The notes: generated by a model from the sequence alone, not told the origin. A stretch of 64,000 bases of DNA from an uncultured bacterium (GCA_964538455.1 CAZIDZ010000007.1:33645-97644), one strand, 5' to 3'. Positions 1-64,000 are shown, numbered from the stretch's first letter. Numbers and translations: made by a program.

Positions 1-167
1 CTCAACCGGACCTGGATGATCCGATGGTCTGGAGGCGGGCGGTGGTCCATGGTTCCGTCGTCGCCTCCTACGTCGTGGAGGATTTCTCGATGAGACGTAC
101 CGCGACCCTTTCCGAGCGGGAGATCGAGGTGAGGGTGGAAAAATTCCGTGAAATGACGGCCTTCTGA
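1..167 (+). CDS. 3' end of an upstream gene (partial, function unknown)
   Basis: An open frame runs in from the window edge to TGA at 165-167 (…VVHGSVVASYVVEDFS…EIEVRVEKFREMTAF*). No family recognised. Confidence 0.3.
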   Translation, partial: QPDLDDPMVWRRAVVHGSVVASYVVEDFSMRRTATLSEREIEVRVEKFREMTAF

Positions 168-171
168 TCCC

Positions 172-1182
172 ATGGACGAGCTTCGGGGACTCTTCTGGGA
201 TGGGAGGGAGCTGACTTTTCTCGACCAGACGCGCCTGCCCTTTGAAGAGGTGAGACGGACCACTTCGGACTGGCGGGAGGTTGTGGACGCGGTCAAACGG
301 CTTGCGATCCGCGGCGCTCCAGCCATCGGGGTCGCGGGGGCCTGTGCCGCCGCTTTGGCCGCCGCTGAACATTCCGCTGATCGCGGGCAGTGGGAGCGCG
401 CGTTGGACACCATCGCCCGGGCGCGCCCCACGGCCGTGAACCTCGCATTTGCCGTCGCCCGTGTCCGCAGGGAGTGCAAAGGGATTGATGGGTATGCGCT
501 CGCCGTAAAATCCGCTGGCGTCGCGGCGGAGATCGCCGATGAGGACGAAGCACTCTGCGAATCGATCGCCGATCACGGAATCCAACTATTTGATAAACCG
601 AAGATTGTACTCACCCACTGCAACACAGGCGCGCTGGTCACCTACGGCATCGGCACCGCGCTGGGGGTTGTTCGCAGGGCACATCAGCGCGGATTGATCG
701 ACCGGGTGTACGCCTGCGAGGCGCGGCCGCTCGGCCAGGGTTCCCGTCTGACCATGTGGGAACTCGATAAACTTAATATTCCCAGTATATTGCTTCCCGA
801 CAGCGCGGCCGGTTCGCTGCTCTCCAGCGGCGCTGTGGATTTGGTCATTCTCGGCGCGGACAGGATCGCCGCAAACGGCGACACAGCGAACAAAATCGGC
901 ACGCTCAATCTGGCGGTGCTCGCCGCGCGCTATCGGGTTCCCTTCTATGTCGCCGCGCCTTCTTCCACGTTCGACCTCGATGCTGAGGACGGTTCTTCGA
1001 TCCCGATCGAGTTCCGGGATGCGGACGAGGTCCGCAGGATTGGCGGCGTGCAGGTGAGCCTTCCGACGGCGCAGGTGTACAATCCCGCGTTCGACGTTAC
1101 CCCTTCCGAGCTGATTGTCGGGATCATCTGCGAGCGTGGAGTGCTGCGCCCGCCATATCGTCTCGCGGACATGCGGCCTTGA
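172..1182 (+). CDS. mtnA: S-methyl-5-thioribose-1-phosphate isomerase (eIF-2B alpha/beta/delta family)
   Basis: 336 aa. N-terminus WDGRELTFLDQTRLP, GAPAIGV and HCNTGALAT-like (LTHCNTGALVT) motifs are typical of MtnA/eIF2B-related isomerases. Confidence 0.8.
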   Translation: MDELRGLFWDGRELTFLDQTRLPFEEVRRTTSDWREVVDAVKRLAIRGAPAIGVAGACAAALAAAEHSADRGQWERALDTIARARPTAVNLAFAVARVRRECKGIDGYALAVKSAGVAAEIADEDEALCESIADHGIQLFDKPKIVLTHCNTGALVTYGIGTALGVVRRAHQRGLIDRVYACEARPLGQGSRLTMWELDKLNIPSILLPDSAAGSLLSSGAVDLVILGADRIAANGDTANKIGTLNLAVLAARYRVPFYVAAPSSTFDLDAEDGSSIPIEFRDADEVRRIGGVQVSLPTAQVYNPAFDVTPSELIVGIICERGVLRPPYRLADMRP

Positions 1183-1290
1183 CAGCTTGTGAAGAGAAAA
1201 GATATATTGAACTCTTGATTTTTAGGGGGATGGATGCCTATCCCCTAAGGTTCTGATGCTCAATGGGTTGAGTGAAAACCAGAGGGAGTC

Positions 1291-2388
1291 ATGAAGAGCT
1301 CATGGGGCCGGTGGGGTCTCGCGGCCGTCACGCTGTCACTGATCTTTTTACTGATTGGCTGCGCCGCAAGTTCGTACTACGTCCGTTCCGCAAAGCTGCA
1401 CATCAACAACAAAAACTTGGACGAAGCCGAGAAAATCCTGCTCGAGGGAGCGAACACGCCTCCCAACGATCAGGACCCGGAGTTGTGGTACACGCTCGGT
1501 TACATTCGCTACGAACGGAAAGAATGGACAGGGATGAATGAGGCCTTTAATAAATCCCTGGCTCTCAACGCGACCTTTAAAGAGAAAATCGATAAACTGA
1601 AGTACAGCGCGTGGCAGCACATCGCCAGCCAGGCGGTCAAGGAATTTCAGGGTGGCAACTATCCCAAGTCGATCGACGATTTCCAGACCGCGCTGATCGT
1701 CCGGCCCAACAATCCGGAAACCTTGACCAACCTCGGGCTCAGCTATTTCAAGAACGAGCAGTACAATGAAGCCGCTGATGCGTTCCAGAAATCGATCGCG
1801 AACGACACGACGAATCAGAAGATCGTAACCAAGCAGAACCTGCTGGAAACTTACCGGCTGCTGGAGCGTTACCAGGATGTGATTGACCTCGCCGACGACA
1901 TCATCAACACGGCGGATTCGCTGAGCAAGACGGCAGATTCGCTGAGCACCAGCCGCAAGATCACGATCATCCAGGCGAAGGCGATGGCGCTGCAAAAACT
2001 CGGCCGCACGGAAGAAGCCGTCGACGAGTGGGACCGGCTGATGGCCGAGGATCCGACCAATGCCGATTTTGTCTTCAACAAGGCGCTGTTGCTCGATATG
2101 CTCGAGCGGTACAACGAAGCGGCGAAAGTGTACCTCAAGGCTATTGATCTCAATCCGGGAGATACAGAAGCGCGGATGCGCGCCTCGAACGCGCTGCTCG
2201 GCAGCCAGCAGTGGGAGACGATCGTGAAGGTGCTCGAACCCTGGCTGTTCCCGGATGGCGTTAAAGTGTACGAACCCACGTTCAAGGATCTGCACACGTG
2301 GATGATCCTGAAAGCGGCCTATGCCAACACGAAACAGCCGAACAAGGTGAAGGTGGTTGACGAAATTCTGAAGAAGATTTCGGGTTGA
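1291..2388 (+). CDS. TPR-repeat lipoprotein
   Basis: Signal peptide with lipobox LLIGC|AASS. TPR-like helical repeats throughout (WYTLGYIRYERKEW, LTNLGLSYFKNEQYNEAADAFQKSIA). Internal 18-bp tandem duplication encoding ADSLSKTADSLS at ~1912-1950. Confidence 0.65.
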   Translation: MKSSWGRWGLAAVTLSLIFLLIGCAASSYYVRSAKLHINNKNLDEAEKILLEGANTPPNDQDPELWYTLGYIRYERKEWTGMNEAFNKSLALNATFKEKIDKLKYSAWQHIASQAVKEFQGGNYPKSIDDFQTALIVRPNNPETLTNLGLSYFKNEQYNEAADAFQKSIANDTTNQKIVTKQNLLETYRLLERYQDVIDLADDIINTADSLSKTADSLSTSRKITIIQAKAMALQKLGRTEEAVDEWDRLMAEDPTNADFVFNKALLLDMLERYNEAAKVYLKAIDLNPGDTEARMRASNALLGSQQWETIVKVLEPWLFPDGVKVYEPTFKDLHTWMILKAAYANTKQPNKVKVVDEILKKISG

Positions 2389-2462
2389 CCCGCGTGTGGG
2401 TTCAAGGGATGTGACAGGCGAAGCGGGCCATCGCGTCCGCTTCGCTTTTTCACGAGGATTGG

Positions 2463-3230
2463 ATGGCGTCTCGATCGTTGAAGTCGCTCGAAGAGGATCT
2501 TCGTGCCCACGCCGGCCGCTTGCCGGAGCACATCGCTTTCATTATGGATGGCAACGGCAGGTGGGCGAAGGAGCGCGGCATGCCCCGCATGTTCGGCCAT
2601 CGCGAGGGTGTCAAATCGGTCCGCGAAATGGTCGAAACCGGCGTCGAGCTGGGCATCAAGGTGATGACGTTCTACACCTTCTCCAAGGAAAACTGGAGAC
2701 GTCCGAAGTCGGAGGTCTCCGGGTTGATGAAGCTGCTCGTCTCGACCATCCGCAAGGAAGTTGAGGACCTCGACAAGAATAACGTTCGCCTGCGCACCAT
2801 CGGACAGCTTGAGGATTTGCCGCCCGGACCCCGTGCCGAGTTCAGGGCCGCGATGAAGCAGCTCGAGCACAATGACGGCCTGCTGCTCGTGCTCGCGCTC
2901 TCTTACAGCGGCCGCCGAGAGATCACCCAGGCGGTCAACCGGCTGCTCGCCAGGGGCGTCAAACACGTTGATGAGCGGGCGTTTGCGTCGGCCCTCGAAA
3001 CCGCCGATCTCCCTGATCCTGACCTGCTGATCCGCACTTCAGGGGAGAATCGCCTGAGCAACTTCCTGCTCTGGCAGGCGGCCTACACTGAACTCTACAT
3101 CACCGACACGTACTGGCCCGATTTTCGCCGCCCGCAGCTGATTGCCGCCGTCCATGACTTTCTCCACCGCGAGCGTCGCTTTGGCCGCACCAGCGAACAA
3201 CTGATTCCATCGAAAGGTGAGGCACGGTGA
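2463..3230 (+). CDS. uppS: di-trans,poly-cis-undecaprenyl-diphosphate synthase (isoprenyl transferase)
   Basis: Hallmark motifs IAFIMDGNGRWA, FSKENWRRP and RTSGE.RLSNFLLWQ; 255 aa. Confidence 0.9.
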   Translation: MASRSLKSLEEDLRAHAGRLPEHIAFIMDGNGRWAKERGMPRMFGHREGVKSVREMVETGVELGIKVMTFYTFSKENWRRPKSEVSGLMKLLVSTIRKEVEDLDKNNVRLRTIGQLEDLPPGPRAEFRAAMKQLEHNDGLLLVLALSYSGRREITQAVNRLLARGVKHVDERAFASALETADLPDPDLLIRTSGENRLSNFLLWQAAYTELYITDTYWPDFRRPQLIAAVHDFLHRERRFGRTSEQLIPSKGEAR

Positions 3231-3910
3231 GTTCCGATCCGATCAAATCCGTGTTCCCGGAGCTCTGGGTGTCGGAAGCGGCCTACCCGGCGCTGATGCC
3301 GCGCAGCAGTGAGGACGTGATGAGCATCGTGCAGTGGTGCCGGGAGAACGGAATGCGCATCCTTCCGGTCGGCGGCGGACATTCCCTCGGCGAAAAATTC
3401 ACCGTCCCCAACGGTGTCGTCAGCCTCATCTCCCTGGCGCGCGATGGAGTCTCCGAACCGGACACCGGCGACCTTGCGATCGAGGTCGAGGCGGGAGTGC
3501 CCGCGGCGATGCTCCACCAACTGGTGCATGACGCCGGCCTCCGGCTCGACGGGTGGCCGGAAAACTACCCGGGAACGCTCGGCGGACTGTTCGCCGGTCT
3601 GCGCGGCCTCGAACTGCGCCACCTGGTCCTCGGCATGGACCTTGTCGACGGCCGGGGACGAAGCCTCCGCTTCGGCGGGCGCGTTCGAAAAAACGTCAGC
3701 GGCTTCGATGTCGCGGGAGTGATGATCGGAAGCCGTGGTACGCTGGGGTGGATCGATCGGCTCTACCTGAGATTGAGCCCGGGCGGCTCGACCCTGTTGG
3801 ATCGCAGGGGACCCGCCCCACTCGGACAGCCATCCTCTCCCAGGGGTCTATATCAACGCGTCGCTGTGGCGCTCGACCCCGACGGCGTTTTCCTGAAACC
3901 CGGGGAGTGA
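3227..3910 (+). CDS. FAD-binding oxidoreductase, GlcE/FAD-linked-oxidase-like, unusually short
   Basis: PCMH-type FAD-binding domain (ILPVGGGHSLGEKF…GTLGGLFAGLRG…RKNVSGFDV…IGSRGTLGWI) followed directly by the family's C-terminal tail (ALDPDGVFLKPGE). Only 227 aa, so the substrate/cap domain appears to be missing. Confidence 0.55.
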   Translation: MSSDPIKSVFPELWVSEAAYPALMPRSSEDVMSIVQWCRENGMRILPVGGGHSLGEKFTVPNGVVSLISLARDGVSEPDTGDLAIEVEAGVPAAMLHQLVHDAGLRLDGWPENYPGTLGGLFAGLRGLELRHLVLGMDLVDGRGRSLRFGGRVRKNVSGFDVAGVMIGSRGTLGWIDRLYLRLSPGGSTLLDRRGPAPLGQPSSPRGLYQRVAVALDPDGVFLKPGE

Positions 3911-3917
3911 CATCTCC

Positions 3918-6900
3918 ATGCAGCGGCGACCCTGGGTTATCGTCGTCACGCTGTTGGCTTTTGCACTGGCTTTCAGCATCCTCGTGGCGATCCGTTATCT
4001 GAACAGGTCCGACCGCCTGCGGCAGCAGATTATCGCCCAATTGCAGAACATCCCTGGAGAAATCTCCCTCGGTTCCGCGAACATCGCCGCCACCACCCTG
4101 CAGCTCTCCAACCTCTCCTATCGCAATCCCGACCACAGCGTGAACATCCATATCCAGCGCGTCAGCGTTCGCTTTTCAATCGGCAACTGGATTGTCCACG
4201 AGGGTAGTTTGGAGAGTCTCATCGAAAGCATCACCGTTGTCGAGCCGGAGATTACGTTTCAGCCTTCGGCGGTCCGCCGCAGGCCGCATCCAAGGGACAG
4301 CTCACGAACCGCGGATCTGGCACGTTTGAACCTCCTCAGGAGGACCGTTCTCCGCGGCGGCAGGCTTCGCGTGATCGATCGCTACGGATCGATGTGGCTC
4401 GCGGTGCACAACCTTGACGGTTGGGGACAGGGGATCGATCAGAACCGAATCAGGGTACAGCTTGCGGGGAGTTTCTACCGGACGGAACAGCAGAATTTCA
4501 CCCTCGAAACGATCGTCAACCTGGATCCCCTCCAGGTCGAGTCGGAGATCGCGCTGCGGTCCTATGACCTCTCGTCCATCGAGCTGCCCCCTGGCGGCAT
4601 CGTCGAGTCTCCCGACGGGTTTCTTTCAGGGCACGCACGGGTCGAATGGTCGCGGCAGGATTGGGATCTCACCGCGAATGTCCGGCTTGACAACGGCAGT
4701 TTTCGGATTCGCCACGGTCCTCGCTTCACCGATCTGAACCTGAGCGGACTGGCCGAGGACGGGCTGCTCACCGTCGGCGGCAACATCGTCGTGGAGGACG
4801 ACCCCGGCACACTCGACGTCGCGTTCAAGTATAAGGGTGGTCTGCGTTTGACCGCATCCGCGGACATCCCGGTTGCACGCCTGGGAAAGCACCTCGGCAC
4901 CTTTTCCCGGATGCCGAAGCGGTTGCAGCCGATCGGGACGATTCACGCGAGCACCGCTTTTCAATGGAGTTCGGCCGACAAGCAGTGGTCGTGGACCATC
5001 CTGGGCAGCTCCGACGAGATCGGCACACGCGTCGGGAAATTTCACGATGTGCGCACGGGCCTTCACTGGGACCGCGAGACCGCCGCGCTGCAGTTCGATT
5101 CTCTGCGAGCGAACTGGAACGGACTGGAGTTGTCGGGCACCGCAGCTTTTCAACCGCATCAGGATGAACGCTTTGTCGTCGACGGCAAACTCGATGGCCG
5201 TTTCGACCTCGCGGAACTGCCCGGCTGGGCCGGTCCCCTCGCGGAAAAGACGACTCACGCGGAGTTGAACATCCGCTACCTCACCGGCGACGGCTGGACG
5301 GTTGCCGGAACCGGGAGGGTGCACGACGACGATAACCCGGCGCTAGGCGAGTTCACCGCCAGGTACCGGCTGGACGGATACCAGCTGCGCATGGATCTCT
5401 ACTCGCCGCAGCGGAGGAATGCCTGGGTGACGATGAGCCAGGCGCCCGGCCGTCCAGCGAAAATCACGATGCAGGATCCACAGACCCTGGCGAAGTGGTG
5501 GGACGAAGCCTACTCCGTTCCCGAACGCATCAGCGATATCGAAACCCGCGTCGCTGTGGAGCTGCTCCCCAAACAGATCCGGGGGCAGGCCGATCTCTAC
5601 GATCCCGCCACGGGGCTGGGGATGCACCTGTTCGGAAGTCTTTTCGGCCGCCTCAATGAATCGGTGGCGGGAACCTACGGCTACCGCTTGAGCAGGCACG
5701 CGCAGCAGGTCGGCTACGGGGAATTCGACCTCGCTTACAGCGGCGGCATGCTCGATATCCAGCGCTTCAACTTGATGGATTACCTCAGCCTTTCGGGCAG
5801 GGTCGATTTTAACGCACGGCAGTTCAGCAAGCTTGAACTGACGGTTGAAGATCTTGATCTAAGTCACGTCGTACCGAGTATCTCGGCAATCCCGGAGAGT
5901 CGCATTGATGGCCGGGTGGGGGGACAGGTCACGATCGACGGGAGTTTCGCCAGACCGGTCGTCGACAGCCATTTTGAATTGTATGACGGACGCTACGGTG
6001 ATCTCAGCCAGTACTGGGGCGTGCTCACACTCTCGACCAACCTTCAGGGGGAGGTGTTTATCCGCAGGGGACTGCTCGGCCGCTCCGGAACAACCATCCT
6101 CAACATGGAGGGCGGGTACAGCATCCCCGACGACAAGTTTGACGTGCGCCTCGAAGCGCCGCGCACCGACGCCGGCGTGCTCGCCGAAGCCGTCGCCGGC
6201 AAGAGCGATCTGCTCAACGGACCGATCGCCCTCTCCGGACACCTCGGAGGCTCCCTCGCCCTGCCTGAATGGACCGCGTCGATGAACATGGTCGACGCAA
6301 AGGTCGCGGGGATTGCGTTCGACGACGTCAACATCGAACTGCGGGGGGTCACCACCGAGCGGTTAGGGCACATCCTTTACATCGACCGCTTTTCGATGCA
6401 GCGCGAAAATCGCTACCAGTTCAATGCCAGCGGTGCGGCGCCGATGACGCGCGGTGCCGGTCGCATTTCCGCGCGCCTCGAAGGCGAGGTGCTGAATGTC
6501 CTGCCGCAGTTGACCCGTTTCGTCAAGGGCGCCAGCGGTTCCGGATTCTTCGACTGGACGGTTACCGTTGTCGCCGGGAAAATTGCCGCCAGCAACGGCG
6601 AAATCAAAATCAAGAACGGCAACGTCAGTTTCCTCGATGTCTTCCCGATCCTGAAGAATCTCGAAGTCGACCTCAACGTCGGTGTGGACGGAGCTCTGAC
6701 GATCAACAAGTTCGATGGCATCTTCGGCGAGAACAGCCCCGCCATGGTCCGCAACGAGCGCGGCAACCCCGACAGCGTGCAAAATCTGCCCATCATCATC
6801 TCGGGGATCGGGCTCGATCTGGGCGTCTTGAAGCTGCGCACCCCCGCCGAAGAGGGCATCCCCATGCGGATTCCCCGCGTGATGACGACGGAGGACTACG

Positions 6901-8165
6901 GCCGCATCAAGTTCAGCGGCCGCAACGGCGCCGACTGGTTCCGGATTTCGGGACCTGTCGATAGCCTGATGATGACGGGGAGCATGAGAATCGCCAACGC
7001 GCGGATGACCCTGCCGCCGCTGCCGGCCGCGGGAGCCGGCAGTTCGGCGAACGAGAGAGGAACGGCGGCGGGGAGAAGAGCCGCCAGCGGTGTTCTCGCC
7101 CTGCTCGATAACGCGCGCTGGAATGGGCAGATTCGGATCGCGGAGAACGTCCATTATGAACGCGACATCGCGGGCCTGGAGAACACTCCCGTACTCAGCG
7201 CTTTCTCTGAAATCATCTCCCAGGTCTCCGTGGACCTGACCCTCGATCCCACGGAACAGAACCGCCCTCTCGAGGTGACCGGCCGATTTGCCGATAGGTC
7301 CTTCCGCATGATTGGCGAAATGTCCTCCACCCAGGGACAGATCGAGCTGCTCGATCTCACGTTCGATCTGCAGCGCGCGGATGTCACCTTCGACAGGACC
7401 TCGATGCTGCCGGTTGTCAGCGGACGGGCAGTGACCTACACAGTCGAGGAATCGGCCGATCCCAACGCTCCGCGCTACAGCCGCGAATTGTACTTGACGC
7501 TTTACGTCATCGATCCTGTCACTGGTCAACGAACCACGAGGGGCCGATGGGGGGATTTCACTTTCGTGCTCGAGGACCAGGAGGGATCGAGCCAGGAGCA
7601 GGTCCTCAATGCTCTCGGCTACCAGGCGGGTTCGCTGACGAAACGGGCCACCGCGATCGGCGCCGGCGGGCTGGAGCGGGCGCTTATCCGAAGATGGCTG
7701 CGCCCGATTGAACGCGACATCGCGCGTGTACTCGGCCTCGACCTCGTACGCTTCGATCCCTCCATCGCCAGCTACCTCATCCGGGACAACGCCATCGGGC
7801 TCGATTCCCTCGGCCTCGGCAGTGCCAGCCAGATGAGATCGAGCAGCGTGAAACTCGGTAAATACGTGTTGCCGAATCTCTTCGTGAGCTATACGGGGCA
7901 ATTGGGTTCGGACCCCTTCGAGCGTTATTCGGCAACCGGCATCGTGCCCACCAGCCGCATTGCGTTCCTGCAGAGTTGGGATGTCGAGTACCGCGTGCGC
8001 CCGATCTCGCCCAACCTGGTGCTGCAAGGGGGGTGGGAGTACGACAACCTCGCACCGGATGAAGCCGGGAAACGGAACAACCGGTCGATACGCTTGAAAT
8101 ACACTCTCGTCTACGATATGACAAAGGTCAGCATGGCAAAACTCTGGCGTGATCTGTGGAACTGA
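3918..8165 (+). CDS. tamB: translocation and assembly module subunit TamB-like (AsmA-family, inner-membrane anchored)
   Basis: 1415 aa. N-terminal TM anchor (VIVVTLLAFALAFSILVAI), long beta-rich body, and a DUF490-like C-terminus (…NLFVSYTGQLGSDPFERY…WDVEYRV…LVLQGGWEY). Sits directly upstream of bamA. Confidence 0.7.
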   Translation: MQRRPWVIVVTLLAFALAFSILVAIRYLNRSDRLRQQIIAQLQNIPGEISLGSANIAATTLQLSNLSYRNPDHSVNIHIQRVSVRFSIGNWIVHEGSLESLIESITVVEPEITFQPSAVRRRPHPRDSSRTADLARLNLLRRTVLRGGRLRVIDRYGSMWLAVHNLDGWGQGIDQNRIRVQLAGSFYRTEQQNFTLETIVNLDPLQVESEIALRSYDLSSIELPPGGIVESPDGFLSGHARVEWSRQDWDLTANVRLDNGSFRIRHGPRFTDLNLSGLAEDGLLTVGGNIVVEDDPGTLDVAFKYKGGLRLTASADIPVARLGKHLGTFSRMPKRLQPIGTIHASTAFQWSSADKQWSWTILGSSDEIGTRVGKFHDVRTGLHWDRETAALQFDSLRANWNGLELSGTAAFQPHQDERFVVDGKLDGRFDLAELPGWAGPLAEKTTHAELNIRYLTGDGWTVAGTGRVHDDDNPALGEFTARYRLDGYQLRMDLYSPQRRNAWVTMSQAPGRPAKITMQDPQTLAKWWDEAYSVPERISDIETRVAVELLPKQIRGQADLYDPATGLGMHLFGSLFGRLNESVAGTYGYRLSRHAQQVGYGEFDLAYSGGMLDIQRFNLMDYLSLSGRVDFNARQFSKLELTVEDLDLSHVVPSISAIPESRIDGRVGGQVTIDGSFARPVVDSHFELYDGRYGDLSQYWGVLTLSTNLQGEVFIRRGLLGRSGTTILNMEGGYSIPDDKFDVRLEAPRTDAGVLAEAVAGKSDLLNGPIALSGHLGGSLALPEWTASMNMVDAKVAGIAFDDVNIELRGVTTERLGHILYIDRFSMQRENRYQFNASGAAPMTRGAGRISARLEGEVLNVLPQLTRFVKGASGSGFFDWTVTVVAGKIAASNGEIKIKNGNVSFLDVFPILKNLEVDLNVGVDGALTINKFDGIFGENSPAMVRNERGNPDSVQNLPIIISGIGLDLGVLKLRTPAEEGIPMRIPRVMTTEDYGRIKFSGRNGADWFRISGPVDSLMMTGSMRIANARMTLPPLPAAGAGSSANERGTAAGRRAASGVLALLDNARWNGQIRIAENVHYERDIAGLENTPVLSAFSEIISQVSVDLTLDPTEQNRPLEVTGRFADRSFRMIGEMSSTQGQIELLDLTFDLQRADVTFDRTSMLPVVSGRAVTYTVEESADPNAPRYSRELYLTLYVIDPVTGQRTTRGRWGDFTFVLEDQEGSSQEQVLNALGYQAGSLTKRATAIGAGGLERALIRRWLRPIERDIARVLGLDLVRFDPSIASYLIRDNAIGLDSLGLGSASQMRSSSVKLGKYVLPNLFVSYTGQLGSDPFERYSATGIVPTSRIAFLQSWDVEYRVRPISPNLVLQGGWEYDNLAPDEAGKRNNRSIRLKYTLVYDMTKVSMAKLWRDLWN

Positions 8166-8277
8166 ACGGGGGGTGCGAACGTACACCCCTCGTGGGGCTT
8201 CTGCGCAGGCGATTGCTTGTCTGCGGACGGGGGACTCCGTACCTTTCAACCTTCATTCAAACGAAACGACCTCAGTG

Positions 8278-10602
8278 ATGCGAATCGGGAACCTGAAGAC
8301 ACTGCTTTTCATCGTGTTGGCGCTGTTTTGCGTGAATTCTGCGAAGCTCGCGGCTCAACCCGCCCGACCCCAGGGAGTTAAGGTCCTCGGCGTCCGGGTC
8401 GTCGGCGCCAAAACCGCGGATGAAGGCCTCATCATCGCCAACAGCGGACTGGTCGTCGGCAAGGAGGTCGTCGGTGATGACATCCAGAATGCGATCAAAC
8501 GGATCTGGTCCCTGAAGCTCTTCAGGAATGTTGAAATCAGCATCGAAAAGGACCTGCCCGAAGGCAGCTACTTCGTCATCACCGTCGAGGAATACCCCCG
8601 CATCGCCGCCCTCGAAATCGCCGGAAACCACAAGCTGAAAGACGATGAGGTCAACGAGCAGATCACCCTCTACCGCGGCCAGGTGCTGCGCCCGGCGCGC
8701 CTGCAGAAGGCGCGGCGGGACCTGCTCAAGAAATACCACGAAAAGGGGTATCTGCTCGCGGAGGTAACCACCGAAATCACGGATACGGACGATCCGATGC
8801 AGAAGGACGTCAAGTTCGTGATCAAGGAGGGCAAGAAGGTCCGGATCAAGGAAATCGATTTCGTCGGCAATCAGGCGTTCAAGGACAGGGTGTTGCGCAA
8901 GCAGATGAAGGACACCCACCAGCGCGGTTTCCTGCGGAGCGGCACCTTCGACCGGACGAAGTTCGAGGATGACTTGAAGAAAGTGACCCAATTCTATAAA
9001 AATCACGGCTATCGAGACGCTCAAATCGAAAGTGATTCTTTATCTTACACCGAAGATCTGAAACGCATGATTATCACCATCCACGTGTACGAAGGCATGC
9101 AGTATGTCTTTGGTTCCGTTGATTTTGAGGGAAACTCGCTGTTCACGGACAACGAACTGCTGGCGCAGCTCTCGTTCAAACCCGGCGATGTGTACAACGA
9201 TGAGGAGCTCTTCGTCAACACCGCCGAGCGCCTCGGAAACCTTTATTATGAAAAAGGTTACATCTACTCGCGTGTCGAACCACAGCTGATTCCCGCCGCC
9301 GGGGATACATTGAACATCCGCTACCAGGTGACGGAAGGGAATCAGTTCAATGTCCGTAAAATCAATATATTGGGAAATACGAAGACCAAGGAGAAGGTGA
9401 TCCGCCGCGAATTCGTGCTCTATCCGGGGGACACCTTCGACGTCTTGAAGTTGCGACGTTCGATCCGCGAACTGACGATTCTCAACTACTTTTCGAACAT
9501 CACCCCGGATGTGCAGCCGGTCAGCGACAATCAGGTCGATCTCTTCGTGGACGTGGAGGAGAAGCCGACGGACAACGCGAATGTTTCCGCGGGCTACAGC
9601 GAATTGGACGGCGTGATCGGATCCATCGGTTTCGCGATGCCCAATTTCTTCGGGAACGGCCAGCAGTTTTCGCTGAACTGGAATTTCGGGCAGATTTACC
9701 GCAGCTTCTCGGTAAGTTTCACTGAGCCGTGGATGTTCAACACCCCGACACTCGGCGGGGTTAGTTTCTACGACCTGCGCCGCGGTGGCGCTTATTACGG
9801 TTTTGACGAAAACGTCACCGGTGGCTCGGTTCGCTTCGGAAGACGGTTCAAATGGCCGGACGACTACACCCGGGGCGACTGGATCTACAAGCTGGAGCGC
9901 TCGCTTTACAGCAATTTTGATATAGGTTACACCAACATTTACGGGTACGAAGAGGATGTGCCCCGGATCGGCAGTTCGTTCACCCAGATCTTCACCCGCG
10001 ACAGCCGGGACAACCCGGAGTTTCCGACGCGGGGAAGCGTGGTCAGTTATTCGGCCCAGCTGTCGGGTTCCATTTTTGGTGGAGATGAACAGTTTCACAA
10101 GCATTACCTGAGCGCTGAGTGGTATTTTCCGCTGACAAGCAAACTTGTTCTTTATAACCAGACCAAGGCCGGCCTGATCTTCAACCTGAGCGACCGGCGC
10201 AGCGACGTGCCGTACATTGACTACTTCTTCATGGGCGGCAGCGGCATCAGCTTTGGCGAATCCCTGCGCGGCTACGAAGAGGGGTCCGTCGGTCCCCGGT
10301 CCGGCGGCTACCCGCTCGGCGGCAGTAGTCTGTTCAAGGAGGGCGTCGAGCTGCGGTTTCCGCTGATCCCGAATCCGACGGTTTTCATTCTTGGATTCGC
10401 GGAGGCGGGCAACACCTGGTCGACGCGCGGGGAGATGGACTTGAACGACCTTCGCCGCAGCGCGGGCCTCGGCGTCAGGCTGTACATGCCCTTCGTCGGT
10501 CTGATCGGACTCGATTACGGGTACGGCTTCGATTATTACAGGGCAGATGGTTCCCGCTATGGGAAATGGGTGCCGGCTTTTCAATTCGGTCGAACGTTCT
10601 GA
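8278..10602 (+). CDS. bamA: outer membrane protein assembly factor BamA
   Basis: Signal peptide (MRIGNLKTLLFIVLALFCVNSAKLAAQ) and repeated POTRA-like segments (VRVVGAK…, IAALEIAGNHKL…, IKEIDFVGNQAF…, VRKINILGNTKT…). C-terminal Omp85 barrel ends in …AFQFGRTF (terminal aromatic). Start chosen at the internal ATG 8278; the upstream ORF extension has no signal peptide. Confidence 0.9.
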   Translation: MRIGNLKTLLFIVLALFCVNSAKLAAQPARPQGVKVLGVRVVGAKTADEGLIIANSGLVVGKEVVGDDIQNAIKRIWSLKLFRNVEISIEKDLPEGSYFVITVEEYPRIAALEIAGNHKLKDDEVNEQITLYRGQVLRPARLQKARRDLLKKYHEKGYLLAEVTTEITDTDDPMQKDVKFVIKEGKKVRIKEIDFVGNQAFKDRVLRKQMKDTHQRGFLRSGTFDRTKFEDDLKKVTQFYKNHGYRDAQIESDSLSYTEDLKRMIITIHVYEGMQYVFGSVDFEGNSLFTDNELLAQLSFKPGDVYNDEELFVNTAERLGNLYYEKGYIYSRVEPQLIPAAGDTLNIRYQVTEGNQFNVRKINILGNTKTKEKVIRREFVLYPGDTFDVLKLRRSIRELTILNYFSNITPDVQPVSDNQVDLFVDVEEKPTDNANVSAGYSELDGVIGSIGFAMPNFFGNGQQFSLNWNFGQIYRSFSVSFTEPWMFNTPTLGGVSFYDLRRGGAYYGFDENVTGGSVRFGRRFKWPDDYTRGDWIYKLERSLYSNFDIGYTNIYGYEEDVPRIGSSFTQIFTRDSRDNPEFPTRGSVVSYSAQLSGSIFGGDEQFHKHYLSAEWYFPLTSKLVLYNQTKAGLIFNLSDRRSDVPYIDYFFMGGSGISFGESLRGYEEGSVGPRSGGYPLGGSSLFKEGVELRFPLIPNPTVFILGFAEAGNTWSTRGEMDLNDLRRSAGLGVRLYMPFVGLIGLDYGYGFDYYRADGSRYGKWVPAFQFGRTF

Positions 10603-10627
10603 AGGATACCATAAGGGAGTAAAAGGG

Positions 10628-11152
10628 ATGAAACGGATCACCACGATGGCGCTGGCGGCCTTGTTGTTTGCGGCTGTGCTGGTGCCTGCGGTCCAGGCGA
10701 AAGACTTCAAGGTCGCGATCATCATTTCCGAGCGCCTGCTCAACGAGTACCCAGAGGCACAGGACGCCCAGAAAACCCTCAACGAAGAGATCAACGAGTG
10801 GCAGCGCCAGGCTCAGTCGATGCAGGAAGAACTGCAATCGATGCAGAAGGAGCTGAGCGAAGAGGCGATGATGTTCTACACCGAGGAGAAAAAGGCTCAA
10901 AAACAGGCCGAGTTTCAACGCAAACTCAATGAATACCGAGACTTCCAGCAAGGCATTGAGCAACGGGCGATGCAGCGGAACCAGGAGCTTTTCGCCCCCA
11001 TCAACGAGAAGATCCAGAAGGTGCTCGATACCATTGCTCAGCAGGATGGGTACGACATCATCCTCGATGCCGTCGGGGCGTCCATCGCCTACGCGAATCC
11101 GGAACTGGACATCACCGACCGCGTCCTCGAGGAACTGAAGAAGCAGAAGTAA
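10628..11152 (+). CDS. skp: periplasmic chaperone Skp (OmpH family)
   Basis: Signal peptide MKRITTMALAALLFAAVLVPAVQA, then a Q/E/K-rich coiled-coil body and a C-terminus of the form DIILDAVG…YANPELDITDRVLEEL typical of OmpH/Skp. Lies between bamA and lpxD. Confidence 0.8.
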   Translation: MKRITTMALAALLFAAVLVPAVQAKDFKVAIIISERLLNEYPEAQDAQKTLNEEINEWQRQAQSMQEELQSMQKELSEEAMMFYTEEKKAQKQAEFQRKLNEYRDFQQGIEQRAMQRNQELFAPINEKIQKVLDTIAQQDGYDIILDAVGASIAYANPELDITDRVLEELKKQK

Positions 11153-11157
11153 GGTCC

Positions 11158-12180
11158 ATGCCCTTCACCGCCCGTGAGCTCGCCGATCGAATCGGCGCCG
11201 AGGTCGTTGGCGATCCCGACGTACTCATCGAAGGGGTCGCGAAGATTGAGGAGGCCTCTCCACAGGACGTCACATTCGTCTCAAATCCAGCCTACCGCAA
11301 ACACCTGCAGAACTCCCGGGCGGCGGCGGTGATCATCGACAGCGCCCCGGAGGGGGGAAACGCCACCTTCCTGGTGACCGCCGAACCGTACCTCGCGTTC
11401 CTCAAGGCGTTGCGCCTCTTTCACCCCGAACCGCAGGCTCCCGAAGCCGGGGTGCATCCCTCTGCGGTGATCGGGGAGAACGTCACCGTCGCCGAGGGCG
11501 CTTCCATCGGACCCTTATGCGTGCTCGAAGACGGTGTGGCGGTTGGGAAAAACAGCGTGCTCCGGGCCCAGGTGTTTGTCGGACGCAATGTCGTCATCGG
11601 TGAAGACTGCCTGTTCCACAGCCGCGTCACCATCCGCGAAGGGTGCAGGATCGGAAACCGGGTGATCCTCCAGGACGGCTGCGTGATCGGATCGGACGGA
11701 TTCGGTTTTGCCCAGGCTGAGCAGGGCTATGAGAAAATCCCGCAGGTGGGCATCGTGGTCCTCGAGGACGACGTCGAGATCGGGGCTAATACAACTGTTG
11801 ACCGGGCCACGCTGGGGCAGACGGTGATCCGCCGCGGGGTGAAACTGGACAACCTCGTGCAGATCGCGCACAACGTCGAGGTGGGAAGCAGCACGGTGAT
11901 GGCTGCGCAGACCGGCATCGCGGGAAGCACGAAGGTCGGTGAAAAATCCGTTCTCGGCGGGCAGGTCGGTGTCGCAGGCCACCTGCACCTGTCGGACGGG
12001 ATCATGGTGGCGGCGCAGTCCGGGGTCACCAAGGACCACGGGCCGAAAAAGATTATCAGCGGCTACCCCGCCCGCGACATCATGGAGTGGCGCCGCATCG
12101 AGGCGTCGTTGACGCGGCTTCCCGAGTTGATCAAACGTGTCGGCAAGCTGGAAAAAGGGGGGTCCGGGCAGGATCGGTAG
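11158..12180 (+). CDS. lpxD: UDP-3-O-(3-hydroxyacyl)glucosamine N-acyltransferase
   Basis: 340 aa. N-terminal LpxD domain followed by hexapeptide left-handed beta-helix repeats (VIGENVTVAEGASIGPLCVLEDGVAVGKNSVL…). Position in the lpx cluster. Confidence 0.9.
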   Translation: MPFTARELADRIGAEVVGDPDVLIEGVAKIEEASPQDVTFVSNPAYRKHLQNSRAAAVIIDSAPEGGNATFLVTAEPYLAFLKALRLFHPEPQAPEAGVHPSAVIGENVTVAEGASIGPLCVLEDGVAVGKNSVLRAQVFVGRNVVIGEDCLFHSRVTIREGCRIGNRVILQDGCVIGSDGFGFAQAEQGYEKIPQVGIVVLEDDVEIGANTTVDRATLGQTVIRRGVKLDNLVQIAHNVEVGSSTVMAAQTGIAGSTKVGEKSVLGGQVGVAGHLHLSDGIMVAAQSGVTKDHGPKKIISGYPARDIMEWRRIEASLTRLPELIKRVGKLEKGGSGQDR

Positions 12181-12201
12181 GATGGAGGAGGGAGAGGTGC
12201 T

Positions 12202-13596
12202 GTGCTGAAAAACCAGAGAACAATCGCCAAAGAGGTTGCGCTGGAGGGCATCGGGCTGCACACGGGCGTCAAAACAAAGATGACCTTCAAGCCCGCCCCG
12301 CCGGGCACCGGCTACTATTTCGAACGCGTTGACCTCGAGGGAAATCCCAAAATAAAGGCGGATATCGACCATGTGATCGACATCTCGCGCGGCACTACGA
12401 TCGCCCAGGGCGAGGTGAAAGTACACACCGTCGAGCACGTGCTCTCGGCCCTCGCGGGGCTCTCCATCGACAACTGCGTCGTTTCCCTCGACAACATCGA
12501 GCCCCCGGTCATCGACGGCAGCTCGAAACCGTTCGTGGACGCCCTGCTCTCGGCGGGACTCGCCGAGCAGGATTCCCCGAAAGAGTACCTCGAGATCAGC
12601 AAGACGCTCATCTATCACAACGAGGAGCAGGGCATCGACCTGGTCATCGTCCCCTCCGATGAGTTTCGCATTACTTACATGACCGATTACCGCAATCCCG
12701 CGCTGGGGACGCAGTACACCTCGATGTACAGCCTCGAGGAGGAATACGTCACCGAGTTCGCCTCCGCACGCACCTTCGCGTTCCTCTCCGAAGTGGAGGA
12801 GCTGAAATCCCAGGGGCTGATCAAGGGCGCCAGCCTCGACTCGGGCCTGCTGATCGTAGACAAGAAAATCAGTAAGAAGGAGCTCGAAGATCTTAAAAAG
12901 CTCTTCGGAGTTGACGGCGACATGAAGGTGGGGAAGACGGGCATCTTCGACGACCGCCCGCTGCGTTTTTACAACGAGCCCGTCCGTCACAAGGTGCTCG
13001 ACCTGATCGGGGATTTCGCCCTGCTGGGGATCCCGATCAAGGGGCATGTGATGGTTGCCCGCGCCGGGCACGCCGCACACGTCGAGATGGTGCGCAAGAT
13101 GCGCAAGATCTACCAGGAACGGCAGCTCAAGAAAAAGTACCAGCGCACCACCACCACCAGCTACGTTTTCGACATCAACGCCATCCAGCGGCTGCTCCCG
13201 CACCGTTACCCCTTCCTCCTGGTCGATCGCATTCTCGAACTGGAGCCGGGGGAGCGCGTCACCGGCATCAAGAACGTTTCGATGAATGAACCCTTTTTCC
13301 AGGGCCACTTTCCCGGGCACCCGATCATGCCGGGCGTCCTCGTCATCGAGGCGATGGGCCAGGTCGGCGGTGTTCTGCTGCTCAACGAATCCTCCGAACC
13401 CGAGAACAGCGTCGTTTACTTCACCGGCCTCGACAACGTCAAGTTCCGCCGTCCGGTGATGCCGGGCGACACTCTCTATTTCCGCGTAGAGATGATCTAC
13501 AACCGGCGCGGTATCTGCAAAATGAAGGGCGAGGCGTTCGTCGGGGACGAGCTGGCCGCCCAGGCGGAAATGCAGGCGATTGTGAGGGAAAGGTAG
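12202..13596 (+). CDS. lpxC/fabZ: bifunctional UDP-3-O-acyl-N-acetylglucosamine deacetylase / 3-hydroxyacyl-ACP dehydratase (LpxC-FabZ fusion)
   Basis: The N-terminal ~300 aa are LpxC (TIAKEVALEGIGLHTG…, HTVEHVLSAL, HAAHVEM). The C-terminal ~150 aa are FabZ (LLPHRYPFLLVDRILELEPGERVTGIKNVSMNEPFFQGHFPGHPIMPGVL). Confidence 0.9.
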   Translation: MLKNQRTIAKEVALEGIGLHTGVKTKMTFKPAPPGTGYYFERVDLEGNPKIKADIDHVIDISRGTTIAQGEVKVHTVEHVLSALAGLSIDNCVVSLDNIEPPVIDGSSKPFVDALLSAGLAEQDSPKEYLEISKTLIYHNEEQGIDLVIVPSDEFRITYMTDYRNPALGTQYTSMYSLEEEYVTEFASARTFAFLSEVEELKSQGLIKGASLDSGLLIVDKKISKKELEDLKKLFGVDGDMKVGKTGIFDDRPLRFYNEPVRHKVLDLIGDFALLGIPIKGHVMVARAGHAAHVEMVRKMRKIYQERQLKKKYQRTTTTSYVFDINAIQRLLPHRYPFLLVDRILELEPGERVTGIKNVSMNEPFFQGHFPGHPIMPGVLVIEAMGQVGGVLLLNESSEPENSVVYFTGLDNVKFRRPVMPGDTLYFRVEMIYNRRGICKMKGEAFVGDELAAQAEMQAIVRER

Positions 13597-13597
13597 C

Positions 13598-14416
13598 ATG
13601 GCCCAAATCGATCCCACCGCGTCGGTTCATCCCGAAGCGAAACTGGGCGGGAACGTTACCGTCGGACCCTTCGCCGTCATCGAGCAGGGTGCGGAGGTCG
13701 GTGACGGTTGCGTGATCGGTCCGCATGCGTACGTCACCACCTGGGCGAGGCTCGGCGTGGAAGTAAAACTCGCCAAGGGTGTCGTTGTCGGCACCGATCC
13801 CCAGGATCTCAAGTTCGCCGGTGAGCAGACGACGGCTCATGTCGGCGACAGGACGGTGATTCGCGAGTTCGTTACCGTCAACCGCGGCACCACGTACCAC
13901 ATGAAGACGGTGATCGGGGCGGATTGCCTGTTGCTCGCCTACAGCCATATCGCGCACGACTGTATCGTCGGCGACCACGTGATCCTTGACAACGCCGTCC
14001 AGCTCGCCGGACACGTCGAAATCGGCGAGTGGGCGATCATCGGGGGTCTCAGCGGGGTGCAGCAGTTTGTCCACATCGGTGCGCACGCGTTTATCGGCGG
14101 CATGTGTGCCGTGCGCAAGGACGTGCCGCCGTTCGTCAAAGCCGCCGGGGAGCCGCTCGTCTTCGCCGGAACGAACAACATCGGCCTCGCGCGCCGTGGC
14201 TTCGAAAAAGAACGGATCACCGCGATTCAGCAGGCCTATCGAACGCTCTACCGCAGCGGGCTGCTGATCAAGGACGCCCTCGAAAAGCTGCGCGGCGAAG
14301 CCTCGACTCCCGACGTCGAACAGATCGTGCGCTTCATCGACAACCGCAGCAAGCATGGCGTTATCGGCGGCCCGAGGAGCCGCGGGATCGACGAGCAGGT
14401 TCCGAGCGGGGCGTAG
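13598..14416 (+). CDS. lpxA: acyl-ACP--UDP-N-acetylglucosamine O-acyltransferase
   Basis: 272 aa. MAQIDPTASVHPEAKLG… with hexapeptide repeats and an LpxA C-terminal helical domain (GLARRGFEKERITAIQQAYRTLYRSGL). Confidence 0.9.
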   Translation: MAQIDPTASVHPEAKLGGNVTVGPFAVIEQGAEVGDGCVIGPHAYVTTWARLGVEVKLAKGVVVGTDPQDLKFAGEQTTAHVGDRTVIREFVTVNRGTTYHMKTVIGADCLLLAYSHIAHDCIVGDHVILDNAVQLAGHVEIGEWAIIGGLSGVQQFVHIGAHAFIGGMCAVRKDVPPFVKAAGEPLVFAGTNNIGLARRGFEKERITAIQQAYRTLYRSGLLIKDALEKLRGEASTPDVEQIVRFIDNRSKHGVIGGPRSRGIDEQVPSGA

Positions 14417-14621
14417 GGATTTCGTTTCGGGAGTCCGCGGCCGGGGTGGCCCGACGAACTGCTGAAACCGCGCCGGAGAGTCGATAATCAGGCGGGTGCT
14501 CGCCGCACAGCGTCGTTGACAGCCGTCACACGGTCCGGCATCCGCTGCGCTCAAATTGAAGAAAAGAGGCTGCTTTCAAGCCCGATCCTTTTACCTGCAG
14601 TACCACGAACTGGAGGCGAAC

Positions 14622-15326
14622 ATGAGAGTTGGCAAAACGTTTGTTGTCGTTGTGGCGTTCCTGCTCATGGCACCGACAGCCTGGGCCCTGCCCGGAATTC
14701 AGCTCGGTCTGCACGGCAACTACCAGAACACGGTTCTCGACGCGGAAGTCCAGCAGTTCAGTTTCCCTGGTGACCCGGCGTCGTGGACGGAGACATCCCT
14801 GACGCGAACGGAAATCGGAAACCCCGTCGGAGTCGGCGTCGATCTGACCTTCACTTTTCTCCCGGTAATCGATCTGCAGATCTCGGCGGACATGGTGGCT
14901 CAGACCTACAATTTCGTTTACACCCCACCCGCGATTTCAGGTCAGACTGAGATCAGCCAGGACAACATTCCCTACGGCAGGATTGGAGTGGATGTTTCGA
15001 TCATCAAGAATCTCGTCAGTCTGCCTCCTGCGGTCCATATCCTCAATCTGTACGTGGGGATCGGTCCCAGTGTCGCGTTTATCGCGCCGGTCGCCAGCCA
15101 GCAACTTGTTCTCGACAACATCAAAACGGCGAGCGAAAAACCTGACATCGAAGGCTATGCAAAAGAGCAGGGAATGAAGGTCGGATTTCACGCCGTCGTC
15201 GGAGTGACGTTGAAGGCCCCGATCCTTCCCGGGTTGCGGATTCAGGCGAAGTACATGCACTTCGGTGATGTGTCTGAGCCGGACAAGGGAAGCTTTATTT
15301 TGCTCCAGGCGGGAGTGTTCATTTAG
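14622..15326 (+). CDS. outer-membrane beta-barrel protein (porin/OmpW-like, unassigned)
   Basis: Signal peptide MRVGKTFVVVVAFLLMAPTAWA, alternating amphipathic beta-strand pattern, C-terminal …LQAGVFI. Start taken at the internal ATG 14622. Confidence 0.5.
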   Translation: MRVGKTFVVVVAFLLMAPTAWALPGIQLGLHGNYQNTVLDAEVQQFSFPGDPASWTETSLTRTEIGNPVGVGVDLTFTFLPVIDLQISADMVAQTYNFVYTPPAISGQTEISQDNIPYGRIGVDVSIIKNLVSLPPAVHILNLYVGIGPSVAFIAPVASQQLVLDNIKTASEKPDIEGYAKEQGMKVGFHAVVGVTLKAPILPGLRIQAKYMHFGDVSEPDKGSFILLQAGVFI

Positions 15327-15566
15327 CGCGATCGCCGCGGTCCCGGGCGGCGAACGCAACTCGATTGTTCTTCTGGAACCCTTTGGATTCAAAGGGAGTA
15401 CACATTCTGTCGGCGATTTGGGAGGGGCCGGCCTGGCGCTTCAGGTCGGCTCGTTTCCTCCTGCGCTCGGGCAAACGGATGCCCGCATCGCCACCCGTTG
15501 ATGTAGATTGATTTCGATGTCGCAAGGGCATTCGATCGAGCCGGTAAACAACTGCGAAGAGTTGTC

Positions 15567-16637
15567 ATGCTGCTGACTACGCTATCCTTTGTCGTCGTTC
15601 TTGGTGTCGTTGTCTTTGTCCACGAATTCGGACATTTCATCGCCGCCCGCCTGATGGGTGCCCGTGTCGAGGCGTTCTCCATAGGCTTCGGCAAACTGTT
15701 CGGCATCCGCAGGGGCGAAACCGAATACCGAATCGGCTATATCCCCCTCGGCGGCTACGTCAAGATTTCGGGCATGGTGGATGAATTCATGCAGGGCGAG
15801 GAGGGGATCAAGGGCGAACCCTGGGAATTTCAATCGAAGGGCACGCCCGCGAAAGTCTTCATGATCACCGCCGGCGTGTTGATGAATTTCATCGTGGGAT
15901 TCCTGCTCTACAGCGCAGTCACTTTCTTCGACGGCGAACCGCAGGTGATGGAGACGCCCACCGTCGGAAACCTCGCAAAGGGTTACCCTGCCGAACAGAT
16001 CGGGCTGCTGCCCGGCGACCGGATTCTCAGCGCGGACGGGATCAACACGGAGCAGTGGGAAATTTTCCGTAACTACGTCCAGGCGCGCCCTGAACAAACA
16101 ATTCAGCTCGTCTGGCTGCGCGACGGGGATACGCTTCACGCGGCGGTCGTCCCGAAGTCCGTGGAGATCGAACGGGATGGCCAAACGAGCACGATCGGCC
16201 TGATCGGCATCGACCAGGCGGTGCAGCGGGTTCCCGCGAGCCTCAGCCGCTCGCTGATGGTCGGCGGGCAGACCACCTGGAATATCATCTCGCTGAGCCT
16301 CAAATCCGTCGGCATGCTGATCACCGGCAAAGCTTCTGTCAAAGACTTCACCGGCCCGGCGGGAATCGTCTACCTCTCCGGGGAAACCGCCCGAGCGGGG
16401 TGGGTGACCTTTATCGCGTTTATCGCGTTGATCAACATCAGCATCGGGTTGCTGAATATTCTCCCGTTTCCTGTGCTCGACGGCGGACATCTGGTTTACA
16501 TCCTGATCGAGGCAGTCATTCGCCGTCCGATTCCAACGAAGGTCAAATTGGCCCTGCAGCAGGTAGGCCTCGCGCTGCTGCTGGTCTTTGCGATGGTCGT
16601 CACCTATCATGATATCCTGCGCTTCTTTGTCTCGTAA
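15567..16637 (+). CDS. rseP: RIP site-2 metalloprotease RseP
   Basis: HEFGHFIAAR zinc motif at the N-terminus, an internal PDZ-like region, and LDGGH in the C-terminal TM segment. 356 aa. Confidence 0.85.
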   Translation: MLLTTLSFVVVLGVVVFVHEFGHFIAARLMGARVEAFSIGFGKLFGIRRGETEYRIGYIPLGGYVKISGMVDEFMQGEEGIKGEPWEFQSKGTPAKVFMITAGVLMNFIVGFLLYSAVTFFDGEPQVMETPTVGNLAKGYPAEQIGLLPGDRILSADGINTEQWEIFRNYVQARPEQTIQLVWLRDGDTLHAAVVPKSVEIERDGQTSTIGLIGIDQAVQRVPASLSRSLMVGGQTTWNIISLSLKSVGMLITGKASVKDFTGPAGIVYLSGETARAGWVTFIAFIALINISIGLLNILPFPVLDGGHLVYILIEAVIRRPIPTKVKLALQQVGLALLLVFAMVVTYHDILRFFVS

Positions 16638-18015
16638 GACCCTGCTCCCGCTGCTTGGCGCCGTCCTGCTCGTTGCGGGATGCGCCGGATCGCGCCAGGT
16701 GCAGGCCCCCGCCGGCACCCGCATGGCCGGAAAACTCGCCGAGCTGCCCCCGAATGTGCTCGACCGTGTTATCTCCGGATCGCTCTACGAGAGCGAGGGG
16801 GACTACCTGCGTGCGCTCCACGAATATTCGAACGCGCTCGCCTTCGACAGCAGCCAGGTCGAACTCTACATCGCCATCGCGGAAATGCACCGCCAGCTGG
16901 GGGAGATGGATCTCGCGCAGAAAATCCTCGAAACGGGAGTGAGTCGGGTTGGGCCGTATCCCGAACTGCTGCTTCCCCTCGGTCGCGTCGAGTACCAGAA
17001 TTACGAGTTCGATGATGCGCTCAAGACCTTCCAACAGTACATCTCGATGGATTCGACCAACACCGAGGTGTGGGCGACGCTCGCGGCCATTTATGAACGC
17101 TCCGAGCAGTACGAAGATGCCATCAAGGTCTATCAGCGCCTGGAAAAACTCGAACCGGAAAGCCAGGAGTTGCTGCTCAGCCGGGAGGGGTCTCTGCTAT
17201 CCCGCATGAACCGCTATGACGATGCTCTGGCTGTGTATCAGAGGCTCCAGTCGCTCCGTCCGGACGCCCATCTCGTTCCGTTCATGATCGGCGGTCTTTA
17301 CCTCGACAAGGGGGACACGGCGAAGGCGTACGATTCATTCCAGCAGGCCACTCGTCTCGCGCCCGATGAACCGAGATACTGGGATCTCCGCATCCGTATC
17401 GCGGTGATCCTTCGCGACAGCAGCGCCGCGCTCGCCGCCACCGACTCCGCGCTCGTGTTCAACCCGGATGAACCCGATTTGCTCTCGCTGGCCTCCTCGG
17501 TGTACCTCCGCTACCACAGGAACGACCGGGCGATTGAGGTTCTGGAGCACGCCGTCCAGGTCGACTCGACGAACGTCACCAACTTCATCAACCTCGGTTT
17601 CGTGCTGCATGAAAAGAAAGACTGGGACAAGGCGGAAGCTGTTTACGAGCAGGCCCTGGCGCTCGCTCCGGACGACCCGCAGGTGCTGAACAACTTTGCC
17701 TACATGCTCGCCGTCTCCGAACGCCGCCTGCCAGACGCGCTGATCTATATTTCGAGGGCGCTCGAACTCCAGCCCGAGAACGCTTCCTACATTGACACCA
17801 GGGGGTGGGTGTTGTTCAAGATGGGGAGAACGCAGGAGGCGCTCAGCGTGCTGGAGAAGGCCGCGCAACTGGACGACAGCAATCCCGAAATCCTCGAGCA
17901 CCTCGGCGATGTGCACGCCGCGCTCGGCAATCGTGAAACAGCGCGCCAATACTGGTCCGCCGCCCTCGAGAAGGGGGGAGACGCGGAATTGTTGAGGGAG
18001 AAACTTAATCCGTGA
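16609..18015 (+). CDS. TPR-repeat lipoprotein
   Basis: Lipobox LLVAGC|AGS; multiple TPR repeats (ALAFDSSQVELYIAIAEMH…, WATLAAIYERSEQYEDAIKVYQRL…). The start overlaps the rseP 3' end; the exact start codon is uncertain. Confidence 0.6.
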   Translation: MISCASLSRKTLLPLLGAVLLVAGCAGSRQVQAPAGTRMAGKLAELPPNVLDRVISGSLYESEGDYLRALHEYSNALAFDSSQVELYIAIAEMHRQLGEMDLAQKILETGVSRVGPYPELLLPLGRVEYQNYEFDDALKTFQQYISMDSTNTEVWATLAAIYERSEQYEDAIKVYQRLEKLEPESQELLLSREGSLLSRMNRYDDALAVYQRLQSLRPDAHLVPFMIGGLYLDKGDTAKAYDSFQQATRLAPDEPRYWDLRIRIAVILRDSSAALAATDSALVFNPDEPDLLSLASSVYLRYHRNDRAIEVLEHAVQVDSTNVTNFINLGFVLHEKKDWDKAEAVYEQALALAPDDPQVLNNFAYMLAVSERRLPDALIYISRALELQPENASYIDTRGWVLFKMGRTQEALSVLEKAAQLDDSNPEILEHLGDVHAALGNRETARQYWSAALEKGGDAELLREKLNP

Positions 18016-18794
18016 CCCGAACCTCGATCGTTCCCCGCTCGCGTGTTCCCCTGTTTCTGGTTTTCGTTCTGATGTTTGCGGGTTGCGGCGCCCTGCGCCG
18101 CGGAGAAATCCCACCCGCTTCCCCGCGCTCAGCCCGCGTGATGATCGCCGACGAATTCATGCTTGTTCACCGCTTCGAGGGTGTGTTCTTCCTCAACGTC
18201 AAGTCTCCGGAGTACAACGTCACGTTGAAGGGGACATGTCGCCTTGAACACCCGGGCCGTTTCCAGGGCCGCCTGATGGGGCCGTTCGGAATCCGGCTCG
18301 GCGAACTGGTTCTCAACGATGGTGCCTACCGGATTCTTGCCGCCAACGGCAGGGTGGAGGAGGGCGACGTTCACGATCTCGATCTCCGGCAGTTGACCGG
18401 TGTCGAGCTCCCGGCCGATGATCTGCTGAGCCTCTTCGATCCCGCCGCTAGACCCCCGCCGGAGGGAGTCCGAACGATCTCGCTCCGGGTGCAAAAGGAT
18501 TCCGGGTATTGGCTCTGGAGGGTTGACGAAGGCTCGGTTGTTCGGGAAATTCAGCTTGATCCGGTAAAGCGTGTCGTCCGGTCCGAGATGTGGATGACCG
18601 GGGACCAGGTCATATTCCTGAGAAAGGATTACGATCAGTTCGAACGGACCGGCGGCGGAATGGTTGCGCACCGCCTCGTGCTCCACTCCCAGGCCGACCG
18701 GCCGGTGACGGCGGAGCTGGTGTACGAATCGCTGCAACTCGATCCAGAGTGGAAGGACGATCCATTCAGCATGGTGGAGCCCGCGACGCAATGA
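18012..18794 (+). CDS. lipoprotein, possible LolB/DUF4292-like fold
   Basis: Signal plus lipobox (VFVLMFAGC|GA). ~260 aa with no catalytic motifs. GTG start overlaps the upstream stop (GTGA). Confidence 0.45.
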   Translation: MTRTSIVPRSRVPLFLVFVLMFAGCGALRRGEIPPASPRSARVMIADEFMLVHRFEGVFFLNVKSPEYNVTLKGTCRLEHPGRFQGRLMGPFGIRLGELVLNDGAYRILAANGRVEEGDVHDLDLRQLTGVELPADDLLSLFDPAARPPPEGVRTISLRVQKDSGYWLWRVDEGSVVREIQLDPVKRVVRSEMWMTGDQVIFLRKDYDQFERTGGGMVAHRLVLHSQADRPVTAELVYESLQLDPEWKDDPFSMVEPATQ

Positions 18795-19741
18795 AGAACA
18801 AATCGCGTATCACGGTACTGGTTCCGCTGTTCAACGAAGAGGAGTCGCTGCCTCACCTGAAGGTTGCGCTCGACGAGGTTCTGGCGCGTGAGAAAATCCG
18901 GGCCGAGCTGCTGTTTGTCGACGACGGCAGCAGCGACGGCTCAGCCGGGATGATCGACGGCTTCGCCCGCGAGGACAAGCGCGTCAAGGTGATCCATTTT
19001 CGGCGAAACAGGGGAAAATCGGCCGCGCTGGAGGCGGGCTTCCGCCAGGCTCAGGGGGAGTTCGTCGTCACCATGGACGCCGACCTGCAGGACGATCCCA
19101 ACGAGATCCCTAGCCTGATTGCGAAGCTGGAACAGGGCTTCGACATGGTCAGCGGCTGGAAAAGGAAGCGGCATGATCCCCTCTCGAAGATCATGCCGAG
19201 CAAATTCTTCAACCTTGTCGCGAGGCTGACCAGCGGCATCCACCTCCACGATTTCAACTGCGGATTGAAAATCTACCGCCGCGAAGTGCTCGATACGATC
19301 GATTTGTACGGCGAACTCCACCGCTTCATCCCGATCCTCGCCGGCAGCCAGGGGTGGCGCATCGGCGAACTGCCCGTGCAGCATCACGCGCGGAAATGGG
19401 GGAAGACAAAGTTTGGCATCTCGCGTTTTCTCTACGGCTTTCTCGATCTGCTGACCGTTCTGTTCATCACCCGCTTCGCCGTGCGCCCGATGCACCTGTT
19501 CGGCGGGATCGGCCTGCTCACCAGCCTGGTCGGTTTCGCGATCCTCGTCTATCTCACCGTGATGTGGTTCATGGGGCACGGGATCGGCAACCGCCCCCTG
19601 TTCTTCCTCGGCATCCTGCTGATGATCGTCGGCATGCAGTCCTTCTCCATTGGTTTGATCGGCGAGATGATCACCCACCATCATGCGTCGCTGCGGCTGC
19701 TGCAGAAGAACAATGTGAAAGAACTCGAGGAAAAACCATGA
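18791..19741 (+). CDS. family-2 glycosyltransferase, polyprenyl-phosphate sugar transferase-like (ArnC/DPM1-like, with C-terminal TM helices)
   Basis: ITVLVPLFNEEESL…LLFVDDGSSDGS…VTMDADLQDDP (DXD). Two C-terminal TM segments. ATGA overlap with the upstream gene. Confidence 0.8.
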   Translation: MKNKSRITVLVPLFNEEESLPHLKVALDEVLAREKIRAELLFVDDGSSDGSAGMIDGFAREDKRVKVIHFRRNRGKSAALEAGFRQAQGEFVVTMDADLQDDPNEIPSLIAKLEQGFDMVSGWKRKRHDPLSKIMPSKFFNLVARLTSGIHLHDFNCGLKIYRREVLDTIDLYGELHRFIPILAGSQGWRIGELPVQHHARKWGKTKFGISRFLYGFLDLLTVLFITRFAVRPMHLFGGIGLLTSLVGFAILVYLTVMWFMGHGIGNRPLFFLGILLMIVGMQSFSIGLIGEMITHHHASLRLLQKNNVKELEEKP

Positions 19742-20877
19742 TCGTCGGGTTGGTCGCTCCCTTGCCGCCTCTGCGCGGCGGGATTACCCATTTCGACGTT
19801 CTCCTCCTCGACGGTCTTCGCAGCGCTGGCCACACCGTAGTGCCCATCAGCTACCGGACGCTCTACCCGTCGTTCCTGTTTCCCGGAAAATCGCAATTCG
19901 ATGACGCCCTCGCGCTGGATCCGGAGACCCGGCCGTTGCTCAAGGCGTGGGATCCGCTCACCTGGGTGCGGACGCGCGCTGCGCTGAAAAAGGCGGGAGT
20001 GGAATCGCTGCTGCTGGTCCATTGGCACCCCTTTTTCGCCCCTTGCCTGCGTTTCCTGGCGTCTTTCCGTCCCCGGCAGGGTATTGCGCTGTATGTCCAC
20101 AACGCCATGCCCCACGAGAACGCCTGGATGGGCAAGCTGCTCAATCCGCTGCTCTACCGCGCCGTCGACCGCATGTTCATTGGATCGGATGCGGAGGCGG
20201 AGGTTCTGCGCCGCGTCGCACCAAAGGTGCCCGTTCGCACCGTGATCCACCCGGTGCATGACCGTTTTAGACGGTTCTTTCCGGAGATGACGACGCGTGA
20301 GGCGCGGACGAGGCTCGGAGTTTCCGGGGATAAGCCGCTGCTGGTGCACCTCGGGCTCGTTCGCCCTTACAAGGGCGTGGATATCCTGCTCGAAGCGATC
20401 GGACGATTGCCGAGGGGGAAAGTGACCCTGGAGGTTGCCGGGGAGTTCTATGACGACCGGTCGACCTATGAGCAAATCGTCGAACGGTTGGGGATTCGGG
20501 ACGAGGTGACGCTGACCGACCGCTACCTCAGCGATGAGGACATGGCGCTCCGTCTGCGGGCGGCGGACGCTGTCGTGCTCCCCTACCGCTCCGTCACTCA
20601 GAGCGGCGTCGCGATGGCGGCCCTCTCGATGGGAACCCCGGTCATCGCCACCCGCGTCGGTCAGCTCGCGCAGGTGATCGTCCATCCGGAATACGGCGAG
20701 TTGGTCGAACCGGGGAATGCCGCAGCGCTCGCCGAAGCCATCGAACGCTACCTGGGGCGGTACAAGCCGGGGGATGCGAAGCTGCGGCGGCGGATTCGCA
20801 AACTCGCTGATGAACAGTTCGGGCGCTGGGAGCAATTCGCGGACCGGATGCTGCGGCCCGAATCGGAAAGTGCGTGA
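19738..20877 (+). CDS. family-1 (GT4-type) glycosyltransferase
   Basis: The C-terminal half has the GT-B retaining signature (…LGLVRPYKGVDILLEAI…DAVVLPYRSVTQSGVAMAALSMGTPVIATRVG…). ATGA overlap with the upstream GT2. Confidence 0.75.
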   Translation: MIVGLVAPLPPLRGGITHFDVLLLDGLRSAGHTVVPISYRTLYPSFLFPGKSQFDDALALDPETRPLLKAWDPLTWVRTRAALKKAGVESLLLVHWHPFFAPCLRFLASFRPRQGIALYVHNAMPHENAWMGKLLNPLLYRAVDRMFIGSDAEAEVLRRVAPKVPVRTVIHPVHDRFRRFFPEMTTREARTRLGVSGDKPLLVHLGLVRPYKGVDILLEAIGRLPRGKVTLEVAGEFYDDRSTYEQIVERLGIRDEVTLTDRYLSDEDMALRLRAADAVVLPYRSVTQSGVAMAALSMGTPVIATRVGQLAQVIVHPEYGELVEPGNAAALAEAIERYLGRYKPGDAKLRRRIRKLADEQFGRWEQFADRMLRPESESA

Positions 20878-21806
20878 TGTTTCATCGTGTCGCCTGGGTG
20901 ATGGTGAACCACAACGGTGGCGGGGAACTGCTCGCGACGGTGGATTCGCTGGCGGATGATTTGTCCGCTGGCGACACGATTGTCCTGGTCGACAACGGCA
21001 GCGGCGACGGTTCGGCCGAGCAGGTGCTGGCGCTCCACAGGAACGTTGTGCTGCTTCGCAACGATGACAATCTGCCTTTCTCCGCCGCGAGCAACCGGGG
21101 GATACAGTACGCGCTCGAGCGGGATTGCCCTTGGATCGGCCTGCTCAATCCGGATGTTCGGGTCACGCCGGGTCTCACCGATGAACTCGTGCGCGCCCTC
21201 GAGGAGGGTGGGGCGGAGCGCGTTGGCGCCGTCAGCCCTGTGATCACCTTCGGCGGCACGGATCGCATCTGGTTCGCGGGTGGTGTGATCCTCTGGCCGC
21301 TCGCCTGGATTCATCACCGGGGAATGGGGAAACACCGTGGCAATGCCTACCGTTATCACGGGTTCACGAGCTATCTTACCGGATGCTGTTGGCTTTCCCC
21401 GGCGCAGGCGTGGCGCGAGGTTGGGCTGCTCGACGAACGGTATCTGATGTACGCGGAGGACGCCGACTGGTCGGCCCGTGCGCGAGCGGCCGGGTGGCGG
21501 CTTCGTGTCCACTCGACCGCGTCGCTTCAGCACAACGTCTCCTCTTCCACGAAGGGGAGGTTTTCGCCGGTCAAGCTGTATTACCGGACGGTGATGGGGC
21601 GTAGATTCTTCAAATTCAACACGCCTCTCTGGGCGCGCCCTTTGCAGTTGATCGGCGCGACGTTGATGCATCTCGTCTACGCTGCGTTCTTACTTTTGAC
21701 GGGCAATGCTGAGGCGCTTGAAGCGTATCGTAGGGCCCTGCGCCTGAAACCCACGGAGCGAGTGAAGTGGCCGCCTTCCCCGAAACAGATCGTCAGCTCG
21801 TCGTAG
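20877..21806 (+). CDS. family-2 glycosyltransferase (rhamnosyltransferase-like)
   Basis: VMVNHNGG…VDNGSGDGS…SNRG…GLLNPDV…YAEDADW is the typical GT2 (WcaA/RfbQ-like) motif series. Start overlaps the upstream stop. Confidence 0.75.
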   Translation: MFHRVAWVMVNHNGGGELLATVDSLADDLSAGDTIVLVDNGSGDGSAEQVLALHRNVVLLRNDDNLPFSAASNRGIQYALERDCPWIGLLNPDVRVTPGLTDELVRALEEGGAERVGAVSPVITFGGTDRIWFAGGVILWPLAWIHHRGMGKHRGNAYRYHGFTSYLTGCCWLSPAQAWREVGLLDERYLMYAEDADWSARARAAGWRLRVHSTASLQHNVSSSTKGRFSPVKLYYRTVMGRRFFKFNTPLWARPLQLIGATLMHLVYAAFLLLTGNAEALEAYRRALRLKPTERVKWPPSPKQIVSSS

Positions 21807-22678
21807 ACGCCCGGAGATGGTCCGGGGGGATCGCGCGGGAGTGGCTGCTGCCCTGGATCCTGCTGGCGCTGCTCGGCGGCACGGCGGTTTTCGAGTGGTT
21901 CTACTCGCCGATCGAAAGCGCCCTCGGCGATTTCATGGTGTGGTCGCGCCCCGTCCGGCCCGAGGCGGGACGCGCGTGGGAGTTGAACCAGCAGGGCGCG
22001 GACGCGATGAAAACGCTCGGCGCGCTCGCCCAGACGTCCCGGCTTCGGCAGGCGGCGGGGGGGACACTGTCTCGTTGGAGCATGGTCCCCGCCTTGATGG
22101 ATTCGTTCGACGTCTTCTCCATCTCGCCGCAACGGTTCATCGATCTCTACGACCAGTTGCCGCCCGCCCTGCAGGGAATGGTGATCCGGCCGATTGACCT
22201 CGTGCATGTGCGTACCGCGGGAACATGGCAACGGGTCTTTTTCGTCCGCGAGGGCGACCGCAGAATGCTCTACCTCGTCGATCCCTACAACGTCGTCCTC
22301 TACCAGTCGAAGCTCCCCGATTCTTTCTTTGAGCGGTACGACCGCTTTTCGCGCCCTGTGGAGGGGTACCTCGATCAGGTCGGTCAATATGCCGTCATCG
22401 CGCCCGCCGAGGCGTTCTTCCAGGCGCTCGCCCCCGCGGGCAAGGTGGAGCTCAGCTCCGGCGACCTCCGCTGGATTGCGTCGCTCGAAGGCCGCCTCGA
22501 GAGCGTTGGCTTCGCCGCCAAGCCCACCGACGAGCTTTGGGAAATCGGGTTCGAGGTGTCGCGCGAGGGGAGAGTGCTCGTTTACCGGTACTGGATCGGC
22601 AAAGCGGCGGGCGAGACGCTCATCCATGAACTCCAGTCGTTCAAACGCAGCGAGCAGGCCGGGGGGAAATCGAAATGA
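21767..22678 (+). CDS. hypothetical membrane-anchored protein
   Basis: One N-terminal TM (WLLPWILLALLGGTAVF). No recognisable domain. Tightly coupled to the flanking genes (overlap with the GT2 3' end; ATGA overlap with PBP1A). Confidence 0.45.
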   Translation: MAAFPETDRQLVVDARRWSGGIAREWLLPWILLALLGGTAVFEWFYSPIESALGDFMVWSRPVRPEAGRAWELNQQGADAMKTLGALAQTSRLRQAAGGTLSRWSMVPALMDSFDVFSISPQRFIDLYDQLPPALQGMVIRPIDLVHVRTAGTWQRVFFVREGDRRMLYLVDPYNVVLYQSKLPDSFFERYDRFSRPVEGYLDQVGQYAVIAPAEAFFQALAPAGKVELSSGDLRWIASLEGRLESVGFAAKPTDELWEIGFEVSREGRVLVYRYWIGKAAGETLIHELQSFKRSEQAGGKSK

Positions 22679-24762
22679 ACCGCTTCGCCCTGTTCTGCTC
22701 CCGGCTCGGATACCTGATTCTCGGATTCGCCGCTCTCGGCGTCACCGGCCTCATCTTCCTCGTGGCGGTCAATGTCGATGGCATTCCCCGCGTTCCCGAT
22801 GAACTGAACCGGCTGATTGCCGTCTCGCCCACGGAAGTGTACGCCGCGGACGGTTCCCTGCTGACCCGTGTCGGCGGCCGCCGCGCCGTACCGCTTGACC
22901 GCATCGCACGCACCTACCAGCTCTCGGTGCTCGCCGCCGAGGATGACGACTTCTATCACCATCACGGCATCGATAAACCCGCGCTGGTGAAGGCGACGTG
23001 GAACGCTCTGCAGGGGAGCAAAAGCCGCGGCGGGAGTACGATCACCCAGCAACTCGCACGAAACCTGTTCTTCAGCTTCGAAAAAACCTACGCGAGAAAA
23101 TTCCGCGAAATCCTCGCCACCCTCGAAATCGAGCGGCGATTCAGCAAGGACGAGATTCTCGCCGCCTACTGCAACGGGATATATTTCGGCAACTACGCCT
23201 ACGGCATCGAGGAGGCGGCGACCTCCTACTTTGGCGTCCACGCCGCTAACCTCGACCTCGCCCAGGCCTCCCTGCTCGCCGGACTACCCCAGTCCCCGAG
23301 CCGCTACAATCCGTACCGCTATCCCGACCGCGCGGAGGCGCGCCAGGACTGGATCCTCAACCGTCTCAAGATGCTCGATTGGATCGACCTCGACGAGTAT
23401 CGCTCCGCCGCGGCCGAGCCCCTCGACTTCCAGCCGCTCTACCAGACCGCCGACGAGGGGAGTTACTTCCTCGACGCCGTGCTTGACCAGCTTGAGGAGA
23501 AGTACGGCCGCACGGTGCTCTACCACGGCGGGTTGAAGATCTACACCACTCTCGATCCCACGCTCCAGTCGTGGGCGGTTGAAGCGGTCCAGGAGGGGTT
23601 GGGCGATCTCGACAGCCGGTTGGGCTTGCCCCGCTTCGACCCGACGCGCGAGGAGGATCGTCAGAACTATCCACAGGCAGCCCTGGTGGCGATCGAGGCG
23701 GCCACCGGTGCCGTGCAGGCACTCGTCGGCGGCCGCGACTGGCAGGCGAGCCAGTTCAACCGCGCCGTGCAGGCGCAGCGCAATATGGGCTCCGTGCTCA
23801 AGCCCGTGCTCTACCTGACCGCGATGGAAAAACTGGGGGTTCACCCGGCCTCGCTGATCAACGACGACAGTATCACCGTCGTGATCCCCGGCACCAACCC
23901 CTGGTCGCCGACGAATTTCTATCCCAATTTTCGCGGCACGACGATCCTGAAGACGGCGCTCGAACAGTCGCTCAACACCCCCGCCGTTCGACTCATCCTC
24001 TCCGTCGGGCCGGAGAACGTGGTCGAGAGCCTGCAAAAGCTGCAAGTGCGCTCGCCGCTGCTGCCGCATTACAGTATCGCTCTCGGCGGAGTTTCGGTCT
24101 CTGCCGTGGAACTGGCGGCGATTGGAGGCTCGATCGCTAATCTTGGCGAGGTCATCCAGCCTTACTACGTGCGCCGCATCGAGGACGACCGGGGTCAGAT
24201 CCTCGAGGAACATCTCGCCACTCGCCGGGCGGAGTTCGATCCGGAAGTCACCTACATGCTGGTCGACATGATGAAGGGGGTGATCGCTCAGGGGACTGCC
24301 GCGGAAGTCAAACAGTACGGATTTACGCTGCCGGCGATCGGAAAGACCGGCACCACAGACGATCACCGGGACTCCTGGTTCCTCGGCGCAACAACGCAGC
24401 TCTCGGTGTCAACCTGGGTCGGGTTCGACGACTACCGGCAGATGATCGATGTCAAGGAGGAGGGGATCACCGGTTCGACCGGGGCGATGCCGATTTGGGT
24501 GAATTTCATGCTCAAGGCAACCGAGGGAGAACCGCCGAGGGACTTTCCTGTGCCCTCAGGGATCGAGTTCGTTCCCGTGAGCCCTTGGACCGGGAAGAAT
24601 GTGTCGGAGCGGGCGAAGGGTGCGATGATCGCCGCGCTGCCGGAAGGTGTGGAGCTGCCCGATTCCACCCTGTTGCGCATCGAGGCGAGCTGGGGCGACA
24701 CCGTTCGCGTCGACTCCCTGGGACAGGTGACCATGCACCTCCGTGAGGAGGCGCTCCCATGA
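22675..24762 (+). CDS. mrcA: class A penicillin-binding protein (bifunctional transglycosylase/transpeptidase, PBP1A-type)
   Basis: N-terminal TM. GT51 motifs (EDDDFYHHHGID, GGSTITQQLARN, RKFREI). Transpeptidase motifs SVLKP (SxxK), SLN and KTGTT. Confidence 0.9.
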   Translation: MNRFALFCSRLGYLILGFAALGVTGLIFLVAVNVDGIPRVPDELNRLIAVSPTEVYAADGSLLTRVGGRRAVPLDRIARTYQLSVLAAEDDDFYHHHGIDKPALVKATWNALQGSKSRGGSTITQQLARNLFFSFEKTYARKFREILATLEIERRFSKDEILAAYCNGIYFGNYAYGIEEAATSYFGVHAANLDLAQASLLAGLPQSPSRYNPYRYPDRAEARQDWILNRLKMLDWIDLDEYRSAAAEPLDFQPLYQTADEGSYFLDAVLDQLEEKYGRTVLYHGGLKIYTTLDPTLQSWAVEAVQEGLGDLDSRLGLPRFDPTREEDRQNYPQAALVAIEAATGAVQALVGGRDWQASQFNRAVQAQRNMGSVLKPVLYLTAMEKLGVHPASLINDDSITVVIPGTNPWSPTNFYPNFRGTTILKTALEQSLNTPAVRLILSVGPENVVESLQKLQVRSPLLPHYSIALGGVSVSAVELAAIGGSIANLGEVIQPYYVRRIEDDRGQILEEHLATRRAEFDPEVTYMLVDMMKGVIAQGTAAEVKQYGFTLPAIGKTGTTDDHRDSWFLGATTQLSVSTWVGFDDYRQMIDVKEEGITGSTGAMPIWVNFMLKATEGEPPRDFPVPSGIEFVPVSPWTGKNVSERAKGAMIAALPEGVELPDSTLLRIEASWGDTVRVDSLGQVTMHLREEALP

Positions 24763-26327
24763 GCTGGTTAACCTCCCTGGCCCTGCGCCTGTTCCTCGCC
24801 TCGTCCGGAGCGTTCGGATTCAGCCTGCTGGTCAGCCGGTATCTGCTGGCAAAACTGAGCGGTGCGGGGCATCCCGGACTGCCCGTCCTGATGATGCTCC
24901 TGCCGCTGATGATCGCTCTCGGCCTGGTCTTTCTCGTGCCCGATTGGATTCTCCGGGCGCGGTGGGAGAAAAAATGGCTGCCGACCGCCACCGGAGTTCG
25001 TGAATTGCCGCCGGAAAAGCGGTTGCCGGTGATCCGCGCGGGGTTGCGTGAGCTGAGCGGTCCCTGGTCGCTTCCGCCCGTTGCGCGCGCGCGTGCCAGC
25101 CTTTACGCGACGGCGTGGGCAAAGACGCTGCTGCGTCTGCGCGTCCGCGACATCTGGGCCTGGGAGCTGTACGCGCTCGCGTGGTACTCGCTGAAACACG
25201 ACGTTGACGCGGTGGATGAACTGCGCGGACAGTTGATGGAAAGCCGCACCCTTGAGGACGCCGCCTTCGATGTCGGTTTGTCCGTCCTCGATGTGCGTCA
25301 GGCGGATGTCGATCTCGCAATCCTCCTCTCGCATGAAGGCCTGGTCCGGGACACCTCCCGGCTCAACCCGGAGCGCCGCGTGCTGCTCGAAAATGTCTGG
25401 CTGGCGGCGTACGCGCGTGATGAAGCGTCGCGCGGTGAACTGCTCCCGCACCTGACGAAACTTTTCCTCAGGCAGCAGCGCCGCGACGAGGTTTCCGGCC
25501 GGATCTATTTGGACGCCTTCATTGCGGGCATCCGCTCTCCCGACCTGCGGATGGAGATGAGAAGGGTCGCTTCGGTGCTCGCCCGCACGGGCAGGAGTCC
25601 CGAGATGACCGCAAATCTGCGGGCGCTGGCGGGTAGTGGGGATGGGCGCGGTGTTCCCGCCGAAGAGGGTGTCGAGGCCGAAACAGGCACGATCCTCCGC
25701 GCTCCCACGGCGTGGAGCGAGTTTAAATCAGCCTTTCCCAAGGATGTCGATCTCGCGCAGCAGGTGCCCGTTCCCAAGTCTTCGGAGAAAGGGCGCATCC
25801 GGATTTCAAAAAGTGTGGCAATGCAGTTGGAGGCGGAAGCAGGCGTCACGGCGGGTCGGAAAGCTCGCTGGAGAACGAAGGGGGGAACGCTGCGGCCCGC
25901 TTCCCTGAGACGCGTGTGGATGATCCTCGCCCTCGCGGTGATCCTGATCGCAGCGGGCGCCGGTGTCGCCTGGCATCTCACGAGGGGACGGGCAACTCCC
26001 CCTCAACTCGAACCCGCAACGACAGGCAAACCGCTTCCGGTCGGGAATGTCCACTCGGAGTTGCCTTTCACCGTTCAAATCGCGGCCCTGCCCCAGCGAT
26101 CCGCGGCGTTTGACCGGGTGCGCACTCTGCGTTCCCAGGGGCTCGATGCCTACTACGTTGTCACCCAGCGCGGAGACGCCCGCTGGTACCGTGTTCGCTT
26201 CGGCCATTTCCCTACGACCCGAGCCGCCCAGGCGACGGCGGACTCCCTGCAGGAACTCGGGATCATCAACGAATATTTCGTCGCAACCTTCGAACCGGGT
26301 GTTGTCCCGCCGGATCGCTCTCGCTAA
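24759..26327 (+). CDS. membrane protein with C-terminal SPOR (peptidoglycan-binding) domain
   Basis: N-terminal TM helices. The C-terminus FTVQIAALPQRSAAFDRVRTLRSQGLDAYYVV…RWYRVRFGHFPTTRAAQATADSLQ fits the SPOR fold pattern. ATGA-type overlap with PBP1A. Confidence 0.55.
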   Translation: MSWLTSLALRLFLASSGAFGFSLLVSRYLLAKLSGAGHPGLPVLMMLLPLMIALGLVFLVPDWILRARWEKKWLPTATGVRELPPEKRLPVIRAGLRELSGPWSLPPVARARASLYATAWAKTLLRLRVRDIWAWELYALAWYSLKHDVDAVDELRGQLMESRTLEDAAFDVGLSVLDVRQADVDLAILLSHEGLVRDTSRLNPERRVLLENVWLAAYARDEASRGELLPHLTKLFLRQQRRDEVSGRIYLDAFIAGIRSPDLRMEMRRVASVLARTGRSPEMTANLRALAGSGDGRGVPAEEGVEAETGTILRAPTAWSEFKSAFPKDVDLAQQVPVPKSSEKGRIRISKSVAMQLEAEAGVTAGRKARWRTKGGTLRPASLRRVWMILALAVILIAAGAGVAWHLTRGRATPPQLEPATTGKPLPVGNVHSELPFTVQIAALPQRSAAFDRVRTLRSQGLDAYYVVTQRGDARWYRVRFGHFPTTRAAQATADSLQELGIINEYFVATFEPGVVPPDRSR

Positions 26328-26362
26328 TCTTCATTCAAGCGGCCTCAGAAACAAGGAATCGG

Positions 26363-27304
26363 ATGGTGAACTCCCTCGACGTCATCGGCGTCGGACGCGC
26401 CGTCATGGATTTCGCCGTGTTGGTCCCGGACTATCCGGAGCTGGACCGGAAAACAGAGGCGTTGGATCGGTTCTACGGCAGCGGCAGCCCCGTCCCCAAC
26501 GCCCTCTGCCAGCTTGCTCGGTGGGGATGGGACACGGCGCTGGTGGCGGCTGTCGGAGCGGACCGCGAAGGCGAGGATTTCACATCAAATCTCGCTTCTT
26601 GTTCCGTGGAAACCTCTTTTCTAACAAGAAGAGAGGGGCAATCGACGCCGAGAGCTTATATCTGGGTGGAAGAGCGTACCGGAAAGCGTACTGTCGTTTT
26701 GGATAGGGCACTTGCGCCGCTCTCGGACGGAGACCTACCTTTCCAAAGTCTGCATCAAGCCCGCTTCTTGTTGGCGGATGGATATGAAGCCGCTGCGAAT
26801 ATCGCGGCGATGAAAGCCGTCCGCGAGAAAGGCGGGGAAGTGATGCTGGACGTGGGGGCCGTCCGGGAGCTTATGGACGAGCAACTCGCGCTCTGTGATT
26901 GGATTATCGCCTCGCTCAACTTCGCCAAGCAACGCTTCGGAAACCTCGACCTGTTCCAGGTTGTCCGTGAGCTGCTCGGCTATGGTGCGAGGGGTGTCGT
27001 CGTGACAAACGGCGCTGGCGGCTGCGTCGCCACCTGGGAGGACGAGGTGGAATGGTTTCGCAGTTTCCCGGTCGCCACCGTGGACACGACGGGCGCGGGG
27101 GACATCTTCCACGCAGGATTCCTCCACGGCCGCTTGAAGGGGTGGTCGGTGCCGTCGTCCGTGCGATGGGCGGCTGCCGCCGCGGCCATCTCCACAACCG
27201 GCTTCGGTGGACGTGGAAAGCTGCCGGATGAAGCTGAGGTGCGCGAACTGTTGGTCAGGGAAGGGGAACCGTGGGACGGAGAGCCGGAAAACGAGTGGAA
27301 GTGA
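26363..27304 (+). CDS. PfkB-family carbohydrate kinase (ribokinase-like)
   Basis: N-terminal GVGRAVMD, and the C-terminal anion-hole motif VDTTGAGDIFHAGF. 313 aa. Confidence 0.8.
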   Translation: MVNSLDVIGVGRAVMDFAVLVPDYPELDRKTEALDRFYGSGSPVPNALCQLARWGWDTALVAAVGADREGEDFTSNLASCSVETSFLTRREGQSTPRAYIWVEERTGKRTVVLDRALAPLSDGDLPFQSLHQARFLLADGYEAAANIAAMKAVREKGGEVMLDVGAVRELMDEQLALCDWIIASLNFAKQRFGNLDLFQVVRELLGYGARGVVVTNGAGGCVATWEDEVEWFRSFPVATVDTTGAGDIFHAGFLHGRLKGWSVPSSVRWAAAAAAISTTGFGGRGKLPDEAEVRELLVREGEPWDGEPENEWK

Positions 27305-27414
27305 ATCCGGAGCAGGAGGATCAGCTTGCCCTGCCCGGGTTTGGACTTCCTTCCGGCAATGCGCGTAACGGCAACGGGGCGCAGAACGGGAAGCCCGAGG
27401 ACGTCTCCGCGGAA

Positions 27415-28191
27415 ATGGACGTTCCCGAGGAGCTGGAGATCGAGCTCCAGACACGCACCTTTTATCCGGGTAAGAAACATAATGGTCCCTGGCATAATAC
27501 AGTGTTTAAAGGCAATAACATGGACGTCCTTAAAAGCATGCCCAGTGAAACCGTGGACCTGATCCTCACCGACCCGCCTTACAACATCAACTACCGCTCC
27601 AACCGCCGGGTTAAAAAAGCAAAGTTCAAACACCTCGAGAACGACAACAACAACGACTGGATACCTGAGTTTGCCAAGGAAGCCCACCGTGTGTTGAAGA
27701 ATGACCGCCACCTCTACTGCTTCTGCCGGCACGACACCTATCCCCAGTTCATCGCTGCGTTTCAGGAAGCCGGTTTCAAACTGAAACGCACCCTGATCTG
27801 GGTCAAGAACAACCACGGAAGTGGCGATTTGAAAGGGGATTACGCCCCTCAGGACGAGTGGATCATCTATTGCCACAAGGGCCGCCGGGAACTATTCGGG
27901 AAGCGCATTTCGAACGTTCTCTATTTTCCCAGATTGAACAGCGACAAGTTGCGGCATTCGACAGAGAAACCGACAAAACTGCTGGAAAAGCTCATTGAGA
28001 AATCGACCAAGAAAGGAGAACTCGTTCTCGATCCCTTTGCGGGATCCGGGTCGACGATGTTCGCTGCAAAAGAGAAGGAACGGTACTATTGCATCATCGA
28101 GCTCGCCGACGCCTACTACCTGACCAGCGAGAAAAGACGCGGTGAACTCAATCAAACTTCGCTTGAGGAAAAACTGTACAAGGATCTCTGA
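27415..28191 (+). CDS. beta-class DNA methyltransferase (N6-adenine or N4-cytosine), apparently orphan
   Basis: Motif IV TDPPYN precedes motif I LDPFAGSGST, the beta-class order. The catalytic core is clearly AT-richer (~50% GC) than its surroundings. The open frame extends to 27271 with a low-complexity N-terminus. Alternative internal starts are 27415 and 27520, the latter with an AAAGG eight nt upstream. The TGA overlaps the ATG of the next gene. Confidence 0.75.
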   Translation: MDVPEELEIELQTRTFYPGKKHNGPWHNTVFKGNNMDVLKSMPSETVDLILTDPPYNINYRSNRRVKKAKFKHLENDNNNDWIPEFAKEAHRVLKNDRHLYCFCRHDTYPQFIAAFQEAGFKLKRTLIWVKNNHGSGDLKGDYAPQDEWIIYCHKGRRELFGKRISNVLYFPRLNSDKLRHSTEKPTKLLEKLIEKSTKKGELVLDPFAGSGSTMFAAKEKERYYCIIELADAYYLTSEKRRGELNQTSLEEKLYKDL

Positions 28192-31100
28192 TGGCCTGCG
28201 AACACAATCGGAACCGAAATGGACGCCGGGCGAAATCCCGGCCTTTCTCGTGCCTGATCGTCTTCGCCGCACTGGTGTTTCCCGGGGCCGTCAACGCCGC
28301 TTCTCAATGGCAGCAACGTCTCGTTTATCAGATTGATGTTTATCTACACGACCAATCACGATCCCTCGATGCGACCGCCAAAATCACCTACGTGAACAAC
28401 TCTCCCGACACGCTGGGAACGATCTGGTTCCGTTTGCCTCCGGCCGCGCTGCGAAATGATTCCCCGGTGGAGCAGACTCGCTACCGTGGGCTCAAACGCC
28501 GGCTCCGCGATGTACCGGAGAAGGAGTGGGGCAACCTTATCGTCCACGGCGCGAACTGCGTAACCCGCCAGGTCCGTTTCGAGCAGTCCGGAAGCGTTGG
28601 GCGCCTGCTGGTTGACCCAGCGATCCTGCCCGGAGATTCGCTCGAATTCAAAATCGAGTTCTCCACGAAATTTCCCACCGGTGAGGCGGAAGCCCGGATC
28701 GGGTACCGCCAGAGGCAGTACAAAGGGGCCTATTGGTACCCGATGGTTTGCCCGTATACGTCGATGTACGGTTGGACCGTGAACCGGTATTACGGCACGG
28801 CGGAGGCGTATGGCGAATTCGGCGACTACATCGTCCGCTACCACGTCCCCAACCGTTTCATCGTAGCCGCCACAGGCGAGTTGGTCAACGAGACCGAGGT
28901 GCTGCCTCCTGAACGGCTGGCCGGACTCGCTTTCGATAACCCGCACCCGATCTCAATCCCCGCCGGAGATGAGGGCGAAAAAGAAGTCGTTTGGGAGTAC
29001 CGGGCGCATAGCGTCCCCGAGGTCGCCTTTGCGATGGACCCGAATTTCCTCATTGATCGCAAGGGTTTCGGGCATTTCGAGGCCTGGGCGTTCGTGCGCC
29101 GTGGGCGGCAACAAAAATGGCCGGACGCCGCCGACCTGATGGGCTGGACGATCCTTCAGTTGGAACGGATTTACGGCCCCTATCCCTGGCCGAGGGTGAT
29201 GATGACCGATTCATGGTCCGGCATGGAATACCCGATGCTGACCATGATGAGCAGCGAGACCCCGCGCTATCGCTACTTCCTGATGCACGAGGTGATCCAC
29301 AATTACACGCCGATGATCATCCATTCAAATCCGGTGGATGCCCAGGTGCTCGATGAGGGATTCACGACGTTCGTCGAGCACACCCTCGCGGCTCGCTACG
29401 CGGGCACCGTGTGGAACAAGCTGACGGAGGTGGATCGCGGTCCGTTCCGGAAGGAAATGACGTTGCGGGATGACTGGGAGCGTGGATTGCGGCCCTACTT
29501 CACGGCGGTGCTCGCCGGGGAGGATCTGCCGATGGTGCGTGGGGCCGATGTGGCGGAGGACTATCCTCTGTTGCGCGCCTCCACCTATTACAAAACTCCC
29601 GTGATGCTCAACGCCCTGCGGTATGTCGTGGGTGAAGAGGCGTTCTGGAACGGGATGAAGGAGTATTACCGCCGGGGAGCGTTTCAGCACGTTGACGAGA
29701 CGGATGTGGTTGCAGCGTTCAGTGCCGCCGCGAACCGCCCCCTTGGGTGGTTTTTCAAACCGTTCTTGTACGGTTCCGGCGACATCGACTACCGCATCGG
29801 GCACTTCTCCGTAGAGCAACAGGGCTCCTCGTGGCGCGTGAAATTCACCGTCTCCCGGCCGGGCGACATCCGTTTGCCCGTGAGGCTCGGAGTGATCACC
29901 GCTTCGGGGGACACCCTGCTCGGTGAAATTCCCTTCCTCGACACGGACCCCGGGCTGCCGGGCTACGGGCGATGGGGCACGTGGGATCAGCTGCACGAAC
30001 CGGATGATTCCAGGACATTTCAAGCCGACCTGGCCACGGCATCCAGGCCGGTTGAACTGGTTCTCGATCCCGGCCACCTGCTGGCGGACCGCAACCCGAT
30101 GAACAACTCCACCCGGCATCATCTCGCCGTCCGCTTCGATACGGGAATTCTTCCGACGGCTCCCGGCGTCCTCGATCGGCCCGCACTTCGGTTCTCCCCG
30201 GCCGTCGGGTATGGGGAGGACATGGGAACCTTGGCGGGCGTCAACGTCAATCACGGTTGGATGAACACGGTCTCCCGTTTTCAAGTGCAGGCGCTCGGGA
30301 CGATAAATCCGCCGGGAGAGGATTACCTTGCGCGCTTCGGTTTTTCCAACCCGATACCACCGGGAAACGGCCCCATCCGGGCATCGGTCTACGCGGGCAA
30401 AGCGTTCGAGGAAATCTGGTACGAAGGGGGTGTCGAGGCTAAATGGCGGCTGTGGCGGCCGGAACGAACGAGTTACCGCGCAAGACTTCGCATCGGACAT
30501 TGGGAACGCGATCGATCGATGGATTCCCACCCCAGCTCATCCTACCTGATGGTAATGCTCAAGAAGAAGTGGACGGCCCTGTACGGCAGAAGTGCCTCCA
30601 CGGACGTCTGGATGGCCTCTGGGCTGCAATCTGTGGGATGGTTCTCCCTCGATGCATCTCACCGGACGATCTATGATCTAGCTGCCTATGACTACCTGCC
30701 TGTTCTCCGCTGGTTCAGGAGTTTTCGCCTTGAACTTTCGGAGAGATATGTGGCGCAGGATGGGCGTGTTCCCTCGCTGTTTCTTGCGACTCCTGCATTC
30801 GGAATGCATTACCTGGTGCTCGGCTCGCCGGTCGCAGGTGCACCGTGGACTTCACTTGCAGGTCCTTACGTGGATCGCCCTGCGCTGGTTCCCGGGCTCA
30901 TCAATTCCGATCCGTTGCGGGACTTCGTTTCGCTGGGCACTCGAATGGATTGGTCGCCGCGGTCCCTGTTCGATCCCCGAACGGATATCTTTATCAGCCG
31001 CTTTTGTCAACATTTGCATTTCGGGATTTGGGGCAGCGGTTTGACACGCAGTCTTAAATTCACCTCGCGGGAAATTGCGTACAGTGCTGGAGTGGACGCT

Positions 31101-31262
31101 CAATTGGCTGACTTTTATGGTCTTACATTGACTCTGGCATTGCCGGTCGTGGTCAAACGTCCGGGCAAGATTCGAGCCGACTATGATGGATTGCGTTCCC
31201 TTACCTGGAACCAGAATGTTCGATTTCTGATCTCTTTGGATTCGGATCTTTTTGTACGTTGA
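28191..31262 (+). CDS. secreted M1-family zinc metallopeptidase with a large C-terminal extension
   Basis: Signal peptide (CLIVFAALVFPGAVNA). GAMEN-like SGMEYP, then HEVIHNY (HExxH) and Glu 19 residues later (LDEGF). The ~450-aa C-terminal region is beta-rich with no recognised domain. Confidence 0.7.
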   Translation: MACEHNRNRNGRRAKSRPFSCLIVFAALVFPGAVNAASQWQQRLVYQIDVYLHDQSRSLDATAKITYVNNSPDTLGTIWFRLPPAALRNDSPVEQTRYRGLKRRLRDVPEKEWGNLIVHGANCVTRQVRFEQSGSVGRLLVDPAILPGDSLEFKIEFSTKFPTGEAEARIGYRQRQYKGAYWYPMVCPYTSMYGWTVNRYYGTAEAYGEFGDYIVRYHVPNRFIVAATGELVNETEVLPPERLAGLAFDNPHPISIPAGDEGEKEVVWEYRAHSVPEVAFAMDPNFLIDRKGFGHFEAWAFVRRGRQQKWPDAADLMGWTILQLERIYGPYPWPRVMMTDSWSGMEYPMLTMMSSETPRYRYFLMHEVIHNYTPMIIHSNPVDAQVLDEGFTTFVEHTLAARYAGTVWNKLTEVDRGPFRKEMTLRDDWERGLRPYFTAVLAGEDLPMVRGADVAEDYPLLRASTYYKTPVMLNALRYVVGEEAFWNGMKEYYRRGAFQHVDETDVVAAFSAAANRPLGWFFKPFLYGSGDIDYRIGHFSVEQQGSSWRVKFTVSRPGDIRLPVRLGVITASGDTLLGEIPFLDTDPGLPGYGRWGTWDQLHEPDDSRTFQADLATASRPVELVLDPGHLLADRNPMNNSTRHHLAVRFDTGILPTAPGVLDRPALRFSPAVGYGEDMGTLAGVNVNHGWMNTVSRFQVQALGTINPPGEDYLARFGFSNPIPPGNGPIRASVYAGKAFEEIWYEGGVEAKWRLWRPERTSYRARLRIGHWERDRSMDSHPSSSYLMVMLKKKWTALYGRSASTDVWMASGLQSVGWFSLDASHRTIYDLAAYDYLPVLRWFRSFRLELSERYVAQDGRVPSLFLATPAFGMHYLVLGSPVAGAPWTSLAGPYVDRPALVPGLINSDPLRDFVSLGTRMDWSPRSLFDPRTDIFISRFCQHLHFGIWGSGLTRSLKFTSREIAYSAGVDAQLADFYGLTLTLALPVVVKRPGKIRADYDGLRSLTWNQNVRFLISLDSDLFVR

Positions 31263-31267
31263 AGGTG

Positions 31268-32710
31268 ATGATGCTTCCGGTAAAAACGTTCCACGATCCC
31301 CCTCGACTCCATTTTAGCGGCATCGGGGGCACCGCGATGGTCGCCGGGGCGCGGCTCGCCCTGGAGGCGGGGTGGGAGGTGCGCGGCAGCGACAGTCCGC
31401 TCTACCCTCCGACATCGGAGATGGTTCACGAACTGGGGGTTCATCTCTACGAGGACTATGCCGCGAAAAATCTCGACTGGGGACCGGATCTCGTTCTTGT
31501 TGGCAACGCACTGAGCCGTGGAAATCCGGAAGTCGAGGAACTGCTGAGAAAGCGGATCCCCTACGCCAGCCTGCCCGAATGGCTGAAGAGTGTGGTGCTG
31601 CAGGCCCGGCGTCCGGTGATGGTCAGCGGAACCCACGGCAAGACCACGACATCCGCGCTCGCCGCTTTTCTTCTCGATCGCTGTGGATTGGAACCCGGAT
31701 TTCTAATCGGTGGACAGCCTCTCGACTTTTCCCATTCGAGTAGGCTGGGCGCCGAAGGCACCCCGTTTGTCATCGAAGGCGATGAGTACGACACCGCGTT
31801 CTTTGACAAACGCGCCAAGTTTTTCCATTACATCCCCGAAATTGCGGTGGTCACCTCGATCGAGTTTGACCACGGCGATATTTACGCGAGCGTGGAGGAG
31901 ATCGAAAGGGCTTTCCGCCTGATGCTTCGTCAGGTGCCGCCGGGGGGCTGGTTGATCGCCTGCGCGGACGACCCGCGTGCGGCCGCACTGACAAAGGATG
32001 CTCCCTGCAAAACCTTTACCTACGGTTTCTCGCAGGATGCCCACTGGCGAGGCCAGGAGACCGGAATCTCCTCCGGATTCAGCGGACTCGCCGTGTACCG
32101 TGGCCGGGAGCGGTTCGCGGAACTTGCGGTGCCGCTTTTCGGTCGCCACAATCTGCAGAATACCCTCGCGGCGGTCGCCGTGGCGGCAATTTTGGGCGCG
32201 TCGAGCCGCGATATTCAGGACGCGGTGATGCAGTTTCGCGGGGTGCGGCGGCGGATGGAAGTCTTCCTCACTGTGGGGCAGAGGCTGTTCGTGGATGATT
32301 TCGCGCACCACCCGACGGCAATCCGGGAGACGATCGCCGCTGCACGGTTGCGCTGGCCGGACCGGAAACTTCGAGTTGTGATTGAACCTCGATCCAACAC
32401 GATGGTCCGCCGCACACACGAAAAGGCGCTGGCGGGTGCCTTGTCAGGTGCCGACGAGGTCGTAATCGGTCCCATTTACCGCCAGGAACGGGTTCCTGAA
32501 GCCGATCGCCTCGATCGGGGAAAAGTCTTATCCGAATTGAAGAATCACGAGGTACAAGGCTTTTCCACCGATTCCGTCGATGAGATACTAAAATTCCTTA
32601 TGGATGTTGATGAAACAAGGGATATCGACCTGATTCTTTCCAACGGCGCCTTTGGCGGCCTGTGCGAGATGCTGGCCAAAGCCTATAAAGAAACAAAATC
32701 CGAAAGTTAG
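31268..32710 (+). CDS. mpl: UDP-N-acetylmuramate:L-alanyl-gamma-D-glutamyl-meso-diaminopimelate ligase (murein peptide ligase)
   Basis: HFSGIGGTAM, P-loop VSGTHGKTTT, and the DEYD/Mur-ligase central and C-terminal domains. The 31 kb start is ambiguous (TTG 31259, GTG 31265, ATG 31268/31271). Confidence 0.8.
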   Translation: MMLPVKTFHDPPRLHFSGIGGTAMVAGARLALEAGWEVRGSDSPLYPPTSEMVHELGVHLYEDYAAKNLDWGPDLVLVGNALSRGNPEVEELLRKRIPYASLPEWLKSVVLQARRPVMVSGTHGKTTTSALAAFLLDRCGLEPGFLIGGQPLDFSHSSRLGAEGTPFVIEGDEYDTAFFDKRAKFFHYIPEIAVVTSIEFDHGDIYASVEEIERAFRLMLRQVPPGGWLIACADDPRAAALTKDAPCKTFTYGFSQDAHWRGQETGISSGFSGLAVYRGRERFAELAVPLFGRHNLQNTLAAVAVAAILGASSRDIQDAVMQFRGVRRRMEVFLTVGQRLFVDDFAHHPTAIRETIAAARLRWPDRKLRVVIEPRSNTMVRRTHEKALAGALSGADEVVIGPIYRQERVPEADRLDRGKVLSELKNHEVQGFSTDSVDEILKFLMDVDETRDIDLILSNGAFGGLCEMLAKAYKETKSES

Positions 32711-32898
32711 CAGGGTTGAAATGAAAGTCCCGCTTGCGGGAAATTGACAGTATATGTGGAAGATCTGGGAGCGGATGCGATCCTGGTGGACGCCGCGGCC
32801 TTCAAAGCCGTTGTGGGACCTGACCGTCCCGGCTCGGTTCGATTCCGAGACGTTCCCGCTACTCTCAGCGGCGCACGATACAGGCGCTGCCAAGAGAG

Positions 32899-33687
32899 GT
32901 GAACGGAGACCGGCCGATGAGTCTGCGAAATGCTTGCCGCGTCACCTTTCCGAATGCGGACGGGATCGAACTCTGCGGCCACATCGAACGCCCGCCGGAC
33001 CGTGAGCCGCACGCTTGGGCGGTCTTCGCGCACTGCTTCACCTGCAACAGGAATTACAAGGCGCCCGTTTATGTCAGCAGGCACCTGGCGGAGGCGGGCA
33101 TCGCAACCCTCCGGTTTGACTTCCCGGGCCTTGGTGGATCGGCGGGCGATTTTGCCGATACGACGCTCTCCGGGTACGTTCGCGACGTGATCGCGGCGGC
33201 GACCTTCCTGGCGAATGAATTCCAGTCTCCTAGCATTCTGATTGGTCATTCGATGGGCGGCTCGTCAGTGCTGTTCGCGGCGTCACGGCTCCCGGGGATC
33301 GAACTGGTTGTCACCATTGCCGCGCCCTCTGTGCCCGGACGTTTTGGGCAGAGCCTGCAACTCGCTCGCGAGCAGGCGCTCGAGCGGGGGATTGGGGAGC
33401 TGCGCATCGACAACCGCAGCTATCGCCTGCGCTGCGATTTTTTCGAGGACATTGAACGCCATGACGTCCGCGAAGCTCTCGATGCACTCAACTCAAAACT
33501 GCTGATCATGCACGGTCCCTCGGACGACACCGTTCCGTATTCGAGCGCCGAGCAACTGATGCAATGGGCGCACCCTCCCAAATTCCTGCTCACCCTCGAT
33601 GCTCGCGCCGATCATCTGCTTAGCAGGGAGCGGGACGCACGGCAGGTTGCCCGGGCGATCGCGGTTCGCGTCCGCAGTACTGAGTGA
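32899..33687 (+). CDS. alpha/beta-fold hydrolase
   Basis: Nucleophile elbow GHSMGG, acid/His region (…IMHGPSDDTVPY…DARADHLL). ~260 aa. Confidence 0.7.
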   Translation: MNGDRPMSLRNACRVTFPNADGIELCGHIERPPDREPHAWAVFAHCFTCNRNYKAPVYVSRHLAEAGIATLRFDFPGLGGSAGDFADTTLSGYVRDVIAAATFLANEFQSPSILIGHSMGGSSVLFAASRLPGIELVVTIAAPSVPGRFGQSLQLAREQALERGIGELRIDNRSYRLRCDFFEDIERHDVREALDALNSKLLIMHGPSDDTVPYSSAEQLMQWAHPPKFLLTLDARADHLLSRERDARQVARAIAVRVRSTE

Positions 33688-33825
33688 ACTTGTAAAAAGT
33701 CACGCAAGGGCAAGGGTTTCAAGCGATTCGATCGTTGCTCACGCCCCCGGTGCCCAATCGCCGAATCTTGCCTTTCCCGGGCACCCCCGCTATATTGCAA
33801 CCTGCCTGAAACGGGCGGCAACATC

Positions 33826-34545
33826 ATGCAGAGTACGCTATCTCAACGTTTTGCCGAAGTGCAGCGCCGGATCGCGGAAGCGGCCGCAAGAGCGCATCGC
33901 GATCCCGCCGAAATCACCGTGATCGGAGTTACCAAGACCCTTTCTGCCGCGCAGGTTGCGGAGGGGGTCGAGGCCGGATTGACCAGCTTCGGTGAAAACC
34001 GGCTGCAGGGTGTTCCCGAGAAATTGGAGGCGCTGCGGCGGCTGCTGGGCGATGAGCGGGCGAGCCGTTTGACGTGGCATTTCATCGGCCACCTGCAGAG
34101 CAACAAGGTTCATCCAGTACTTGAGATGTTCTCGTTCATTCACAGTCTGGATCGGGAGAAACTGATCGACCGCGTGGATCGGATTGCCGGCGAGATGGGC
34201 ATCGTCGCCCACTGCTTGATCCAGGTAAACGTCAGCGGCGCGGACACCCAGGGTGGTGTCGATCCGGAAGCGCTCGGACAATTGGCCGAGTACGCGGCGA
34301 ACCGCGGTTCTCTACGCGTGCATGGCTTGATGGCGATCGGTCCGAACACCGATGATGCCGGCGAAATCCGGAGAGCGTTCCGCCATGTGCGCGAGCTTGC
34401 GCGTGAGATGGAGGCGCTGCACCTTCCCGGAGTAGGCATGGAGATGCTCTCGCTGGGAATGAGTGCGGATTATGAAATCGCCGTTGAAGAGGGTGCGACC
34501 CACGTGCGGATCGGAACGGCCATATTCGGCCTCCGCAGGACTTGA
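33826..34545 (+). CDS. yggS: YggS-family pyridoxal-phosphate homeostasis protein
   Basis: VIGVTKT…SFGENRLQ…WHFIGHLQSNK…, single-domain alanine-racemase-N fold, 239 aa. Confidence 0.85.
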   Translation: MQSTLSQRFAEVQRRIAEAAARAHRDPAEITVIGVTKTLSAAQVAEGVEAGLTSFGENRLQGVPEKLEALRRLLGDERASRLTWHFIGHLQSNKVHPVLEMFSFIHSLDREKLIDRVDRIAGEMGIVAHCLIQVNVSGADTQGGVDPEALGQLAEYAANRGSLRVHGLMAIGPNTDDAGEIRRAFRHVRELAREMEALHLPGVGMEMLSLGMSADYEIAVEEGATHVRIGTAIFGLRRT

Positions 34546-34554
34546 GAGGAAACC

Positions 34555-35076
34555 ATGAACCTCACACCGTTGGATATCCGAAAGCAGGATTTCGGCCGTC
34601 AGATGCGCGGCTTTGACGTGGAAGAGGTGCGCAGTTTCCTCGATCTCATCGCAGAACAGTTCGAGGCGATCCGTGCGGAACGCGATGAACTGGCGAAGCG
34701 GGCGGAATTCCATGAGGCGAAGCTCAAAGAGTACCAAAAGATGGAGGCGACGCTTCAGGATGCGATGATGAACGCGCAGAAAGCCGGCCGCAATGCCGAG
34801 CAGGAGTCGTCGAAGAGGAGTGAGTTGCTGGAGCAGAACGCCCGGCTTGAGGCGGATCGAATCATTCACGATGCCCGCCGCAAACACCAGAAGCTGCTCG
34901 ACGATGTACACCGTCTCGAGGGCCAGCGGCGCTCTTTCATCCTGAAGATGAAGCAGATTCTGCGCGGCCAGGTGGAGCTGCTGGATATTCTCGAGCAGGA
35001 GGCGCTCGAGGACAGCGAGGAGTTGAAGAAGAGCCTCGCAGGTGGTCAATCTCCCCAGGAAAACGCCGAAAAATAG
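34555..35076 (+). CDS. divIVA: DivIVA-domain cell-division protein
   Basis: N-terminal LTPLDIRKQDFGRQMRGFDVEEVRSFLD is the DivIVA lipid-binding motif, followed by a coiled-coil. Confidence 0.8.
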   Translation: MNLTPLDIRKQDFGRQMRGFDVEEVRSFLDLIAEQFEAIRAERDELAKRAEFHEAKLKEYQKMEATLQDAMMNAQKAGRNAEQESSKRSELLEQNARLEADRIIHDARRKHQKLLDDVHRLEGQRRSFILKMKQILRGQVELLDILEQEALEDSEELKKSLAGGQSPQENAEK

Positions 35077-35296
35077 AGTCTTTATTGTAAGAATATCAAT
35101 AGAATGAATCGGGCCTATCGAGAGCATCTCGTCTCGGGACTCGGCGAGTGCTCCGGTGAAGGGGCTGGCAACGAGCGCGGGCCCGGTGAACGTTGTACCT
35201 TTGACCGCTCTCGTCCGATTGAATAGGCGAACGGAGCGGAGTTGAAACGGAAACAGCAGGGCCAACGTGGCCGCTGGTCGATGCGTTAGGAGTACC

Positions 35297-35698
35297 ATGG
35301 CGAACAAAGACGGCATGCGTCGCTATTCAACGAAGGATCTGCCGCATTTCCGGAAAATCATCGAACAGAAGCGTGAGGCGGTGTTGCGAGAGATCGGCTA
35401 CCTCGAGGAGAGTTCCCTGAAAACCCTCGAGGAGTATTCCGGCGATTCCTCGACCTATTCGCTTCACATGGCGGATCAGGGTACGGATGCGCAGGAGCGG
35501 GAAAAGGCATTCCTCTTTGCCTCACGCGAAAATAAATTCCTCGGTCATCTCAATCGCGCGTTGGATCGCATGGAAAACGGCACCTACGGTTTGTGTGCCG
35601 AGTGCGGTTTGCCGATTCAGTACAAACGACTGGAGGTTGTGCCTCACGCTACGCTTTGCATCGAATGCAAGAAGAAGCAGGAAGAGGAGCGGCGTTGA
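35297..35698 (+). CDS. dksA: DksA/TraR-family C4-type zinc-finger transcription factor
   Basis: Coiled-coil, then CAECGLPIQYKRLEVVPHATLCIEC (CxxC-x17-CxxC). AGGAG seven nt upstream of ATG 35297. Confidence 0.8.
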   Translation: MANKDGMRRYSTKDLPHFRKIIEQKREAVLREIGYLEESSLKTLEEYSGDSSTYSLHMADQGTDAQEREKAFLFASRENKFLGHLNRALDRMENGTYGLCAECGLPIQYKRLEVVPHATLCIECKKKQEEERR

Positions 35699-35843
35699 TT
35701 TCCGGTCCGCGGCGGAGGTCGTAAGCAGATCCATCCCCGCTCGCTTGATTCCGCCGGCGGGAAGAATCTCTCGCCAATCCGCCGATTCACTCGCGCCCCT
35801 GAAGCGGTGTTGTCCAGTTGAATAGCCAGCCACCCGCCTGTCC

Positions 35844-36473
35844 ATGACCCGGAGATTAAGCGTGACTCGTACCGTTCGACATTACCTGCCTTTGACACTC
35901 ACACTTCTGGTGATCTTTCTCGATCGATTGACCAAGGTGATCGTGTCGCACACGATGCAGCTTCACGAGTCGATTCCCTTCCTCGGGGATACAATTCGCT
36001 GGACGTACATCCGGAACGACAGCATGGCGCTGGGCATCAGCCTCATCCACTCGCGCACGCTCGGAGTGCTTTCGCTGATCGCGGTTGTCATCGTGGCCTG
36101 GATTTTCGTCCGCATGAAAGACCAATCGGGGGGGATCCGCTGGATCCTGGCCGCCATCCTCGGCGGTGCCGTCGGGAATACCTACGACCGTCTGTTGAAC
36201 GGCTACGTCATCGACTTCATCGACGTTGACCTTCCGAATTTCATCATGGACCGGTTCGCGGTGTTCAACGTCGCCGATTCGGCCGTTTCCGTCGGTGTCA
36301 CCATCCTGATCTTGGTCCTCTTCTTCCAGAAGCAACCTGGCGGACTTCCGCAGCCCGGCGACCTGGAGATGCGGATCGAGAGCGAACCGCCTCCGGCCGC
36401 CGCTGAGCCCGCTCCGGATGTGAACCCTGAGGCCGGGCGAGCGAACGAGACCAGCAACCCGGAGCAGGCATGA
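35844..36473 (+). CDS. lspA: lipoprotein signal peptidase (signal peptidase II)
   Basis: Four TM helices, conserved NTYDRL and FAVFNVADSAV motifs. Confidence 0.85.
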   Translation: MTRRLSVTRTVRHYLPLTLTLLVIFLDRLTKVIVSHTMQLHESIPFLGDTIRWTYIRNDSMALGISLIHSRTLGVLSLIAVVIVAWIFVRMKDQSGGIRWILAAILGGAVGNTYDRLLNGYVIDFIDVDLPNFIMDRFAVFNVADSAVSVGVTILILVLFFQKQPGGLPQPGDLEMRIESEPPPAAAEPAPDVNPEAGRANETSNPEQA

Positions 36474-37240
36474 AGCGGCTGACTTGTGCATTCGTTCTCC
36501 TGTTCGCAGTCGTCGCCGCGTCGTCCGCGCAAACCTTCCCTAAACCGCAGGGTTTTGTCAACGATTATGCCGGAATTCTCTCCTCCGGCGACCGCCTTCG
36601 GCTCGAGTCGTTGGGGCGGGAAATCCAGCAGAAAGCGAAGATCGAGTTTGCCTTTGTCACCATGGATACGATTCCCGAGGGCGAGGACATTTCGCTCTAC
36701 ACGGTGGAACTGGGGCATGCTTGGGGCGTCGGCAAAAAGGGGACCGACCGCGGAGCCGTCCTGCTCTACAAAACGGGAGCCAGCGACAGGAGCGGGCGGC
36801 AGGTGTACCTCGCGACGGGGTACGGTTTGGAAGGCGATGTCCCAGATGGTGTCGCGGGACGGATTCTCGATCAGGTGACGATCCCCTACCTGCGTGAAGG
36901 CCGGGTGCTGGAGGCGTTCGCTGCGACTGCGGTCGCCGTGGTCCAGCGCGTCGAACCGAACGTCAGGCTCACCGGGGAGATGCCTCGCCAGGTGCAGTGG
37001 CAGGGCAGGGAGCAGAGGATGAACCCGCTCGGGATCATCTTCATGGTTGTCCTGGTTGCCGTTCTCATGTCCTTCCGCACCGGACGGGCGATCCTCTTTG
37101 GCATATTGCTCAGTTCGATGTTCGGCCGCCGGGGAGGCGGCTGGGGGGGCGGTGGTTTCGGCGGTGGCGGATTTGGAGGCGGATTCGGTGGATTCGGCGG
37201 CGGTGGATTTGGTGGTGGCGGCGCGGGCCGCTCCTTCTAA
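36470..37240 (+). CDS. TPM-domain protein (YgcG-like) with a C-terminal TM and a Gly/Phe-rich tail
   Basis: Signal peptide, TPM fold pattern (GFVNDYAGILS…FAFVTMDTIPEG…AVLLY…RQVYLATGYGLEG), then a TM helix and GGGWGGGGFGGGGFGGGFGGFGGGGFGGGG. Confidence 0.7.
   Translation: MKRLTCAFVLLFAVVAASSAQTFPKPQGFVNDYAGILSSGDRLRLESLGREIQQKAKIEFAFVTMDTIPEGEDISLYTVELGHAWGVGKKGTDRGAVLLYKTGASDRSGRQVYLATGYGLEGDVPDGVAGRILDQVTIPYLREGRVLEAFAATAVAVVQRVEPNVRLTGEMPRQVQWQGREQRMNPLGIIFMVVLVAVLMSFRTGRAILFGILLSSMFGRRGGGWGGGGFGGGGFGGGFGGFGGGGFGGGGAGRSF
37141..37225 (+). repeat. GGN/TTY codon microsatellite-like tract encoding (GGGF)n
   Basis: ggcggtggtttcggcggtggcggatttggaggcggattcggtggattcggcggcggtggatttggtggtggcggc, an imperfect tandem 12-15 nt unit inside the TPM gene. 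Confidence 0.6.
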
Positions 37241-37253
37241 AGCGGAGTCAGTG

Positions 37254-37976
37254 ATGGACGATAGAATCAAGAACGCGGTCGAGTCGAACGTCGAACTCTG
37301 GAAACGGGTGTGGGGCGAGGCGTTGCAGTCTGCCTACCTGTATGGCTCCGCCGTTCGTGGCGGCTGGTCGCCTAAGACGAGCGACATCAACCTGCTGCTG
37401 CTCGTCGAGAGCGGTGACTACAGCAAATGGCCGGACGCGGCGGATGTCGTCAAGCGAAAGCTGAAAAAGGGCTTCGCCGTGCCCCTGGTGTTGAGCGAGA
37501 ATTACGTGCGCTCTTCACTGGACGTCTATCCGATGGAATTTCTCGACATCAAGCTCTTCCACGAGTGTCTGCTCGGCGACGATCTCTTTGAGCAATTGAA
37601 TATCCGTCCGGAGGATCTGCGGCTCCAGGCGGAGCGCGAGATCAAGGGCAAGTGGGTCCATTTTCGGCAGGCGGCCCTCGAGCGCGGAGCCAGCACGGCG
37701 GCGATACGCGAGTTGCTCGCAGCCAGTTCCTCCGCTTGGGCTTCCGTTTTCCAGGCGCTGCTGGCGATCGATGGCCGTGAGGTCCCGGCGGACCGCACGG
37801 AGGTCATCCGTCAGGGCGCGGTGTTGGCGAACGTTGATCCGGACGTCTTTCTGAAGGTGCACGCGGTCCGTCATCAGCGCAGCTCCCTGAACCGGTTCGC
37901 CGCGTGGAAACTGCTGACCGATACGCTCAAGCAGCTTGACGAACTGGCTCGGTTCGTCGATCAGTGGCAGTCCTGA
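37254..37976 (+). CDS. nucleotidyltransferase-fold protein (KNTase-like), possibly catalytically altered
   Basis: YLYGSAVRGGWSPKTSDINLLLLV matches the GS…D.D minimal-NTase motif except that the second Asp position is Asn (DIN). Followed by a helical C-terminal domain. Confidence 0.5.
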   Translation: MDDRIKNAVESNVELWKRVWGEALQSAYLYGSAVRGGWSPKTSDINLLLLVESGDYSKWPDAADVVKRKLKKGFAVPLVLSENYVRSSLDVYPMEFLDIKLFHECLLGDDLFEQLNIRPEDLRLQAEREIKGKWVHFRQAALERGASTAAIRELLAASSSAWASVFQALLAIDGREVPADRTEVIRQGAVLANVDPDVFLKVHAVRHQRSSLNRFAAWKLLTDTLKQLDELARFVDQWQS

Positions 37977-38050
37977 GCAGGTCGGCGAGGAGTACATTGA
38001 CATCACCATCCGTCCGCGGGGGGCGGACGTTTGCGCACAAGGAGGAATAC

Positions 38051-38626
38051 GTGAAACGTGGAACGGTCATCATTCTGATTGTTGTTGCGGTACTTGTGAT
38101 CCTGGGCTTCTCGGTCTATTCCTTTGTCCGCGGGACCTACAACTCGCTGGTCAACATGGAGGAGACGGTCAGCGGTTCCTGGGCCGAAGTGGAGAACAAC
38201 CTGCAGCGCCGCTATGACCTGATTCCGAACCTGGTGAACACAGTGAAGGGCTACGCCAAGCAGGAGCAGCAGGTGCTGCTGGGCGTCACCGAAGCCCGGG
38301 CCAAAGTGGGCGGCGCGACCAGCCAGGGGCAGCGGATGGACGCGGAAAACCAGTTGTCCGGTGCCCTCTCCAGGCTGCTGCTCGTCGTGGAGAATTACCC
38401 GCAGCTGAAATCCGACGCCAACTTCCGCCAGCTTCAGGACGAGCTCGCCGGTACGGAAAACCGCCTCGCTGTTGCACGGAAACGCTACAACGATTCGGTG
38501 AGGAATTACAACGTGATGCTGCGGAGCTTCCCGCAGAACATCATCGCGGGCATGTTCGGGTTCACCAAGAAGGAGTTCTTCCAGGCTCCCCAGGCGTCCC
38601 AGGAAGCCCCCGAGGTGCAGTTCTGA
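38051..38626 (+). CDS. lemA: LemA-family protein
   Basis: N-terminal TM, then the LemA signature …NSLVNMEETVSGSWAEVENNLQRRYDLIPNLV…YPQLKSDANFRQLQDEL…NDSVRNYN. GTG start with AAGGAGG six nt upstream. Confidence 0.8.
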   Translation: MKRGTVIILIVVAVLVILGFSVYSFVRGTYNSLVNMEETVSGSWAEVENNLQRRYDLIPNLVNTVKGYAKQEQQVLLGVTEARAKVGGATSQGQRMDAENQLSGALSRLLLVVENYPQLKSDANFRQLQDELAGTENRLAVARKRYNDSVRNYNVMLRSFPQNIIAGMFGFTKKEFFQAPQASQEAPEVQF

Positions 38627-39414
38627 TGACCGCCGCCCCGGGACGATCCGGGGTCGTCGCGCTGTTAACGGATTTCGGCGTGCAGGACGATTTCGTCGGC
38701 CTGCTGCATGCCGTGATTCTTTCCGTGAATCCTGCTCTGCGGATCGTCGACCTATGCCACCATGTGCCTCCCGGGAATGTCCGAGCGGGGGCGTTTCTGC
38801 TCTGGCACGATTTTCAGCTGCTGCCCGCGGGATCGGTCGTCGCTGCCGTGGTCGATCCGGGGGTGGGCTCCGACAGGGCGTTGCTCGCGGCCGACGTGGA
38901 AAATCGACTGCTCGTCGCGCCGGACAATGGGTTGATCGCGCCGCTTCTGGAGGGAAAGAAACCCGTTCGCGTCCATCGCCTGGAAAACAGGGAGTGGAGC
39001 AGGCCCCGGCCCTCGACGACCTTCCACGGTCGGGACTGGATCGCTCCCGCCGCGGCTCAGTTGGCGTCCGGAGCGGCGTTGTCGCAGGCGGGCCCTGCCG
39101 TGGATCGGTGGGAGACAGTGGCCATTGCTCCTCTGGAACGGGAGGGTGGCGTTGTCGGTGAAGTGTTGTGGGTGGACAGGTTCGGAAATCTCGTCACCAA
39201 CCTGTCCGCAGCCGATGCCGAGCGGAGAGCATTGGAAATCGGCGGAACCCCCCTCCGCCGAGTGGCCACGTTCGTCGAGGCGGACGAAGGCGAGACGGTG
39301 TGGTTGATCGGCAGCAGGGGAACGGTTGAAATTGTATGCAACGGAGCATCGGCGTCCAGGGCGCTCGGCCTTGGCCTGGGTGCACACATTCGGCTTGTTG
39401 CAGGGGCAACCTGA
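38626..39414 (+). CDS. SAM hydroxide adenosyltransferase family protein (DUF62; fluorinase/chlorinase-like SAM hydrolase)
   Basis: VALLTDFGVQDDFVG…AVVDPGVGS…VDRFGNLVTN are the family motifs. 262 aa. Confidence 0.75.
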   Translation: MTAAPGRSGVVALLTDFGVQDDFVGLLHAVILSVNPALRIVDLCHHVPPGNVRAGAFLLWHDFQLLPAGSVVAAVVDPGVGSDRALLAADVENRLLVAPDNGLIAPLLEGKKPVRVHRLENREWSRPRPSTTFHGRDWIAPAAAQLASGAALSQAGPAVDRWETVAIAPLEREGGVVGEVLWVDRFGNLVTNLSAADAERRALEIGGTPLRRVATFVEADEGETVWLIGSRGTVEIVCNGASASRALGLGLGAHIRLVAGAT

Positions 39415-39477
39415 ACAGGCGCGAAAACCGGACATGAAGACCAGCCCTGAAGCGCGCTTCGGGGAAGGGAGACTGCA

Positions 39478-40881
39478 ATGAGTGATCGGATACGTCTGGA
39501 TGTTACCCGGATGTTCGAGGACGCGGTGGGTGAGGAATGCGGGGTCGGCGTCGAGGACCTCGACCAGCATTGGGCGAAGGTTGAAGCCGCATTGCAGGGT
39601 CTTGAAGCCCGCCGCAAGGCGGGGGAACTGCCGTTCTACGACCTGCCGCAGGAGAAGGATACCGTCAAGCGAATCCAGGAGTATGCGGAGAAGAACCGGA
39701 CGAAATTCCGCAACGTGGTTGTGCTCGGAATCGGCGGCAGTGCGCTGGGAATAATCGCCCTGCGGGACGCGCTCAAGCCTCTGCACTGGAACGAACGTTC
39801 CGATGAAGACCGTGACGCTCCCCGCTTGTTCGTCCCTGACAACCCGGATCCCGAATATCTCGGCGCGGTGATGGATGTGTGCGATCCTGCCGAAACGTTG
39901 TACAATGTGATTACCAAATCCGGGAGCACCGCGGAGACGATCGCGGCGTTCGGCGCTATCCTCGGTCCGGTGAAAAAGGCGCTGGGGAAAGAGTACCGCG
40001 ACCACCTCGTGTTTACCACCGATCCCGCCAAGGGCGCGCTCCGCCAGATCGCCCGCGAGGAGGGCATCTCAACCTTCTCGATCCCGTCGGGCGTCGGGGG
40101 CAGGTTCAGCGTGATGACCTCCGTCGGGCTGCTGCCCGCCGCGCTGCTCGGCATCGACCTGGATGAATTGCTCCGCGGCGCCAACGAACAGCGCGAAAAG
40201 GTGTTCAACCGGGAGTTCGATAAAAATCCCGGCGCAGCGTTCGCGCTCCTTCAGTATCTCTCGCACACTCAGCGAGGACAGAATATCCACGTGATGATGC
40301 CCTACTCGAACGCCCTGTTCCGCACCGCCGACTGGTTCCGGCAGCTCTGGGCCGAATCCCTCGGAAAGAAGAACAACCTGAAGGGGGAAACGGTGAACCA
40401 GGGGCCGACCCCGGTGGCTGCGCTCGGGTCCACCGACCAGCACAGCCAGGTGCAGCTCTACGTCGAGGGGCCGAACGACAAGACGTTCACCTTCGTTATT
40501 CCGCAGAGCTACCGCAGGACGGTGAAGGTGGGCAAACACTACCCGGACATCGAGACGGTCGATTATCTGTCGGGCGAGGATATTGGCAGCCTGCTGCGTG
40601 CGGAGGGTGAGGCCACACAACGCGCATTGACCGCGGCTCACCGTCCGAACATGGCCTTTCTGCTCGACGAGATTGCCCCGGATACCGTCGGTGGATTGAT
40701 GTACCTGCTCGAAGCGGGCACGTTGGTCGCCGGCTCCCTCTACGAGGTGAATCCGCTCGACCAGCCCGGGGTCGAGGCCGGCAAGGAGGCGACGTACGCA
40801 CTGATGGGACGCACGGGATACGAGGACATCGCGGCAGACATCGAGCGTGAACGAAAGCGACCATCTCGCATCGTTTCGTGA
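39478..40881 (+). CDS. pgi: glucose-6-phosphate isomerase
   Basis: SIS-domain motifs VVLGIGGSALG, KSGSTAET, GGRFSV; 467 aa, bacterial PGI size. Confidence 0.85.
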   Translation: MSDRIRLDVTRMFEDAVGEECGVGVEDLDQHWAKVEAALQGLEARRKAGELPFYDLPQEKDTVKRIQEYAEKNRTKFRNVVVLGIGGSALGIIALRDALKPLHWNERSDEDRDAPRLFVPDNPDPEYLGAVMDVCDPAETLYNVITKSGSTAETIAAFGAILGPVKKALGKEYRDHLVFTTDPAKGALRQIAREEGISTFSIPSGVGGRFSVMTSVGLLPAALLGIDLDELLRGANEQREKVFNREFDKNPGAAFALLQYLSHTQRGQNIHVMMPYSNALFRTADWFRQLWAESLGKKNNLKGETVNQGPTPVAALGSTDQHSQVQLYVEGPNDKTFTFVIPQSYRRTVKVGKHYPDIETVDYLSGEDIGSLLRAEGEATQRALTAAHRPNMAFLLDEIAPDTVGGLMYLLEAGTLVAGSLYEVNPLDQPGVEAGKEATYALMGRTGYEDIAADIERERKRPSRIVS

Positions 40882-40896
40882 GGGTGAAAGGATCGT

Positions 40897-41934
40897 ATGG
40901 CCCGGCAAGAGTCATGGCCAGCCGGAACGGAGATCGCGCACCAGGGCGAAATGTGTCATCGAGCCCTGGTGATCCAGACCGGTAGCATACGGCTGTCTCG
41001 CCAGGTGGGCGCTCTTCAGGTTCCCATCGCACTGCTCGGGCCGGGGGATATCCTCGCTGCCGAGTGTCTGTTTGATGATCCGCCGTTGAATTACAGCGCG
41101 CAGGTAGTCATTGAGGCCACCGGGCTTTCCGTCACTCCGGAGGAATACCAGCAGGCTGTTGAGCAGGGGACCGAATGGCTGCAGCGGGTGATCAGGGGTG
41201 GAATGAGCCGTGAACGCGTCGCGGAGCGCCCCGTGCGGTCGAGCGTCTCGACGCTCTACGGTATCGGAATCCTGCTCTATACCTTCCTCAGGGTGCGCTC
41301 GGACGCCGAGACGCCGATCCCTCAGCTCGCGCTGGCTCCGCTGCTCGATGAATTGATCAATACCCTGCCGCTTTCACGGGAGTTCACCTATCCCGTGCTC
41401 AGCGGGCTTTCGCACGTTGGCTTGATCGACCTGCGCCTCGCGGATCCCTATTCGCAATCCATTGAAGTCCCCGATGAAAACCTGTTGCTGGGCTTTCTTC
41501 ACTTTCTCCAGCGTGCCTCCGACATGAACACCGGTATCCTTTCGGGAGTCGGCATTCAAACTCCCCTCAAGCTGCCCGATCCCGCCTCCGATCTGCTCGA
41601 CTGGTTCCTCACCGCGCCGGACTATTCCGAACGGCTCTTCAATCCCAGCCGCGCCCTCGTGCACCTCCAGATCGACACGATTCGTGCTAAAATCGACGAG
41701 GAACGTGAGCAGCCTTTCGATCTCGACGGCGCACTGACGGCGCTCGAGCAATTGCAGGTGGTCAAACGGATGAAGGACGGGGACAAGATGTCGCTGTTTC
41801 TGGATTTGAGAGCGCTGCTCCGTCTCAATATCCTCCGCGACCCCGAGGCCAATTACATCGACATCATCGAGTACCTGCTCGAACTGATGTACGAAAGCCG
41901 CTTCACCCAGCCCCATTCATCATCGTTCCGCTGA
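40897..41934 (+). CDS. hypothetical protein with N-terminal cyclic-nucleotide-binding-like (CAP effector) domain
   Basis: The N-terminal ~110 aa resemble a cNMP-binding beta-roll (…IAHQGEMCHRALVIQTGSIRL…LGPGDILAAECLF…). The remaining ~230 aa are unassigned. Confidence 0.4.
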   Translation: MARQESWPAGTEIAHQGEMCHRALVIQTGSIRLSRQVGALQVPIALLGPGDILAAECLFDDPPLNYSAQVVIEATGLSVTPEEYQQAVEQGTEWLQRVIRGGMSRERVAERPVRSSVSTLYGIGILLYTFLRVRSDAETPIPQLALAPLLDELINTLPLSREFTYPVLSGLSHVGLIDLRLADPYSQSIEVPDENLLLGFLHFLQRASDMNTGILSGVGIQTPLKLPDPASDLLDWFLTAPDYSERLFNPSRALVHLQIDTIRAKIDEEREQPFDLDGALTALEQLQVVKRMKDGDKMSLFLDLRALLRLNILRDPEANYIDIIEYLLELMYESRFTQPHSSSFR

Positions 41935-42052
41935 CCGCGCCCCGCTTCGCTCAAACGGCTGTTTGGATTCATTGCAGGCCATTCGACGGGGGCGTATATT
42001 CCGCTTCCCCGCGGCGGGAGTGGATGGTCGGCAGGTATACGGAGTGCTCCGC

Positions 42053-43459
42053 ATGGCCCTCGAGGAAATCAAGGAAAATTGTGGTGTGATGGCGGTGTGG
42101 AATGCCGAATACGCTGCGGAGCTGGCGTATCACGGCCTCTACTCGCTGCAGCATCGGGGGCAGGAGGCTGCCGGCATCGTCAGCACAGACGGCGACCGAT
42201 TCTACCACCGCCTCGGCCTCGGAACCCTCAGCCAGGTGTTCGATTCCCCCGAGCTGCTCAAGGAACTGCACGGCAACGCCGCGATCGGGCACAACCGCTA
42301 TTCCACTACGGGGACCAACGCCCAGTTCAACATCCAGCCGCTTACCGCGATGCTCCGCGACGGTCCCGTGGCGATCGGGCACAACGGCAACCTGATCAAC
42401 ACCCGAAAACTCCGCAGAGAGTTGCAGAACGACGGCGCTATTTTCCAGAGCACCACCGACAGCGAGATCCTGATCCACTTGATGGCACGGTCGCGCAAGG
42501 AAAAGCTCCTCGACCGCTTCCTCGAGGCGCTCGGGCGGGTGCAGGGTGCCTATTCGCTGGTGATGCTCTCCCGCGATGCCATCTACGCCGTTCGCGACCC
42601 GCACGGATGGCGTCCCCTGGTAATCGGCAGGAAGGGGGACTCGTACGTCGTCGCTTCCGAGTCCTGCGCTCTCGACCTGCTCGGGTATCAACTCATCCGC
42701 GACGTCCGGCCCGGCGAACTCGTCGTCCTCGATCGCGAGGGCATGCATTCCATCCCCGTCGCGCAGGTCGAACGAACTCACTTCTGCATCTTCGAATTGA
42801 TCTACTTCTCGCGCCCCGACAGCCGCACGTTGGGCGACAGCGTTGACAAATTCCGCCGTAAGATGGGCAAGGAGCTCGCCCTCGAGCACCCGGCGGACGC
42901 CGATATCGTGATCAGCGTGCCCGACAGCTCCAACACCGCGGCGCTCGGTTTCAGCCAGCGAAGCGACGCCAAGTTCGAGATGGGGCTGATCCGCAACCAT
43001 TACATCGGGCGAACCTTCATCCAGCCGACGAGTGCGATGCGCGAAATGGGGGTGAAGCTGAAGTTCAATCCAGTCGCCGGCGTCGTCAGGGACCGACGCG
43101 TGGTCGTTGTCGAGGACAGCATTGTCCGCGGCACCACGCTGCGCAAACTCACCGACCTGATCCGCGGCGCCGGGGCCAAGGAGGTGCATGTTCGCGTCTC
43201 CTGCCCGCCGATCCGGTTTCCCTGCTACTATGGGATGGATTTCCCGTCGCGGGAGGAACTGATCGCGCACGACCACAGCGTGGAGCAGATCCGTGAGATC
43301 ATCGGTGTCGATTCCCTCGGCTATCTGTCCGTCGAAAAACTCCTCGAAAGCGTGCCCGGCAGCGGCAACCAGGGATACTGTACGGCATGCTTCACGGGCG
43401 AGTACCCGATCCCGCCCGATGGGGATGAGGAAACCGGGACGAAGGAGCGATATTCTTGA
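42053..43459 (+). CDS. purF: amidophosphoribosyltransferase
   Basis: Ntn Cys in CGVMAVW after a short propeptide, HNRYSTTG, DSEIL, and the PRT motif VVVVEDSIVRGTT. [4Fe-4S] Cys residues sit near the C-terminus. Start set at ATG 42053. Confidence 0.85.
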   Translation: MALEEIKENCGVMAVWNAEYAAELAYHGLYSLQHRGQEAAGIVSTDGDRFYHRLGLGTLSQVFDSPELLKELHGNAAIGHNRYSTTGTNAQFNIQPLTAMLRDGPVAIGHNGNLINTRKLRRELQNDGAIFQSTTDSEILIHLMARSRKEKLLDRFLEALGRVQGAYSLVMLSRDAIYAVRDPHGWRPLVIGRKGDSYVVASESCALDLLGYQLIRDVRPGELVVLDREGMHSIPVAQVERTHFCIFELIYFSRPDSRTLGDSVDKFRRKMGKELALEHPADADIVISVPDSSNTAALGFSQRSDAKFEMGLIRNHYIGRTFIQPTSAMREMGVKLKFNPVAGVVRDRRVVVVEDSIVRGTTLRKLTDLIRGAGAKEVHVRVSCPPIRFPCYYGMDFPSREELIAHDHSVEQIREIIGVDSLGYLSVEKLLESVPGSGNQGYCTACFTGEYPIPPDGDEETGTKERYS

Positions 43460-43536
43460 GTATATTCAAGCAATGATCGATGACAACCGCCCCGGAATCC
43501 AGTTGGAAAGGGGCGTTTTCGTATCGTGGAGCTTTG

Positions 43537-44208
43537 ATGGAAATACGGTTTCGAGATCCCGAACGGCGCAAGATCAGCCAGGACCAGAAGCGACGCCAGG
43601 TCCAGTACCCCGGCATCCACCTCTCCGATCTCAGGTTGCTGCCCAACATCCTCACCCTGTCGCGGCTCGCGTTCATCTTGCCTGCCGTGATCCTCATTTC
43701 GCAATCGCGCGGCCCCGGCCAGGACATGATCGCCGCGATCCTTCTGCTCTGCGGATTCGTTACGGACATGCTCGACGGAATCATCGCCCGCCTGTTCAAG
43801 AAGATCAGCGATCTTGGGAAAATCCTGGACCCCATAGTGGACAAGGTGGTCGTGCTCTCAACCGCCGCGGCGCTCACCTTTTCCGCACACGAGCCGCGAT
43901 TTCCCCTCTGGCTGTTCGTGGCGATCGTGTTCCGCGACGGAATGATCCTGATCCTGGCGACTAGGGCTCTGCAGGAGGATCATTATCTCTTCGTCAGTTC
44001 TTGGCCCGGGAAGGCGACCACCTTCGCGATCGCCGCAACCCTGATGATTTACCTGCTGGATCATTACCTGTTCGAGGAGATCGTGATTGTCGCGCCCTGG
44101 GTCGTGCTCGGCCTGCTGGCGCTCTCGAGCGTGGATTACATCGAACGCTACTGGTCCGTGCGCCATAAACGGTTCTTGGCAAACGAGCAGACGCAGGGCG
44201 ACCGATGA
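43537..44208 (+). CDS. CDP-alcohol phosphatidyltransferase (PgsA-like)
   Basis: D-x2-DG-x2-AR…G…D-x3-D motif: DMLDGIIARLFKKISDLGKILDPIVDK. Multiple TM helices. The start is uncertain (the ORF opens at 43480). Confidence 0.7.
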   Translation: MEIRFRDPERRKISQDQKRRQVQYPGIHLSDLRLLPNILTLSRLAFILPAVILISQSRGPGQDMIAAILLLCGFVTDMLDGIIARLFKKISDLGKILDPIVDKVVVLSTAAALTFSAHEPRFPLWLFVAIVFRDGMILILATRALQEDHYLFVSSWPGKATTFAIAATLMIYLLDHYLFEEIVIVAPWVVLGLLALSSVDYIERYWSVRHKRFLANEQTQGDR

Positions 44209-45611
44209 GCTTTGCCATTTACGATACCTACCTGCGAAAACAGGTGCCGTTCGTGCCGATCACTCCGGGCGTTGTCAGGATGTACAACTGCGGGCCTACC
44301 GTGTACGACATCGCCCATATCGGAAACTTCCGCGCCTTCGTATTTGCCGATCTCCTGCGCCGCTGGCTTGAGGTCAGCGGGTATACAGTCGAACAGGTGA
44401 TGAACATCACCGACGTGGACGACAAGACGATCCAGAAGAGCCGGGAGTCGGGTGTGCCGCTGGAGCGGATTACGGCGCCCTTCATCACCTCCTTCTTCGA
44501 TGGGTTGAAGCTGCTCAACGTTCTTCCCGCGAAGGTGTACCCGCGCGCCACCGAACATGTCCCGGAGATGGTTGACCTGATCCGGTCTTTGCTCGAAAAG
44601 GGGCACGCCTACAAGGGACAGGATGGGTCCGTCTATTTCAGCATCGAAAGTTTCCCCGAGTACGGGAAACTCTCCGGGAAACGGCTCGAGGACCTCCGCA
44701 TCGGCGATCGCGTATCCAACGATGAGTACGAATCTAAGGACGATGTGCGGGATTTCGCCCTCTGGAAAGCTTGGGACGAAGCGGACGGGGATGTCGGGTG
44801 GGATACGGAATTCGGCCGCGGAAGGCCGGGATGGCACATCGAATGCTCGGCCATGTCACGCAGGTATCTCGGCGACGAGTTCGACATTCACACCGGCGGC
44901 GTCGACAACATCTTCCCGCACCATGAAAACGAGATCGCCCAGAGCAGGTGCGCCACCGGCGCGGCTTTCGCACATCACTGGATGCACTGCAACTACCTGA
45001 TCGTCGAGGGGAAGAAGATGTCGAAGTCCCTCGGCAACTATTATGTCTTCAACGATCTGCTCGACAAGGGCTGGCGCCCCCGTGAGATTCGCTACGTCCT
45101 GATCGGCACTCATTACCGGGCCCAGTTGAATTTCACCCTGGACGGACTCAGCGCCGCCCGTTCCTCCCTTGCGCGGCTCGATGAGTTCCGCGATTCGTGG
45201 CGATCCGCGCGGGGGGGGGAGACCACTCCCGTTCTGCAGGAGGTGCTGGAGAGGGCCGAAAAGGGCTTCAACGAGGGGATGGATGACGACCTGAACGTCT
45301 CCGCCGCGCTCGCGGCGGTCTTTCAACTAGTGCGTGAAGGAAACGCTCAAATCGCCTCGCATGGCTTGACATCCGGAGATGTCGAACTCCTTGAAAAAAC
45401 GTGGATTCGCTGGGATCATGCGCTCGGGGTCTTTCAGCCGGAAGCGGAAAACACCGAGGACACCGCCTGGATCGAACGGAAAATCGAAGAGCGAAACCGC
45501 GCCCGCGAATCGAAGGACTGGGCGGCTGCGGACCGCATCCGTGATGAGCTTGTTGCCAGGGGGATTCAGCTGAAGGACGGCCCCGAGGGCACGACTTGGA
45601 GACGCGTCTGA
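44205..45611 (+). CDS. cysS: cysteine--tRNA ligase
   Basis: MYNCGPTVYDIAHIGN (HIGH), KMSKSLGN, zinc-binding Cys/His; 468 aa. Confidence 0.9.
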   Translation: MSFAIYDTYLRKQVPFVPITPGVVRMYNCGPTVYDIAHIGNFRAFVFADLLRRWLEVSGYTVEQVMNITDVDDKTIQKSRESGVPLERITAPFITSFFDGLKLLNVLPAKVYPRATEHVPEMVDLIRSLLEKGHAYKGQDGSVYFSIESFPEYGKLSGKRLEDLRIGDRVSNDEYESKDDVRDFALWKAWDEADGDVGWDTEFGRGRPGWHIECSAMSRRYLGDEFDIHTGGVDNIFPHHENEIAQSRCATGAAFAHHWMHCNYLIVEGKKMSKSLGNYYVFNDLLDKGWRPREIRYVLIGTHYRAQLNFTLDGLSAARSSLARLDEFRDSWRSARGGETTPVLQEVLERAEKGFNEGMDDDLNVSAALAAVFQLVREGNAQIASHGLTSGDVELLEKTWIRWDHALGVFQPEAENTEDTAWIERKIEERNRARESKDWAAADRIRDELVARGIQLKDGPEGTTWRRV

Positions 45612-46591
45612 TGCCCGCCGCCGGTCATTGGCCCAAAGTTGCTGCAATTCTGCTCGCCGTTCCGCTGCTGCTGTTCGCCCAAACCGATTCCACAGCCCTT
45701 AAGCAGGGCGGCGACAGTTTGAAAAGTGTTCCGGTCGGCGACACCGGCGCGCGCCTTCGGATCACCGCCCCGGCCGTGGAAGCAATCACGCAAGATGTAG
45801 AAAAACAAGCAGGTATCCCTTCGCCGTCGGTCCCGGACTACACCACGAAATCCTATCGGCACCTCCCTTTCGGAGTCGGCGAACGTTTGCGCTATCATCT
45901 TGATTTTTCTTTTGTTCAAGCTGGAATCAGCGAGATGGCGATCGTGGCCATCGATACCTCGACCCGCTGCCCCTCTTTTCATTTCCGCAGCAGGGCGAGG
46001 AGCACGCCGACGGTCGACCTCCTCTTCAAGGTCCGCGACCAGGTTGATTCTTGGTTCGACACCGAGCGTCTCTACTCCGACCGGTACGAGCGCCGCATCC
46101 ACGAGGGCGGCTATAAATCCTTGAAATTCTATGACTACAATAACGAAACCGGGTGGGTTTCGATCTCAAACGAAAACGGTCCCAAGGGTGCGACGCCGTT
46201 CGAGCCCTTCAGCCACAACATCATCTCCGCCCTTTACTGGGTGCGGATGCAGCCGTTGCAGGCCGGCGTTGACCTCCATTTGCCGCTCCACGACATGAAC
46301 AAGCAGTACCCCCTCACGGTGAAGGTGTACGGGAAGGAAAAAGTGAAGGTTCCGGCGGGTGAATGGACCTGCTGGAAGGTCGAACCGGTGATCGAATCCG
46401 AGGGGCTGTTCCAGATGACAGGCAGGATGATCGTCTGGCTGACGGACGATCAGTTGCGCTTGCCGGTGAAGATGAAAAGCACGATTTCCGTCGGGTCGAT
46501 CGAAGGAGACCTGGTCGAGTACAGGCTCGGAAGGGAATACGCCGCAGGCAATGCGCCAGATTACAGCAAGGAAACAGATTGGAATTGGTAA
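45611..46591 (+). CDS. hypothetical secreted protein
   Basis: Signal peptide (AAILLAVPLLLFAQ), beta-rich, no recognised motifs. Confidence 0.45.
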   Translation: MPAAGHWPKVAAILLAVPLLLFAQTDSTALKQGGDSLKSVPVGDTGARLRITAPAVEAITQDVEKQAGIPSPSVPDYTTKSYRHLPFGVGERLRYHLDFSFVQAGISEMAIVAIDTSTRCPSFHFRSRARSTPTVDLLFKVRDQVDSWFDTERLYSDRYERRIHEGGYKSLKFYDYNNETGWVSISNENGPKGATPFEPFSHNIISALYWVRMQPLQAGVDLHLPLHDMNKQYPLTVKVYGKEKVKVPAGEWTCWKVEPVIESEGLFQMTGRMIVWLTDDQLRLPVKMKSTISVGSIEGDLVEYRLGREYAAGNAPDYSKETDWNW

Positions 46592-46748
46592 AACAAGTAC
46601 TTACCTGGAGTCCGTGGATGACTTCGCCCGCGATCCTGTCGTTTTGCGGGTGTCCCTCCGGGATCCACCGCTCGATCCCCTTGAAACGTAACCTTTTGCC
46701 CGTTCGCACCGTCCCAAGTACGAAGTTGGAAGTGTAGGGAGGCGTTGC

Positions 46749-48008
46749 ATGAATCGGCTCTTCGTCACATCTCTGCTGTTCATCTTCTTCGCCCGGGTGG
46801 CTGATGTTGCCGCGGGACCGCCCAATGTTGTCTGGACCAGCGAAAAAGGCCGTTGGGTGGCGGAGGTGAAGTACGATGTGCGGGGCGGCGCGCCCTCCAG
46901 CCTCACCGTGCAATCTTTTACGGGGAATGTCACCGTTTCGGGGTCCGGCACGAAGGCCGGACAGGTGACGATCCGCTGTGTGATCGACCGAGGGCTCTCC
47001 CGGGATGACGCCGAACAGGTGTTGAAAAAGGTACTCCCGGGCGTCGAAATCGTCGATGGAAACGTTCAGGTACGGGGTTCGAAGCGCTTTGCCTGGAGCG
47101 CCCCTGACGCGGAAGTAAGCCTCGACGCAATCCTCCCCGTCGCAACCGATCTGCAGTTGAATGTCTCCGCCGGAGATGTGCGGATCGGGAGCGTCAAAGG
47201 GAACATCGACTGTTCGGTTTCCGGGGGATCGCTGCGGCTTGCGCAGGTGCAGGGAGATGTTTCCGCCGCGGTTTCCGGCGGCGACCTGGTGTTTGAGCAG
47301 GTTTCGGGTGAACTCACCGCCGCGACATCCGGCGGCAACATCAAGCTGGCGGACTATTCCGGCACCGCCGATGTTACGACGGCGGGAGGGGAGATCACGA
47401 TACGCAAGGTGGACGGTGCTCTTTCCGCGACGACGATGGGCGGCGACATTCATGCCCAACAGGTGAAAGGCGGGAATATAGCGCTGACGAGCAAGGGTGG
47501 CGATCTCATCGCCGAAGATATTTCGGCGGAGCACAGCGCGGAACTCGTGACCGCCGGCGGGGATATCGACGCCAGCAACACCTCGGGTCCGATGGATTTC
47601 GTCGCCTCCGGTGGAGACATCGAGGTACGCAAGCATCAGGGCGACGTGGAGATCAGATCCAGTTCCGGGGATGTCGTGCTCAGGGACCTGCTCGGGAGTG
47701 TCACCGCCAACGTCGGGTCCGGCGATGTGGAGGTGTGGCTGGCTCCCGGTGTGGATTCAGGCGGTCGTGTCGAGCTTTCCACTGGAACCGGATCGCTCGA
47801 TCTCCATCTTCCGGCGCGCCTCGGAGCGGTGATTGAGGCTTCCGTGGGAACCGCCGGCAGGGATCGTAGCCGCCTCAAGTCCGATTTTCCCTTGGAATAC
47901 GAACATACTTCAAGCGGAAACCTGCGTGCGTCCGGCACGATCAATGGCGGCGGCATTCCGATTCTGCTCACCGCGGGGTCTGGTCACATCCGTATCCTTT
48001 CGCAGTGA
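46749..48008 (+). CDS. DUF4097-type repeat protein (putative adhesin / beta-helix)
   Basis: Signal peptide, then ~12 degenerate repeats of the form GG(D/N)I…V… (SGGSLRL, SGGDLVF, SGGNIKL, AGGEITI, MGGDIHA, KGGDLIA, AGGDIDA, SGGDIEV, SSGDVVL, GSGDVEV). Confidence 0.6.
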   Translation: MNRLFVTSLLFIFFARVADVAAGPPNVVWTSEKGRWVAEVKYDVRGGAPSSLTVQSFTGNVTVSGSGTKAGQVTIRCVIDRGLSRDDAEQVLKKVLPGVEIVDGNVQVRGSKRFAWSAPDAEVSLDAILPVATDLQLNVSAGDVRIGSVKGNIDCSVSGGSLRLAQVQGDVSAAVSGGDLVFEQVSGELTAATSGGNIKLADYSGTADVTTAGGEITIRKVDGALSATTMGGDIHAQQVKGGNIALTSKGGDLIAEDISAEHSAELVTAGGDIDASNTSGPMDFVASGGDIEVRKHQGDVEIRSSSGDVVLRDLLGSVTANVGSGDVEVWLAPGVDSGGRVELSTGTGSLDLHLPARLGAVIEASVGTAGRDRSRLKSDFPLEYEHTSSGNLRASGTINGGGIPILLTAGSGHIRILSQ

Positions 48009-48031
48009 TTCGGGGCCGAAGGAGGAACAGT

Positions 48032-48898
48032 ATGAAAAAGGTTTATTCGGGTGTGCTGCTCGCAGGGGTGCTGTGCACGGCCACGGCGTTCGCCGCGGGA
48101 CGGCTTGAGCCCTACGAGGACAGCGCCCCCCTCGACGACGTCAAGCAGGCGGACGTCCGGATCAACCTCGGTCTCGCGAGAATCGAACTCCAGGCGGGCG
48201 AAAACGACGTCCTGATCGACGTCAGCGGCGAGTACGATCCGCGTGAATCGCAGCCCGAACTTCGCGTCGACAGGAGAGGGGACCGGGCCGTTGTCCGTTT
48301 CGATAACCGTAATGAAAACAAATACAAACACCACAATAGACGCGGCGCCGATGTCGAGTCTGAGGATCACTTCCAGGTCAGGCTCAGTCCAAAGCCGCTC
48401 ACCGACCTGGAGCTCGATGTGGGCCTGGGAAAATGCGATTTGAACCTTGACAAGCTGCGGGTGGGAAGGCTTGAACTCGATGCAGGGCTTTCCGAAGTCG
48501 ATGTCAGCATGGATTCACCCAATTCCGAGCGGGCTTCCCGGGTGACTCTCAAAAGCGGCCTTGGGGAAGTGAAAACCCATCAGATCGGGTATCTCCGCTT
48601 CGACCGGCTGCACGTCGAAGGCGGATTGGGGGATGTGGAGCTAGACCTCCGCGGGTTCGAGGGGGACGGCACTGTCGATCTGAACGTTGGGCTCGGAAGC
48701 TGCCGCATAACCGTGCCCAAGGATGTGGACGTACGTGTGTTCTATGATAGTAATTTCATGTCATCCATAGATTTAGACGGATTTAAACGGGTCTCGAAGA
48801 ACGAATACGAGAGCGAGGGATTCGGCAGCGCGAAATCCACGCTGGAGATCGATGCTTCGGTGGGGATGGGGAATCTTACGATCACTCGCCGGAGGTAG
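48032..48898 (+). CDS. DUF4097/LiaF-like beta-repeat lipoprotein or secreted protein
   Basis: Signal peptide MKKVYSGVLLAGVLCTATAFA. Repeated L/V-D-V/L motifs (LELDVGLGKCDLNL, LELDAGLSEVDVSM, VELDLRGFEGDGTVDLNVGLGSCRITV). GGAGG seven nt upstream of ATG 48032. Confidence 0.5.
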   Translation: MKKVYSGVLLAGVLCTATAFAAGRLEPYEDSAPLDDVKQADVRINLGLARIELQAGENDVLIDVSGEYDPRESQPELRVDRRGDRAVVRFDNRNENKYKHHNRRGADVESEDHFQVRLSPKPLTDLELDVGLGKCDLNLDKLRVGRLELDAGLSEVDVSMDSPNSERASRVTLKSGLGEVKTHQIGYLRFDRLHVEGGLGDVELDLRGFEGDGTVDLNVGLGSCRITVPKDVDVRVFYDSNFMSSIDLDGFKRVSKNEYESEGFGSAKSTLEIDASVGMGNLTITRRR

Positions 48899-48944
48899 GA
48901 CGCGGCACCGATTGAGAGTTCGATTTGCTTAACTTTTCTTGCGC

Positions 48945-48997
48945 GCGAAAAACACCCGGGCTATATTCTCACGTGCCATCAGGTTGTGATGCCCGGG
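48945..48997 (-). terminator. rho-independent terminator candidate for the minus-strand efflux operon
   Basis: On the - strand, CCCGGGC…GCCCGGG (7-bp GC stem, 48955-61 / 48991-97) with an inner TCAC/GTGA extension, followed by TGTTTTT (complement of 48947-48954). The loop is long (~29 nt). Confidence 0.4.
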
Positions 48998-49186
48998 TAA
49001 TCGGCCCCCCACGGTTGCACGCAGGTAGCACAGTCTATGATGGCACGTCCAGGCCGCCTGGGGAGCGATCTCCTTGGGCGGTTTGCTCTCGTGGTGCCTT
49101 TCTATCCGCTTGATACGTTCCTGTGGCGTTCGATACCGGCCGGAGACTGCGTTCCCCCGCTGCAGCATACCCCAGCCAAATCCGCA

Positions 49187-52100
49187 CTAGTCCGTTAGAG
49201 TTCTCCTCGTCCCAACGCGGCTGAAGAATGTATCGAACAGCGTGTAGATCGCCGGGACGACCAGCAGTGTGAGCAGGGTCGAGGAGGCGAGTCCGCCGAT
49301 CACCACCGCCGAGAGCGGCACCAGCGTCTCGCCGCCCGTGCCGACGCCGAGCGCGATGAAAAGCATCCCCGCCATCGTGGTCAGCGTGGTCATCAGGATC
49401 GGTCTCAGCCGGCGCTGACCGGCCTGGATGATCGCTTCCAGACGGTCCATGTTTTCTTCGCGCCTGCCGCGGTTGATGAAGTCCACCAGCAGAATCCCGT
49501 TGTTGACCACCACCCCGGAGAGCATGATGATCCCGAGCAGGCTGTTCACGTTGATCGCGCCCTTGAAAACGATCAGCCCGAGCACCGCTCCGATCAGCGC
49601 CAGCGGGATCGCCGTGCTGATCACGATCGGCTGCCAGAAGCTGTTGAACTGGCTCGCCATTACCACGTACACAAGGAAAATCGCCAACGCCAGGGCGATC
49701 GCTAATGATTGGAACGACTCGATGATCGAACGCGAGGCTCCCGCTCGTTTCCAGCGGTAGTCGCGCGGAAGCTGCATATGCTGTTGGACCTCCGCTGCGA
49801 TCGCGCGTACGTCACGCTGGCGGTAGCCCGGACCCGCGTCGCCGGTCACTGAGAGAAAACGCTCCTGGTCGCTCCTGCGGATTTGCGCAGGACCCGGGCG
49901 CATCTTGAATTCCGCGATCGCCCGCAGCGGAATCACCGTTCCCAGCGGAGTCTGCAGCGGGAGATCCCGAAGGTCCGGCAGGCTGCGCACGGCGGAACGG
50001 TCGAACGACACCTCGACGTCGTACATGTTGCCGTCCGGGGTGCTGTACTTCGTGACGGCGATCCCGTCTACAGCGGTGCGAACCAGCGAGGCCACTCGTG
50101 CCGATGACAAGCCCCAGCGCGCCGCTTTTTTCCTGTCCACGACGATCCGGATCTCCGGTTTGCCTGCCTCCAGGTTACTCGCCAGGTTGATGATTTGCGG
50201 GTAGGCGCGGAGACTGTCCAGCAGTTCATCGCTGATCGCCGCGAGCGTGTCGAGATTGGGGCCGGCCACACGCACGTCGATTCCGGACGATCCCATCCCC
50301 GCTCCGATGTTCTGAACCTTCACGTCGATCTTCGCGTCCGGGTACCCCGTCAGCGTGCGGCGCATCTTCGCCATCACATCGTCGAGATTACCCTGGGACG
50401 CGGGGATGCTGCAATCGAACCAGGCGATGTTCGAAAGCGGTTGATTGTAGAATGCGGAGAGTCCGACGACGCTGTACACCTGAAAAATCTCAGGAATCGC
50501 CAGCATTTTCGCTTCCATGTCTTCCGCGATCCCCTCGGTCGCGTCCAGCGAAGTGCCCACCGGGAGTTCCAGGTTCACCCGAATCTTGCCCTCGTCGATC
50601 CGCGGCAGCTCCTCGATGTCCAGCATCCGTACCCCGGCGATCGGGATGATCATCAGCGAGAACGCGATTACGATCGTCAGCAGCGCCCGCTTCCAGTTCC
50701 CGCTCACCGCACGGATCACCGGTCTGTAAACGTTTGCCAGCCAGCCGATCGCTCTCTGCCAGAGGCGGGGGAGAAGGCTGCTGCCGCCGTCCACTTGCAG
50801 CAGCTTCAGGCTGAGCGCGGGGATCACGGTGAAGGAGACGAGCAGGCTGAAGATCAACGCTCCGACGACGGTCAGCGAAAGCTCGCCCAGCAGGAAATAG
50901 GTGATTCCCTTGGTGAAAGCCAGCGGGAGAAAGACGACGACGCTCGTTGCGATCGACGCGGTGATCGGTAGCGCCACTTCGCTGACGGCGGCGTCGTACA
51001 AATCGATCTTCGCTTCCCGGTCCATCACCGCCGTGCTGTTCAACTTGCGCTGCCGGTAATACAGGTTTTCCAGCACCACGATGCTCGAGTCCACGATCAT
51101 CCCCACACCGAGCGCCAGGCCCCCCAGCGAAATCGTGTTCAGGCTGATTTTCAAAGCGCCCATCACGAGAAACGTGGCGAGAATCGACACGGGGATCGAA
51201 AGCACGATGATGAACGTGTTACGCAGGCTGCCGAGAAACAGGTAGATGAACAATGCCGCGATCAGAGCTCCGAGCAGGACGTTCGTCGTCACCGACCGGA
51301 TCGTCGAGCGGATGAAGGCGCTGTCGTCCTTGATCACCTGGAAGTTGATGTCCGGCCAACTCTCCTGGACGCTTTGCAGCTCCGCCATCACCTCACCAAC
51401 GAGCGCCACCGTGTTCCCGTCCGTGGTCTGGCGAACCGCCAGCGCCAGCGACTCCTCGCCGTTGACGCTCGCGATCCCTACCCTGTCGTCATCGACAAAG
51501 CGGACGGTGGCCACGTCTCGTAGCAGCACCGGCGTCTGCCCGCGCAGCTCGATGACGATGTTGCGGATGTCATCCAGCGACTGGTACTTGTTGAAGCTGC
51601 GGAGGATGAACTGGCGGCTCCCCTGTGTCAATTCTCCCGCGGGAACATTGATGTTTTCCGACCCAAGCACCTGTGTGAGCCGGTCGAGCGGAATCCCGAG
51701 ATGCACCAGTTTCAGCGGGTCCGCCTCGACGCGCACGATCTTGTCCTGCCCGCCGCGGATATCGACCGCCGCGACATTCGGCAGCCGCAGGAAACGGTTT
51801 ACGATCCGGTCTTCCAGCAGGCGGCGCAATTCGCCCTGGTCGTACCGGTTGGAGGTCACGGCGAGTTCGAGCGGCGCCGGGATCAACGCGTCGAGCGCCA
51901 GCACCGAGGTCGGCTGGATGTCGCGGGGAAGTTCGCCGCGCGCTCCGTCAAGCTTCTCGCGAAGGTCGATCTTCGAACGGTTGACGTCCGTGCCCCAGTT
52001 GAAGCGAAGGGTGAGCTGGCTCAAACCCTCGATCGAGAGTGATTCGACTTCGTAGATGTTGCTGATCGTCGAGACGACACGCTCGAGCGGCTTGGTCACC

Positions 52101-52285
52101 TCTTCCTCGATGTCCTCCGGCGCCGCACCCGGGTATGGGGTCTGTACGATCAGGAACGGGGGAGTGATGTTCGGCCAGTAGGCGATCGGCAGACTGCGCA
52201 GCGTGATCAGACCGAGCACCGCGATCGCAGTCGCGAACAGGGCCGTGCCCACCGGGTTTCGCATTGACAGCCGCGAGAGTTTCAT
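49187..52285 (-). CDS. RND-family efflux permease (AcrB/HAE1-type inner-membrane transporter)
   Basis: ~1030 aa, 12 TM, with two large periplasmic loops. The N-terminus MKLSRLSMRNPVGTALFATAIAVLGLITLRSLPIAYWP is typical of AcrB/CzcA. Start chosen at the internal ATG 52285, not the ORF-track 52432. Confidence 0.9.
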   Translation of the reverse strand: MKLSRLSMRNPVGTALFATAIAVLGLITLRSLPIAYWPNITPPFLIVQTPYPGAAPEDIEEEVTKPLERVVSTISNIYEVESLSIEGLSQLTLRFNWGTDVNRSKIDLREKLDGARGELPRDIQPTSVLALDALIPAPLELAVTSNRYDQGELRRLLEDRIVNRFLRLPNVAAVDIRGGQDKIVRVEADPLKLVHLGIPLDRLTQVLGSENINVPAGELTQGSRQFILRSFNKYQSLDDIRNIVIELRGQTPVLLRDVATVRFVDDDRVGIASVNGEESLALAVRQTTDGNTVALVGEVMAELQSVQESWPDINFQVIKDDSAFIRSTIRSVTTNVLLGALIAALFIYLFLGSLRNTFIIVLSIPVSILATFLVMGALKISLNTISLGGLALGVGMIVDSSIVVLENLYYRQRKLNSTAVMDREAKIDLYDAAVSEVALPITASIATSVVVFLPLAFTKGITYFLLGELSLTVVGALIFSLLVSFTVIPALSLKLLQVDGGSSLLPRLWQRAIGWLANVYRPVIRAVSGNWKRALLTIVIAFSLMIIPIAGVRMLDIEELPRIDEGKIRVNLELPVGTSLDATEGIAEDMEAKMLAIPEIFQVYSVVGLSAFYNQPLSNIAWFDCSIPASQGNLDDVMAKMRRTLTGYPDAKIDVKVQNIGAGMGSSGIDVRVAGPNLDTLAAISDELLDSLRAYPQIINLASNLEAGKPEIRIVVDRKKAARWGLSSARVASLVRTAVDGIAVTKYSTPDGNMYDVEVSFDRSAVRSLPDLRDLPLQTPLGTVIPLRAIAEFKMRPGPAQIRRSDQERFLSVTGDAGPGYRQRDVRAIAAEVQQHMQLPRDYRWKRAGASRSIIESFQSLAIALALAIFLVYVVMASQFNSFWQPIVISTAIPLALIGAVLGLIVFKGAINVNSLLGIIMLSGVVVNNGILLVDFINRGRREENMDRLEAIIQAGQRRLRPILMTTLTTMAGMLFIALGVGTGGETLVPLSAVVIGGLASSTLLTLLVVPAIYTLFDTFFSRVGTRRTLTD

Positions 52286-53151
52286 CGCCGCAGGTCCTCG
52301 CGAACCTCCACACGGACCCCGTCGGAGAGGGAGTTCTGCCCGAAGGTCGCCACCGTGTCGCCCGCTGCGAGCCCCTCGCCCGAAATCTCCAGACGGTTCC
52401 CGAGATCGGACACCAGGGTTACTTGGACCCATCTCGCCGCACCGTCCCGGATCGCAAACAGACCCTTCACCCGCTTGCGCTCCACCACGGCATCGCGGGA
52501 CACGGTCAGCCCCGAATGCTGGTCGAGCAGCAGCTTCAGCTCCCCCTCGATGTTGGGCAGCAGGCGGCGATCGGGATTCGGCAGGATCACCTCACCGGGT
52601 ACGATCTGCTTCTGGGCGTCCACGTAGGGGAGGATCTTCCCCAGGGTCACATTCTCGAACGCCTGTCCGTTGGTCAGCCGCAGCGAGCCTTGCAGCCCGA
52701 CCCGCAGACCGGCCAGATCCACTTCAAGAATTTCCGCCCGGAAAAGCATCGAGTCGTCGTGCACGATCTCGAACAGCTTGGTCTGCGGTGTGACACGCGC
52801 TCCGACGGACACGTACCGCCGCGAAACGGTCCCGGAAAGCGGACAGTCGATCCGCTCGGGTTCGTAGCGGACTCCCGGATCGACGCGCTTCACCCGCACC
52901 ATCGCCTGCCCGAGTCGCACCCGGTCACCTTCGTCCACGTTCAGCGAGACGACATCCCCGCCGAAGGTGCTGTACACATCCACCCGCTCTGGGGGGACGA
53001 TTGTCCCGCGGACCGAGAGGGTGTGCCGCACAGGCTCCATGTCCACCGTGCCCGCATAGACAGGTACGGCCTTCGGCGCTGCGCTTTGTGCGGCCGATCC
53101 GGAAGCGAGGAAAAGGAGAAACACGACCGTCATCATTGTACGCTTATTCAT
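52282..53151 (-). CDS. RND efflux periplasmic adaptor (membrane fusion protein)
   Basis: Signal peptide MNKRTMMTVVFLLFLASGSAAQ; biotinyl/lipoyl hairpin and beta-barrel pattern (VPVYAGTVDMEPVRHTLSVRGTIVP…VRLGQAMV). Overlaps the permease start. Confidence 0.85.
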   Translation of the reverse strand: MNKRTMMTVVFLLFLASGSAAQSAAPKAVPVYAGTVDMEPVRHTLSVRGTIVPPERVDVYSTFGGDVVSLNVDEGDRVRLGQAMVRVKRVDPGVRYEPERIDCPLSGTVSRRYVSVGARVTPQTKLFEIVHDDSMLFRAEILEVDLAGLRVGLQGSLRLTNGQAFENVTLGKILPYVDAQKQIVPGEVILPNPDRRLLPNIEGELKLLLDQHSGLTVSRDAVVERKRVKGLFAIRDGAARWVQVTLVSDLGNRLEISGEGLAAGDTVATFGQNSLSDGVRVEVREDLRR

Positions 53152-54466
53152 CGAACGCCTCGATGTAGGGGAGGTATTCCGCATCACGCATCGAACACCA
53201 TTTGACCACGGCGTCGAACTGGTAGCCGAGCAGGGTGAGTCGCGTCCGGCGCAGCGCCCGCTGGGCTTCAATCAGGTCGCTGCTGCCGAGACCGCCGCCC
53301 TTGTAACGGTTTCGGGCGATTGTGTAGCTCGCTTTTGCCTGTTCGAAGGATTTCCGCCCGATCTCGATCTGCTGCAACGCCTCCGCGAGATCCAGCCGCG
53401 CGTTCAAAATCTGCTGCTCGATCTCGCTTCGCTTGTCGCGCTCCTTGGCCTCCAGAGATCGCCGCGCAACCGTGATCTCCTCCAGTTTTCGCTTCGTCAG
53501 CCAGCCGTCGAAAATCGGCATCGCGAGTGAAACGCCCACCGACCACGAATCCTTGAACGCCTCCACGTCCGGGAATTGCCCGTTGCGCACCACCCACGAG
53601 AAAAAAGCCGAAGGCATCGGCCGCAGCCAGCCGGTCCGCGTGATCTTCTCCTGCTCCGCGTAGAGATCGAACGAGCGCCTCAGCATCTTCAACTCCAGGT
53701 GCTGCTGGGTCGCCAGCGCGATGTCCGTCGTGTCCACTCCCCCCGGAGGAGTTTCCGGGAGCAGTGTGTCCGATTCCACCGGCGAGGTTAGCGGTCGGCC
53801 GAGCAGGCGGTTGAGCGAATACTCGAGGCGATCCACCTGTTTGCGGCGGTTGACAACCTCGCTGCGCGCACCCGAAAGCTCCACCTCCATCCGCAGCACG
53901 TCGAAATCGCTCGCGTAGCCTCCGCTGTACTGCGCCTTGACGAGGGAAACCTGCTCCTCGAGCAGCGTGGCGTTCTCTTCCGCCCAGCGAAGCGCCTCAT
54001 CGGCGAGCGATAGGGTGAAATAGGATCGCGCCACGGCCAGCGCGATCGCACGCCGTGCCTGTTCCGCGGCGTCGCGCGCCGTCTTCGCGTTCAGCTCCGC
54101 AATCCGGATGGATGACTGCGTTCGCCCCCAGGTGAAAAATGGGTACGCCGCGCTCAGCTGGGTATTGATCTGGTTTTCGGTGCCGAATTTCAACGTCCCG
54201 CCGGGCCCGATATTCGCCTCCGGGATGTAGGAGGGCCGCGTGTAGGATGCCGACAGCGCCGCTGTCGGCAGCAGCCCCGAACGCGCCTGCGAAACCTGGC
54301 TCTCGGCCTGGAGCACCGCTTGGCGTGCCGCCTCCAGCGAGGGATTCGCACCCAGCGCCTCGTCGACCAGGGCCGAGAGCGGTTCCGACGCCAGGCTCCA
54401 TAACGGGAAGGCCAGCGCGGCCAGCAGCATCAGCAGGCCTGCAGCGCGGGCAGAGGGGAAACTCAT
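53144..54466 (-). CDS. TolC-family outer-membrane efflux channel
   Basis: Signal peptide, two tandem coiled-coil/beta repeat halves (…LLPTAALSASYTRP… and …SVGVSLAMPIFDGW…), ~440 aa. Overlaps the MFP start. Confidence 0.85.
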   Translation of the reverse strand: MSFPSARAAGLLMLLAALAFPLWSLASEPLSALVDEALGANPSLEAARQAVLQAESQVSQARSGLLPTAALSASYTRPSYIPEANIGPGGTLKFGTENQINTQLSAAYPFFTWGRTQSSIRIAELNAKTARDAAEQARRAIALAVARSYFTLSLADEALRWAEENATLLEEQVSLVKAQYSGGYASDFDVLRMEVELSGARSEVVNRRKQVDRLEYSLNRLLGRPLTSPVESDTLLPETPPGGVDTTDIALATQQHLELKMLRRSFDLYAEQEKITRTGWLRPMPSAFFSWVVRNGQFPDVEAFKDSWSVGVSLAMPIFDGWLTKRKLEEITVARRSLEAKERDKRSEIEQQILNARLDLAEALQQIEIGRKSFEQAKASYTIARNRYKGGGLGSSDLIEAQRALRRTRLTLLGYQFDAVVKWCSMRDAEYLPYIEAFDE

Positions 54467-54978
54467 GCCGTCACTCCTTCTCCCAGGTCGCGGATCAGAT
54501 GGCCCATCATGTACAGTGCTCGCAGTAATTGAGTCCGTTGATCCTGCGAAAGGTTCCGGATCAGCGCCTGCATCGTGTCGCGTACGATCTCCCGCCGCTT
54601 CACCTGGTAGCTCTGACCCCTTTTTCCCAGGTCGAGCAGCACCTCGCGGCGATTCTCCGGGTTCGCCACCCTCGTCAGGTACCCCTCGCGCACCAGCCGG
54701 TCCACCAGCACGGAGGTTGTTGACCGCGCGAGGCCGTGCTCTTCCGCCAGCGTATGCAAGGAGATGTTCGGGGTCAGGGATAGCGTGTCGAGTACCGCAA
54801 GCTGGCGCAGGGTGAGGTTGCCGAGCTCCGATCGCGCAGGAGCTAGGTCGTGAAAAAACTTGCCGATAGAGAGAATCACGTCGGCGAGGTGCTCGGAACT
54901 CACTTGACCCGTGTCAAACGGTTGTTCGTCGCCGCCGGAATCCATCGATGACTCGGAGAATAGATCGATCCTATCCAT
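54463..54978 (-). CDS. MarR-family transcriptional regulator
   Basis: Winged HTH (LTLRQLAVLDTLSLTPNISLHTLAEEHGLARSTTSVLVDRLVREGYLTRVANPENRREVLLDLGKRG). First gene of the efflux operon. ATGA overlap with tolC. Confidence 0.8.
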   Translation of the reverse strand: MDRIDLFSESSMDSGGDEQPFDTGQVSSEHLADVILSIGKFFHDLAPARSELGNLTLRQLAVLDTLSLTPNISLHTLAEEHGLARSTTSVLVDRLVREGYLTRVANPENRREVLLDLGKRGQSYQVKRREIVRDTMQALIRNLSQDQRTQLLRALYMMGHLIRDLGEGVTA

Positions 54979-55000
54979 CGCATCTCCAAACAGTTTTGCA

Positions 55001-55017
55001 ATACGAACAGTTCGTAT
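55001..55017. promoter_or_regulatory. perfect inverted repeat ATACGAAC-A-GTTCGTAT, candidate MarR operator / autoregulatory site
   Basis: The 8-1-8 palindrome lies 23-39 nt upstream of the marR start codon (54978, - strand), in the divergent intergenic region 54979-55121. Confidence 0.45.
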
Positions 55018-55121
55018 AAGCGAATATAAGCGTCCGAGGCGTACGACACAAGGCCCACCTCGGAGGCTGGAGAACATCAGGGAATACGCGGCTTTTCCAG
55101 CATTCAGGGTGTTTTTGGGCG

Positions 55122-55781
55122 ATGGGTGGACCTTTCAGCGGCCCTTTCCCGGTCATGCACGATTCCCGTTCCGTTGGAGCCGTGCGGGTGGGGGCCTATC
55201 TTACGGGGAAACAGGAACAACCCCTTCCGGAGGGAATCGTGCGGCGGATCGTGGTGTTCGGCGGCGGCGACTGGGTGCGCGGAGGGGACAATTGGTCGCT
55301 CGGGTATGAAGTCGGACGTCTCGTCGCGCTCGCGGATGCGGAGTTGGTCACTGGCGGGTATGGTGGGGCGATGGAGGCTTCGAGCGAGGGGGCGGCGTCG
55401 GCCGGCGGAAGCGTGCGCGGCATCGTTCACCGTTCTCCACGGGAAAAACCTCCCAATCCCTTCGTGACAGTTGTGGAGCGGGCCGAGGACTACGCGGACC
55501 GTCTCGCTCGGCTGCTGCGGATCGAGGAGGCGGTGGCTCTTCCCGGGCTCAGCGGAACATTTGCGGAGATTGCCGCTTCCTTCGCTCTTTTACAGAGATT
55601 TCCCGGGCGCAGGCTGGCTCTCTGGGGGCCCTGGTGGCGTCCGCTGCTCGGCGATGTGATGACACGGATGTCAAGCGGGCACATGCCGGGAGTCGCCTGG
55701 CTGGATGATCTGCCCGGGCTCGAGCGTTGGCTCTCACGGCATCACGAAGATGAGGCGGTTGGCGCAGATGATCTCCGGTAA
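55122..55781 (+). CDS. TIGR00725/LOG-like Rossmann-fold nucleotide-binding protein
   Basis: VVFGGGDW…ADAELVTGGYGGAMEA…GGSVRGIV is the LOG/YgdH-like pattern. The true start may be internal. Confidence 0.55.
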   Translation: MGGPFSGPFPVMHDSRSVGAVRVGAYLTGKQEQPLPEGIVRRIVVFGGGDWVRGGDNWSLGYEVGRLVALADAELVTGGYGGAMEASSEGAASAGGSVRGIVHRSPREKPPNPFVTVVERAEDYADRLARLLRIEEAVALPGLSGTFAEIAASFALLQRFPGRRLALWGPWWRPLLGDVMTRMSSGHMPGVAWLDDLPGLERWLSRHHEDEAVGADDLR

Positions 55782-56862
55782 ACAGGATCGAAAACCAATG
55801 GTGGTCGAGCAGAGCTTCATCCGTTCGCGTCGATTCCGCTACCTGATGCTTGCGATCGGGTTTCTGGCTGTGCTCGCTGTCCTGCTCTTCTGGAGCTACA
55901 TCGCGGGGGCCCCGCGCCATCCCGATCGCGAGGGAGCGTCGCGGATAATCGTCCCGCAGGGCGCTTCCGCCTGGAAAGTCGGCTACATCCTGCGCGACTC
56001 CGGCTTGCTGCGCAGCCCGAGGCGGTTTGCCTGGCATCTGAAATTCTACGGCGGTTCCGATCAGTTGAAGGCGGGCGTCTATGACATCCCGCGCTCCGCC
56101 TCGATGAAGGAGATGGCCGATCAGATTTTACGGGGCGATGAGGCCACCGTCGAGCTCACCTTTCCCGAGGGCTGGACCGCCGCGCAGATGGCCGGACTTC
56201 TGCAGCAGTCGTCAGTCGTCGATTCCGTCTCTTTCATCCGTGCGCTCCACGATAAAGGCCTGATCGACAGCCTCGGGCTTCCCGTCACCACCTTCGAGGG
56301 CGTGCTCTATCCCGAAACGTATCTTTTCCGCCTCCGCCGGACCCCGGCCGATGTGATTCACGCGATGGTGTCGCTGTTCAAGGAGAAGGTGGGCGAGGAC
56401 TGGATCCGCCGGGCGCAGCAGAGTGAATTGGGATTCCAGGGGATTGTCACGTTGGCGAGCATCGTTCAGGGGGAGTTCCAGGTCGCAGGAGAAACCGAGG
56501 ATATCGCCGCCCTCTACAGGAACCGGTTGCGCAAGGGGATGTTGCTCCAGGCCGATCCGACGATTCAGTACATCCTCCCCGAGGGGCCGAGGCGGCTGAC
56601 GTTGAAAGACCTGAGGATAAAGAACCCTTACAACACGTACCTTTATCCCGGATTGCCTCCTGGTCCCATCAACAATCCCGGAATTGATGCGTTGCGCGCC
56701 GCTCTCGATCCCCCGGACCGCCCCTGGCTCTACATGGTGGCGCGGGGGGACGGCAAGCATACGTTCACGACCACGTTTAACGACCATATCCGGGCGAAGA
56801 AAAGGCTCGACGCCATTCGCCGCCAGGAGGCTCGCCGCAAACGTCAGGAAAGTAAATCCTAA
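55768..56862 (+). CDS. mltG: endolytic murein transglycosylase MltG (YceG family)
   Basis: N-terminal TM (LMLAIGFLAVLAVLLFW). YceG-like motifs …KAGVYDI…FPEGWT…YPETYLF…LASIVQGE…YNTYLYPGLPPGPINNPG. Start ambiguous (55705, 55768 or 55798). Confidence 0.8.
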   Translation: MISGKQDRKPMVVEQSFIRSRRFRYLMLAIGFLAVLAVLLFWSYIAGAPRHPDREGASRIIVPQGASAWKVGYILRDSGLLRSPRRFAWHLKFYGGSDQLKAGVYDIPRSASMKEMADQILRGDEATVELTFPEGWTAAQMAGLLQQSSVVDSVSFIRALHDKGLIDSLGLPVTTFEGVLYPETYLFRLRRTPADVIHAMVSLFKEKVGEDWIRRAQQSELGFQGIVTLASIVQGEFQVAGETEDIAALYRNRLRKGMLLQADPTIQYILPEGPRRLTLKDLRIKNPYNTYLYPGLPPGPINNPGIDALRAALDPPDRPWLYMVARGDGKHTFTTTFNDHIRAKKRLDAIRRQEARRKRQESKS

Positions 56863-59162
56863 TGCAGATGCACCGCACCGATCCTTTGCAGGGGCTTAAC
56901 GACGCACAGCGGGAGGCTGTGTCGGCGACCGATGGCCCGGTCCTCGTCCTCGCCGGCGCGGGAAGCGGCAAGACACGTGTGCTCGCCCATCGCATCGCGT
57001 ATCTCATCCACCTCGGCAAGGCCAAACCGTGGCAGATCCTCGCCGTTACCTTCACCAACAAGGCCGCGCTCGAACTCCGCGAACGCGTCGCCCGCATCGC
57101 ACGCGGAGGGGACAAGGTCGCCGCGGGAACCTTCCATGCGATGATGCTCCGCGTGCTCCGGCGCGAGGCGGAGGCGATCGGGTTTCCCAGGGATTTCACC
57201 ATCTTCGACATGGACGACAGCCGCCGGCTGGTCAAGAACATTCTTAACGAATTTTCGGAGGACCGCTTCCGTCCCCGTTCGATTCACGCCATCATCAGCC
57301 GTGCGAAAAACGATCTGATCGGCCCGGACGCTTTTGAATCCTCCGCCAAAATCCCCATTCGGAGAACGGCCGCGAAAGTCTATCACGAATACCAGCGGCG
57401 GATCAAAGCCTATGCGGCGATGGATTTCGACGACCTCTTGCTGCGCCCGCTCGAGCTGTTTCGCGAACACCCGGGCGTTCTGCTGAAATGGTCGGACCGC
57501 TGGCGCTACCTGCATGTGGACGAGTACCAGGACACAAACCTCGCCCAATTCGAATTGGTCAAGGTGCTCGCCGGGCCGAAACCCAACCTGTTTGTCGTCG
57601 GCGATGACGATCAGTCTATCTACGGCTGGCGCGGCGCTCGCGTCGAGAACATCTTCCGCTTCCGTGATGTCTTCGCGGGCTCCAGGGTTTTCCGCCTCGA
57701 GCAGAACTACCGCAGCACCCAGAAAATCCTCGACCTCGCGCACGCGGTCGTCTCGCGAAGTGAACGGCGGGAGGAAAAACGCCTCTGGACGGAGAAGCAG
57801 GGAGGGATGATTCCGCATATCGTCGGGCTCGCGACCGATCAGGACGAGGCCCGCGAGATCGCCGACAGGATCGGACGAGAAGTCCTCTCCGGCCGCCGCG
57901 CGTTCAGGGACTTCGCGATTCTTTACAGGACGAATGCACAGTCGCGCCTGTTCGAGGATACCTTCCGCGGCCGGCGCTATCCGTACCAGGTGCTCGGCGC
58001 AGTCAGTTTCTACGAGCGCAAGGAGGTCCGCGACGCGCTCGCCTATTTCAAACTCTGCCTCAACGAGCGGGATGATCTTTCGCTGCGCAGGATCATCGGC
58101 GAACCTCCGCGCGGAATTGGAGTCCACACGCTCGAGAAGTTGATCGAGTGGGCGAAACAGAACGAGGCGCCGCTCACCGAGGCGCTGTCGAAGGCGGAGG
58201 AGATCGGCGGTGTGGCCAAACGGTCCGCCGCCGCCTGCGCCAAGTTTTCGGCGCAGTTGGTCAGCTGGAAAAGCGAGCTGTCGCACCTTCCCCTCGAACA
58301 GTGGGCATCTCACGTTCTCGAGGAAACGGGGTACCTTCCTCGGCTGCGCGCGGAAAAGAGTTTCGAGGCCCAGGGGCGGATCGACAACCTGGAAGCGTTG
58401 GTCGATTCGCTGGCCGAGTTCGCCGCCGAGGACGGAACTCTTCACGAGTACATCGAGCAGGCCGCCCTCGCCACCGATCAGGACAAGTACGATCCCTCGT
58501 CGGATACGATCCGCCTGATGACCGTCCATGCCGCCAAGGGACTGGAATTCCCGGTCGTCGTCGTCGCGGGTCTTGAGGCGACCCTGTTTCCTCTCGCGGG
58601 GGATGACCGGGAGACGGATGCCGACGAGGAGCGCAGGCTGTTTTACGTTGCCGTCACCCGTGCGCAGGAGGAACTCTTTCTCACCTACGCCAACCTGCGC
58701 CGCGTATGGGGACAGATGGACTACCGTCAGCCCAGCGCCTTCCTGCTCGAGATCCCCGAGCAGAGCGTCGTCTGGAAATCGCCTGGCGTTGAGGAGAAGA
58801 CGGGGGGCGGCGTGGAAAGCGCGTCGCTGCACGGCGGGGCGTCAGCGACCTCCGCATCCCGGCGGCAGCAGGGCGCGGCCTATGACCCCTGGGCGGAAAG
58901 AAAGAAAACGCGGAGCAAAGCGGACGTGGGGGAGCCCGCCGCGGCGTCTCCGCACGCCGCCTTGTCCTCGCAGCAGGATGAGGATCTTCCGGCTGTCAGG
59001 GTGGGAGATCTCGTGGAACACCCTACCTTTGGACAGGGTATCGTGCTGTCAACGGCGAAGTGGCGCAACGATATCAAGGTCCAGGTGGAATTCGAGGGGC
59101 GCGGCGTGATGTCGCTGATGCAGCGCATCGCACGGCTGCACCCCGTGAGGGATTTTCGATGA
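56862..59162 (+). CDS. pcrA: ATP-dependent DNA helicase, UvrD/PcrA/Rep family
   Basis: LNDAQREAV, Walker A AGAGSGKTRVL, motif II DEYQDTN, QNYRST, VHAAKGLEF. The C-terminal Tudor-like tail is GDLVEHPTFGQGIVL. Confidence 0.85.
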   Translation: MQMHRTDPLQGLNDAQREAVSATDGPVLVLAGAGSGKTRVLAHRIAYLIHLGKAKPWQILAVTFTNKAALELRERVARIARGGDKVAAGTFHAMMLRVLRREAEAIGFPRDFTIFDMDDSRRLVKNILNEFSEDRFRPRSIHAIISRAKNDLIGPDAFESSAKIPIRRTAAKVYHEYQRRIKAYAAMDFDDLLLRPLELFREHPGVLLKWSDRWRYLHVDEYQDTNLAQFELVKVLAGPKPNLFVVGDDDQSIYGWRGARVENIFRFRDVFAGSRVFRLEQNYRSTQKILDLAHAVVSRSERREEKRLWTEKQGGMIPHIVGLATDQDEAREIADRIGREVLSGRRAFRDFAILYRTNAQSRLFEDTFRGRRYPYQVLGAVSFYERKEVRDALAYFKLCLNERDDLSLRRIIGEPPRGIGVHTLEKLIEWAKQNEAPLTEALSKAEEIGGVAKRSAAACAKFSAQLVSWKSELSHLPLEQWASHVLEETGYLPRLRAEKSFEAQGRIDNLEALVDSLAEFAAEDGTLHEYIEQAALATDQDKYDPSSDTIRLMTVHAAKGLEFPVVVVAGLEATLFPLAGDDRETDADEERRLFYVAVTRAQEELFLTYANLRRVWGQMDYRQPSAFLLEIPEQSVVWKSPGVEEKTGGGVESASLHGGASATSASRRQQGAAYDPWAERKKTRSKADVGEPAAASPHAALSSQQDEDLPAVRVGDLVEHPTFGQGIVLSTAKWRNDIKVQVEFEGRGVMSLMQRIARLHPVRDFR

Positions 59163-62100
59163 GGCGAGTCGGACTGTGGACCGCGTGGGTCTTGTGCCTG
59201 TTGCTGCTAGGGATTCTGCTTCCCATGGCGGCGCCCGCGCAGACCGAGCACGAGGCCGATTTTCTCTATGCCCGCCGTCTCTATCAGGACGGTCTCTACG
59301 ACCTCGCCGTGGAGGCGCTTGAACGCTACCTGGCCGCCGATCCGGAGAGTCCCCATCGGGTCGAAGCGTATCTGATTATCGGCGATGCACGGTGGAAGGA
59401 GAAGAAACTCGATCTCGCCCGCCAGGCGTATCAGCGGGCGGCGATGGCGGACCCGGACGATCCACGCGCGGTGGATGCCCTGACCAAGGTGGCGGATAGC
59501 TACCTTTCCGAGAACGATTGGCAGAAAGCCGCCCGCGCCGAACAGCGGATCGCCGTCTACTATCCGAACTCTCCCGTTGCGCCCGCCGCGCTGACACGCA
59601 CCGCGCGAATCCTGATCGAGCATGGCCATTTCAACCAGGCGGAAGCCCCGGTTCAGCAGGTCCTTCGCCAGTACCCGCAATCGACTCATCAGCGGGAGGC
59701 GAGGCTGCTATGGGCTCGTGTCCTGGCCGATCGCGGTGAGTTGGAGAAGGCGGCCGAGGAGGCCGGAACCGTTGCCCACTCAACTCGGGACGCCGACCTC
59801 GCTGTGGAGGCGTTGAGCTTTCAGGGAGAATGGTACTGGCGGCTCGGGCGGGATCCGGACGCGGAGGCCGCTTGGCGGCGCATCCTCGACAACTACCCGC
59901 GCGCCTCGAAACGGGCGGAGGCGCTGACGAGAATGGGGCGGTTGCGCCTGCAGATCGGCGATGCGGTGCAGGCGGAGGCGATTCTTCGGGACGCTCTCGG
60001 CAGCGTCCAGAAGGATTCGCTGCTTGAATGGCAGGCGCGTCTCGGGCTCGCCGACGCCCTGCTGCTCGAAGGCAAACCGGTGGAAGCCCTGCTCCATCTG
60101 AACCGTCTCGAGGGAGTTGTTCCCCCGGAGGTCGCCTACCGGAAAGCGCTCGCGCTGGAGGCGGCCGGCCGCAATGTTGAGGCGATCAGCGCCTACCGAG
60201 CTCTCGGCCAGGGAACGGACACCCTCGCCGCGGGTGCCCGGTGGAGAACGGCGAACCTGCTCGAAAAGGCGGGACGCACTCGTGAAGCCGCGGAGGCGTG
60301 GCAATGGGCGGAGCAGGCGATGCCCTCCGGCCTGCAGAAATCGGAAGCGCGCTACCGTGCGCTCGCGTTGACGCTTAAGCTCGAGCCGCTCCGCGCTCTC
60401 GAAATGACCGCATCCTTTATGGATGAATACCCGCGTTCGCCGCATGTGGACGACGTTGAGCTGCTTCGAGCGGAGGCGCTGCTGGCGCTCGGACGGCGCA
60501 AGGAGGCCGTGGAGGCGTTCCGCGACATCGGCACCACATGGCCTGTAAGCCCCTACCGCTACGATGCGGAGGCGCGCGCGGATTTTCTTGAAACGATTGT
60601 GCTGCCGAAAGGCGATCCTTCCACGAAACTCGCAGGGCTGGTCGCCGAATTCGCTGGCGGGCGCGATCGCAGGGATCTCTCGCTCCGCCTGGCCGAGGTC
60701 TATCTCAAAGAGTTGAAGGATTATCCCGCGGCAAAGAAACAGCTGGACGATCTGCTGGCGGACTCGACCGTCGACAAGGCGAGGCGTTTGCAGGCGCGCG
60801 AACTGCTGGCCGAGACCCTCTGGCGAAATTTCCTGCGCGAGACGAGAACGGACGACGGCTCGCTCTCGACGGACGTGCCCGCTCGCCGGGCCGCGGCGCA
60901 GAGAACGATTGAGGATCTGCGCCAATTGCTCCCGTTCCTGAAGGATCCCCGCGTGCGCGCGGAAACCTCCTGGCGGCTGCTCCATCTCGAGGCGGATGCC
61001 CGTAGTGGTTTGGACAGCCTGCTCTTTGTCCGCAAGGTGCTGCAGGATCACCTCGCCGAATATCCCGACTCGCCCCACGCTGGAGATGCCTATCTCGAAC
61101 TGGGCAAGGCGTTCATTGTCGTGGCGAAGGGTGTCGACGATCCAGCCAAGGGTGATCCCTCCCTCTGGTACCTGGAGGCGTTTCGCGACAAATACCCTGA
61201 CCATGCCCGCTACGCGGAGGGGCTGCTGCTGCTCGCGGATCGCTATGTGAAGGCGAAGATGTACGCTCCCGCCGAACAGACATACCGCAGCATCATCCGC
61301 CTCGATCCTACTCCCGAACGTGTCGAAGCGGTCATCGCGCTGCTCGATCCGCAATGGACCAAGTCGTCGCAGGGGGTCGAGAACGACCTCGAATGGGTGC
61401 GCACCCATGCCTGGTATCATCCCGGCCTTCAGAGAAGCCGCCGCTTGCTCGTCCAGCGCCTGATGGATGGAGGCCATTTCCGCGAGGCCGCCGAGGAGCT
61501 CACCGCCCTCGGTCAGCTGAACATGGAGTGGGGCGCGGGTCTGGTAATCGAGGGCGCGAGCGATCTGCAGCTCGCGTGGTATTGGGGGCAGGTCTACGAA
61601 GGCTTGCAGCAGCTTGACAAGGCCCGGGATGAGTACCGCCGCTACCTCTCCCGGAATCCGAGCGGGCAGGATGCGGACCGTATCCGTCTCAAACTCGCCG
61701 AGCTCAGGAAGGGGCAGAAGTATTACGACGACGCCCTGCGGCTCTATCGGCGTCTGCTCACGGATGCATCGGACTACCACATTCGTGATGCAGCGTTGCA
61801 GGGAGCGGCCACCATCCTGTTCGCACAGGAGCAGTATGACGCTGCCATGCGCTACGCCGAGCAGGTTGTCGACACCAAGGGAATTCCCAGCGACACCGCC
61901 TTCGCCTATGGCAAGATGGCGGTGATCTGCCGCTATCGCATCGGGGACCTGGAGGAAGCTCGCAAAAGCGCCAACGCCTTCCGCAAGAAGTGGTCCCGAA
62001 TGGAGGGGCTGTACGATGTTTCCGCCGAGTTCGAGCTAGAGCGGGGGAAGTGGCTGTCCAAACAGAAGAACTATCCGGAGGCGGAACACTACTACAATCG

Positions 62101-62854
62101 CGTCCTGAAGAACTACAAGAACAGCAAGTGGGTCCCCTACGCGAAATACGAATTGGGGCGGGATCTGCTCGAGCAGAACCGTACCGGCCAGGGAATGGAG
62201 CTGCTCTCGGACCTCCCGCGGCGCTATCCGGGAAACCCGATACTTGGACGCGTGTGGTGGATTCTCGGCAACCAGTACGCACAATCGGGCGACATCATGG
62301 AGGCCGTCAAGACCTACGATAAGGTGCTCACCGACAGCAGCTACATGGACACCTGGCCGTTCGTTCTCGTCAACCAGATCAGTGCCTACCGGAACGCCGG
62401 TTTTTACGCCGGCGCGTTGCAGGCCGCACAGCGTTACCTCGAGTTCTATCCTGACGCGCCCGACGCCTTCGACCGCCAGATGGACGTTGGCTTGATGTAC
62501 CTCCAGATGGGACAGTATGATCTCGCCATCTCCCAGTTCAGGAAGATTCAGCCCCTCGCCGACGTCGAGGATGAGGCGGCCATCCAGTTCTACATCGGGG
62601 AGTCTCTCGAAAAATCGGGACGTCTCGCCGAGTCGGTGATCGAATACAAAAAGGTGGACTACCTCGGCAAGAGGACGAAAATGGAGTGGGCGGTGACCGC
62701 TTTGTACAACGCCGGGCGTGTCCTCGAACGCCTTGGTCAGAACGATCAGGCGCTGAATATGTACAAGGAAATCGTGCGGCGTGAGGGGCTGGCGAGCCCC
62801 TTCGGCAGGAAGGCTCAGGAGCAGGTGGACCGCCTCCAATCGGGGAAAGGGTAG
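59159..62854 (+). CDS. very large secreted TPR-repeat protein
   Basis: Signal peptide MRRVGLWTAWVLCLLLLGILLPMAAPAQ, then >20 TPR/Sel1-like repeats across ~1230 aa. ATGA overlap with the helicase stop. Confidence 0.6.
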   Translation: MRRVGLWTAWVLCLLLLGILLPMAAPAQTEHEADFLYARRLYQDGLYDLAVEALERYLAADPESPHRVEAYLIIGDARWKEKKLDLARQAYQRAAMADPDDPRAVDALTKVADSYLSENDWQKAARAEQRIAVYYPNSPVAPAALTRTARILIEHGHFNQAEAPVQQVLRQYPQSTHQREARLLWARVLADRGELEKAAEEAGTVAHSTRDADLAVEALSFQGEWYWRLGRDPDAEAAWRRILDNYPRASKRAEALTRMGRLRLQIGDAVQAEAILRDALGSVQKDSLLEWQARLGLADALLLEGKPVEALLHLNRLEGVVPPEVAYRKALALEAAGRNVEAISAYRALGQGTDTLAAGARWRTANLLEKAGRTREAAEAWQWAEQAMPSGLQKSEARYRALALTLKLEPLRALEMTASFMDEYPRSPHVDDVELLRAEALLALGRRKEAVEAFRDIGTTWPVSPYRYDAEARADFLETIVLPKGDPSTKLAGLVAEFAGGRDRRDLSLRLAEVYLKELKDYPAAKKQLDDLLADSTVDKARRLQARELLAETLWRNFLRETRTDDGSLSTDVPARRAAAQRTIEDLRQLLPFLKDPRVRAETSWRLLHLEADARSGLDSLLFVRKVLQDHLAEYPDSPHAGDAYLELGKAFIVVAKGVDDPAKGDPSLWYLEAFRDKYPDHARYAEGLLLLADRYVKAKMYAPAEQTYRSIIRLDPTPERVEAVIALLDPQWTKSSQGVENDLEWVRTHAWYHPGLQRSRRLLVQRLMDGGHFREAAEELTALGQLNMEWGAGLVIEGASDLQLAWYWGQVYEGLQQLDKARDEYRRYLSRNPSGQDADRIRLKLAELRKGQKYYDDALRLYRRLLTDASDYHIRDAALQGAATILFAQEQYDAAMRYAEQVVDTKGIPSDTAFAYGKMAVICRYRIGDLEEARKSANAFRKKWSRMEGLYDVSAEFELERGKWLSKQKNYPEAEHYYNRVLKNYKNSKWVPYAKYELGRDLLEQNRTGQGMELLSDLPRRYPGNPILGRVWWILGNQYAQSGDIMEAVKTYDKVLTDSSYMDTWPFVLVNQISAYRNAGFYAGALQAAQRYLEFYPDAPDAFDRQMDVGLMYLQMGQYDLAISQFRKIQPLADVEDEAAIQFYIGESLEKSGRLAESVIEYKKVDYLGKRTKMEWAVTALYNAGRVLERLGQNDQALNMYKEIVRREGLASPFGRKAQEQVDRLQSGKG

Positions 62855-63223
62855 CGGCGGCCGTGAAAATGAAAGGTCAAGACTGGAAGAAGTAGTCATC
62901 CTGAACCACCGAAGGTGAGTGAAGGATCTATGTTTTCGCCGTAATCCATTGATAAAACAAAGATTCTTCCCCGACGGATCGGGACAGGCACTTCGTTCAG
63001 AATGACTTCGGGTCGCAGTTTTCCTAAGTCGCTTTTTCAATACTCTTGAATGCCATTATTCGTTATCATCAAAGGAACGTTGATCTGATTTAAACCGCTG
63101 TTACAGTCTTGAGTTAAGTGAAAAAACATCAATCCATATCAGGGGAAAGTCGACGCTCGCTGAACGCAAGCGCAAAGACGGGCGCGGTTGGAAAAACATA
63201 AGTCACCGCAAGGGAAAACGCGC

Positions 63224-64000
63224 ATGAGTGAAAACAGCCTGCTGCAAGCGGTCGGACAGCCCTGGCTTGAGGCCCAGGTGGATGCCGCCTTGCGCGAGGA
63301 TCTGGACAAGGCGGGCGACATCACCAGCGCCGCGACGGTTCCCGAAAACCGCCAGGGATTGGCCGAACTGATCTCCAAAGGGGAGGGGATTCTCTGCGGC
63401 GCGGACTGGGCGAGCCTCTGCGGAGATCGAACCGAACCCCCTGTGCGCTGGGAATTTCTCGTTTCTGATGGCGAAGCGGTGCGCCCGGGACAGGTGCTCG
63501 CGAGGGTGTACGGCCCGATGCGCGGAATCCTGATTTCGGAGCGCGCCTGCCTGAACGGGCTTGGACACCTTTCCGGGATCGCGACCGCGGCGGCAAAAGC
63601 GGCCGAACTCGTCAAGGGAACGCATGCGCAGGTGATCGATACCCGCAAGACCTTCCCCGGATGGCGTCTCGCGGAAAAGTATGCCGTCCGCTGTGGCGGC
63701 GCGGGCAACCACCGCATCGGCCTGTTTGATGAAATCCTGATTAAAGAAAACCACGTCGAAGCGGCCGGAGGGGTGCTCCCTGCGGTGAAAGCGGCGAAAA
63801 CCTGGCGCTCCCAGCAGCATAACCGTTCAGCTATCCCGATCGAGGTGGAGGTGCGCAATCTCGGCGAGTTTCGCAGCGCACTGGAGGCGGAGCCCGATCG
63901 TATTCTTCTGGACAATTTTGCGCTCGATGCCATGCGTGAGGCGGTAAACTTGGCGAGGGGAGCTGTGCTCCTTGAGGCGTCGGGCGGTATTACCCTTGAA
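63224..64000 (+). CDS. nadC: nicotinate-nucleotide diphosphorylase (carboxylating) / quinolinate phosphoribosyltransferase, 3'-truncated by the window edge
   Basis: Not in the ORF track (no stop inside the window). My translation from ATG 63224 gives …TRKTFPGWRLAEKYAVRCGGAGNHRIGLFDEILIKENH…ILLDNF…, the QPRTase signature. Confidence 0.75.
   Translation, partial: MSENSLLQAVGQPWLEAQVDAALREDLDKAGDITSAATVPENRQGLAELISKGEGILCGADWASLCGDRTEPPVRWEFLVSDGEAVRPGQVLARVYGPMRGILISERACLNGLGHLSGIATAAAKAAELVKGTHAQVIDTRKTFPGWRLAEKYAVRCGGAGNHRIGLFDEILIKENHVEAAGGVLPAVKAAKTWRSQQHNRSAIPIEVEVRNLGEFRSALEAEPDRILLDNFALDAMREAVNLARGAVLLEASGGITLE

Follow-up and report, generated by a model that had tools for sequence, protein, structure and literature searches.

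An orphan beta-class DNA methyltransferase resident in a cell-envelope operon of an uncultured FCB-group lineage, with a candidate sliding-clamp docking motif

The methyltransferase and its operon

Analyses of the gene at 27271–28191 of the window (the whole 64-kb stretch of DNA that was analysed) indicated that it very probably encodes an orphan beta-class DNA amino-methyltransferase (MTase), a long-standing resident of a cell-envelope operon whose trough in GC content is native. The conserved catalytic core contains the DPPY and FxGxG motifs and has a fold like that of CcrM, and the gene lies within a co-directional operon of lpxD/C/A, rseP, glycosyltransferases, PBP1, SPOR, pfkB, the MTase, an M1 peptidase and murC. 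The host belongs to an uncultured lineage of the FCB group, with Calditrichota and Electryoneota as relatives. The features considered below are as follows:

26363–27304, + strand: pfkB-family sugar kinase, upstream; a variable neighbour, found in clade A only
27271–28191, + strand: longest MTase ORF (306 codons and a stop); translation probably begins at GTG 27301, GTG 27295 or GTG 27271
27301–27390, + strand: disordered N-terminal tether, residues 11–40, bearing the tip motif and the NGNG linker
27322–27342, + strand: tip motif Q-L-A-L-P-G-F, residues 18–24; candidate Hda-like sliding-clamp-binding motif
27367–27378, + strand: NGNG linker element, residues 33–36; 71–94% column identity in 31 orthologues
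27391–27495, + strand: ordered part of the extension, residues 41–75; AE.xVP.ELE.EL..R.F, with a helix at 53–62, packed on the catalytic domain
27553–28128, + strand: PF01555 N6_N4_Mtase catalytic domain, residues 95–286; E 5.7e-36, 125 bits against a cut-off of 26.7
27571–27582, + strand: motif IV DPPY (catalytic), residues 101–104; invariant in alignments A1 and A2
27808–27852, + strand: subfamily signature loop NNHGSGDLKGDYAPQ; columns N181 to P193 invariant or nearly so
28036–28050, + strand: motif I FAGSG (SAM binding), residues 256–260, downstream of motif IV
28189–28193, + strand: TGATG stop/start overlap of the MTase and M1 peptidase genes (stop 28189–28191, ATG 28191–28193)
28191–31262, + strand: M1-family metallopeptidase (PF01433, E 4.7e-9); separates the MTase from murC, only in clade A
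31259–32710, + strand: murC-type Mur ligase, downstream; its partnership with the MTase is deeply conserved

The PF01555 match and the position of motif IV on the N-terminal side of motif I (FxGxG), which defines the beta-class permutation, confirmed the class that a sequence-only reading had assigned from the DPPY ahead of FxGxG. In the AF2 model of the protein (pTM 0.81), the best Foldseek match was the CcrM–DNA complex 6PBD (E 8e-19, TM 0.63) and the top 38 matches were all beta-class DNA MTases. The closest solved sequence was the m6A enzyme M1.HpyAVI, 5HEK (phmmer, E 3e-22, residues 85–290 aligned), and the m4C enzymes rotifer N4CMT and M.PvuII were also among the structural neighbours. 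A DPPY rather than an SPPY motif favours m6A, and the MTase is predicted to be most likely N6-adenine specific. The signature loop, which sets apart the syntenic orphan clades, had a low pLDDT (56) in the apo AF2 model and would be compatible with a DNA-contacting loop. The protein was rejected as a YhdJ orthologue (NCBIfam NF008572, 94.5 bits against a cut-off of 292); the source name "YhdJ" carried by P0018 and P0030 is therefore loose.

A 100% identical protein (P0001, 298 aa) has its start called at 27295, while a start at GTG 27301 would give a GTGA 4-nt overlap with pfkB, as in L002–L005. Internal starts at 27415 or 27520, which had been entertained earlier, are unlikely because invariant residues would be lost: they would remove the invariant A47 and E48, or the G-W...G-x-N strand. 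The overlap of the MTase TGA with the ATG of the M1 peptidase was found as described (junction sequence CTCTGATGG). The coupling of the two genes is indeed tight, but it is not special, since genes throughout the operon typically meet in overlaps of -4 or -1 nt. The same junction had a 1-nt overlap in L002, overlaps of 8 and 11 nt in L003 and L004, and an 18-nt gap in L005. By eye, the N-terminus of the peptidase, MACEHNRNRNGRRAKSRPFSCLIVFAALVFPGAVNAAS, looks like a signal peptide. A tRNA-Sec is found 4.5 kb downstream of the MTase, past M1 and murC.

All substantial ORFs in the 64 kb were compared with Pfam, and the adjacent ORFs also with PADLOC. These scans revealed no restriction endonuclease, specificity subunit, defence gene, integrase or phage gene among them, and no restriction-modification (R-M), defence, integrase or phage genes lay beside the MTase in any related locus examined. 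Within the 64 kb and the related loci, the MTase is a solitary (orphan) enzyme, as the first reading had suggested. A type II R-M system was rejected, there being no cognate endonuclease in the 64 kb or beside the gene in related loci.

Base composition and inheritance of the gene

The sequence-only reading had noted a fall to about 50% GC between ~27470 and ~28190, against ~65% in the flanking genes, and had taken the gene to be retained after a horizontal transfer. The trough is real: GC over 27470–28190 was 0.503, compared with a window mean of 0.609 (sd 0.030 in 720-nt windows, z = -3.5), and this is the lowest-GC 720-nt stretch of the 64-kb window. The flanks were indeed higher, although the figure given for them was slightly too high (measured 0.59–0.65); the first ~200 nt of the ORF were at 0.62. 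GC at third codon positions (GC3) in the core was 0.67 versus 0.68–0.74 in the adjacent genes, and the GC drop is therefore located at codon positions 1 and 2. The amino-acid sequence and native codon usage together predict a GC of 0.528; the observed value was 0.504 and the window mean 0.609, and ~77% of the GC deficit was due to the Lys/Asn-rich protein. Codon usage was native-like: the residual GC after allowing for amino-acid composition was -0.024 for the MTase, the same as in pfkB (-0.024), M1 (-0.023) and murC (-0.026). In addition, the GC3 of orthologues followed that of their hosts, from 0.19 (34% GC host) to 0.88 (68% GC host), and the same GC dip was present in all five clade-A relatives. 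The low GC follows from the make-up of the protein, rich in Lys and Asn and under strong constraint, within a genome that is otherwise GC-rich, and does not point to foreign DNA.

The array PBP1-SPOR-pfkB-MTase-M1-murC was kept in five related genomes (L002–L005 and L013, clade A; L008 is the same contig as L003). The MTase lay between pfkB and the peptidase in 5/5 of the related genomes recovered, a small sample whose retrieval could not have caught clade genomes without the MTase. Across the array loci, MTase identity (66–81%) tracked that of murC (61–81%) and PBP1 (57–87%) and was above that of M1 (41–76%). Deeper loci keep the MTase next to murC without the peptidase, at 47–49% identity for the MTase and 38–43% for murC; this adjacency is found in clades A' and B and also, with M1 inserted, in clade A. 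M1 is the newcomer in the operon, since deeper relatives (L006, L007, L011, L012 and L088) have no peptidase gene separating the MTase from murC. A conserved housekeeping context, particular to the clade, surrounds the MTase in each of clades A', B, C and D.

The dS of the MTase was 1.28, inside the range of its neighbours (1.09–1.61), with a dN/dS of 0.093. There were no flanking repeats at the locus, no integrase and no adjacent tRNA, and among phages and plasmids no copy exceeded 43% identity, the best mobile-element match being 42%. The gene thus has what marks a lineage-conserved orphan in the Dam/CcrM sense, namely synteny without a restriction partner, host-like codons and purifying selection. 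A horizontally acquired islet was rejected, given the native codon usage, the lack of repeats, integrase or adjacent tRNA, and the presence of the gene in all five relatives recovered; the proposed transfer was contradicted on both of the grounds that the sequence-only reading had itself named as refuting it, codon usage and synteny. The MTase is a lineage-conserved ("persistent") orphan that has been inherited vertically, not a recent import. The gene may still descend, far back, from a phage or R-M methylase, as phages and plasmids carry many members of the wider PF01555 family.

Two other accounts of the gene bear on these data. In one, a recently acquired foreign MTase core, the relic of a lost R-M system or mobile element seen as a low-GC island, was fused in frame to native GC-rich DNA. 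The depth of the trough, the deepest in the window, and the abundance of the PF01555 family on phages and plasmids would suit this account, but we consider it highly improbable, as it is opposed by the GC3 and codon residual shared with adjacent native genes, the synteny in five genomes and the still deeper MTase–murC link, a dS equal to that of the neighbours, orthologue GC3 that tracks host GC, a conserved and partly structured extension, and the want of flanking repeats, integrase, adjacent tRNA or any mobile-element match better than 42% identical. The other account, in which the enzyme methylates RNA or protein instead of DNA, could explain its place in a housekeeping operon. In its favour are the conserved housekeeping context and some Pfam matches, weak and below threshold, between the DPPY region and UPF0020 and Cons_hypoth95. 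However, those RNA-methylase matches are short and mostly under curated cut-offs, whereas the match over the full domain, the circular permutation and all the structural neighbours are those of DNA MTases, leaving this account with very little credibility. The vertically inherited DNA MTase is the reading we retain.

The N-terminal extension and terminal motifs in the family

The extension is common to 31 orthologues and is clade-specific. Residues 1–40 had AF2 pLDDT values of 44–54, and the tether had a dN/dS of 0.195 (vs L002); the ordered part had pLDDT values of 81–94 and a dN/dS of 0.071, and A47, E48 and R62 were 100% conserved in the 31 orthologues. It had been supposed that the GC-rich start of the ORF was native DNA joined in frame to an acquired core. 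An extension that is conserved in 31 orthologues and under purifying selection, with an ordered segment packed on the core, is not a fusion.

Near the N-terminus the tip columns of the 31 orthologues read Q 58%, hydrophobic 94%, x, hydrophobic 100%, P 94%, G 90% and hydrophobic 94%; that is, 90–100% conservation (Q: 58%) compared with 6–40% for the linker. In ~40% of orthologues the Q was swapped for T, S or N. The motif lay 4–17 residues from the N-terminus in clade A. Positions 1–5 of QLALPGF fit the Hda type, with the last hydrophobic residue at +7 and not at +5 or +6, and at the exact level the sequence is off both published clamp consensuses (Q-phi-x-L-F and Q-phi-x-L-x-L). The strict tip pattern, like the other clade-specific patterns a post hoc derivation, was found in 22/31 orthologues versus ~0 in shuffles, and Q-phi-x-[LF]-P in 14/31. 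The sister clade C had a similarly derived [TS]-L-x-[LF]-x-[LFI] at the C-terminus in 35/39 proteins, 21 of them at the very end; its hydrophobic residues are spaced as in the clamp motif, but position 1 is T or S. In both clades the motif sits on a disordered terminus (pLDDT <50 at the clade A tips and the clade C tails), and in clade A it is conserved above its surroundings.

Elsewhere in the family, Q-phi-x-L-F occurred at the extreme C-terminus of 6/147 representatives, where shuffled tails lead one to expect 0.014, and of 0/802 background proteins (p = 1.3e-5), while its density inside family proteins equalled the background. The terminal pentapeptides were QLSLF, QLGLF, QLKLF and QMKLF. 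One representative carries QLTLF at residues 7–11. In a calibration attempt, three DnaE proteins of related lineages had no recognisable clamp motif. Clamp tethering is plausible because of this C-terminal enrichment together with the clade C motif. Based on these patterns, we tentatively suggest, at somewhat less than an even chance, that the tether tip is most plausibly a docking motif with the beta sliding clamp as its leading candidate partner. It is likewise conceivable, although we would not yet call it probable, that the orphan MTase, its sister clades and a scattered subset of PF01555 proteins are putatively clamp-tethered through terminal motifs. The clade of the window would use an N-terminal Hda-like motif, clade C a C-terminal hexapeptide-like one, and members elsewhere the canonical C-terminal QLSLF, QLGLF or QLKLF.

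The same termini might instead serve as degrons for Lon or ClpXP, so that the methylase would be present in only part of the cell cycle, like CcrM, which is expressed once per cell cycle and then rapidly degraded. The disorder of the termini agrees with such a role, as do the clade C tails (...TLPLAL and ...TLPLAI after a basic stretch), which resemble C-terminal protease tags. We nevertheless regard degrons as unlikely, since what is enriched in the family is the clamp consensus in its exact form (QLSLF, QLGLF, QLKLF, QMKLF), which is no known degron, and the clade A motif is 4–17 residues in from the N-terminus and not at the end. Beta-class MTases such as CcrM act on DNA as dimers, and the extensions could be arms for homodimerisation or non-specific DNA binding. 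That the best structural match is a CcrM dimer–DNA complex, that the clade C linker is very basic and modelled with moderate confidence (pLDDT 71–81), and that in clade A the ordered segment lies packed against the core are all in keeping with arms. Arms seem a rather poor prospect, however, as they leave unexplained both the canonical pentapeptide ends of unrelated family members and a conserved tip on a variable linker. Docking to the clamp stays our tentative preference.

Comparison with known systems

CcrM (M.CcrMI), the cell-cycle-regulated orphan m6A enzyme of Caulobacter crescentus, has the same beta-class PF01555 core, and both enzymes are solitary, lineage-conserved and placed among housekeeping genes. 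The MTase was rejected as a CcrM orthologue (NCBIfam NF050803, 90 bits against a cut-off of 830, partial matches only; 26% identity). The ~80-residue C-terminal DNA-binding domain of CcrM is absent, the MTase ending ~20 residues past the core, and in its place there is an N-terminal extension with a tether. M1.HpyAVI of H. pylori (PDB 5HEK/5HFJ) is a compact catalytic domain of similar size, but its specificity is not transferable because it is only ~25% identical and has no terminal extension. With Dam of gamma-proteobacteria, the archetype of an orphan maintenance MTase passed on by vertical descent, the MTase shares its evolutionary status: both lack a restriction partner, keep their synteny, are native in composition and evolve under purifying selection. 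Dam differs in its alpha permutation class and PF02086 domain (MTase match to TIGR00571 19.8 bits, cut-off 114.85).

Hda (QLSLPL) and HdaA (QFKLPL) have N-terminal clamp-binding hexapeptides. The likeness lies in an N-terminal Q-phi-x-L-P on a flexible segment before a catalytic domain. In the MTase, position 6 holds G or E where L would be expected, and the aromatic residue has moved to position 7; the Q is often T or S in its orthologues, and the proteins are otherwise unrelated. In eukaryotes, DNMT1 is coupled to PCNA by a PIP box on a disordered N-terminal region. The proposed logic is the same, a maintenance MTase tethered to the replication clamp, as a functional analogy only: DNMT1 belongs to another domain of life, binds PCNA rather than DnaN through another motif, and has C5-cytosine chemistry.

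As a member of its family, the enzyme would flip its target base and methylate the exocyclic amine at a short sequence genome-wide; with no restriction partner, it may act as a maintenance or epigenetic methylase, like Dam and CcrM. The ordered segment of the extension buttresses the core, and the ~30-residue disordered tether would carry the docking tip. We found no paper on a regulatory, replication or repair role of the methyl mark in these lineages, nor did targeted literature searches, or a 2026 review, turn up any bacterial DNA methyltransferase described as binding the clamp. If clamp tethering is correct, methylation and the replication fork would be directly linked in these bacteria, in a parallel to DNMT1–PCNA.

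A solitary beta-class methyltransferase among envelope genes

Analyses of the methyltransferase (MTase) gene, whose longest ORF (27271–28191, + strand) has the 306 codons to which residue numbers refer here, identified the Pfam domain PF01555 (N6_N4_Mtase; E = 5.7e-36, residues 95–286). DPPY (residues 101–104) precedes FAGSG (residues 256–260), which is the beta-class motif order. The top structural match was DNA-bound CcrM (6PBD, E = 8e-19), followed by rotifer N4CMT, M.BceJIV, M1.HpyAVI, M.MboIIA, M.PvuII and M.RsrI, and the top PDB match by sequence was M1.HpyAVI (E = 3e-22). The protein fell under the curated cut-offs for both CcrM (90 versus 830 bits) and YhdJ (94.5 versus 292 bits), indicating that it belongs to a distinct subfamily. 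A DPPY rather than an SPPY motif favors N6-adenine, and on this motif N6-adenine is the probable target of the window MTase. Homology was rejected as a basis for assigning a recognition sequence, as the nearest characterized enzymes are only 20–26% identical.

The window carries a succession of housekeeping genes, chiefly of envelope biogenesis: UppS, TamB, BamA, Skp, LpxD, LpxC-FabZ, LpxA, RseP, glycosyltransferases, PBP1, a SPOR protein, pfkB, the MTase, M1, MurC, YggS, DivIVA, LspA, PurF, CysS, an AcrB-type pump, YceG and UvrD.

Features of the window referred to in the text
3227–3910 (+), 227-residue ORF with a MurB-like FAD_binding_4 domain
12202–13596 (+), 464-residue ORF with LpxC (PF03331) and FabZ/FabA-like (PF07977) domains
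26363–27304 (+), pfkB
27271–28191 (+), MTase
28191–31262 (+), M1-family peptidase, 1023 residues
31259–32710 (+), murC
32767–32857 (+), selenocysteine tRNA directly 3' of murC (Rfam RF01852, 66 bits versus a gathering score of 47)
38626–39414 (+), SAM hydroxide adenosyltransferase (PF01887 and PF20257), SAM-cleaving

All substantial ORFs of the window were scanned against Pfam, and the adjacent ORFs also against PADLOC. These scans identified no endonuclease, specificity subunit, integrase or phage gene in the 64 kb, in agreement with the sequence-only reading, which had described an orphan beta-class enzyme. The best description of the gene is a solitary, lineage-conserved DNA methyltransferase from a subfamily not described before, sited in an envelope operon upstream of murC.

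Several other features of the window were observed. The selenocysteine tRNA indicated that the organism uses selenoproteins, and the presence of both domains in one ORF between lpxD and lpxA indicated a fused LpxC-FabZ. The MurB-like ORF is short for MurB, and its start or extent may have been mis-assigned in the mechanical ORF list. The location of a SAM-cleaving enzyme 10 kb downstream of a SAM-dependent MTase is probably a coincidence.

Base composition and inheritance

Recounting confirmed the low-GC stretch, the motif order and the TGA/ATG overlap with M1 that had been read from the sequence. The core of the MTase gene (27470–28190) had a GC content of 50.3% versus a window mean of about 61.0% (z = −3.5), the minimum among all 720-nt windows of the 64 kb, and the opening ~200 nt of the ORF were 62% GC. 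The drop was at codon positions 1 and 2, with a GC3 of 0.67 in the core, a mean of 0.73 (sd 0.056) over 46 window ORFs and 0.68–0.74 in the adjacent genes. Re-encoding the amino-acid sequence of the core at the synonymous codon frequencies of the window predicted a GC of 52.8%; the richness of the core in Lys (11.7% versus 3.4%) and Asn (7.1% versus 3.0%) accounted for ~77% of the 10.5-point deficit. The residual GC after this correction was −0.024 for the core, −0.024 for pfkB, −0.023 for M1 and −0.026 for murC. The GC dip at the MTase is an effect of protein composition. In addition, GC3 of the orthologues tracked the host (0.19 in a 34% GC genome, 0.88 in a 68% GC genome), and a total-GC dip of −0.04 to −0.08 was present at the MTase in all five relatives of clade A, the clade of the window MTase. 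A Lys/Asn-rich protein can by itself lower the GC of a stretch within a GC-rich genome, and GC3 taken apart from GC1 and GC2 tells such a dip from foreign DNA.

Further low-GC 720-nt windows (0.506–0.519) were found at 8461–9961, 1061–1981 and 62401–63381. The first falls within BamA, where the gene-level GC was 0.560 observed versus 0.562 expected from amino-acid composition; as this dip is likewise explained by composition, that of the MTase is not unique in kind.

Searching 5.8 billion proteins gave 31 clusters, 63–100% identical to the window MTase and sharing its length and N-terminal extension. The order GT2-hyp-PBP1-SPOR-pfkB-MTase-M1-murC was kept in 5/5 distinct related genomes with recovered context. 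Identities in the related loci were 66–81% for the MTase, 61–81% for murC, 57–87% for PBP1, 41–76% for M1 and 32–75% for SPOR, the MTase paralleling murC and PBP1 and lying above M1 and SPOR. Relative to the closest relative, the MTase dS of 1.28 was inside its neighbors' range (1.09–1.61) and its dN/dS was 0.093 (pfkB 0.096, murC 0.081), all values being comparative only since dS is near saturation.

The sequence-only reading had proposed that the MTase was acquired horizontally, and had itself named native composition, or an MTase between pfkB and the peptidase in related genomes, as evidence to the contrary. Both were found. Direct or inverted repeats flanking the MTase were absent, there being just short imperfect matches within the pfkB and M1 coding sequences, and phage and plasmid collections held no close donor (none above 43%; best matches 42.8% and 39% identical). 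Together with the native codon residual and the conserved synteny, these data contradict the reading of a horizontally acquired orphan.

In deeper relatives there was no peptidase and the MTase was still directly 5' of murC. The order was PBP1-SPOR-hyp-MTase-murC in three loci (L007, L011 and L012; MTase 47–49% and murC 38–43% identical), and dnaE-dtd-MTase-murC in a Calditrichota MAG and in Ca. Hatepunaea meridiana (phylum Electryoneota). Gene order across these loci indicates that the MTase-murC pair is old and that M1 and pfkB are newcomers, the opposite of the earlier picture. In one locus of a Calditrichota MAG (L006, 6831–8588), the murC downstream of the MTase encodes 585 residues with extra C-terminal zf_Tbcl zinc-finger domains.

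Each of two further clades had its own fixed set of housekeeping neighbors and lacked a restriction partner. One (clade C) follows proline dehydrogenase, in at least 11 loci, and the other occurs in Flavobacteriaceae. Clustering at 50% identity reduced the examined syntenic clades A, B (dnaE-dtd-MTase-murC) and C to three representatives (411, 391 and 343 bits); beyond these, scores fell to 303 and 268 bits in a family of 1,379 representatives at E ≤ 1e-30. In one proline dehydrogenase-linked locus (L021, 7158–8825; MAG LacPavin_0920_SED4_MAG_61_11), a 555-residue ORF comprised proline dehydrogenase in frame with a clade C MTase, the latter without its first ~13 residues and retaining the C-terminal ...RRDETLPLPL. 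This ORF may be a genuine fusion or an artifact of assembly.

Gene overlaps, start codon and N-terminal extension

The MTase stop codon (TGA, 28189–28191) and the ATG of the M1 peptidase, whose N-terminus by eye resembled a Sec signal peptide, have one A in common. Start/stop overlaps of −4 or −1 nt were also found at TPR/hyp260, GT1/GT2, hyp303/PBP1, PBP1/SPOR and M1/murC. The co-transcription proposed from the MTase/M1 overlap stood, but the coupling, though real, is generic along the operon. Scans of 18.5–34 kb gave sigma-70 promoter and intrinsic-terminator counts at chance (2 versus 2.7 and 13 versus 13.8, respectively), FCB-type promoters being outside the scope of the tool.

In-frame MTase starts were present at 27271, 27295, 27301, 27415, 27502, 27520 and 27538. 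In P0001, an identical protein, the start had been called at 27295. The GTG at 27301 lines up with the Met of the homologue P0003 and gives a GTGA overlap with the pfkB stop, a 4-nt overlap also present in L002–L005 of clade A. The internal starts suggested earlier, 27415 and 27520, were rejected because the protein would lose invariant residues (A47 and E48, or G72, W74 and the G-x-N strand) along with confidently modelled structure.

Across 31 orthologues the N-terminal extension had three conserved islands: a tip, [Q/T/S]-phi-x-phi-P-G-phi-E-P, with hydrophobic, P and G columns 90–100% conserved; an NGNG element (71–94%); and AE.xVP.ELE.EL..R.F, in which A, E and R are invariant. AlphaFold2 (65-sequence alignment, pTM 0.81) modelled residues 1–40 as disordered (pLDDT 44–54), and residues 41–75 confidently (pLDDT 81–94, helix 53–62) against the catalytic domain. 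The dN/dS was 0.20 across the tip and linker, compared with 0.07 in the ordered segment. Conservation across these orthologues indicates that the extension is not a lineage-specific fusion, contrary to the suggestion that GC-rich N-terminal codons had been joined to an acquired core.

Terminal motifs and a possible clamp tether

The tip of the window MTase, QLALPGF (residues 18–24), is similar to the N-terminal clamp-binding hexapeptides of Hda (QLSLPL) and HdaA (QFKLPL). Its fit to the published clamp-binding consensus, Q-phi-x-L-F and Q-phi-x-L-x-L, was partial, with the last hydrophobic residue one position late and Q replaced in ~40% of orthologues. Clade C proteins have no N-terminal extension and instead carry a basic C-terminal extension of ~45 residues, which in 35/39 sequences ends in [RK][RK]D[QE][TS]-L-x-[LF]-x-[LFI], at the very last residues in 21. 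The tip of this tail has a pLDDT below 50, its hydrophobic residues are spaced as in the hexapeptide motif, and its location is that of the C-terminal QLVLGL of Pol IV. As the clade A and C patterns were drawn from the sequences on which they were tested, their shuffle tests show conservation only.

An independent test used the literature-defined pentapeptide, fixed beforehand, on 147 family representatives at most 50% identical. The pentapeptide was at the C-terminal end of six (QLSLF twice, QLGLF, QLKLF, QMKLF twice), versus 0.014 expected from shuffled tails and 0/802 unrelated proteins of the same loci (Fisher p = 1.3e-5). A relaxed Q-x-x-phi-F was found in 12/147 versus 4/802 (p = 1.3e-7), and the interior density of the motif equalled background (0.045 versus 0.044 per 1000 residues). 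The carriers are mutually just 30–50% identical and thus do not form one subclade. The representative P0224, which begins MLTQSSQLTLFASG, has the canonical QLTLF at residues 7–11, indicating that N-terminal placement also occurs in the family.

Terminal-motif peptides
NPEQEDQLALPGFGLPS
RARKDQTLPLPL
KKAKQLSLF

In a negative control, LF-type tails were scored in 0/43 more distant genomic homologues, of which four Flavobacteriaceae loci end in S.R[LM]F-type tails outside the scored pattern. For phage methylases with a canonical C-terminal motif (queries P0225 and P0228), alignments ended before the tail, and 0/3 translated phage copies carried it. Calibration within the lineage matched 0/3 DnaE genes of related loci to the patterns used.

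The conserved flexible tail of the MTase may couple the enzyme to the replisome. The terminal motifs may instead be a degron, or the terminal extensions may be dimerization arms. The clade C tails, the C-terminal pentapeptide enrichment and the N-terminal QLTLF together raise the prior for a clamp tether. Our literature search turned up no bacterial DNA methyltransferase reported to bind the clamp, and a 2026 review nowhere mentions clamp or replisome.

Two other features of the termini were observed. Clade B proteins (P0032–P0056; e.g., L088 6001–6714) have C-terminal tails with a common Y-x-phi-x-phi-P (YNLKIP, YKVTIPSELL, YHLEIPSEL, YQTEFPAISK), a pattern that may represent a third form of the terminal motif. 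In the wider family, many members (P0130, P0132, P0139, P0143, P0171, P0178, P0224 and others) have 370–560 residues, with the MTase domain C-terminal to a long N-terminal region.

The subfamily is compact, with only three clusters at 50% identity, and persists as a solitary gene whose housekeeping surroundings are fixed in several little-known lineages of the FCB group (Calditrichota, Electryoneota, KSB1-labelled relatives and Flavobacteriaceae). A literature search turned up no relevant methylome study for Calditrichota or Electryoneota. Being as conserved as murC, solitary and in fixed contexts, the MTase is a candidate for an epigenetic role throughout its lineages, comparable to that of Dam or CcrM. 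With canonical motifs enriched at the C-termini of family members, the clamp idea would be open to simple peptide-binding assays. Should the terminal motifs prove to bind the sliding clamp, they would provide the first bacterial example of maintenance methylation coupled to replication via direct clamp tethering.
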